From the human T2T-CHM13v2.0 reference genome, Homo sapiens: DNA of 64,000 nucleotides. Location: assembly GCF_009914755.1 (NCBI RefSeq), contig NC_060926.1; one strand, given 5' to 3'. The position numbers and the translations under genes were made by a program. Positions 1 to 64,000 of the stretch are shown here, piece after piece (position 1 is the stretch's first letter; each line of letters begins with the position of its first letter). The notes beneath the pieces are model-generated. The model was not told the origin of the DNA. It searched no databases and saw only the letters and a list, made by a program, of their open reading frames with translations.

Positions 1-296
<296 letters not shown>

Positions 297-329
297 CCTT
301 TTAATAGAAGAATTATCTAGGACTTGATC

Positions 330-1875
330 CTTGGTCTTCTTAATAGACACTCAATCTTTTGGTTATCTCATCCACCTCATGGGTGTAATTACCATCTATA
401 TGCCAAAGAATTCCAAATTTATATCTCCAGGTGAGAACTCTGTCTCTCAGAATCCAGTCTCATGTACTCAACTTCCTGCTTCACTTGAGTAGACATCTTA
501 AACTCAACATATTCAAAGCTGAACACCCCCACCAAGTTGAACCATTTGCAAGTTTCCACATTATAATTAGTGACATCTCCACTGATTCAGTTATTCAGTA
601 AATAAAACCTTTGACTCCTGGCTGAGCGCGGTTGCTCACACCTGTAATCCCAGTACTTTGGGAGGCCCAGGCAGATGGATCACTTGAGGTTAGGAGCTCA
701 AGACCAGCCTGGACAACATGGTGAAACCCTGTCTCTATTAAAAATACAAAAATTAGCCAGGCATGGTGGCGCGCACATGTAATGTCAGCTACTCGGGAGG
801 CTGAGGCAGGAGAATCACTTGAACCTGGGAGGTGGAGGTTCCAGTGAGCAAGAGATTGCATCACTGCACTCCAGCCTGGGTGACACAGCAAGACTCTGTC
901 TCAAACAACAACAACAACAATCAACAAACAAAATAAACCCAAAAAAACTTTGACTCCTCTCTTTATAACCATATCCAATATTTCACGAAATAATGCTGAC
1001 TACCTTAAAAATAAATGCAGAATTCTCTCATCCTTCATTCCTTCCCTGCAATCACCTTGGCCCCATCCACATTCATCTCTTATCTGAGTTATTGTGGTAG
1101 TTTTTGTTTGTTTGTTTTAGTAAAGTGAAAGCAGTTTATTAGAGAAGTGAAGAAACAAAAGAATGGCACTCCATAGACAGAGCAACCTATTGTGGTGGTT
1201 TTTAGTGGTCCCCCTCACCAACTCTTGACTCCATCTATTCTAGTCTCACTACAGCAGCAAAAGTGATGCTTGTCAAGTGTAAGTCAGATCATGTGCCCCC
1301 AAGCTCCAAATCTTGTAATAGTTTCCTTCTTTACTCAGAGTAAAGCTAATGTCCATACATTCCCCTATGAGGCCCTAAAGTGATCCACATCCCTTCCCCC
1401 ATTACCTACCTGACCTCACCTTCTACTCTTCCTCTCCATCAGTCTTCTACAGTCCCCTGGCCTCCATGGTGCTCTTCAGAATTGTGCTTTTGTCCTAACT
1501 GTTTGGTCTGCCTGAAATACTCTTCCCCTAGATAATCTTCTGACAAACTCCCCCACCTCCTTAAAAAGTCTGTTCAGATTTCATAGTCTCAATAATGTCC
1601 ACCTTAACCACCTGATTTCCTCATTTAATACTGTAGCTTTCTACCTCACCATTTTGATCACTTTATCCTGCTATAATATTATATGCTATTTATCATCTTC
1701 TAAGACACTATGTATTTTCTAACTTTTATAGCGTGTTTCCTCCCCTTATCCCCCAAACAGAAACTCCAGTAAGCAGAGATCTTTGTTTTATTCCCGATAC
1801 ATTCCAAATACCTAAAACTATGCCTGCTACATAGTAAGTACTCAATAAATACTTGTTGAATGAGGAATTGGGTGA
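330..1875. mobile_element. Degraded L2 fragments in PTPRN intron 3 (interrupted by an Alu)
   Basis: L2-like 3' end (acatagtaagtactcaataaatacttgttgaatga at about 1830-1863) and L2 body motifs. Confidence 0.65.
620..948 (+). mobile_element. Alu (S-type)
   Basis: ggctgagcgcggttgctcacacctgtaatccc start, A-rich linker and tail. Confidence 0.93.
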
Positions 1876-2195
1876 GTGGAATATTATCCTGGCTGAGGAT
1901 TCCAGAGTTCTTGGCTCTGTAGCACTCAGACAATGCCAGTGAGAGGAACTGGTCCTAAGAAGATGGAAGCTGGCCTTTTCCAGTGACTTCTTCTTAGAAG
2001 GCTCCTCTGGGCTTCTCCAGAGAGTCCAAATGTGAATAGCCCATCTCTAGGGTTCCACCTCTTACTCTAGCAAGATATGGGAAGGTGAGGCTCCAGCAGT
2101 GGGGGTGATAGGAATATTCCTTGAAGAGAAATCTTCTTCCCCACCCATAACTAACCAAGTTCCAATCTCTCTCCTCCAGTGCACCCAGACCTTAC

Positions 2196-2309
2196 CTTGG
2201 GACATGAGTTGTCGGAGCACACCTTGTAAGCGTTGGAGAACTGGGGAGGTGACTTGCAAAAGGGGCCGGGCCTGCCCCACTCCCACCTGGCACTGCCCAA
2301 ACAAGCCAT
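2196..2309 (-). CDS. PTPRN: PTPRN coding exon 3, (D)GLFGQCQVGVGQARPLLQVTSPVLQRLQGVLRQLMSQ(G); start of the RESP18-homology domain
   Basis: 114 nt; acceptor cccttag, donor gtaagg; contained in ORF 2062..2361; remaining exons lie beyond the window's left edge. Confidence 0.96.
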
Positions 2310-2543
2310 CTAAGGGCACAAAAGTGGTGTCAGCAGGGGGCTTGAATAAGAGGCCTTCCAAAGTCCAGGTTGCAAATGGACTGTACTCTCTTCACTTTCT
2401 CCCCTACCTCTCCTCCTCCAGGCAAGTCTTCCTTCTTCTCAAGCCCAGTAGCCCTCTTCCTTTCTGGGCCTTCTCTCCCCTTCTTGTTTTTTATTGCCCC
2501 TCTCCCCCCGATCTTGTGAGTTCTATGCTTGGGCCTCACTCAC

Positions 2544-2594
2544 CCTGAATACAGACTTCCAGGTGAGAGCAGAGCCTGCGGTCAAATAGACAGC
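2544..2594 (-). CDS. PTPRN: PTPRN coding exon 2, (G)CLFDRRLCSHLEVCIQ
   Basis: 51 nt; acceptor ctacag, donor gtgagt; phase 1-1, in frame with exons 1 and 3; Cys-rich IA-2 segment. Confidence 0.96.
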
Positions 2595-3070
2595 CTGTAG
2601 AGGAAAAGGTGAGCAGAGGCTCAGACACCCACTCACAGAGAATGGGCAGATGGGTGGACAGGCTGGGAACGGGAGAAGCAGATGCAATTTATTCTTTCAT
2701 TCTAAAGAAGGCCTTAAGCTGGGAGGAGAGTAGGAATCAGGCCTGAATTTCTTAAAAGGAAGCATGGGATCTTGTTTTGGATTTTAAGAATTTGTGAGTC
2801 TGTATCCTTAAAAGCCTCTGTTTGCTTAACTGAGTGATAGGGAAGAAACCTTCCAGGTGCAGGGAGAGAGATTCATAGAATTACTGCAGGAGAGGTTTTG
2901 GCCAAATTCTGAAAGAGGAATTTCCTTCCCAAATATGGAAAAGCATCCTATAATGGCCTGGAACTCAGAAGAGGTTCTAGCACACTTCCCCCGGTCGGGG
3001 GAAAGAGGGCATGGGTGGGGCTGGGGAGGGTGTCTCTTAGGCATCTCTCCTCGCGCTGTCCCGAGCCGCT

Positions 3071-3091
3071 GGCGCTGTCCGCGGTGCTGAA
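3071..3091 (-). promoter_or_regulatory. REST/NRSF RE1 element in PTPRN intron 1
   Basis: Minus strand TTCAGCACCGCGGACAGCGCC, essentially the RE1 consensus TTCAGCACCnCGGACAGCGCC. Confidence 0.92.
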
Positions 3092-3330
3092 GCTCTGAGT
3101 CTGGCGCCGCCAAGGGCTGGCCTTGGAGGCGGTTACCAGAGAGGAAGGGGTCACAGAGCGAGGACTCTCCACTAGACCTGAGCCCTCTGTTGTATTCTGC
3201 CAACCCACAGCGTCACAGGAAGTACTCTGCCTCTCGGGCCTCCAAGCCCGGGTGGGGAAAGAGGGCGCCAGGCGGCGAGGCTGCGCCCCTTCCCCCACGC
3301 GCCACCCTCCCATCCCCCACCCCCTGTCCG

Positions 3331-3374
3331 TGAGTCAGCGCTGACTGTCTCTGTCCGCACAGATGTGAGTCAGC
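3331..3374. promoter_or_regulatory. Two AP-1/Maf (MARE/ARE-like) TGAGTCAGC motifs in PTPRN intron 1
   Basis: TGAGTCAGC at 3331-3339 and 3366-3374; same motif at the homologous position in RESP18 (26782-26790). Confidence 0.6.
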
Positions 3375-3969
3375 ACCAGGCCTGGCTGTGGGGAGGGGGA
3401 CAAGAGAGGACCCTCCCCTCTTCATCCTCTTCTGCCCCCTCCCCGTGCTGTCCCCCGTTACAGGAGATCAGATCGCTGCAATCAGCTTCTCTAGGCTTAC
3501 GGAGAAACCCTGGCCTCTCTCTCTGCCCAGCTGGGACTCTATGTCTGCGGCCCAGGCTTCCACTGCCCAGAGATCACCGTTCCCTCATTCTCCCCGCCAC
3601 CTCCCCTTCCCATTCCTCAGCGCCTGTCACCACCTCCCAGGCGCCTCGGAGCAAGTGGCTTCTCCTGTGGTCTCGCAGCCGGTCTCTAAGTCCCTCTGCC
3701 CACATGCACCCCGTGTCCTTCTCCCGAACCTGCAATTTTCCCCAGAGCCCAATTCTCTTAGGTCCCGCCCCCGTATTCCCAGCCCCACCTCCAGGCCTAC
3801 GCCCCTTTCCTCCGAGACGCCCTCTCACCTTCCTCATCTCGCATGCCTCCCCCAACCCATATTCTCCCCGAGCTTCATGACATTTCACCCTCACCCCCAC
3901 CGAGTTTCGCTCCAGGCCCCAAGCTGCTCCCCGCCCCCCACCACCCGCCAGCCCAAGTTTCCTCCTGAC

Positions 3970-4084
3970 CGTGGGCACTAACGGCGCTGCAGCCCCCCGG
4001 GCGGCTGCTCAGCAGCAGGAGGCAGAGGAGCAGCCGGAGACCCCCGGATCCCCCGAGACCCCCAGGCCGCCGCGGGCGCCGCAT
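3970..4084 (-). CDS. PTPRN: PTPRN (IA-2/ICA512) coding exon 1, signal peptide MRRPRRPGGLGGSGGLRLLLCLLLLSSRPGGCSAVSAH(G)
   Basis: ATG at 4084-4082; 115 nt, ends in phase 1 at donor gtcagg (3969); recognisable IA-2 N-terminus with hydrophobic core; inside a CpG island. Confidence 0.97.
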
Positions 4085-4330
4085 CTTTCCGAGCTCCGGG
4101 CGCTCGCTCCCGGGCCGGAGCCGCAGCGACGCTGGCGGGAGCCTGCCAGAGGGGCTGAGGCGGGGCTTGCCGCTCCCCACCTCCCTACGAGGCGGGGTCT
4201 ACATGCCCCTCTCGCTGCAACGCGGCCAACCGCAGGCGGGTGCTGACGACACCTCCACCCCCGGCTCGTAAGCTAATTTGCGTCACATATGGCGTAAGAG
4301 CCCTGTCGGAGCGGGGGACCTACCTAGCCC
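4085..4330 (-). promoter_or_regulatory. PTPRN: PTPRN 5'UTR/CpG-island promoter with GC boxes and CRE half-sites
   Basis: High CpG density; GGCGGGG boxes; TGACG at 4244-4248 and TGCGTCA at 4279-4285; exact TSS not determinable from sequence. Confidence 0.75.
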
Positions 4331-4770
4331 ATCCCTCCTCCATCAAATAGTAGGCGCCTCGCTAGAATTCCCACTTGGCCCCATCCCTGTAGCCCTCTTC
4401 TAGGATCACCTCTGTCTCCCCGCCCCAGGGTGGGTGAAAAGGGTTAAGTTAAGTGGGGGGCCAGGAAAGATAGGTGGGTCCAGAACGATAAACCCGAAGA
4501 CAAGAAGCAGAAAAGTGGGTAGAATAAGTACTCTTACTCATTGTCATTGAAGATACTGTTCTCTTCCTTAAGAAAAAATGGTTAGGCATGCCTAGATTCC
4601 AGTTCTAGCAGGGCATCTACTAAGGGTATGACCTTGGGCACCTTGTTTAACTTGTCTGCGTCCAAGTTTCCTGATCTGCAAAGTGGAGGTGTTAATAGTT
4701 ACTACCCGCCTCACACAGTGATTGTGAAGATTTTGTTCGTTACACTAATATGGATCACTTAGAAGGATGA

Positions 4771-5037
<267 letters not shown>

Positions 5038-6941
5038 TGAACTCTTGACCTCAGGTGATCCAACGGCCTTCGCCTCCCAAAATGCTGGGATTACAGGTGT
5101 GAGCTACCGGGCCTGGCCTCATCATTAGCTTTGACTCTCCTTTCTCTCCGTCTGTGCCACCTCGAGGCTATCAATCATTTTATGGTTTCTCCCTGCAAAA
5201 TACATCTCCCATCAGTCCACTTCTGTCCATCCTCACTACCTGAACTGAAACACTGTGCTCTTTCACCACGACCACTGCAGCAATCAGCTAGTAACTGCTC
5301 TTTTGCTTCCACTCTAGTCATCCAATAAGTAGGGGAGTGAGCTTCTTAAGTTCAGATTTGATCTCCTTCCTCTCTTGCTTTCCAGTAAAATAAAATAAAA
5401 TTTAAAAAGGACAGAAATGCATAATGAATACTTACATACTCATCATCCATACTTAATGGTTATTGATGTTTTACAATATTTGCTTCTTTTTAGTATTTAA
5501 ACATGAATGATAGACATCATGACATTTCTCTTCTAAATATTTCATTATGCATCTCCAAGAAATAAGGACATTTTCCTGCATAACCTAAGTGCTGTTATGA
5601 CACCTAAAAAAATTTACAATAATTCCTTAATATAATTTTTTAAATTTTTTTTTTTATTTTTTTGAGAAGGAGTCTTGCGCTCTTTTGCCCAGGCCAGACT
5701 GCAGTGGCACTATCTTGGCTCACTGCAAGCTCCCCCTCCCAGGTTCACGCCATTCTCCTGCCTCAGCCTCCTGAGTAGCTGGGATTACAGGTGCCTGCCA
5801 CTGCACCCGGCTAATTTTTTGTATTTTTAGTAGAGACGGGGTTTCACCGTGTTAGCCAAGATGGTCTCGATCTCCTGACCTCGTGATGCACCCACCTCGG
5901 CCTCCCAAAGTGCTAGGATCACAGGCGTGAGCCACCGCGCCCGGGCATTCCTTAATATAATTTAATGCTCAGTTCATATTCAAATTTCTCAGATTGTTTC
6001 CCCAAAAATGCCTTTTCTTTTCAGGTGTTTTGTTCAAAATAACAGTCAATTAAGAACAACCACGGCCTTTGTTATGTTTCTTAATCTCTGTAAATTAGCA
6101 TAGACACCATATCCTCTCTCCCCTCCCCCATTTTTGACATTGTCATGTTGATAGACCAGGTCAATTTTTCTTTAGAACTCTTCTTCTGGGTTTATCTGAT
6201 TTTTTTCTTCATGTTGTATTTCCCTGTATTTCTCCAGTGTATAACCTGTATATCACCTGTATTTCCTGTAAACTAGAAGTTATATATGAAGTATTGACTG
6301 TATCAAATTAAAGAATTTTTAAAGCAAAATGCCTCTCATTGCATCATTTCAGGAAGTACATGATGTCTGACTGTTCTATTAGTGATGTTAAAATTGATCA
6401 CTGGTTTAAGGTAGAGACAGCCAGATCTCTGTATGTAAAGCTGTGGTTTTCTAATGTGACCAGCATGTAATCCTTGGATGATACTTTGGCACTGTGAGAC
6501 TATCTAGTTCCTCATCAACTTTTCACCTAATGGTTTCACTATTCACTGGTGATCCATCCTTGACTAAATGATTTCATTAGAGGTTGCAAAATGGTGATTT
6601 TTATAATCCTATCATTCAATTCACGTTTATCGCTTATTTTACTTTGTAAAGAAGGGCTTTCTCTCATCAACTGGGTTTAGTTTACACTAAAATGCAATTC
6701 CAACTGGAAAGGTAACATATATTCTCAGCTTTTTCTCTTTACCCTTCTGCAAAATAATGAGTCTGTGTAGTGTAGTGACCTCTAACAGTGACTAATACAT
6801 TTTTAAACATTTATTTATTTATTTAGAGTCAGGGTCTCACTCTATCACCCAGTCTGGAGTGCAGTGACAAGATCATAGCTCACTGCAGCCTTCAACTCCT
6901 GGGCTCAAGCAATCCTTCTGCCCCAGCCTCCTGAGCAGCTA

Positions 6942-7357
<416 letters not shown>

Positions 7358-7388
7358 TCAGGTTTGGTAGTATTATGCATAATGCTAT

Positions 7389-8756
7389 TGAGAGGTGACA
7401 GCATGCTGGCAGCCCTCACAGCCCTCGCTCGCTCTCGGCGCCTCCTCGGCCTTGGCGCCCACTCTGGCCGAGCTTGAGGAGCCCTTCAGCCCGCCGCTGC
7501 ACTGTGGCAGCCCCTTCCCCGGCTGGCCAAGGCCGGAGCCGGCTCCCTCAGATTGCGGGGAGGTGTGGAGGGAGAGGCGCGGGCGGGAACCGGGGCTGCG
7601 CGTGGCACTTGCGGGCTAGCGCGAGTTCCGGGTGGGCTTGGGCTCGGCGGGCCCCGCACTCGGAGCGGCCGGCCAGCCCCGCCGGCCCCGGGCAGTGAGG
7701 GGCTTAGCACCTGGGTCAGCAGCTGCTGTGCTCGACTTCTCGCCGGGCCTTAGCTGCCTCCCCGCGGGGCAGGGCTCGGGACCTGCAGCCCACCAGGCCT
7801 GAGTCTCCCCCTCCGCTGTAGGCTCCTGCACGGCCCTAGCCTCTCTGACGAGCGCCGCCCCCTTCTTCACGGCGCCCGGTCCCATCGACCACCCAAAGGC
7901 TGAGGAGTGCGGGCACATGGCTCGGGACTGGCAGGCAGCTCCACCTGCGGCCCCGGTGTGGGATCCACTGGGTGAAGCCAGCTGGCCTCCTGAGTCTGGT
8001 GGGGACTTGGAGAACTTTTATGTCTAGCTAATGGATTGTAAATACACCAATTGGCACTCTGTATCTAGCACAAGGTTTGTAAACACACCAATCAGCACCC
8101 TGTGTCTAGCTCAGGGTTTGTGAATGCACCAATCGACACTCTGTATCTAGCTAATCTGGTGGGGAGGTGGAGAACTTTCGTGTCTAGCTCAGGGATTGTA
8201 AATGCACCAATCAGCACCCTGTCAAAATGGACCAATCAGCTCTCTGTAAAACAGACCAATCAGCTCTCTCTAAAATGGACCAATCATCAGGATATGGGTG
8301 GGGCCAGATAAAGAATAAAAGCAGGCTGCCCCACCGGCAGTAGCGACTCACTCGGGTCCCCTTCCACGTGGGGGAGGATTTGTTTTTTTGCTCTTTGTAT
8401 TAAGTTCCTGCTGTTCAGTTGTGGGGTCCACACTGCTTTCATGAGCTGTAACACTCACGATGATGGTCTGCAGCTTCGCTCCTGAAGCCAGCGAGACCAC
8501 AAACCCACTGGGAGGAACGAGCAAGTCTAGACGCGCCACCTTAAGAGCTGTAACACTCACTGCGAAGGTCTGCAGTTTCACTCTTGAGCTAGCGAGACCA
8601 AGAACCCACCGGAAGGAAGAAACTCGGAACACATCTGAACATCAGAAGAAACAAACTCCAGACACGCTGCCTTTAACAACTGTAATACTCACTGCGAGGG
8701 TCCAGCACTTCATTCTTGAAGTCAGTGAGACCGAGAACCCACCAATTCTGGACACA
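7389..8756 (+). mobile_element. Solo LTR12-family (probably LTR12C, HERV9) LTR
   Basis: Begins TGAGAGGTGACAGC, ends GGACACA; 4-bp TSD ctat (7385-7388 and 8757-8760); CpG-rich U3 with tandem CCAATC repeats (about 8040-8290), AATAAA near 8314, gctgtaacactcac repeats. Confidence 0.93.
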
Positions 8757-8766
8757 CTATTATGAA

Positions 8767-9055
8767 TTTTTTTTTTTTTTTTGAGACGGAGTCTCACTGT
8801 CACCCAGGCTGGAGTGCAGTGGCACAATCTTGGCTCACTGCAACCTCTGCCTCGGGTTTAAGTGATTCTCCTGCATCAGCCTCCCCAGTAGCTGGGGTTA
8901 CAGGTGTATGCCACCAGGCCTGACGAATTTTTGTATTTTTAGGAGAGGGGGCTTCACAAGGTTGGTCAGGTTGGTCTCTAACTTCTGACCTCGTGATCCT
9001 CCCGCCTTGGCCTCCCAAAATGCTGGGATGACAGGCGTCAGCCACCGTGCCCAGC
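8767..9055 (-). mobile_element. Alu whose left target-site duplication was split by the LTR12 insertion
   Basis: tgctattatgaat at 9056-9068; left copy reconstructs as tgctat[LTR]ctattatgaat. Confidence 0.9.
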
Positions 9056-9289
9056 TGCTATTATGAATATTCCTGTACACACGCCTCTTGTGTACATATG
9101 TGTGCATTTCTCTAAGCTAGTAGTTCTCGAACTGTGGCCTCTGGACCAGCAGTATCAGTATCTGAAAATTTCTTAGAAATGTAAATTCTTGGGTTCCTGA
9201 ACTATTGAAGCAACAACTGTGAATGTGACTCTCTGACTTTAACAATCCCTCCAGGTGATTCTAATGCATGCTGAAATTTAAGAACCACG

Positions 9290-16790
<7,501 letters not shown>

Positions 16791-17578
16791 GATTTCACCC
16801 TGTTGCCCAGGCTGGAATGCAGTGCTGTAATTTCAGCTCACTGCAACCTTGAACTCCTGGGCTCAGGTAATTCTTACTTCAACCTCCCAAGTAGCTAGGA
16901 CTACAGGCACGCACCACCACGCCTAGCTAATTTTTACATATTTTTTTGAAATGTGATTTTGCTATGTTTCCCAGGCTGGTCTCAAACTCCTGAGCTCAAG
17001 CAATCTGCCTGCCTCGGGCTCCCAAATTGCTGGGATTACAGGTGTAAGCCACCTTTCCTGGCCTGAGTTATCTTTTAACTCCAGCCATTGCTGCAGCCAC
17101 CTGCACTAAATCATTTGACACCACCTGCCTCACCTGCACTAAATATCTCTTGTTTTTGATTTGAGTCTGCTCTGCTACAACAGCATTAGGCACTCCTGGG
17201 AATCTGTTCAGTCATTCTCATCCATGAAAAACCTGGAAGTATGAGGAAATTAACATCCCATAGGTCAACTCTTGATCCAATGGCGGATGGAAACTAGATA
17301 AATACTTCTCTTTCCGAAGGACAATTGTAGGGTATATCTTGTACCTGATGCTTAAAGAGTCCCCAGAAGAACTGATTCCCAGTGGCCTACAACTCATTCT
17401 TGCACCCTTAAATTAGCTTTCCAAGCCCTCCTGTTTCGCTCTTTTCATTCTTCCACTCTTGATCTTGTGATATCTTCCCAAACTAAACAACCTCTATACA
17501 AGCCCTTATTTTGCAGTTTGACTTTGGGAGGAATCAGTCTAAGACAAGTTGTCTTCAGCAAGGGCCTGAGGAGTATGA

Positions 17579-17794
17579 GCTTGAGGTAATGACCTAGTGC
17601 ATTATTACCAGAAGCAGAAATTGAGGAAAAAATAAATATGGGAGATATAACAACATGTGTTGATGAAAATGATCAGACATCCAAAAGGCTTGAGGTAATG
17701 ACCTAGTGCATCATTACCAGAAGCAGAAATTCAGGAAAAAATAAATATAAAAGATATTACAGCATGTGTTGACAAAAATGATGAGACATCCAAA
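17579..17794. repeat. Two-copy direct tandem duplication, period about 109 bp
   Basis: gcttgaggtaatgacctagtgcat(t/c)attaccagaagcagaaatt...gacatccaaa starts at 17579 and again at 17688. Confidence 0.9.
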
Positions 17795-18004
17795 GAAAAG
17801 GTAATGAAGTAGGAAAGAGACCGGAGGACACAACTGTGTGATGTCCTTAAATGAGCTCCCAGCTTTAACTCTTAAGAGTAAATCAATTTTCCTTCTCCAA
17901 CTAATTCTCCAGATATTCGTATTCTGTGAATGGCACTTTTATTCCATCAGTCACAAAATCTCTAAATTCAGGTAAGCCTCCTTTCTCAACAAAGCCCAGT
18001 CATC

Positions 18005-18511
18005 TGTAGTAGTTTGCTAGGGCTGCTGTAACAAAGTACCATAGACTGGGTGGCTTAAACAACAGAAATTTATGGTCTCACAGCTCTGGAGGCTAGAAAT
18101 CTGAAACCAAGCTGTTGGCAGGGTTGATACCCTCTGAGAGCTGTGAGGGAGAATCTGTTTCAGAACTCTCTCCTTGCCTTGTAGATGGCTTCCATCTCCC
18201 TTTATCTTTTCACATCATCGTTGCTCTAGCTATGGCTGTCTTCAAATCCTGCCCCTGCTTTTTTTGAGATTGGGTCTCCCTCTGCTGCCTAGGATGGTCT
18301 CAAACTCCTGTGCTCAAGCGATTATCTAGCCTCAGCCTTTGAGTAGCTGGGACTACAAGCACTGGCCACTGTGTATTTCCTCTTTTTATAAGGATACCGT
18401 GATTGGTATTAGAGTCCGTCCTAATGACCTCATCTTAACCAACCACATCTGCAACAACCCTATTTCCAAATAACATCACATTTGGAAGTACTGGGGATTA
18501 GGACTTCAACA

Positions 18512-18545
<34 letters not shown>

Positions 18546-18573
18546 GGTGGGGGGACAGAATTCAACCTGTAAC
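18005..18573. mobile_element. MaLR LTR (MLT1-type) with an inserted Alu fragment
   Basis: tgtagtagtttgctagggctgctgtaacaaagtaccatagactgggtggcttaaacaacag start; aattcaacctgtaaca end. Confidence 0.8.
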
Positions 18574-19351
18574 AGTTGCAAAGGCTTATTAACTCATCCT
18601 TCAAAATATCTCTCATACATGTCCTCTTTCAGTCCATTCAGGTTGTGTATGGGACACCCCCACCATTGCAACAGTCTTTCTAAAATGTTTCCACTTTCTC
18701 CTGCTCTCTAATCCATCCTTAAACAGAAATGTAAGGCTATGCTTAAGCACAACTTTCATTGTGTTCTCTTGCTCAAAAACATTTAGTGTCTCCTCATTAC
18801 CTATCAGATACTACCCAAATCAGATAACCTGGTCCTCTGCAATAGGAACTGAACCTGCCTTCCTTTCTAAAAACTCCCCATCTTTCCTACCCATTCACCA
18901 TGTCCCAGAATTATCAGATTATTTAATGTCCCCTATAGGTTTTATTTTTCCAGCCTCTGCAACTTTGCTCTGGGCATGGGGGTGATGTTACGAGGGTCAG
19001 GGAATGGACCACAGAGGAGAATTTAGATTTTTCAGGTAAGACTGACAAGGTGTGCTGGGGATGGGACACTTATATGCAGAGGGAACTGCTGATACAAGGG
19101 CCCAGGAGCATAAAACAGCTGGGTATGTTTGGGGAAATGCAAATAGGGCTGAATTGCTGGTGCACATAGGACAGCAGGATGGGGGAAACACTGCAGTTTT
19201 GAAGAGGTTGGTGAGACAAGAACTTGAATGCTCTGTGGGCCAGATAAATTGCTTAGATTCTGCCCTATACCCAGGCAGTTAGTCAATGATTTATGACCAA
19301 ATCCATGCAGTGGATACTCTGACTTGTTCACAACTGTATCCCCAGGGCCTA

Positions 19352-19594
<243 letters not shown>

Positions 19595-20247
19595 TCAGGT
19601 TCAAGTGAGGTGGAGGAATTGGATTCTTCCAATTTTTCACAGCAGCCTCAGTCTCTCGGGCTCAAGTGAGGTGGAAGAATCCCAAGAGACTGAGGCTGCT
19701 GTGAGCTATGGTTGCACTACTGTACTCCAGCCTGGGTGACAGAGCGAGATCTGGGTCTCAAAAATGAATGAATGAATAATTTGGGTGCAGGTGGTTCCTG
19801 TGGGAGATGATTCCAGAAATCACAGATGAAGGACAGGGAAAGTAAGCCAAAGAAGGAAGAAAAGCCAATAATAAGTGTGTTGCTGAACAGGTTACCACTG
19901 TGGGCGACTAGGCTGAATCTCACTAGGCACCCTCTGAAGAATCATACTGAACATTTCTCACTAAGGGCTGGTGGAATCTGGGATATTTTTGCACTAAATT
20001 TGGCCCTTAACTGATTGAGAGTTGCCTCTAGGGGCATTACCTCCCAGGTGCTTCAGGGCTGCCTGGGGCACAGCTGGGCAGTCCCTTGGCATTCCAGAAA
20101 GCCTGCAGGATGAGAAGCAGAATCCCGGGGCATGAGGTGGGAAGGTTGACAGGTTCAAGAACTGTCCACCTGCAGCTGCAGGCAAATGGAGATGCAGGCC
20201 AGGAGATACGGGATGGGGCATCCACTGCATTCACTCCTTATAGATAA

Positions 20248-20499
<252 letters not shown>

Positions 20500-21120
20500 T
20501 AGGTGGGCTCAAGTGATCTGCCTGCCTCAGCCTCCCAAAGTGCTGGGATTATGGGAATAAGCCACCGCACCCCACCCTGACTACTCTTAAAGGTCTTTGA
20601 GGGCAGGAACCAAATATGTGACTCAGCATAAAGGCCAGGCACAGTGAAGCACATGATTACATACATGTTTGAAAATGAGTGAGAAAGGAAGGCTTAAGAA
20701 GAAAAGAAGGATGAGTGGCAGGGGTTAATTGATTTGATGAGAACTAGGTACGAATGAGTATGACTGATCTAACGTTGGCTTTAGCTACGTTCTTGAACAT
20801 AACAAGAAGGGAAAGGGCAACCACAGTAGCATGACTGAGAATCTGGATCATTAAGAACTAGTCGTGTAGTTTCTCTGGGTTGTTTAAATGGGGAAGATGT
20901 GGTGTGGCCAAGTTCCAATTCCTTAGAGAAACCCAGTTTGTTGTTGTTTTTGGTTTATTTTTTTGAGATGGAGTCTCACTGTTGACCAGGCTGCAGTGCA
21001 ATAGTGTGATCTTGGCTCACTGCAACTCTGCCTCCCAGGTTCAAGCGATTCTCCTACCTCAGCCTCCTGAGTAGCGCGCCACCATGCCCGGCTAATTTTT
21101 GTTTGTTTGTTTGTTTATGA

Positions 21121-21222
<102 letters not shown>

Positions 21223-21380
21223 TGAGTAGCTGGGATAGCAGGTGTGCACCACTACGCCCAGCTAATTTTTGTATTTTTAGTAGAGATGGGATTTCACCAT
21301 GTTGGCCAGGCTGGTCTCGAACTCCTGAACTCAGGTGATCCCCTTGCCCTGCCTCCCAAAGTGTGGGATTATAGGCATGA

Positions 21381-21590
<210 letters not shown>

Positions 21591-22191
21591 TGAAAGTGCT
21601 TCAAAATGTATAAAGCTCTGCAAATAGGACATTCTAGTGTTTGGTTGTTGGCTGAACATAGGTGGTGAGATTACCAACTCCCTTTTAAGATTTTAAGCTA
21701 CCAGGAGCAAACTAGCAAGAATGATCAGAATGTCCAGTGTGCGTACACTCTGACCTCAGCACTGATCTGTTGGTCCTTGTAGACAGGATGGGTGGGAAAG
21801 CCTGGTAGGGGCTATAATGCTGGAGGTGGGGACCCTCAAAAAACAGCAGGGTCCAGGCCTGTCTGGCATGAGGGGTAAAAGAAATGAATATGGAGTCCAC
21901 CTCCCCGTAACGTGAAAGGATGGGCAACTAGACCACACAGTGTGGCTGGGATGTGGCTGGGTTAGGGGGGCTGCCATTCCAGCTGTGGTCTCACTCTCAC
22001 TTTCCCCACTCCGGGAATTATCAGTGGAAGGAAAACAAGACAGAAGCCAGTCTTCCATCAGCCAAGAGTTGTGCTCCCCTCATCCCCACCCCATGTTTTG
22101 GTCCCACCTCCCTCTGTTTGGAGGCTCTGGCCAAGTTCAACCCCCACCCATCTTGCCTCAAGACAAACTCAGTGTTTGCATGAGAGTCTAC

Positions 22192-22197
22192 TTTAAT
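22192..22197 (-). terminator. RESP18: RESP18 polyadenylation signal ATTAAA
   Basis: About 85 nt downstream of the last-exon stops; conserved at the same position in the paralogue (45434-45439). Confidence 0.75.
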
Positions 22198-22280
22198 GAT
22201 TCAAATCTGGGTCATCCAAGAACTGCTCCTCTGAAGGGCAATGGGAAGGGTGCTGGGGCAGGGAGGCTTCACATGAGGTC

Positions 22281-22331
22281 TCAATCAGCCACAGGGTTGC
22301 GGCCCACAGTAGGAAGTGGCCCAGAGAAGCC
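22281..22331 (-). CDS. RESP18: RESP18 last coding exon, read in two frames: GFSGPLPTVGRNPVAD* (phase 0, stop 22283-22281) or (R)LLWATSYCGPQPCG* (phase 1, stop 22287-22285)
   Basis: Acceptor ttcttgttttag; frame depends on inclusion of the 85-nt exon 23692-23776. Confidence 0.88.
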   Translation of the reverse strand, partial: GFSGPLPTVGRNPVAD

Positions 22332-23691
22332 CTAAAACAAGAAGAAACAAGGGAGCTAGAGTCAGGATGTGAGACAGTGGCTCCTCCCTCATCTGCCCTC
22401 CTTCCACAAATACTGTAGTAACAGCCTGATTTGAGTAACCCTTCAGCATGGTGACAGCTCACCAACTGAGAGCCTGTCCCCTTGGGTCTCACATGTAGCC
22501 CTGTCTCTCCATGGTTTGCCCTTAAGCTTAGGTCTGGAGAAGAATGGCAGCTTCTTGTTTGCATTATTCCTGGGAGCACCAGGGCAACCAGTCCCCCACA
22601 GGTAGGTCTCTGTCACTTCTGTCACTGAGCTCTGATTATGTTGCCCCAGCAACCAATCCAGGCTTAGGAAGCCCAGCTGCCACATTATGGAAGTAGGAAT
22701 CTGTTTCCTTGGAGAGCATGAGGAGCTGGAACCCCCTGTGGTGCAGGTTGCCTTTAGATGGAGGGTGCAGCCAGCCGGGGGTGCCCTGCTTCACTGCCAC
22801 CACCCAAATTCAAGCCACCTCGGTCTCCCTGGACCAGGATGAGCCCCTCCTTACAGACCTCTCAGTTTTCACTTTTGCTCTCCTTACAGTTCATTCCCCA
22901 ACATCACCAGGGTGGCCTTTTAAAATCATATCACGTTGTGACATTCCTTTCCTTAAAATTTCCCAGTTAAATTCCCACTGCACTTAGAATGAAATTCAAA
23001 CCTTTTGCTATGATCTGTGAGCCCCTGTGTGGTCAGTCCTGGGCCTAATTCTCCACCCTCATCTTTGACCACTGACTTTTCTGTCTGTTCCTTAACATGA
23101 CATGGTATGGGTGTCTCAGGACATTCGTAGTGGCAATGCTGTCTGCCTCAGATGCCCTTCCTTTACATCTTCCTCTGGTTGCCACCTTATAATTTAGGTC
23201 TTAGTCCAAAAAAAAAAAAACCTCTTTTTTCAGTGTGGAGGAGTCTGATGTTTGGAATGGCCAAATCCCACTGCAGTTCTTGAGTGGAAGGGCAGGGACT
23301 ATGCAGGGGGAAAGAGCTGGAAATCAGGAGACCTGGGTCCAGTCTTGGCTCTGCCACAAACCCATGGTGTTGCCTTGAGTATGTCCCATGGCCTGGGCCC
23401 CAATTTCTCATCTATAAAGATGGATGGGAGTACTAGATGGGCGGTTTCCATTCTGGATTCTGAAGAGTTCAAAGATCCCAAGGAGATGTCTCAGAGCCTT
23501 GCCTGGGTGACTTGCCCAGGCCATAGAGTAGAGCAAGGGGGAGGCTGAATGTGAGGGTCTCTGAGCTGCACCTCCCATTCATCAAGGGAGTGTTGCTATC
23601 ATGTGCTATATACAAGGGCATATATGGCAAAAAGGACGTTTAATTTTGAAAACTCTGCTGTTTCAATGCCTATTTTAAACTCAATACTTAC

Positions 23692-23776
23692 GCATGATCT
23701 TATAGATAATTTCTTCCTTAGAGGGTCCCGGCGCCTGCATCATGTCCAGCCCCCCATATGAACACCTATAGGTAAT
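23692..23776 (-). CDS. RESP18: RESP18 alternative 85-nt exon ITYRCSYGGLDMMQAPGPSKEEIIYKIM(R)
   Basis: Acceptor ctctcag, strong donor gtaagta; open after exon 23931-24020; with it the long model totals 687 nt = 228 aa. Confidence 0.75.
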
Positions 23777-23930
23777 CTGAGAGATACAGGAAATTAGAAG
23801 TACCTTTGATTAGGAATGGAAAAATCTTTTCTGCAGCGATCTGCCCTCACCTCAATGCCCATTCCCTTCTTCCTATCTGCCTCCCTCATTTAAACAGGTC
23901 CAACCTCCCTAGAAAAAGTGAGCCCCTCAC

Positions 23931-24020
23931 CTTGACAGGGTTGGCCACCTCTTGTTTCAGGGCCTTAGAAACCACTTCGGAGGTAAAGCACTGATCCCTG
24001 TTCACCTTGGCCAGGGGGCT
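23931..24020 (-). CDS. RESP18: RESP18 exon [30 protein letters not shown]
   Basis: 90 nt, phase 0-0; acceptor ctcacag, donor gtgagg. Confidence 0.92.
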
Positions 24021-24130
24021 CTGTGAGGAGGGAAACCAGGAGTCAAGGAGGAGGCAGAAAAGGGTGAGAGGGCCCCACAGGAAAAGCAATTGGATACAAA
24101 GTCAGGGATTCACAATTCTTGAGAAGATAC

Positions 24131-24172
24131 GTGAGTCTCACTGGGGAATAGGAGTTGAAGTTTCTCCTCTTG
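24131..24172 (-). CDS. RESP18: RESP18 alternative mini-exon [14 protein letters not shown]
   Basis: Acceptor tcttctag; 42 nt to a weak donor gtatct; stronger gtgag donor at 24141; resembles the QEEKLQLL segment I recall from RESP18 proteins. Confidence 0.6.
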
Positions 24173-24404
24173 CTAGAAGAGACAGGGAATGACAAATTGG
24201 ACCTAGGCTTGCCACACCCACCTCCCCTCCCTTTGCAGATATCACTAATGGATCATGAAATTCTTCTCTGCTGATTCCAAACAGGACCTCTGAATTCTCA
24301 CAGTGCTCCTGGCAACTTCTACCTGCAGTTTTAGCACACATTCCTTCCCTGTTCCGTCTGTCTGCCAGAATGCTTGGAATGACCACAGGCCTCATGCACC
24401 TCAC

Positions 24405-24532
24405 CTCAGTGGTTTTAGTGGGGAAAAGTGCCTTCCCATCCTTCAGGCATGGTTCTTGGGGATGCAGTCTGCTGGCATGCTCCATCTTTTGGATCATTGC
24501 ATCCTGGGTGATGTCATCCTTCCAGAACAGAC
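24405..24532 (-). CDS. RESP18: RESP18 exon (G)[42 protein letters not shown]
   Basis: 128 nt; acceptor cctgcag, donor gtgagg; core RESP18 domain motif W-x-DD-x-TQ. Confidence 0.95.
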
Positions 24533-24799
24533 CTGCAGGATGAAAGGATGGGGGGTGAGTTGACACCTGAGACACTCGGATCCACTCCAGGGATCAGAGT
24601 AACCTTTCTCTCAAGTATATATTAGATTACATTTTACAGAGAATTAAACAAGATGATGTATTAAAGTTGCTTAGCATAGTGCCTAGCATATAATATTCAA
24701 ATTAGGATTATGATTACAGTCTCTTTGCTGGTTCATTTGATGCTATTGTGAGGATTAAATGAGGTTAGGAATATAAAGAGTGCTTAGAAAATGCTAAGG

Positions 24800-24990
24800 C
24801 AGTGATTATCAAACTTTAGCATGTGCATCAGAATCTCCTGCAAGGTCTGTTAAAATACAGACTGCTGTTTCCCACCCCTAGGGCTTCTGATGCAGTAGGT
24901 CTGTGGTGAAGTTCAAAAATTCCCATTTCTAACAAGTTCCCTGGCGAGGTTGATGCTGCCAGTCCAGGGGTGCACTTTGAGAACTACTGC
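24800..24990. mobile_element. MER5A-like hAT DNA transposon fossil
   Basis: cagtgattatcaaacttt...catcagaatc...actttgagaactactg termini; a similar element lies at about 9117-9290. Confidence 0.7.
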
Positions 24991-25538
24991 TCTAAGGCAC
25001 TATGCACATATTAGTGTTAGCAGCAGTAATATGAACTCAAGGAAGATTTCCTAGCTGACTGTCTCCTCCCCAACATTCATGAAACTCTGCTGTGAGACAG
25101 GGTCAGCCACATGTTGCCAATGGACTCTCCACTCCCTTTCATTCCTCCCATCTGTTTGTCATACAATTTCCTACTCAGAGGCTGAAGTGTGTGTTTTCCT
25201 GTCTGAGAACTTGAAGAGTCCTGGCTTTGGAAAAGCTCATATAGTGCTGGGGTTGGGGGGAGACTAGTCTCAAGGAGTTGGATGCTGGCCGTTTTCAGTT
25301 TTGTTTTTTTTTTTCCCTAGAAGCCTTTACTGGGCTCTTCCAAGGTGTTCTAGTGCAAATAGTCCACCCATCCAGATCCCACTCCTACTCCTGTCTCATC
25401 CCCATGGGGGTAAATGTGACAAAGTTTTAAGTAGAGACATTTGGGGAACAGAAAGCCTACCCTCAGGTCGGATAGCCCCTCTTCCCCCCTCCCCATCTCT
25501 AACCAGGCCCCAACCTCTGTTCTCCAGCTTTTACTTAC

Positions 25539-25643
25539 CTTGGGGTATAATCTGCTGGAGCACAACCTGTAAATGCTGGAAGACTGGGGTGGCAAATCCT
25601 TGGAGGGGCCAAAGCTGCCCCACTCCTACTTGGTCCTGACCAT
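25539..25643 (-). CDS. RESP18: RESP18 exon (D)[34 protein letters not shown](G), homologue of PTPRN exon 3
   Basis: 105 nt, phase 1-1; acceptor cccttag, donor gtaagt. Confidence 0.95.
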
Positions 25644-25851
25644 CTAAGGGCAAAATAGTGGTGTCAGCAAGGAACCTGGCCAGAGCCTTCCACATCCCAG
25701 TTGAAGAGAAGCAGCTTCCTTGTACTGTCACTCCTGGACCCCTGACCTCTGTTCCCACTACCAGGCCGCTTTGTCCACTTCAAGTCTTCTTTAATTTTTC
25801 CCTTCCTCCATCACCACTTGCCATATTCTTCAACCCCTGGGCCTCATTCAC

Positions 25852-25894
25852 TCTTGGTACCAACTTACAGATAACCAGATTTACAAAGAGCAGC
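25852..25894 (-). pseudogene. Dead RESP18 pseudo-exon homologous to PTPRN exon 2
   Basis: Keeps ctacag|GCTG acceptor and gtgaatgagg donor, but is 43 nt rather than 51 and reads GC TGC TCT TTG TAA. Confidence 0.8.
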
Positions 25895-26510
25895 CTGTAG
25901 AAGTTCAGATGCGCAGAGGCTCAGAAAGCTGAGCACATGGGAATAGTAATCAGGTGGGTAGGTGGGGCATGGGGAAACAGGTGAGCTTCATCTTAGGGAA
26001 GTCATTGAAGCCTGGAAGTGTTAGGGAGGAGGCCTGGAATCATTAGAAAAGGTATTGGTTTGTTTAGGGTTTGAGGCTCTGGATCCTTTTCCTGAAGCCC
26101 ACAGTTTGCCCAACTGTGCATGAGAGGAAGGACAGGGGTTGGGGAAGAGAACCCCTAATGCTATGCACACCTTCCTTCTTCCAGATCAGTGAGATAGGGC
26201 TGGAGGACAGTCTGTTTTTTGCTATAGTGTAGTTACCATGAGCCATTCTGGACAGGTCTTTAGAAAAGGGAATTCTCCTACCCAGTCAAATGGATGTCTA
26301 ATAATTTCCTGGGGGTAAGCGTGACAAAGTTTTAAGTAGAGACATTTGGGGATGAGAAAGCCTCCTTAAGGAAGTAGTGGAACCTCCAACACCCTGAGGA
26401 GAAGGGAAAGAGCTTCGGGAAGGGGAGCTGATTCTCTGAGGCAGCGTTCCCAGGACTGGTGGGAAGGAGTGGTGACCCGCTCGGGCTCGGCGTGGACCCG
26501 GAGCGCGCCT

Positions 26511-26531
26511 GGCGCTGTCCGTGGTGCTGAG
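26511..26531 (-). promoter_or_regulatory. REST/NRSF RE1 element in the RESP18 intron after the signal-peptide exon
   Basis: Minus strand CTCAGCACCACGGACAGCGCC; same intron as the PTPRN RE1. Confidence 0.92.
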
Positions 26532-26777
26532 AGGTGGGGAGGCCAGCGTGGCGGCGGCGCTGGGCGGAATGTGGGCGAGACATCTCCGCAAGGCTTGGCG
26601 GTCCTTCCCCACGGCCCTCATCCTCTCATTGCCACCAGGCCTCCTCCCACAGCTGTTCCTGAATCCGCTGCATTGGCCTCTAAAACCAAAAATCAGGGAG
26701 AGGGGGCGACAGACTAGGAGTTTGCGCTCTCTTCCCCATGCGCTCTGCGCAGGAGTTCTCGAGTGTGCGCAGTCTGG

Positions 26778-26790
26778 CACGTGAGTCAGC
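26778..26790. promoter_or_regulatory. Overlapping E-box (CACGTG) and AP-1/MARE (TGAGTCAGC)
   Basis: cacgtgagtcagc; positional homologue of the PTPRN intron-1 motifs. Confidence 0.55.
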
Positions 26791-27291
26791 GCGGGGTCTA
26801 CGCGGATTGGTGCGGGGGAAGGGGAGAAGGATGGTCCCATTCCCCCTCCATCCTGCTTTCCCTCAGCGGTCCCCTTATTGGAAACCGGATCACAGCACGA
26901 GGAAGCCCTGGCTCGTCTCCTGGCCCAGCCTTCTCCCTGGAGCCAAGACCCCGATACCCGCAGCCCTGGTCAACTCTTTTTCTGGCCTTTCTTGCTTCTC
27001 CTGTGGCCACATAGGCCAGTTTTACCTCTCTCTGTTCATTTGTCTTTCTGACCTCTTCCCAAATCCCCAATTTTCACCTGAACCCACTTCTCGTGAGTCC
27101 AGACCCCATATGCCCAGCCTATCTGAAGCCTATGCCTCTTTCCGCTAGACGCTGTCTACCTTTTTCTCTTCTCACGTCCTTAAGCACATTCTTTTACTTC
27201 CAAGTTTCCTAGCCTTGAGGCCCCCTGCAGACCCCCACTTCTCAGGATCGCTTTCTTGGCCCTGCCCGCACCCCCCAGGGTTCCTCCTGAC

Positions 27292-27506
27292 CGTGGGCAC
27301 TAGTGTCGCTGCAGCCCCCCGGGCAGCTGTTCAGCAGCAGGAAGCAGACAAGCAGCTGGAGCCCCTCGGAGCTCCCAGGCCACAGTGGGTGCTGTATCCT
27401 CCCAGGCTCGGCGCGCTCACTCCCCGGCCAAGTCTCAGTGAAGGTAGCGGCCACGGCCGAGGGGCTGAGCGGGGCTGCAGCTTCCCACCAGCCCGCGACT
27501 CCGAAT
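27292..27506 (-). CDS. RESP18: RESP18 signal-peptide exon ...[40 protein letters not shown]; codon homologous to the family start is ATA (27397-27395)
   Basis: Donor gtcagg at 27291 as in PTPRN exon 1; open frame back to acceptor aacag at 27507; 215 nt. Confidence 0.88.
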
Positions 27507-27586
27507 CTGTTTAACCCTCCTCGGCAGTTCAGCCAATCGTGAGCGGGCCCTGCCCCTGCGGTCGCCTCCCCAGCTCCTTCCCCTAC

Positions 27587-27603
27587 CGCCTCCCCACCCT
27601 CAT
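27587..27603 (-). CDS. RESP18: Putative upstream RESP18 micro coding exon MRVGR(R) of the 228-aa model
   Basis: ATG at 27603-27601, 17 nt, donor gtaggg; an 80-nt intron joins it in frame to 27506. Confidence 0.55.
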
Positions 27604-29339
27604 CTCTTGGAATTCCTGACCCGGCTCCTTTCGGGCATTAGCTGGGTCCCAAGAACCACCGCCTGTACTCCCAGTCCTAAGGCTGCAGAAACGGATGGCA
27701 CGTAAGATACGGGTGCAAGTTGTACCTACTCAGGTTTGTTGTGAGAATCAAATATGAACAGCGATGAAACAGTAGGCACTCAAGGAATTTAGTTTATTTT
27801 ATTATCCTTGACACTCTTTACTCTGGCCCACTTAAAACCCTTTAGAAATCATATAGGTTCGATCTGCTATATATATATATATAATATTATATATTATATA
27901 TTATATATGGCACATCCATCCACTTTACTCCACATCCACTGCCATCGCCTTGGTCCAAACCACTGCACACTGTACTTTTTTTTTTTTTTTTTTTTGAGAC
28001 AGTCTTGCAATTTCAGATCACCACAACCTCCGCTCGACCTCTACTCAACCTCAGGCTCCAGAGTAGCTGGGACTACAGGTGCACACTACCATGCCCAGCC
28101 AATTTTATTTATTTATTTATTTATTTTTGTAGAGACAGGGTTTTGCCATGTTTCCCAGGCTGATCTCAAACTCCTAGGCTCAAGCAATCCTCCCACCTTG
28201 GCCCCCCAAAGTGTTGGCATTACTGGCATGAGCCACCATGCCAGGCCTTGGACACTGTACTCTTTTAAATTGAGTTGTTGTAGTAACTAACTAGCTAACT
28301 GACCTCTTGCTTTCACTCTTGTGTACTTACAAGCTAGTTTGTGAGCTTTCTAACTCTTAGACTGGCATTTAAATTTTTTTTCATTAAGCTTAAAACATTT
28401 ATTAAACTGGGCATGGTGGCTCATGCTTGTAATCTCAGCACTTTGGGAGGTCGAGATAGTGGATTACTTAAACCTAAGGGTTTGTATAGTGAACATTTGG
28501 GGTTGATACATTACAAAGGATCTGAATTATATTATTATCTTTAAAGGGTAATAGTTTGAGTTTGTTCTGGCAGGCAATTAAATTTTTGGTAAAAAGTCTT
28601 GATCCTGTGGCAGTCTGGTTAGGGAAGGAGTACTTCATCCTATTCTCAATTCTAGCCTGTATCTCTTAGTCCTGGGATATGGTGCTTATGGCTAAGGTGT
28701 GGTCCTTTTTGGATTTCAACATAACCCAAAGTCATTTACCAAAACTCTCTATTTTACGGGTCCTGAACTCCAAACTCAGTCACCCTAACACTGTGACAGC
28801 TGCCAAAATCTCTGTTCAGATATTTGACTTTTTCACTAGGTTCCTTGAAATCTCACCCTGCGCAAGTGCCATTTAGAAGATAGCTAAGAATTGGAGGGGA
28901 GTTAGGATGCAGATTTTGAGTTCCTCTCTCTGTAATTTATTCATTTTCTAAATTTCTTCCTCAATTTCCAGATGCTCTGGCATCTCTGTACTCCAAAAGC
29001 TGTTTCCTTAGTAAGACTGCCAGTTGCTGACAGAGCTGTTTCCCTGTGTACTGCAGTGAACTCTGAAGTATCTTCAGAGGAAAAGCCTATACATGTATAA
29101 GTCACTTGGTGGACTTCCTTTTTTTGAGGACTATACTCCCTGTAGGTTTCTAACTCTTGATCAGTCTCCATGCTTTCATACAGTTATTTTTATATTTTGC
29201 CTAGAGTATATACCCAATGTTAGGAGGATCCGACACAAGTTTCTGTCTTGTCACGCCAAAAACTAGAGGTTTATCTGGTTGTCACTGATTATGTACTGGA
29301 CATGCTATTTTAAAATAAATTTATAGCAATAATTTGAGG

Positions 29340-30830
29340 CCTAAGAGCAAATGAACGTGAACCTGCTTTGTGAAGTATAATGCTCCTGGAAAAAGGGAAA
29401 TATTGGTCTTTGGGTCGGCTGAACAAAGGTGAGTGTGCTCCTCTCTGTATTTTAAGATTTTAAACCACCAGGAGAATGGCTATCAAAATGATAAATGTAC
29501 AGGAGCATTGATGCTGCTCTTCTTTTTACTGTTCATTGGAAGGGATTCTAATGCTAAGAGTAATACCCTCAGAAGACTTAGCAGGTTTTCAGGCCTATTG
29601 AACCAGGGGTTCGTAGGAAGGAACTTTCTTTCCCAAGAAGAAAGAAAGACTACCATAAAGTGTAGCTGGGGAGAGTGGGCGAAGGAAGATTGTAATTCAG
29701 CTGTGGTCCTACTCTGTCTTACATTCATGTTACAAATGATGTCCGGAAGGAGAAGGAGATCAGAAGCCTAGGCTCCATGTGTACCAAGGAGTTTTACTAT
29801 TTCAATCCCCACCCCAAATGTCCTCTCTGTTCTGGCTTTACATATTTTAATTCAGAAGCTCTGGCTGAGGCCCACTGTCTTACTTGCAGACAAGCCTGCT
29901 TAAAGAATTTTCATGAAAACTCACTTTAAAAAATCCAGTAGCAAGTTGTCCTAAAACTGCCTCTCTGCAGGGTAATGGGGCTGGGAGAGGAGGAAGGCCT
30001 CAATCTGTGACAAAGTTTTGCTCAGAGAAGGAAACAGTTCAAAGAAGCTCTAAAATGGGAGGAAAATCGGATTTGGAATTTGTGTGTATATGTGCCAGGG
30101 GCTCCCCCTCCACAGTGTAAGCTCCCCTCACCCCACTATATAAGGGCCTCTAGTTGCAGTCTTGACTTGGGCAAGTCTTGAGGAATAGTGACTCAGCAAC
30201 CACCTGACAGCTAGCCTCCCCTTGGCTCCGACGTCATGATCTTCTCTCTCTCCCTGATTTTCCCTTAGGTACAGAGCTAGTCAAGGACGCTGAGCCTGCA
30301 GAAGAAAGGCAGATTCTTGTTTGCATAATTGGTAGCACCATGACAACCAGTTCTTATTGTGAGGATCAGTCATTTAGTGCTGATGATGCCACTCCAGCGA
30401 CCAATCCAGGTAGGAGAAGTGTAGCTGCCATGGTGACAGGAATCAAGAAGCAGTTTCCTTGGAAGCATAAGGATCTAGAGCCCCCTGAGGTTCAGGCTGC
30501 CTGTTGGGGCAGTGCAGGGCCAGATAGAGGTGCTAGGCTCCTGTGATTGCCTCGCCCAGGCCACCACAGTCTTTCTTGGACCAAGACAACACTTCCTAAC
30601 TGATCTATTGATTCCACTCTTTCCCCTATCAATATATTCTCAAGTAGCCTTTTAAAATTATATATCACATAATTCTATTCCCTTCCTTAAAATCCCCAGT
30701 GATTTTTCCTCTGTACTTTGCATAAGATCTGGACGCTCTACTGTTGCCTACAGAGCTCTGTCTAGGCAATTTTGGACTTATTTCTCCAATCCCATCTCCT
30801 ATCACTGGTTGTTCTGTTTGTTTTTCTAAA
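29340..30830 (-). pseudogene. Orphan 3' fragment of a RESP18-like gene (last intron, last exon 30000-30049, 3' flank)
   Basis: Acceptor cccattttag then SFFELFPSLS-(1-nt deletion)-NFVTD* aligns with GFSGPLPTVGRNPVAD* and DVFEPFPTLSHNLVAD*; flanks align with 21580-23050 and 44850-46280; polyA signal decayed to TTTAAA. Confidence 0.82.
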
Positions 30831-31915
30831 GTGCCATTTGAGAAATGAAAAAATATAATAACTAAAATAAAAACTCACTGGATGAGCTCCAAGCGGGATA
30901 GAAATGACAGAAGAGTCAGTCAACTTGAAGATGGGTCAACAGAAATAATCCAATCAGAACAAGAGAGAGAAAAAACATTGGGAAAAAAAAAGTTAACAGA
31001 ACTTCAGGGACCTGTAGGGCAATATCAAAAGTCCAAAATTAATGTCATTGGAATTCCAGATTAAGAGGATAAAGTGCAGTACACACAAAAATTTTGAAGA
31101 AATAATTTCTGAAAAATTCCCAAATGTGTGAAAAGACATAAGCCTAAAGATTAAAGAAGCTTAAGGAATGCCAAATAGAATAAACTCAAAGAAGTCTATA
31201 CTCTTGACACATTATAATCAAAAATTCTAAACACTGAAACAAAGAAAAAAATCTTAAACAACACACGACTAAAGAACAATGGGATTCAGAAAACTGAATT
31301 TTTCATTATAAACCATGTGGGCCAGAAGGAAGTGAAATAACATCTTTAAAGTTGTGAGAGAAATGAGCTGCCAACTGAGGATTCTATATCCAGCAAAAAT
31401 ATACTTTAAGAATGAAAGTGAAATAAGGATATTCTCAGATGAAGAAAAACTAAGATAATTAATTGCTAGTAGAAACATCAGGAATGAAGAAGAGGAACAG
31501 AAATGACAAGTGTCTGAATAAATATCATAGACTATTCTTCCCCTTGTGAGTTATGTAAAATATGTTTGGTTAAAAGCAAAAATTCCAGCCTGGGCAACAT
31601 GGCAAAACCCTGTCTCTACCAAAAAAAACCCAAAAAACAAAAACACAAAAACAAAAAATTAGCCAGGCATGGTGTCACACACATGTAGTCCTACTTAGGA
31701 GGCTGAGGAAGGAGGATTATCTGAGCCCAGGGAGGTCAAGGCTGCAGTGAGCCATGATCGCACTACTGCATTCCAGCCTAGGCAACAGAGTGAGACCCTG
31801 TCTCAATAAATAAATAAATAAATAATAAGGTTGGGTACAGTGGCTCACACCTGTAATCCCAGTACTTTGAGAGGCTGAAGTAGGAGAATCACTTGAGCTC
31901 AGGAGTTGGAGACTA

Positions 31916-32221
<306 letters not shown>

Positions 32222-33020
32222 CTATTCAGAATGCTGAGGCAGGAAGATCACTTGAGCCCAGGAGATAGAGATTGCAGTGAGCTATGATCACACTACTGCA
32301 CTCCAGCCTGGGCAACCTGTCAAAAAAAAAAAGCATAAATTATAACATTGATAGGATTTTCAATGTATGTAAATGTAATTGATTCTAATAGACAACTACA
32401 GCATAAATGGGGAAGGTAAAGAGATCTGTATGCTGGTAAGATTTCTATATTACATTTAAAACGGCAAAATAGTGATTAAAAGTAGACTTGGAAAAATTAA
32501 GTATGTACACTGTAATCCCTAGAGCATCCACTGAAAAAATTATACAAAGAAATGTAGTAAAAAATTACAACAGATACATTAAAATAGAATATTTAAAAGT
32601 TTTCCAATAATCTAAAGAAGGAAAGGGGAGGAAAGGAACAACACAACAAAAAAAAGAGGAAACAAACAGAAAAGAAACAATAAAATGGTAGATGTAAATC
32701 CAAAGATACCAATAATTGTACATTGTCTAAACATATAGATTTAAAGACAAATGACCAGAATGGCTTTAAAAAATAACCCAACAACATGTTATCTACAAGA
32801 AATTCTCTTTAAATATAACTATGTATGTAGATAGGTTACAGGTAAACAAATGAGAAAAAGTATGATGTGTTAACATGAATCAAATAAAAACTGGAGTAGC
32901 TATATTAATGTTAGATTGACTTCAGCACAAAGAAAAATACCAGGGATAAAGAGGAACATTACATAATAAAAGGGTCAAGTCATCAAGAAGACATAGAACT
33001 CTTGATGTGTATGTACCTAA

Positions 33021-33245
<225 letters not shown>

Positions 33246-33268
33246 TGACTGCCACCATGCCCAGCTAA

Positions 33269-33493
<225 letters not shown>

Positions 33494-34307
33494 TAATCAC
33501 ACTACCAACTAGTAGATTCTAACATTTACAGAACACTCCACCCAACAACAGCAGAGTACACATTCTTTCCAAGTGCAGAATGGAATATACCCACATCCTG
33601 CATCATACCCTGGATCATAAAACAAACTTTACTAAATTTAAAATAATTGAAATTATACAGATTTGTCCTATGACCATAATGCAATTAAACTAAAAATAAA
33701 TAACAAAAAATAACAGGTCTCCAAATACTTGAACATTAAAAACCACACTTCTAAGTAATACACAGGTCAAAAAGGAAGTCTTAAGGAAAATTAGAAAACA
33801 TTTTGAACTGAACAAAAAGGAAAACATCAAATTTTGTGGGATGAAGCTAGAGGAATACTTAGAGCAAAGTTTATGGCATTATATGCTTGTATTGGGAAAG
33901 TCATCTAAAGGAAGAAACTAAAGATAAAAGCATAAACCAATAAAATTGAAAACAGAAAAAGAATCAACCAAACAGAAAGCTGCCTTATTGAACAGGTTGA
34001 TAAAATATTTATCAGTAAGATAAACTTCTAGCAAGACTGACCAAAAAAAGACATAAATTACCATTATCAGGCATGAAAGATATCACAAATTGACCCCATA
34101 GACATTAAAAAGATAATAAAGGAATACTACAAACAACTCTTATGTACATATATTTCACAACTTAGTTGAAATGGACCAATTCCTTAAAAACCACAAACTA
34201 CCAAAACTCATCCAAGATGAAACAGATAACTTAAATGATCTTACAACAAGAAATTGAATTCATGTTAAAACTTCCCCCCAAAGTAGTCTACAGACTAAGA
34301 TGGTTTC

Positions 34308-34909
<602 letters not shown>

Positions 34910-35298
34910 TCATGCCACTGCACTCCAGCCTGGGTGACAGAGACTCCATCTCAAAAAAAAAAAAAAATGCAAAACAGACACAGTTTCATTGGCAAATTCT
35001 ACCCAATATTTCAAGAAGAAATAACACAATCTCTTCCAGAAATTCGGAAAGAATACTTCCCAATTCATTATAGGTACTTACTATTGCCTTGATACCAAAA
35101 TCAGAAAAAGACAATACAAGAATAGAAAATTGTAGGCTGACATCTTTTATGAACACGGGCACAAAACCACTCAAAAAATTAGCAAATTGAATCCAGCAAT
35201 ATATAAAAGGAATCCTGGGAGCATAAGGCGGGTTCAATATTTCAAAATCAATGTAGTCCACTATTTTCAACAGTTTAAGATGAAAAGCCACATGATCA

Positions 35299-35698
<400 letters not shown>

Positions 35699-36136
35699 TC
35701 AGCAAGGCTGAAATAGAAGGGAACTTCAATCTGATAAAAGGGCATCTACAAAAAAGCTACAGCTAATGTCATAGTTAATGATCAAAATACTTCCCCTGGC
35801 TGGTCATGGTGGTTCCTGCCTGTAATCCCAGCACTTTGGGAGGCCGAGGTGGGAAGATCACCTGAGGTCAGGAGTTTGAGACCAGCCTGACCAACATGGT
35901 GAAACTCTGTCTCTACTAAAAATACAAAAATTAGCTGGGCGTGGTGGTGGGCGACTTGTAATCCCAGCTACATGCCAGGTTAGGGCATGAGAATCACTTA
36001 AACCCGGGAGGCAGAGGTTGCAGTGAGCTGAGATCGTGCCACTGCATGCCAGCCTGGACGACAGAGCAAGACTCTGTCTCAAAAAAAAAAAAAAAAAAAA
36101 AACTCCTTCCCCTAAGAGCAGAAAACAAAGGAAGTA

Positions 36137-36475
36137 CAGTTTTCCCTCAGTATCTATAGGAGATTGGTTCCAGGACCTCCCGTCAAGGTCAAAATCCTCA
36201 GATGCTGAAGTCCCTGGTATAAAACGGTGTAGTATTTAACATATAACTTATGCACATCTTTCTGTATACTTTAAATCATCTCTAGATTGCTTATAATACT
36301 AATACAATATATGTGGTATGTAAATCATTGCTATATTGTATTGTGTAAGTAATAATGACAAGAAAAAGGATCTGTACATGTTCAGCACAGATGCAGTTTT
36401 TTTTTTTTCAAATATTTTTGATCCATGGTTGGTTGAATCCAAGGATGTGGAACCAGAGAGTGCAGAGGGCTGCAT
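36137..36475. mobile_element. MER2 (Tigger-derived) DNA transposon
   Basis: cagttttccctcagtatctataggagattggttccaggacc...gatgtggaaccagagagtgcagagggctg termini. Confidence 0.75.
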
Positions 36476-37020
36476 GACCCTCTTGCCACTCCAGTTCATC
36501 ATAGCACTGGGAAATGATTCCATTCAGGATCCTCTTTTTCTGGTAAAAGAACACCCTATGGAATTTCTTCTAGTGAAAGTGTGTTGGCTGCAAGCTCTCA
36601 CATGAAGATTTTCTGAAAATGTCGTTATTTCACTTTCATTTTTGGAAGATATGCCAGGTATAGAATTCTAGGTTGGGCCAGGCATGGTGGCTCATGCCTG
36701 TAATCCCAGCACTTTGGGATGCTGAGGCGGGCAGACCTGAGGTCAGGAGTTCAAGACCAGCCTGGCCAAATTGGCGAAAGCTGTCTCTACTAAAAATGCA
36801 AAAAAATTAGCCGGGATTAGTGGCAGACGCCTGTAATCCCAGCTACTTGGGAGGCTGAGGCAGGAGAATGGTTTGAACCCAAGAGGTGAAGGGTGGTGAG
36901 CCGAGAACGCCTTGCACTCCAGCCTGGGTGACAAGAGTGAAACTCTGATTCAAAAAAAAAAAAAAAAAGAATTCTAGGTTGGTCATTGTCTCTTTTGGCA
37001 CATTGAGGACATCAGTTTAG

Positions 37021-37176
<156 letters not shown>

Positions 37177-37178
37177 TA

Positions 37179-37840
<662 letters not shown>

Positions 37841-40535
37841 GTTGTATTTAAGATATTTCTCTGTGTCTTTGGTTTCCTACAGTCTCACTATAATGTTTCT
37901 AGGTATGGATTTCTTTTTTTTTTTTTTTTAATCCTGCATGTGTTTCTTTGGGATTTTTTTTTTTTTTTTTTTTTTTTTGAGACAGTAGAGTGACGCGATC
38001 TTGGCGCACTGCAACCTCCGCCTCCTGGGTTCAAGCGATTCTCCTGCCTCAGCCTTCCCAGTAGCTGGGATTACAGGCGACCGGCATAATGCCCGGCTAA
38101 TTTTTGTATTTTTAGTAGAGACGGGGTTTTGCCATGTTGGCCAGACTAGTCTCGAACTCCTGACCTCAGGTGATCCGCCCACCTCAGCCTCCCAAAGTGC
38201 TGAGATTACAGGTGTGACGCACCGCGCCTGGCCGGGAATTTTTACATTGAAGGCTTACATATGTTTTTGTAAAATTCTAAGCAATTAACTCTAAGTATTG
38301 TATCTCCCCATTCTGTCTCACCTTTCCTTTTCAGTCTTCAGTGAAGTGCATGTTAAACATTATTGCTCTATCCTATATACTTCTTCTTTTTTTTTTTTTT
38401 TTGATACAGGGTCTTGCTTTGTGTCACCCAGGCTAGAGGGCAGTGGCACAATCACAGCTCACAGCCTCAACCTCCTGGGCTCAAGTGATCCTCTTACTTC
38501 AGCTTCCTGAGTAGCTGGGATTACAGGCACGTGCCACCATGCCTGGCTAATTTTTGTATTTTTTGTAGAGGCAGGGTTTTGCCATGTTGCCCAGGCTGGT
38601 CTTGATCTCCTGGACTCCAGTGACCCATCCATCTCAGCCTCCCAAAGTGCTGGGATTACAGGCCTGAGCCATTGCCCCCAGCTCCTGTATAGTTCTTACC
38701 CTCACTTTTGCATTTTCAACAGCCTTCATCCAGTATTTTCTTCTTATTTGTACTCCAGTTTATGAATGAATTATCTATTCCACTGTTTTAATCTGTTATT
38801 AATCCTATCCCATGAATTTTTTAACTGGGGTAATGGAATTTTTTTATTTTATTTTTATTTTTTATTTTTTTATTTTATTTTTTTTGAGACAGAGTCTCGC
38901 TCTGTTGCCCAGGCTGGAGGGCAGTGGCAGTCTCGGCTCACTGCAAGCTCCGCCTCCCAGGTTCTTGCCATTCTCCAGCCTCAGCCTCCCAAGTACCTGG
39001 GACTATAGGTGCCCACCACAATACCCAGCTAATTTTTTGTATTTTTAGTAGAGACGGGGTCTCACCGTGTTAGTCAGGATGGTCTCAATCTCCTGACCTG
39101 GTGATCCGCCCATCTCGGCCTCCCAAAGTGCTGGGATTACAGGTGTGAGCCACCATGCCAGGCCTAGATTTTTAAATTCTAGAATTTTTCTTTGGTTCTT
39201 TTCCAAATTAGTTTTGAAATTTCTAATGGTTTTTAGTTCTGACAATATTTTCAAATTTGTCCTTTATCGCTATGAGCAGAGTAAGCCATGTTTTTTCATC
39301 TGTATCTGGCGACACTGTGGTACTATTTTTGTTTTCTATTATTTTTACTGTTTCTCACTCAAATTGTCTCATTTCCTCTTGTGACTGTTTATCTTTGTGT
39401 GCTGGACACACTGTTTGACCAAAAACAAAACAAAACAAAAAAAAAGCAGAAATAATTTGAGACCTACCTGCACTACCAATCTAAAATCGCCTTAATGTAA
39501 TTTTAGGATTCCTCAGATGAGTTGAAGCTTGACTGCTTTATGAACAAGAGCTAGTGTACCTCTGTTTCGCCCTTCTCGGGTGTAACTCTGCAGTCCTAAG
39601 AGAAAATGAAGAAGCTTTTTGTTCTTGTTGTTTTTTGTTTGTTTTAAACCAGAGAACTTCCTCTTCACAGGCTGTGAATTTCCACATTTGATTCTCTAGT
39701 CCCACAAGGCTGGCAGAATTCCAGCTCAGCCTCTCAGCTGCTTCTACCCAGTCAGCAAGCTTTCTTATCCCTCTGGATTCTGTCCCCTCCTGGATGCTGA
39801 CTGGCCCCATTAATTTCTCATTATCTTGATAGTTCCTTGGTGCATTAAGAAGGCACGCTTTAGATTCTCATCCCTAATTTTTAGTTGTATGTTAGACACG
39901 GCTTGTGCTCCACCTCACATCCTCCCAGCCCATCTCTTTACTCCAGCCATTGTTGTAGAAGCCAGATGGCAGCAGATGTAGAATAAGAGCAACTTGCCTC
40001 TGCTGTGCAGCCAATCCCTAGCTTTCTGTCCTAAAACTTATCTGTCCCTGCGGTGACGGGTGCCTGCAAGAATCTACTCAGCCATCCTAATGCATGAACA
40101 AACCTCCTCTATATACAGATTTCCTTGACTTGGGCTATCCTTGACTAATCAGGGACAGAAGCTGGTCAATAAGCACTGCCCTCCCCTCAGTCTTAGGCAA
40201 AAAAATCACAGGCATATTCTCCTTGGCTCCTCAAGATTTGCCAGTGAGCTTGAATCTTAGTTGTCCACAGTGGTAAGTAGTTCAATTACACATGCTTAAA
40301 TTGATTTTCCCTACTTTCCAGTTTTAATTTCTCACTCCCCCGACCAACACCTGTTCTTTAGGATCATAGCCAAAAATAAGGTACCTGCATTTAAGCCCAA
40401 TTGTTGAACTCTTGGGGGAAGTTGGGGGCTAAACACAAACTAAGACAAGGTGTCTTCAGCAAGATTTGTTTAAATTATCAAGTCTACCATTGCCAGGAGC
40501 AGAAATCAAGTTTTCTGTTGTTCTTCTGTTTTTAA

Positions 40536-40890
<355 letters not shown>

Positions 40891-41545
40891 TAAAGTGCTG
40901 GGATTATAGGCGTGAGCCACTGCACCCGGCCAAGAGAGGAGAGAATTTCTAGAGTGATGATCCTGAATAGGCCTCTGGCTTGCCCCTCTCTCACTCCCCC
41001 GCCCCCTCCCCTCCTTTCCCCCTCCTTTCTCCTTTCTCCTTCTTCCCTTCCCTTCCTTTCTCTCTTTCTCTCTCTCTCTCTTTCTTTCTTCTTTTTACTT
41101 TTTCCCCCTAGAAATGGGTCCTGCTCTGTCACCCAGGCTGGAGTGCAGTAGCATGATCATAGCTCACTATAACCTCGAACTCCTGGGCTTGAGGGATCCT
41201 CCCACCTCCGTCTCCCAAGTAGCTGGGACTACAGGCAGAGGCTACCACACCCGGCTATTTAAAAAATTTTTCGTATATATGGGGGTCTTACTATATTGTC
41301 TAGGCTGATCTTGAATGCCTGGCCTCAGGCAATCCTTCTACCTTGGCTTCCTGAGTCACTGGGATTACTGGCGTGAGCCACTGAGCCGGCCTCTGGCTTT
41401 AATTCTTAGGAGTAAACCAAATTTCTTTCTCAAATCCTTCCTCCTCCAGTCACCCCTTTTTCTGTAAGTAGCGTGATTATTTTCCCAGGCAATAGTTCTC
41501 TAAATTTAGGTGGCTTCTCTCTTTATCTCTTCACTGAAACCCAGA

Positions 41546-42060
41546 TGCTAAGACCAGGTGGGTTGGGGAGACCCTAACCCAGTGGCGCTAGAGGAATTAA
41601 ACACACACACACACAGAAATATAGAGGTGTGAAGTGGGAAATCAGGGGTCTCACAGCCTTCAGAGCTGAGAGCCCCGAACAGAGATTTACCCACATATTT
41701 ATTAACAGCAAACCAGTCATTAGCATTGTTTCTATAGATATTAAATTAACTAAAAGTATCTTTTATGGGAAATGAAGGGATGGGCTGAATTAAAGGAATA
41801 GGTTGGGCTGGTTAACTGCAGCAGGAGCATGTCCTTAAGGCACAGATCGTTCATGCTATTGCTTGTGGCTTAAGAATGCCTTTAAGTGGTTTTCCACCCC
41901 GGGCGGGCCAGGTGTTCCTTGCCCTCATTCCCATAAACCCACAACCTTCCAGCTTGGGCATTAGGGCCATTATGAACATGTTACAGTGCTGCAGAGATTT
42001 TGTTTATGGCCAGTTTTGGGGCCAGTTTATGGCCAGATTTTGGGGGGCCTGCTCCCAACA
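41546..42060 (-). mobile_element. Solo MER9 (HERV-K9/HML-3) LTR
   Basis: Minus strand begins TGTTGGGAGCAGGCCCCCCAAAATCTGGCCATAAACTGG and ends CA; 515 bp; 6-bp TSD cccaga (41540-41545 and 42061-42066). Confidence 0.9.
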
Positions 42061-42314
42061 CCCAGACAGTTGCCAAGGCCTCTCAACTCACTCTTCAGCA
42101 CAACTCTCAAAGGTGTCTCCTTTCCATTTGCTCCATCTCTGCCCAATTTCAGGCCCTTAGAGCATATGTAAGTCATCATATCACTGTTCTAATTGGCTAC
42201 CTCCTTTTCATATATTTCCCCCCCTCTCGCCTCCTGCATTCATCCTTCAAATATGTTATTTCTTTGACTACAAAATGTCAGTGCTCCCCATGGCCTCTTA
42301 AAAATGAGACCTAG

Positions 42315-42637
<323 letters not shown>

Positions 42638-43721
42638 TTATAAACTTGGCCCTCCATCATCAAGCCCAAACCTACTTTTCCAGACTTACCTCCAGCTGTT
42701 CCAGAATTACTCGTTCACCCACTAATCTTCCTGCTTTCCAACTTCTTCGTCTTGTATGCTATTGTCCATACTTTATCACCTCCTACTGAAATCCACCCCA
42801 GACCTCCAGGGCCAGCTCAAAAAGTTTCTTCCGTGCTGGGACCTTCCCATATCACCCAGTTGCATGTACAATCAAGGGTCACAGACTGTCAGAGTGGAGA
42901 GGTCCATTTGTAAGGACAGAATTCACCAATTTCATGGATGGCGCAGTACAGTCTTCCAGCTGTAGCTCTTTTTCTCCACTATATTTATTTAACTCTACTC
43001 CATAAATATGTGTTGAGTACCTGGGCTGTACCTAGGTACTATGCTAGGTACCCATGACACAGAGATGAGTCAGTCATATACAGTGACCCCAAGGAAAAGC
43101 AAGGTATACCTACTTACAAGGTATAAAGTTAAACATTGAGTTTGCATGGAGAAGAGTGTGATGAACTCAGGTGGGAGAAATGATTGGAAGGTCAGAGAAG
43201 GCACAATAGAAAAGGGGATATTAAGCTCATATTTTTAGGATAAGATGGATAAGGTGTGTTGGTGGGTACTTGGGGGTAGAGAGTACTGTGTGTATAAGGG
43301 CTGAGCAGTGTGAACTAGCAAGGCCCAATTTGAGAAACACGAGTGGGGGCTGAATTGCTGAAGCACCCACACAGGCAGAAAGGAGAATGCCTTTAAATGA
43401 GACAGGAGAGGCTGGCAGGAGACTGAGGGCCATGTGGACCATATAAGAAGCCTGGACTTTTTCCTGTGGGTTATAGCGTCGTTAAATAGCTCCAAGCTCA
43501 TGGAAGCAAGGACTTTGTCTTGTTCACCACTATATCCCTAGTGCCTAGGACTGAGCCCAAAACATAATAGATCATCTTAGTTTGGATTCACCCAAAGGGA
43601 ACCTTGAAAAGAGGATTGGGTGCAGGTGGTCTAGGTGGCAGGTCATCCCTGCAAGCACAAGTGAAGGAAGGGGAAAGTGAGAGAAGGAAAGGAGAAAAGC
43701 CAATACACAGAATGTTGGTGA

Positions 43722-44174
<453 letters not shown>

Positions 44175-45522
44175 TGATGATTGCCCCTGAGGGTGTTAAG
44201 TCCCAGGCACTTCAGGGCTGTCTGGTGCACAGGTGTGCAAGTTCTCCTGGTGTTCCAGAAAACCCGCAGGACGAGAATCAGAGTGTTTCCAGGTTTCGAG
44301 GTGGGAAGCTGTCAGCACACAGACGTTGTCCACGTGCTTGCTGCAGGTAACCTCAGAGATGGGCCATTGGATATGAGGCAGGGCACCTGCCTGGTCTGCT
44401 GCACAGGTGTTCAATATCTATTGCACAAGTACGTCGTATGTATGTCTTCCTTCCCTGCCTAGCCTTCAATTGCCTTGAGGCAGGAACTATGTATTGCAGA
44501 GGCCAGGCACAGTAAAGCACAAATCTTTACAAATGTGGGTTGCATAAAAGAAAGTAAAATGTTTGATGGGGAAAAGTAAAGTGGGTGGTAAGGGTCAACC
44601 TAGCTAATAAAAATAGGTATAAATAAATATGACTAGTTGAGCATCATATTTATCGATGTCCTTACAAGCAAAGCGGCAGGGGAGAGGACATATATTGGTG
44701 GCATCATTGAGCCTGTATACTAAAGGACTCTCTTGTAATTTCTCTGTATTCCATAGTGGAGGGGCTTGATATTTTCCCTTGTGCTCCCACTTATGAGGAT
44801 TGAATGAGCTGACTACCCAATGAACACTGAAAATTAACAAAACAAAATAAATGAGCTGAGTGTGCAGGTGCTTTGAGAAACATAAAACTTGAAGCATGGG
44901 ACCTGCTGGAGCTTGGTTGGGTTGAACATTGGTGGCTAGACTCCCCTTTCCCAGGGGAAAATTGACCATAGGTACCAAAAGTTAAATGTGCATAGCCTTT
45001 GGCTGTGGAATTGTTTGTGGATTCTTGGGGTGGGGCTGGTATGACTGCCGTTTAGGGGACCCTAATGCTGAACAGGTACCATGGACCTCTGAAGGCAGAG
45101 CAGGGCCCAGACCTGCTTGACCTGGGGTCTGGAGGGGGTGGATTTCCTTCTATCAGGGGAAAGAAGACCAGTAAGACACAACTGAAGGCTGCGTGGGGAT
45201 GGCTGCCTTGCCACCCTGCCTTTCACCTGCTTTAGAAATGACCCATGGAAGGAAAAAGGCATCTGAAACAAGGCCTTCGGACAACCAGGGGCTGGCTGTC
45301 TGCACCCACTCCCCAGGCTTCCCTGCATTTGGCTCCCACCTCTCCCAGCTCTCACCTGGGAGGCTCTGGCTTGGTCCCCCGGCCACCAATTCTGCCTCCA
45401 GACAAGTCTGCTGAGTTTTTTTTGAAAATTGACTTTAATAATCCAGATTTGGTTCAGCCTGAAATTGTCCTTCCTGAGAGCATCAGGGGAAGTATGAGGA
45501 ATGGGAAGCTTCCCATGTGGCC

Positions 45523-45573
45523 TTAATCAGCTACGAGGTTGTGACTCAGAGTAGGGAATGGCTCAAAGACGTC
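45523..45573 (-). pseudogene. Paralogue last exon: DVFEPFPTLSHNLVAD*, open
   Basis: 51 nt, acceptor ttcttcccattttag; stop at the same position as RESP18 ...NPVAD*. Confidence 0.9.
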
Positions 45574-47762
45574 CTAAAATGGGAAGAAACAAGATTTTCA
45601 GTTAATGCACTCAGGCAGTGGTTGCCACTCCCCTCCCTCTCCCCTTCCCCCACCAAGTGCAGAACCAATCTCAATAGCAGTCTCAAGTCCCTTCCCTTGT
45701 TCCCCATCTCTAATCCCGTCTCCTTCCCAGGATTTTCCAAGAGACACATTAGGGGTTTCTCAGGTTGCCTGAGCCTGAGGCATAGCAGCTCCTTGTTTGC
45801 ATACTTGACAGAACCATGGCAACCAGTCCCCATCATGGGGTCAGTCACAAGACTAATGATGTGGCCCAGCAGACAATCCAGGCAAAGGAGCCCTGCTGCC
45901 ATGGTGATGGGGGGCGGGGACCACCAGTTTCCTTGAAGGGCTGAGGGGCTGGAGCACCTCTGAGATACAGGTTGCCCTAATGGAGCCCATCTAGAAGTTT
46001 CCCAGATCCACTGCCACGATCATAGTCCCAGGTCCCAGGATCCCACCTGGACAACCTGGTTGCCCCAAACAGGTCTACCTGTTTCCACTCTTGTCCATTT
46101 CAAAATCCATTTTCCAACAGCATCAGTGTGTCTTTATAAAATGCTTATCATATTGTCCTACTCTCTTCCTTAAAAATCCTCCAATGCCTTCCCACTACAC
46201 TTTGAATAACACCCGACCCCCTGTCTATGGACTATAAGCTCCAAGTAGTCATGGGCCTATTTTCCAAGCTCATCTGCTGTCACAGGACTGTGTCTGTTCC
46301 CCCAACAAGCCCTGGAATCTCATCTAACAGCAGACGTATTTGAAAGCCTCTTTGCCTTGGAGACTCTTCCTCCAGATCTCCCCCGGGCTGCCTCCTTGTC
46401 ATTTAGGTCTAAGTTTAAATGTCACCTCCTGAGGCCCTACTTAGCCTAAGGTGTGTGAAACAACCCAACCTTTACTGGGGTCGCTGAGAGGAAGGGTAGG
46501 GGCTGTGCAGGGGGACGGCTGGGAGTCAGGATACAGGGGCTAGTCCTGGCTCCACACTTGTCCAGGCTGGACCTGAGCTTCTTATCTATAAAGATGGCTG
46601 GAGGTACAAGACGGGTAGTTTTCTATTTGAGCTCCAAAGGGCTCAGTGGTCCCAAGGAGATGCCTGAGAGCCTTGCCCAGGTGACTTAGTCAACACCACA
46701 GAGATAAGCAAGGGGGTTGGAGGGCTGATGTGAGAGACTCTGGGCCCTCCTCTCTAACTCAGGGAGAGAAGTGCCCCCCACACGTACATACACATGCACA
46801 TATATGTGTATACAGCATATGTATATGTAAGGGTGGGTAAGGTTAGGATTGGGGTCATGGCACACTTGGAATTCTCAGAAAAACAGCCCATATGTTTTTG
46901 TTGGGGGCGGGGTTGTGTTTTTTGTTTTTTGAGACAGGGTCTCACTCTGTCACCCAGGCTGGAGTGCAGTGGTGCAATCATAGCTCACAATAACCTTGAA
47001 CTCTTGAGTTCAAGCTAATCTTCTTGCCTTAGCCTCCTGAGTAGCTATGACTACAGGTGTGTGCCACCACACTTTTAAATTTTTGTAGAGACAGGGATCT
47101 TGTTATGTCACCCAGGCTGGTCTCGAACTCCCGGCCCTGAGTGATCCTCCCAATGTGCTGGGATTACAGGCATATGAACCACCACGACCAACCCACAGAG
47201 AGCCTATATGTTTTTTAAAAACATTGGAAAACCTCTGAAGCAGATTTCTGCAGACCCTTCAATTTCTGTGCACATGATTGATTGTACAGGACCAAGCCAT
47301 CGGAAGCCCCAGTCCCTGCATCCTGAGTTGCGGCAATCTACGAAAGGGAGACTCTGAGAGACAGAGAAAGTGGGGGCGCCCTCCAGTGGGGAAATGAAGA
47401 ATTTTCCTTCCATCCAGAACTGCTGACTGGCCTTTATTACATTGCCTCTAATTCTCACAGCAGCCAGGGAGGATGGCCATTATGACCACTCCACCGATGT
47501 GGAAGGAGGGCTTGTAGAGCTTCAGTAAGGTCATGACTGGGAAGCAGCAGTGCCAGGACTGGCCTGGGTCTGTCTGTGTGGAAAGCTGTGTTCCTTCCCA
47601 TCCATCAGGCCCATGCTTCCAGAAGATTCTCCATGAGGCTCTGCCCTCAGTGAAGCCCTGTCAGTCCTCATGCTGCCAATGTCAATCCCCTCCATCACTC
47701 TGCCTCCCTCTTGAAATAGCCCTTGCTGGGCTCAGGCTTCCTGAACAAGGCCAGGCCCTTAC

Positions 47763-47864
47763 CTGGAGCAGGGCCTTGGTGTGGCTGGTCACCTCTTGGT
47801 TCAGGACCTCTGAAACCGCTTCAGATTTAAAGCATTGCTCCCTGCTCACCCTGGTCATGGGGCT
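47763..47864 (-). pseudogene. Paralogue exon 5: SPMTRVSREQCFKSEAVSEVLNQEVTSHTKALLQ, open
   Basis: 102 nt, phase 0-0; acceptor cccatcag, donor gtaagg; aligns with RESP18 [25 protein letters not shown]. Confidence 0.9.
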
Positions 47865-48250
47865 CTGATGGGAGGGGAGCCAGGAGCCAAGAGTGAGGAG
47901 AAAATGGTGAACAGGCCCAGAGGAAAAGAGAAGGGGCCGAAGTGAAGGATTTCAAAATCTCTGAGGGAAACTCACTTTAGGGGACAAGAGTCTCCTTGTG
48001 CTTGCTCCTAGAAAACCAAGATTAAGCAGGGATAACAAGTGGGAACTGTACTTTCCAGCCCCTTCCCTCTGCAGACATCACTAATGGATCGTGGATTCCT
48101 TCTGGTGGAAATCAGATGGGAGCTCTTATTGTTCCATTCCCTGAGCTCCTGATGGCTCCTACCTGCAGCCCTGATAACTCATGCCCTTCCCAGCTCCTCT
48201 GTCTACCGGCAGGTGCAGTGCGGACCAACCATAGGCCCAACACACCTCAC

Positions 48251-48378
48251 CCTGGTGACTCTGGTGGGAAAGGCTGCCTGTCCGCTCCTCAGATGGGCCT
48301 CTGGGGCATGGAGCCAGGGCGTGTGCTCTGTCTGCTGGGTCCTCACACCTTGAGTGATGTCATCCTTCCAGAACAATC
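48251..48378 (-). pseudogene. Paralogue exon 4: [42 protein letters not shown], open
   Basis: 128 nt as in RESP18; LFWKDDITQ identical; acceptor ctgcag, donor gtgagg. Confidence 0.93.
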
Positions 48379-49759
48379 CTGCAGAGTGAAAGGATGGGAT
48401 GAATTGACACTTGGGGCACTCTGATTGGCCCATCCCAGAAACAAAAGTGTGATTAGAATTTTTCCTTTCCCCAAAATGCACAGGTACCACAATGCAGAGG
48501 GCCAGTGGAGGGGTCCGGAGACTGACTGGGGTACAGGAGTTTGCCTTCTGCCCACCGCCATGGCTTAAATCCTTGCTCTTGCTAGCTCTATGGCCATGAG
48601 AAACAGTTAAACTTGCTGAAGCTATTTTCTCGCTCATGAAGCGACGAACTTCATAGCATTAAGAGAATGAAAGGAGATAGTGCACACACATTTCCTAGCT
48701 TATTGTTTGGCAAGCAATAAGTGATCAAATGAGAACTGTATTTTACTTTTATTTTTAGCTACACCTGCTAGAAAGGGACAAATAGGAATTTTTAAATGAT
48801 GCTGCTGTGAGAATCAAATAAGGTTGAAGATAGAAAGTGTGCTTCCAGGCCAGGCTTGGTGGCTTATGCCTGTAATCCCAGCACTTTGGGAGGCTGGGGC
48901 GGGTAGATCACTTGAGGTCAGGAGATCGAGACCAGCCTGGCCAACATGATAAAACCCTATCTCTACTAAAAATACAAAAGTTAGCCCGGTGTGGTTGTGC
49001 ATGCCTGTAGTCGTAGCTGCTTGGGAGGGTGAGGTATGAGAATCACTTGAACCCGGGAAGCGGAGGTTGCAGTGAGCCAAGATAGTGCCACTGCACTCCA
49101 GCCTGGGTGACAGAGCGAGACCCTGTCTCAAAAAAAAAGAGTACTTCTAGAACCCTAGGACATTACACATTGTATACTATGATTATTAGTAGTAATTTGA
49201 ACTCAAAGCGGATCTCCCTTCTGAAGCCTGAAGCCACACACTCTGCTTTCAGGGAAGGGTCAGATACTTTTCCCCAGGAAAAATATCCTTCCACCCTCCA
49301 CTCTGGCCTTTCATGTCTTCCACTTGTCATACTCTCTGAACTGCCCACCTCCTTAATTCAGAGTCTGAAGTATGTGTGTGGGGGTGGGAGGGACCTGGTT
49401 CTGGCTGAGGACTGCAAGATTCCTAGCTCTGGAGCAGTCAGACAGCACCAGGGGTGGTGAGCCAGGCCCGAGGAGATAGATGCTGGCCTCTTCTGGGGAC
49501 TTCCAGTGGCCTCTGCTGTGTTCCTCTAGAGTCCACGTGGGAACGACTCCCCAGCTTAGGTTGCACCATGACTTCTGTCTTGCCCCATCTCTAGCAGAGA
49601 CTGGGCAGGTGAGGCTCCAGAGGCGGTATGATGAGAAAGTTTCAGGCAGGGAATTTTAAGGGAGGAGGTTTTAATGTCAAGTTGGAGATTCCCTCTATAG
49701 TATCTACCCCTATATTTGACCAAACCCAGTCCCTTTCCTCCAGCCCTCCCAGGTCTCAC

Positions 49760-49863
49760 CTTGAGGCACCGGCTGCCGAGCACACCTTGCTAGTATCGGA
49801 AGACCACGTGGATGCTGTCTTCGAGGGGCGTGGCCTGCAGTACTCCCACCTGGGTCTGCCCCT
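49760..49863 (-). pseudogene. Paralogue exon 3: GQTQVGVLQATPLEDSIHVVFRY*QGVL-(frameshift)-QPVPQG
   Basis: 104 nt (RESP18 105, PTPRN 114); TAG at 49792-49790 and a 1-nt deletion; acceptor cccttag, donor gtgaga. Confidence 0.88.
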
Positions 49864-50045
49864 CTAAGGGAATGAGAATGAAATGAGTAGGTACCTGGGC
49901 CAAAAGCCTTCAAAAGGCAGCATCCTCTCCATTGTCACTCCCATATCCCCACGTCTCCCTTCCTCTGCCGGTCTCCTCCCACTTCCGAGCTATCTATCCT
50001 CTCTCCCTCCCTGGCCACCCTCTTCATATTCTGGGTCTCATGCAC

Positions 50046-50096
50046 TCTTGGTACAGACTTCTAGGTAAGAACAGAGTCTTCAGGCAAAGAGGCAGG
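50046..50096 (-). pseudogene. Paralogue exon 2: (P)CLFA*RLCSYLEVCTK with a premature TGA at 50082-50080
   Basis: 51 nt like PTPRN exon 2 (CLFDRRLCSHLEVCIQ); all three Cys kept; acceptor ccacag, donor gtgcat. Confidence 0.9.
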
Positions 50097-50454
50097 CTGT
50101 GGAGGGACACTTGAACAGAGTCTCAGATGGCTACAAAAACTGAATGGACAGACAGGTGGGCAGGCTAGATAATGGGGGAAGTTCAGTTGCTTCCTGGGAG
50201 GAGTTCTGGAATCCTTGGAAGACTACAGCATGGAACCTAGCTTCAGACAGGGCTGGCGAGTCCAGATCATTTTCCTGGAAGCCACGGTATACCCAACTCA
50301 CAATGAGGGGATGACCTTTCTATGATACAGACCCTCCTCCTGGATACGGATCATCTCCATCCAGGCAGATGGGGCCAGTTGGAAGAGAAGCCAGGCTTTT
50401 CCCATCCTAATTTTTCTCCTCCTCCAGTTCACAAGTAGATCCTAATAATGATGC

Positions 50455-51950
<1,496 letters not shown>

Positions 51951-52051
51951 TAACTGGCCAGGCATGGTGGCTCATGCCTGTAATCCCAGCATTTTGGGAG
52001 GCCGAGGCGGGCAGATCACCTGAGGTCAGGAGTTTGAGACCAGCCTGATCA

Positions 52052-52354
<303 letters not shown>

Positions 52355-52453
52355 TTATCTTTGTACCATTGTGCTATTACTGGCTTACTCTTCAAGTTGA
52401 TGATTCATGCTTTTTATTTATGTGAAATTATTTTAAATTTATTATTTATTTAG

Positions 52454-52654
<201 letters not shown>

Positions 52655-52859
52655 TAACTCCTGACCTCAAGTGATCCACCCGCCTTGGTCTCCCAAAGTG
52701 CTGTGATTACAGCTGTGAGCCACCGCGCCCAGCCAAGTGAAATTATTTTAAAGGGCAACTTTGCTACTGTAAATGGAAAAAACCGTGTTTCTTGGCGTAA
52801 GTAGAAGCTAATTATAAAATATAAAGACAGACTCCAAAGAAAAAGAAGATATGTGTAGA

Positions 52860-53960
52860 GAGACCCCAGCACCCTACCCGTGAGGAGGGACTTCAGGACT
52901 GAGGCAGTAGTCCCAGGACTGATAAGTAAAGAGCGACCTTGGGCGCCCCCCCGCCGCTGTCATCAGCGCTGACGCCCTGGACCCACACAGCGGCGGGGTT
53001 TGGTTTGACGTGGCTCCCAAAGGCGAGGGCGGAGCTGGGGAAGGTGAGAGCACCCAGGCATCCGCACAGGCGTGACCCTCTGCCCACCAGGCACCCTGCC
53101 CACACAGCGCGCCGCAGGAAGCCCTCCGCATTGGTGTCCAAGCTCGAGCACCAGGTGGAGGAACCCGTGGCCATCGGGTGTGGGGTGTGCAGGGTGCGGA
53201 GAAGGCTAGGATTCCTCCCAATCCTCTGCTGCGCCCTCCCCCAGCCGCCTCCCCAGGTTGAGGGGAGGCCCCGGCCCAGGACTGGGCTCTTCCCGAGGTG
53301 GGGACTGGATGCCCGCGCTCCGGACTCCTGCCGGAGATGCCAACCCCCCAGCGCTGGGCACCTTGCCTTGACCCCTCAGCGCGTCTCACATGGCCCGGAT
53401 CTCGGTCCCTTGGGCACTCCCTCTTGCCCAACTCCGAATTGGAGTTCTTGTAGTTCTAGTTTCCACCCCGTCTTCCGACGTTTAAGACCCCGCTTCCAAG
53501 ACGCCCTCTGGCTTTCTCTTCCCATCCCGCACACTTCCCTAGCTTCTGAGCTGTGTGCACCCACCAACCCGCAGCCCTCCCTCAGGATCGCCCCTGCCCT
53601 TCCCCCAGGTTTCCTCCTGACGGTGGGGACTAATGGCGTCCCAGCCCCCCGGGCGGCTGCTCAGCAGCAGGAAGCAGAGAATCAGAGGCACCCCCGCTGG
53701 GCCCCGAGCCCCATGCGCGCGCAGGGGCCCCCGCATCTTGTTGGGCGCGCGCTGCCCCGCCTGCACCGCAGCGACCGCGGCCAGAGCCAGGCCAGGCGGC
53801 TCTGCGCGTCCCTCTCTCCGCAGCGCGGCCAGTCGGAGGCCGGCTGCAGCAAGGTCCCCAACCCCGGCTCTCCCGTGTCTTGGCGTCAGAGTCCTGCTTT
53901 TAAGAGTGGGGTGTTGCCTGAATATGGTCGACCCCTATCTAGAATCCCAACCCCCTACCC
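52860..53960. promoter_or_regulatory. CpG island at the paralogue 5' end, with decayed RE1 (52953-52973) and CRE half-site (53884-53888)
   Basis: Dense CpG/GC content similar to the PTPRN and RESP18 5' ends. Confidence 0.75.
53622..53736 (-). pseudogene. Paralogue exon 1: MRGPLRAHGARGPAGVPLILCFLLLSSRPGGWDAISPH, intact
   Basis: AAGATGCGG start context identical to PTPRN; 115 nt as in PTPRN; donor gtcaggaggaaac identical; LLLSSRPGG conserved. Confidence 0.92.
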
Positions 53961-53962
53961 GC

Positions 53963-53964
<2 letters not shown>

Positions 53965-54000
<36 letters not shown>

Positions 54001-54017
54001 ACACACACCCACACACC
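53965..54017. repeat. (CA)n microsatellite upstream of the paralogue promoter
   Basis: Visible CA run with cc interruptions. Confidence 0.9.
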
Positions 54018-55569
54018 ATATTGCCTCCCCCTCACTCCCACTTCTTATCACCAGGGATTAACGATGGGGGGGGGGGCTTGATAAAATCCAGAATTGCATA
54101 TTGGCAAATGGCACTGGGTGTCCTTCTTGAGAAGCAGTGTCCCTTACTTGTTAAAATAGTGTGCTGGGACCGGGTGCGGTGGCTCACGCCTGTAATTCCA
54201 GTACTTCGGGAGGCTGAGGTGGGAGTATAGATTGAACCCAGGAGTTTGAGACCAGCCTGGGCAACATAGTTAGACCCCGTCTCTAAAAAAAAATTTAAAA
54301 ATTAGCCGGGTGTGGTGGCAGGCACCTGTGGTCCCAGCTACTTGGGAGGCTGAGGTGGGAGGCTCATGTGAGTCCGGGAGGTCAAGGCTGCAGTGAATCG
54401 TGATCCTGTACTCCAGCCTGGGTGACAGAGCAAGACCCTGTCTCTCTCTTCCTACCCCTCTCCGGGCAAAAAAGACAGTGTGCTGGAGCCAAATCCAAAT
54501 ACCTGCAGGCAGTTTTTTGCTTCCTCTGTGCCCCAGTTCCCTCACCTGTAAAATGAGTTTGACAGTAGCGTCTAGCTTACAGTGTTCTTAGAAGGATTAA
54601 TAAGTTTAACACCTTTGAAGGATTTAGAAATATGATGGGACCAGCACATCATAAGCATACATCAGAAGCACTCAATTAACGTTGGCTGTTACTGTTCTTT
54701 TTGATGCTCCCTCTCTGTCAGTGGCACCTCCTATGCATTGTTCAGGTTTCTCCCTGCAAAAATTTTCTCTTACAGTTTACATTTTTCCCAGACCCAATGC
54801 CATTGCCCTTGTTCAAACCACCATCATCTTTCTTTTATTTTTATTTTTGTAAATGTTTAATAGAGACAAGATCTTATGTTGCCTAGGCTGGTTTCAAACT
54901 TCCAGGGTCAAGTGAACCTCCTGCCTCAGTCTTACAAAGTGCTGGGATTACAGGCGTGAGCCACCATGCCCAGCTGGCCATCGTCTTTCACCTGTTACAG
55001 AAATTGAATCTCATCTAGTTGCCTGGAGTAACTAATGACTTGGGGTGTGTTCTAGGAGTCTGGGATTGTGTCTGGTGTACTGTAGGTGCTCAGTCGTTCT
55101 TGTTGAATATTTGTTGTTCCACTCTTGCCTCCCTGTAATCTCTTAAGCACCAGGAGAAGCTTTCCAAAATATAAATTAAAGCATGTTATTCCCTTGCTTA
55201 ACACCATCCAATGGATCACCTCATTTACACTTTTGAATAAACGCTAAATTCCCGACCATGGCCTATGAGCCCCAACGTGATCTAGCCTTGCCTTCCTCTC
55301 CAGCCTCATTTCCTTCTCTCATCTTGCTCTCTCTGTTCCCAGCCTCCTTTCCATTCTTTGAACACCTGAGTCCTTCTCAAAGGCCATTTCTGCTTCTCCC
55401 CACCCTCCATTGTTATCTCTTTGTTCTAGTATAACCCTCCCCACCAAGTAGTTTCTGGTCCCTAGGAATAATTGTCACTTCATTACCTTCATGACTCTTA
55501 CCACTGTCCATGACTTCTTCGTTTTTTGTTGTTGTTGTTGTTGTTGTTTGTTTGTTTTGTTTGTTTTGA

Positions 55570-55767
<198 letters not shown>

Positions 55768-56599
55768 TGAACTCTTGACCTCAGGTGATCTACCTGCCTT
55801 GGCCTCCCAAAGTTCTAGGATTACAGATATGAGCCACCGCGGCCGATGGACTTCTTCCTTTGTTTACTTGTTTATTTGCGTCTCCCCACTGGAGTGTAAA
55901 TTTCAAGAGGACAGAAGACATGTCTGTTTGATTTGCTATCACATCCTCAGTGTCTGGCTCAGGACCTAGCTCAGCCTGGATGCTCCAAAATGAAACAGAT
56001 TTTGGGTCCTGAGGCCCAGATGAAACACCTCTGCCTCAGTGCTCTTATCTGTTAGATGGGCAGCTCATCAGGGTGACTGTGAAAATGAAATGAGATGATG
56101 GATATAAAGCAGCCTCGTGTTGCACAAATGCATTGTGAGTTGAATTCTAGTTCCTTTCAGCTTCAGCCTCTCTGGGTTTGTAGATTTCGGCTATGCCCCA
56201 AGGTTTCAAGGTGAAAGACCTTGAAACCCAGAAGGGCAGAGAGGCCTGGTCTGGTAGAGAATCAGGAGCAGAATCCAGGAGACCTGCCTTACAGCTCACC
56301 AGGGGGAAGGCGTGAGACAGCCCACCTGACCCCAGGGAACAAAGGCTGCCCACCTTGATAGGGAGAGGGTGGGCCACCATGCCTGTGCCTCTTCTTGGAT
56401 AGCCAGTGGGGATGGTGCTATCATTGCATTGAGGCCTGCAAGACTCAGGCCACCACCCTTTGTCGGGAAACAAGGTCTTCCCTCAAGGACAGGATCACCT
56501 CTGGTGGGAATCTCCTAGAGAAGAGGCAGCTCCTCAGGCCAGGCACGGTGGCTCACGCCTGTAAACCCAGCACTTTCGGAGGCCGAGGCGGGTAGATCA

Positions 56600-58405
<1,806 letters not shown>

Positions 58406-59064
58406 CAAGCTTAGGAATGTCACCTGCTGTGGGAGGAAAGCCTGGAGTCAGGAGTGGGGAGACTCAGGGAGGAGTCCCTATTATTCCTGGGGTAGCCCAT
58501 GAGTGGAAGGCTCTGGAGCCTGGAGAGCAGGCTCTCCCTTGCATTTAGGATATGTGGATCCATGGTCCTCTGCATCTGGCTTTCCTTTGTCAAGGCTTTC
58601 TGTTGTTGTTCATTTTTGTTTGAACATTTCAGTCTTTCCTAAGCTGTCAAATAAAGCAGCAGAGAAAGGGTGGTCTCTATTGCCTGGAAGTTGAGAGTTC
58701 AGTGTAGACTAGTGCCCCTTTGGGGCTGGCCTGGGGAAAACAAGGGGATTTCCCTGGAGAGCACGGCTGACCCTCCCTCTCATCTCTTCTCGCCTAGGGC
58801 CACTCTGGGAGCTTCTGGAGTTTATTGGGCAAGAAGGGAGGGCATTTCTTTACTTCTAATAATCCAGTCATCTTAGGAGCCACTCTTTTCCTCTTTCCAT
58901 TTAGAATATTTCTGACACCAACTTTTGTGTTTAGAAGCTTTTATGCTTTTTTTTTAAAAAAGTATTTTTACCTTTTGATTATGAAAGGTAATACATATGA
59001 ACAGAAGTAGACAGAATGTAAAGATACAGCTCAACAGATTTTCAGAGTGAATAGCCATTTATAC

Positions 59065-61422
<2,358 letters not shown>

Positions 61423-62451
61423 TGATCCGCCCGCCTCGGCCTCCCAAAGTGCTGGGATTACAGGCGGGAGCCACTGTGCCTAGCCAGCCGTGGGTTTTTC
61501 ATAGATGCCTTTATCAGGTTGAGCAAGCTCTTTTCTATTTCTGAATGTTGAATATTTTTATTATGAAAGGGTTTGGGATTGTACCAAATGCTTTTTCTGC
61601 ATCAATTGAGATCATGTGGGTTTTGCTCTTTATTCTATAATATAATGTATTACATTAATTAATTTTAATATGTTGAAGTAAACCTGCATTCTTGGGATGT
61701 CCACTTTATTATAGTACATTACCAGCCTGGCCAACATGGCGAAACCCCATCTCTACTAAAAATACAAAAATTAGCTGGGCGTGGTGGTAGGTGCCTGTAA
61801 TCACTGCTACTCAGGAGGCTGAGGCAGGAGAATTGCTTGAACCTAGGAGGCAGAGGTTGCTGTGAGCCAAGATTGCGCCACTGCACTCCAGCCTGGGCAA
61901 CGAGCGAAACTCCATCTCAAAAACAAACAAACAAACAAAAAACCAAATTGCCACCTTTGTCATAAACCAAGTATCAAATATTCATTTGTCTCTGTTCTAT
62001 TGGTGAGTTTTATTCTTGAACCAAGAATATACTATCTTAATTTCTGTAGTTTTTATAATAAGCTTTGACAACAAATAAGGCAGTTGTCTTCTTCGATTCT
62101 TTTTTAAAAAAAAATTTTAAGATACGGGGTCTCACTATGTTTGTCAGACCGATCTCTAACTCCTGGGATCAAGCAATCATTTCATCTCAGCCTCCCAAGT
62201 AGACAGGACTACAGGCACGCACCACTACACCCAGCTCAAATCTTGGCTATAAAAAAGTATCAGCTTGTCAACTCCCACACAAAAAGAAGAAAAGCAAGGA
62301 GGAGGAGAGAAACTGTCGGTATTTTTATTAGAATTGCACTGAATCTATGTATCAATTTGGAGGATAACATATTTTACAATATTGAGTTTCACATCATGAA
62401 TAAGAGATATCTTCCAAATCATTTGGACCTTCTTACATAAAATTTTCTCTA

Positions 62452-62849
<398 letters not shown>

Positions 62850-63016
62850 TTAAAAATTTCGTTTTTTACCCATTTTTTATTGGTATGTAGAAATAAAATT
62901 GATATTTGTATGTTGATTTTTCAGCCAGCTGTATTGATAAACTCTCTCATTACGGCCGGGTGCAGTGGCTTACACCTGTAATCCCAGCACTTTTGGAGGC
63001 CGAGGCAGGCCGATCA

Positions 63017-63262
<246 letters not shown>

Positions 63263-63449
63263 TCAAATAGTATAACTTTTGGATTTTCTACATAACAAAT
63301 AATATAAAAAGAAAGTTTTATTCCTCCCTTTCCACCTTTCTTTTATTCCTTTTCTTGTTTTAGTACATAGCTAAAGACCTAGAGTAAAATGCTGAATCGT
63401 AATAGAATAGCAGACATCCTTATCTAAAAATCTCAGAAGAATTCTAACT

Positions 63450-63912
63450 TAGTTTCAGTTTTCCCAGAAGCAGACCCGGAGACAAGGATCTGTGTACAGG
63501 AATTTACTGGGAGGTGAAGGAAAACATTGGTTGGGGAGTGGGAAAGGGAGACAAGGAAGGGAAGGTGGCCAATAGAGGCATGTGTTATCAGGCTTATCTC
63601 TGGAGCAGAATTCTGCTGGGGGGACTCTGGGAGCCAGTGTAAACTACATGCCTCAGAGTTCTCTCACCCCAGATGGGAGGGAGCTGTGGTATTCAGACAC
63701 AGAGTCTTGCCAGTTATTGTTTAGAGCTGCTGTGGGATGGAGCTTGAATTCCCCAGCACTTCCAACTGCCATGGGAGTGGAAAACTGTAGTCAAGCAGCA
63801 AAGAAAGCCCTCAGGCAAGAAGTGCAGATGCTGGCAGCTGAAAACGGTAGTGTGTACACTGAAATGGTAAAAGTGACGGATACAGGTAAGTTGCCAACAG
63901 TGTCTTCTACAA
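63450..63912. mobile_element. Old ERVL-MaLR-type LTR
   Basis: ccagaagcagacccggagacaaggat...tttactgggaggtga start typical of old MLT1/ERVL LTRs. Confidence 0.6.
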
Positions 63913-64000
63913 ACCCCTTCAACATTTTACTGCATTAACAAGTAACATTTGCAGTCCCCATAGGATAACGGCAGCTGCATAAGTCCAGCCTTTCTAGACA

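What the first reader, a model, noticed from the sequence alone, without database searches (positions are those of the whole stretch)
29340..30830. A fourth family remnant: orphan RESP18-like last exon and flanks between RESP18 and the paralogue
30000-30049 (minus strand) after acceptor cccattttag reads SFFELFPSLS-[1-nt deletion]-NFVTD*, matching both other last exons. The 3' region (cagacaagcctgct...actttaaaaaatccag, about 29887-29938) matches 22140-22210 and 45400-45450, with the polyA signal decayed. The last-intron block gcagattcttgtttgcataattggtagcaccatgacaaccag (about 30309-30350) matches 22547-22592 and 45786-45827. The downstream flank ggctgaacaaaggt...ttttaagattttaaaccaccaggag (about 29417-29475) matches 21650-21710. 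Homology stops at the L1 at about 30840. The locus was therefore a tandem array of at least three RESP18-type genes plus PTPRN.
Basis: seen in the sequence. Interest (0 to 1): 0.75.

Follow-up and report, generated by a model that had tools for sequence, protein, structure and literature searches.

The report
RESP18 is a PTPRN–DNPEP fusion gene
The stray exon is a broken copy of the last exon of the neighbouring peptidase gene DNPEP, and tracing it shows that the hormone-granule protein RESP18 is built from the front of PTPRN and the back of DNPEP, likely joined by a tandem duplication in early placental mammals and then likely multiplied to three copies.

Summary
Window 29357-30837 is a 1.5-kb paralogue (about 60% identity) of the 3' ends of RESP18 and of the RESP18-like pseudogene at 45-54 kb. 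It has a frameshifted last exon, a decayed polyA signal and an L1 at its 5' edge.

The interpretation needs correcting. A fourth copy of this exon lies 5 kb beyond the window and is DNPEP's own last coding exon. RESP18 and its paralogue share one junction (about 24320 and 48155) between PTPRN intron 4 and a DNPEP intron. About the last third of RESP18 comes from DNPEP's 40-nt, 102-nt and terminal exons. DNPEP's 168-nt exon is destroyed in the same way in all three copies.

The orphan holds only DNPEP-derived and repeat sequence, with nothing from PTPRN. It belongs to the fusion lineage, but whether it was ever a whole gene is open (about 60:40).

The orphan itself is an ordinary dead fragment. 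The fusion origin of RESP18 (Sdic-like, probably stem-placental) is the result of interest. It was not found in ten literature searches, but three key RESP18 papers could not be read.

The parts
29357..29880 (-). Orphan (copy C): downstream flank, paralogous to 21590-22170 and 44860-45400
   Evidence: the near-flank profile finds only A, B and C, not DNPEP's flank
29881..29999 (-). Orphan 3' UTR homologue; polyA signal ATTAAA decayed to TTTAAA at 29925-29930
30000..30049 (-). Orphan terminal-exon remnant, homologous to DNPEP's last coding exon (L003:5045-5095); 37 of 50 bases identical to DNPEP; 1-nt deletion
   Evidence: (count read from the printed alignment)
30050..30457 (-). Orphan copy of DNPEP's last intron; 5' donor dead (GT to GA, shared with RESP18 and the paralogue)
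30458..30535 (-). 3' part of DNPEP's 168-nt second-last exon; its 5' half and acceptor are missing, as in RESP18 and the paralogue
30545..30837 (+). L2-like repeat at the same place in all three copies (family name recalled, no library)
   Evidence: 57-63% among the copies, 59-66% to DNPEP's intronic copy over 101-132 columns, 44-52% to an unrelated copy near 55.1 kb
30840..36130 (+). Old LINE-1 interrupted by Alus, which truncates the orphan; no RESP18, PTPRN or DNPEP exon remnants between 30840 and 39900
22175..24320 (-). DNPEP-derived half of RESP18 (copy A): 40-nt exon homologue at about 24131-24172, 102-nt exon homologue at 23931-24020 (12-nt deletion), dead 168-nt exon near 22710-22785, terminal exon 22175-22331
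   Evidence: (23929-24321 vs L004:2118-2518, E 2e-23)
24305..24325 (-). Fusion junction in RESP18 between PTPRN intron 4 and the DNPEP intron before its 40-nt exon (position uncertain by about 20 nt)
24325..28500 (-). PTPRN-derived half of RESP18 (exons 1-4 and promoter)
45423..48150 (-). DNPEP-derived half of paralogue B (terminal exon ending at 45573, 102-nt exon 47763-47864, damaged 40-nt exon about 47976-48007)
   Evidence: (47737-48090 vs L004:2083-2448, E 3e-24)
48150..54800 (-). PTPRN-derived half of paralogue B, with the same junction as RESP18; stop codon in the exon-3 homologue; overlaps lncRNA LOC107985835
   Evidence: hub annotation

Best explanation
The orphan is a non-coding copy of DNPEP's 3' end that carries the same lesions as RESP18 and its paralogue, both of which are PTPRN-front/DNPEP-back fusions, and it is likely the remnant of a third copy of that fusion gene. 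Steps: (1, inferred from shown anatomy) DNPEP lies head-to-tail upstream of PTPRN on the minus strand. A tandem duplication with one break in the DNPEP intron before its last four coding exons and the other in PTPRN intron 4 placed PTPRN's promoter and exons 1-4 in front of DNPEP's last exons and polyA site. (2, shown) The 168-nt DNPEP exon lost its acceptor and donor; it is a multiple of three, so the 40-nt, 102-nt and terminal exons stay in DNPEP's frame and give RESP18 residues 116-174. (3, inferred) Unequal crossing-over made three copies before placental orders split. (4, state shown, cause inferred) The middle copy lost everything 5' of the last intron next to an old L1, then gained a frameshift and lost its polyA signal. 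It would make no protein today.
For: DNPEP identity of the source: L003:5608-5775 is 56 of 56 identical to PDB 4DYO aspartyl aminopeptidase, E 9e-32, and hits Pfam Peptidase_M18. Rabbit RESP18 residues 116-160 hit aspartyl aminopeptidases as the top 3 of 177,635 PDB sequences (E 0.001-0.002; profile E 2e-4); hhalign gives 57% over 30 columns, E 1.6e-7. Exons and introns align at DNA level, with splice sites in register. PTPRN homology stops and DNPEP homology starts at the same point in A and B. The orphan groups with the fusion copies. It shares the GT-to-GA donor loss, the loss of the 5' half of the 168-nt exon with an L2-like element abutting, and a flank block not found by DNPEP. Identities are 58-61% among A, B and C against 52-54% to DNPEP, with 107 of 836 columns A=B=C against DNPEP. 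Age: afrotherian RESP18 carries the RESP18-specific 12-nt deletion, B-type proteins occur in carnivores, horseshoe bats and colugo, and no named non-placental hit appeared.
Against: No PTPRN-derived or upstream DNPEP-exon remnant of the orphan survives, so a whole third gene is not shown. None of 138 fetched proteins has the orphan's FELFP-type end. Branching order among A, B and C is unresolved (AU p 0.30, 0.61, 0.48). The orphan's terminal exon is closer to DNPEP (37 of 50) than human RESP18's is (32 of 51), which suits an early-branching or independent copy. With four taxa, DNPEP's long branch cannot be split from a shared A/B/C stem. DNPEP's downstream flank shows little homology to the copies' far flanks (one 251-column hit, possibly a repeat). 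No non-human genomic DNA was examined.
Confidence: 0.75

Rival explanations
1. The orphan was never a gene: a tandem duplication copied only the 3' end of one fusion gene (most simply B, which lies upstream), leaving a promoterless fragment from the start. This shares the fusion origin and differs only in steps 3-4.
For: It has no 5' exons or promoter; 30840-39900 holds only L1, Alu and similar repeats. A break inside the L2-like element would give exactly this edge.
Against: Such a copy should carry B's far downstream flank (39.6-44.8 kb, shared by A and B), which is absent next to the orphan. The orphan aligns more continuously with RESP18 than with B (scores 155 vs 75). In the first 29 nt of its exon, 3 of 4 changes against DNPEP are synonymous (alignment), a weak hint of past coding constraint.
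Confidence: 0.33
2. The orphan is an independent duplicate of DNPEP's 3' end, or was later converted by DNPEP, and does not descend from the fusion gene.
For: It keeps DNPEP's residues (ELFPSL) where RESP18 and B share changes (EP-PT); its exon is 74% identical to DNPEP.
Against: It shares the donor mutation, the exon truncation with the L2-like junction and the near flank with A and B. Overall it is closer to them (59-61%) than to DNPEP (54%).
Confidence: 0.1
3. The shared segments are a known interspersed repeat.
For: The last roughly 290 bp is L2-like. The genome search is insensitive: it missed the DNPEP copy.
Against: The rest matches coding exons and the last intron of DNPEP. A genome search with 29340-30600 found 3 places, all in this locus. 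Rfam found no match.
Confidence: 0.01
4. The fragment has been kept because it now acts as an enhancer for RESP18, 2-3 kb from its start. This is not exclusive of the best explanation.
For: A RefSeq enhancer at 29491-30690 covers almost the whole fragment (hub annotation). There is one AP-1-type site at 30189 and a CRE-like site near 30229 (seen in the sequence); neither is present at the aligned place in RESP18.
Against: AP-1 sites in the window are at chance level (11 found, 11.0 expected). The orphan's branch is as long as RESP18's (0.32 each), so no constraint is visible. The assay and cell type behind the annotation are unknown to me.
Confidence: 0.15

Closest known systems
Drosophila Sdic (AnnX/sw chimera, tandem array)
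   Same: A new gene lying between its two parent genes, built from parts of both and present as a tandem array after consecutive segmental duplications (PMC3502208, passage seen).
   Different: Sdic is specific to D. melanogaster, and per that passage only sw exons reach the transcript. RESP18 is probably at least as old as placental mammals and has both parents in its protein (about two thirds PTPRN, one third DNPEP); two of its three human copies are dead.
RESP18 as a homologue of the PTPRN/IA-2 luminal N-terminus (RESP18 homology domain, Pfam PF14948)
   Same: PTPRN exons 1-4 gave the promoter, signal peptide and homology domain (PMC9900141 passage; bioRxiv 10.1101/521351 passages).
   Different: That account leaves residues 116-174 unexplained, and they are DNPEP's. 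The Pfam model spans rabbit residues 37-139, so its last 24 or so positions lie in DNPEP-derived sequence. The orphan has no part of the PTPRN-derived domain.
DNPEP, M18 aspartyl aminopeptidase (PDB 4DYO, Pfam PF02127)
   Same: Source of the orphan's exon, intron, UTR and polyA signal, and of RESP18's last three conserved exons.
   Different: Only about 59 residues are kept. The 168-nt exon with the AMHS motif (zinc-ligand histidine, recalled) is destroyed in all copies, so no peptidase activity is expected.
Unprocessed pseudogene fragment in an old tandem array
   Same: Intron retained, frameshift, lost polyA signal, truncation at an L1.
   Different: Its parent is itself a fusion gene, and it is unannotated.

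Membership tests
Chimeric gene from adjacent genes (Sdic type): RESP18 | Lies between its two parent genes, same strand, in the order a tandem duplication predicts | tested here: met
   Order DNPEP > B > C > RESP18 > PTPRN, all on the minus strand (hub annotation)
Chimeric gene from adjacent genes (Sdic type): RESP18 | Exons and introns homologous to both parents with one switch point | tested here: met
Chimeric gene from adjacent genes (Sdic type): RESP18 | Both parts present in one protein | tested here: met
   Database proteins of many mammals; 56 of 138 fetched proteins end in the DNPEP frame. These are database records, many of them predictions; no transcript data were examined.
Chimeric gene from adjacent genes (Sdic type): RESP18 | Absent in outgroups where the parents are adjacent | tested here: inconclusive
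   No named non-placental hit (31 of 31 listed; 120 of 129 listed) or 58 (95 of 95 listed); some rows are unnamed; no outgroup genome was available
RESP18 family (PF14948): orphan | PTPRN-derived signal peptide and RESP18 homology domain exons | tested here: not met
   Profiles of each PTPRN-derived block find only PTPRN, A and B; a genome search with rabbit RESP18 gave 7 matches, none at the orphan
RESP18 family (PF14948): orphan | RESP18-type 3' end with the lineage's derived lesions | tested here: met
RESP18 family (PF14948): orphan | Intact orthologue in another mammal | tested here: inconclusive
   0 of 138 fetched proteins with an orphan-type end; genomes of other mammals not available
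M18 aminopeptidase: RESP18 and copies | Catalytic domain with metal-binding residues | tested here: not met
   Only short C-terminal exons are kept, the 168-nt exon is destroyed, and none of 4 RESP18 proteins has a PF02127 hit
Interspersed repeat | Many dispersed copies or a match to a Dfam family | tested here: inconclusive
   3 matches, all local, but the search is insensitive and no Dfam library was available; the segment is explained by DNPEP except the L2-like 290 bp

The most novel reading that the evidence does not exclude
RESP18, a conserved neuroendocrine granule protein described as a shortened PTPRN relative, is an undescribed placental-born chimera. A tandem duplication fused PTPRN exons 1-4 to the last exons of the aspartyl aminopeptidase DNPEP, the fusion was amplified to three copies, and about 59 DNPEP residues have been kept in frame under selection ever since as a new secretory-granule tail. 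A second copy still encodes a protein in carnivores and bats, and the orphan is the fossil of a third.
Probability: 0.6. Interest if true: 0.7.

Novelty: new member of a known kind. Interest (0 to 1): 0.6.

Why it matters
The orphan alone is a routine dead fragment, but it leads to the origin of a real human gene. Old mammalian chimeras of two adjacent unrelated genes, with both parents kept in the protein, are uncommon (own knowledge).

RESP18 is listed as prenatal-lethal in mouse (PMC7498332 table) and is studied as an IA-2/PTPRN homologue. Knowing that residues 116-174 come from DNPEP gives a natural boundary for structure-function work, and makes it testable what RESP18 does that the PTPRN domain does not.

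It also flags annotation problems. The selected human model reads the last exon out of the conserved frame, the Pfam domain runs across the junction, and LOC107985835 is a transcribed RESP18-like pseudogene.

Tried and rejected
- Four-taxon tree and AU test: A/B/C order unresolved.
- Search for 5' remnants of the orphan by 10 nhmmer profiles and pairwise BLAST: none found.
- Search for an orphan-type protein in three homologue searches: none.
- AlphaFold2 of RESP18 on 31 sequences: mean pLDDT 50.8, pTM 0.14, too poor to use, so no fold search was run.
- ESM Atlas: best hits 0.77 and 0.75 (interleukins), below the chance level quoted by the tool.
- Rfam over 28400-31000: 0 matches.
- Pfam on five L1-like pieces: nothing above cut-off; PDB matched one of the two pieces tried.
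- AP-1 enrichment: none.
- The bacterial promoter scan is irrelevant here.
- The loose local aligner ran across the junction; I took the junction and the printed neighbourhoods instead.
- The L2-like hit near 55.1 kb was considered as a fifth remnant and rejected (44-52% identity, no shared flank).
- PTPRN as the source of the last exon was rejected: no match in L001 or L002.
- A similar stretch of about 15 nt in both parents at the junction may be microhomology but cannot be shown at this age.

Full report
1. Observation. The described segments are present at the given coordinates. After masking high-copy repeats, 29357-30837 aligns to the RESP18 3' end (copy A, 21590-23103) at 60.7% over 1602 columns, E 1.9e-80. 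It aligns to the paralogue (copy B, 45360-46298) at 60.4% over 1023 columns, E 3.6e-36. Scores are far above 100 shuffles each (155, 75 and 68 against a maximum of 18). The orphan (copy C) has an intact acceptor, a 50-nt exon remnant with a 1-nt deletion, and TTTAAA where the others have ATTAAA. It ends at about 30837 against an A-rich plus-strand element, one piece of which matches LINE-1 ORF2p (E 0.001; a second piece matched nothing). A genome-wide DNA search returned 3 places, all here. It missed the DNPEP copy described below, so it is weak evidence for rarity.

2. What the exon really is. I fetched DNA on both sides of the window. A fourth copy of the last exon and last-intron block lies at L003:4887-5702, about 5 kb past the window and inside the annotated DNPEP span. 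The exon before it (L003:5608-5775) translates to 56 of 56 residues of PDB 4DYO aspartyl aminopeptidase (E 9e-32) and hits Pfam Peptidase_M18. DNPEP's last four coding exons are 40, 102, 168 and 51 nt, with canonical splice sites; the last reads GFFELFPSLSHNLLVD*. The orphan's exon, last intron, UTR and polyA site are therefore DNPEP's.

3. RESP18 is a fusion. Window 23929-24321 (RESP18) and 47737-48090 (B) align to DNPEP's 40-nt and 102-nt exons with their introns (E 2e-23 and 3e-24). The next stretches, 24382-24596 and 48226-48381, align to PTPRN exon 4 (E 2e-10 and 1e-15). The alignments show the switch at the same point in A and B, about 24320 and 48155. At protein level, rabbit RESP18 searched blind against 177,635 PDB sequences returns aspartyl aminopeptidases as its top three hits (residues 116-160, E 0.001-0.002). 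A six-sequence profile gives E 2e-4, and hhalign gives 57% over 30 columns (E 1.6e-7). The gene order, DNPEP then B, C, RESP18 and PTPRN head-to-tail on the minus strand, is what a tandem duplication across the DNPEP-PTPRN boundary produces (inference). The 168-nt exon is dead in all copies, and being a multiple of three its loss keeps DNPEP's frame. Of 138 proteins fetched in three searches (isoforms, fragments and unspliced ORFs included), 56 end in the DNPEP frame, 8 in the alternative PQPCG frame and 74 otherwise. In 31 full-length sequences, which I chose from these for having the tail (so the figure leans upward), mean column conservation is 0.87, 0.75 and 0.84 for the three DNPEP-derived exons against 0.77 and 0.75 for the PTPRN-derived parts.

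4. Where the orphan fits. C shares three features with A and B against DNPEP. The donor of the 168-nt exon is GA instead of GT. The 5' half of that exon is gone, and an L2-like element abuts the remnant (family named by eye). A near-flank block is found only in the three copies (this one is not polarised). Over 836 gap-free columns, identities are 58-61% among the copies and 52-54% to DNPEP; 107 columns have A=B=C against DNPEP. Against a simple story: the order among A, B and C is unresolved (AU p 0.30-0.61), and C's exon is closer to DNPEP (37 of 50) than human RESP18's is (32 of 51), both counts read from the alignment. No PTPRN-derived block and no upstream DNPEP exon of C is found by 10 profiles or by pairwise BLAST. 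30840-39900 reads as L1, Alu and similar repeats, with B's far flank starting near 39650. So C descends from the fusion lineage (about 0.88), and I put 'once a whole gene' at about 60:40 over 'a 3'-end-only duplicate'.

5. Age. RESP18 proteins from tenrec, sengis and manatee carry the 12-nt deletion specific to copy A. B-type proteins occur in carnivores, horseshoe bats and colugo. So A and B split before the placental orders did (inference). C is as far from A and B as they are from each other (branches 0.32, 0.32 and 0.44), so it is probably as old. No named marsupial, monotreme or non-mammal appeared (31 of 31 rows listed, 120 of 129, 95 of 95; some rows are unnamed). No outgroup genome could be examined.

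6. Function. The orphan would make no protein (no 5' part, frameshift, no polyA signal). A RefSeq enhancer covers it, but motif content is at chance level and no constraint is seen, so an enhancer role is a minority reading. For RESP18, PTPRN likely supplied neuroendocrine expression, the signal peptide and the granule-targeting domain (routing role per the PMC9900141 passage). DNPEP supplied a non-catalytic tail and a polyA site. What the tail does is untested; the fold prediction was uninformative.

7. Literature. Ten searches were run. RESP18 with 'aspartyl aminopeptidase' gave 0 papers. RESP18 with DNPEP gave 4 papers, seen only as listings, which by title are cytogenetic or association studies. 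RESP18 with 'chimeric gene' gave 1, a genome-mapping case study, seen as a listing. Passages only were seen of PMC7498332, PMC9900141, PMC11802530 (DNPEP 0 times), bioRxiv 10.1101/521351 (aminopeptidase 0 times), PMC3502208, PMC6457024 and PMC10201709 (aminopeptidase 0 times). Supplements of PMC7144826 and PMC13354781 had no RESP18. Three key papers (PMID 31294787, 17951542, 26836020) are not held and were not seen; bioRxiv supplements were not seen. One UniRef cluster of panda RESP18 is labelled 'Aspartyl aminopeptidase' (P0038), so a pipeline has touched the similarity. The claim 'not in print' is limited to these searches.

8. Verdict. The fragment is an ordinary dead copy (about 0.25 on its own). 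The fusion it reveals is well supported (about 0.95) and is a new member of a known kind, closest to Sdic. Overall interest 0.6.

Noticed in passing
window 45423-53800: The three exons of lncRNA LOC107985835 coincide with exon homologues of paralogue B, which has a stop in its PTPRN-exon-3 homologue and a damaged 40-nt exon; it looks like a transcribed pseudogene.
   Followed up: partly
P0111, P0112, P0124 (B-type proteins): Jaguarundi, ferret and seal records each give a 124-aa B-type protein that keeps the PTPRN exon-2 homologue and stops inside exon 4, so essentially a free RESP18 homology domain; several are named as PTPRN.
   Followed up: partly
window 27395-27397: The start codon used by other mammals is ATC in human RESP18 (chimpanzee record also reads I there); the RefSeq models use a non-ATG or upstream start.
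   Followed up: partly
window 23692-23776 and 22285-22331: The selected human model includes an 85-nt exon that shifts the last exon out of the frame conserved across mammals, and omits the 40-nt exon homologue (about 24131-24172) that another human record uses (P0025).
   Followed up: partly
P0001, P0117: African wild dog and horseshoe bat records fuse B-type exons to RESP18 exons, either read-through or gene-model merges; they show that B and RESP18 are neighbours in these species too.
   Followed up: no
P0038: A UniRef cluster of giant panda RESP18 is named 'Aspartyl aminopeptidase'.
   Followed up: no
window 16311-21588 and 39648-44860: The RESP18/B duplication unit includes about 5 kb of far downstream flank that the orphan lacks.
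   Followed up: partly
window 25405-25467 and 26310-26371: Short near-identical local duplication (89-93%) inside RESP18 introns, much younger than the array.
   Followed up: no
window 57815-58360: A roughly 215-nt period tandem-like repeat at 64% identity inside LOC105373883.
   Followed up: no
window 29491-30690: The RefSeq enhancer covers nearly the whole orphan; AP-1 site at 30189, CRE-like site near 30229 and TATA-like site near 30137 are seen in the sequence.
   Followed up: partly
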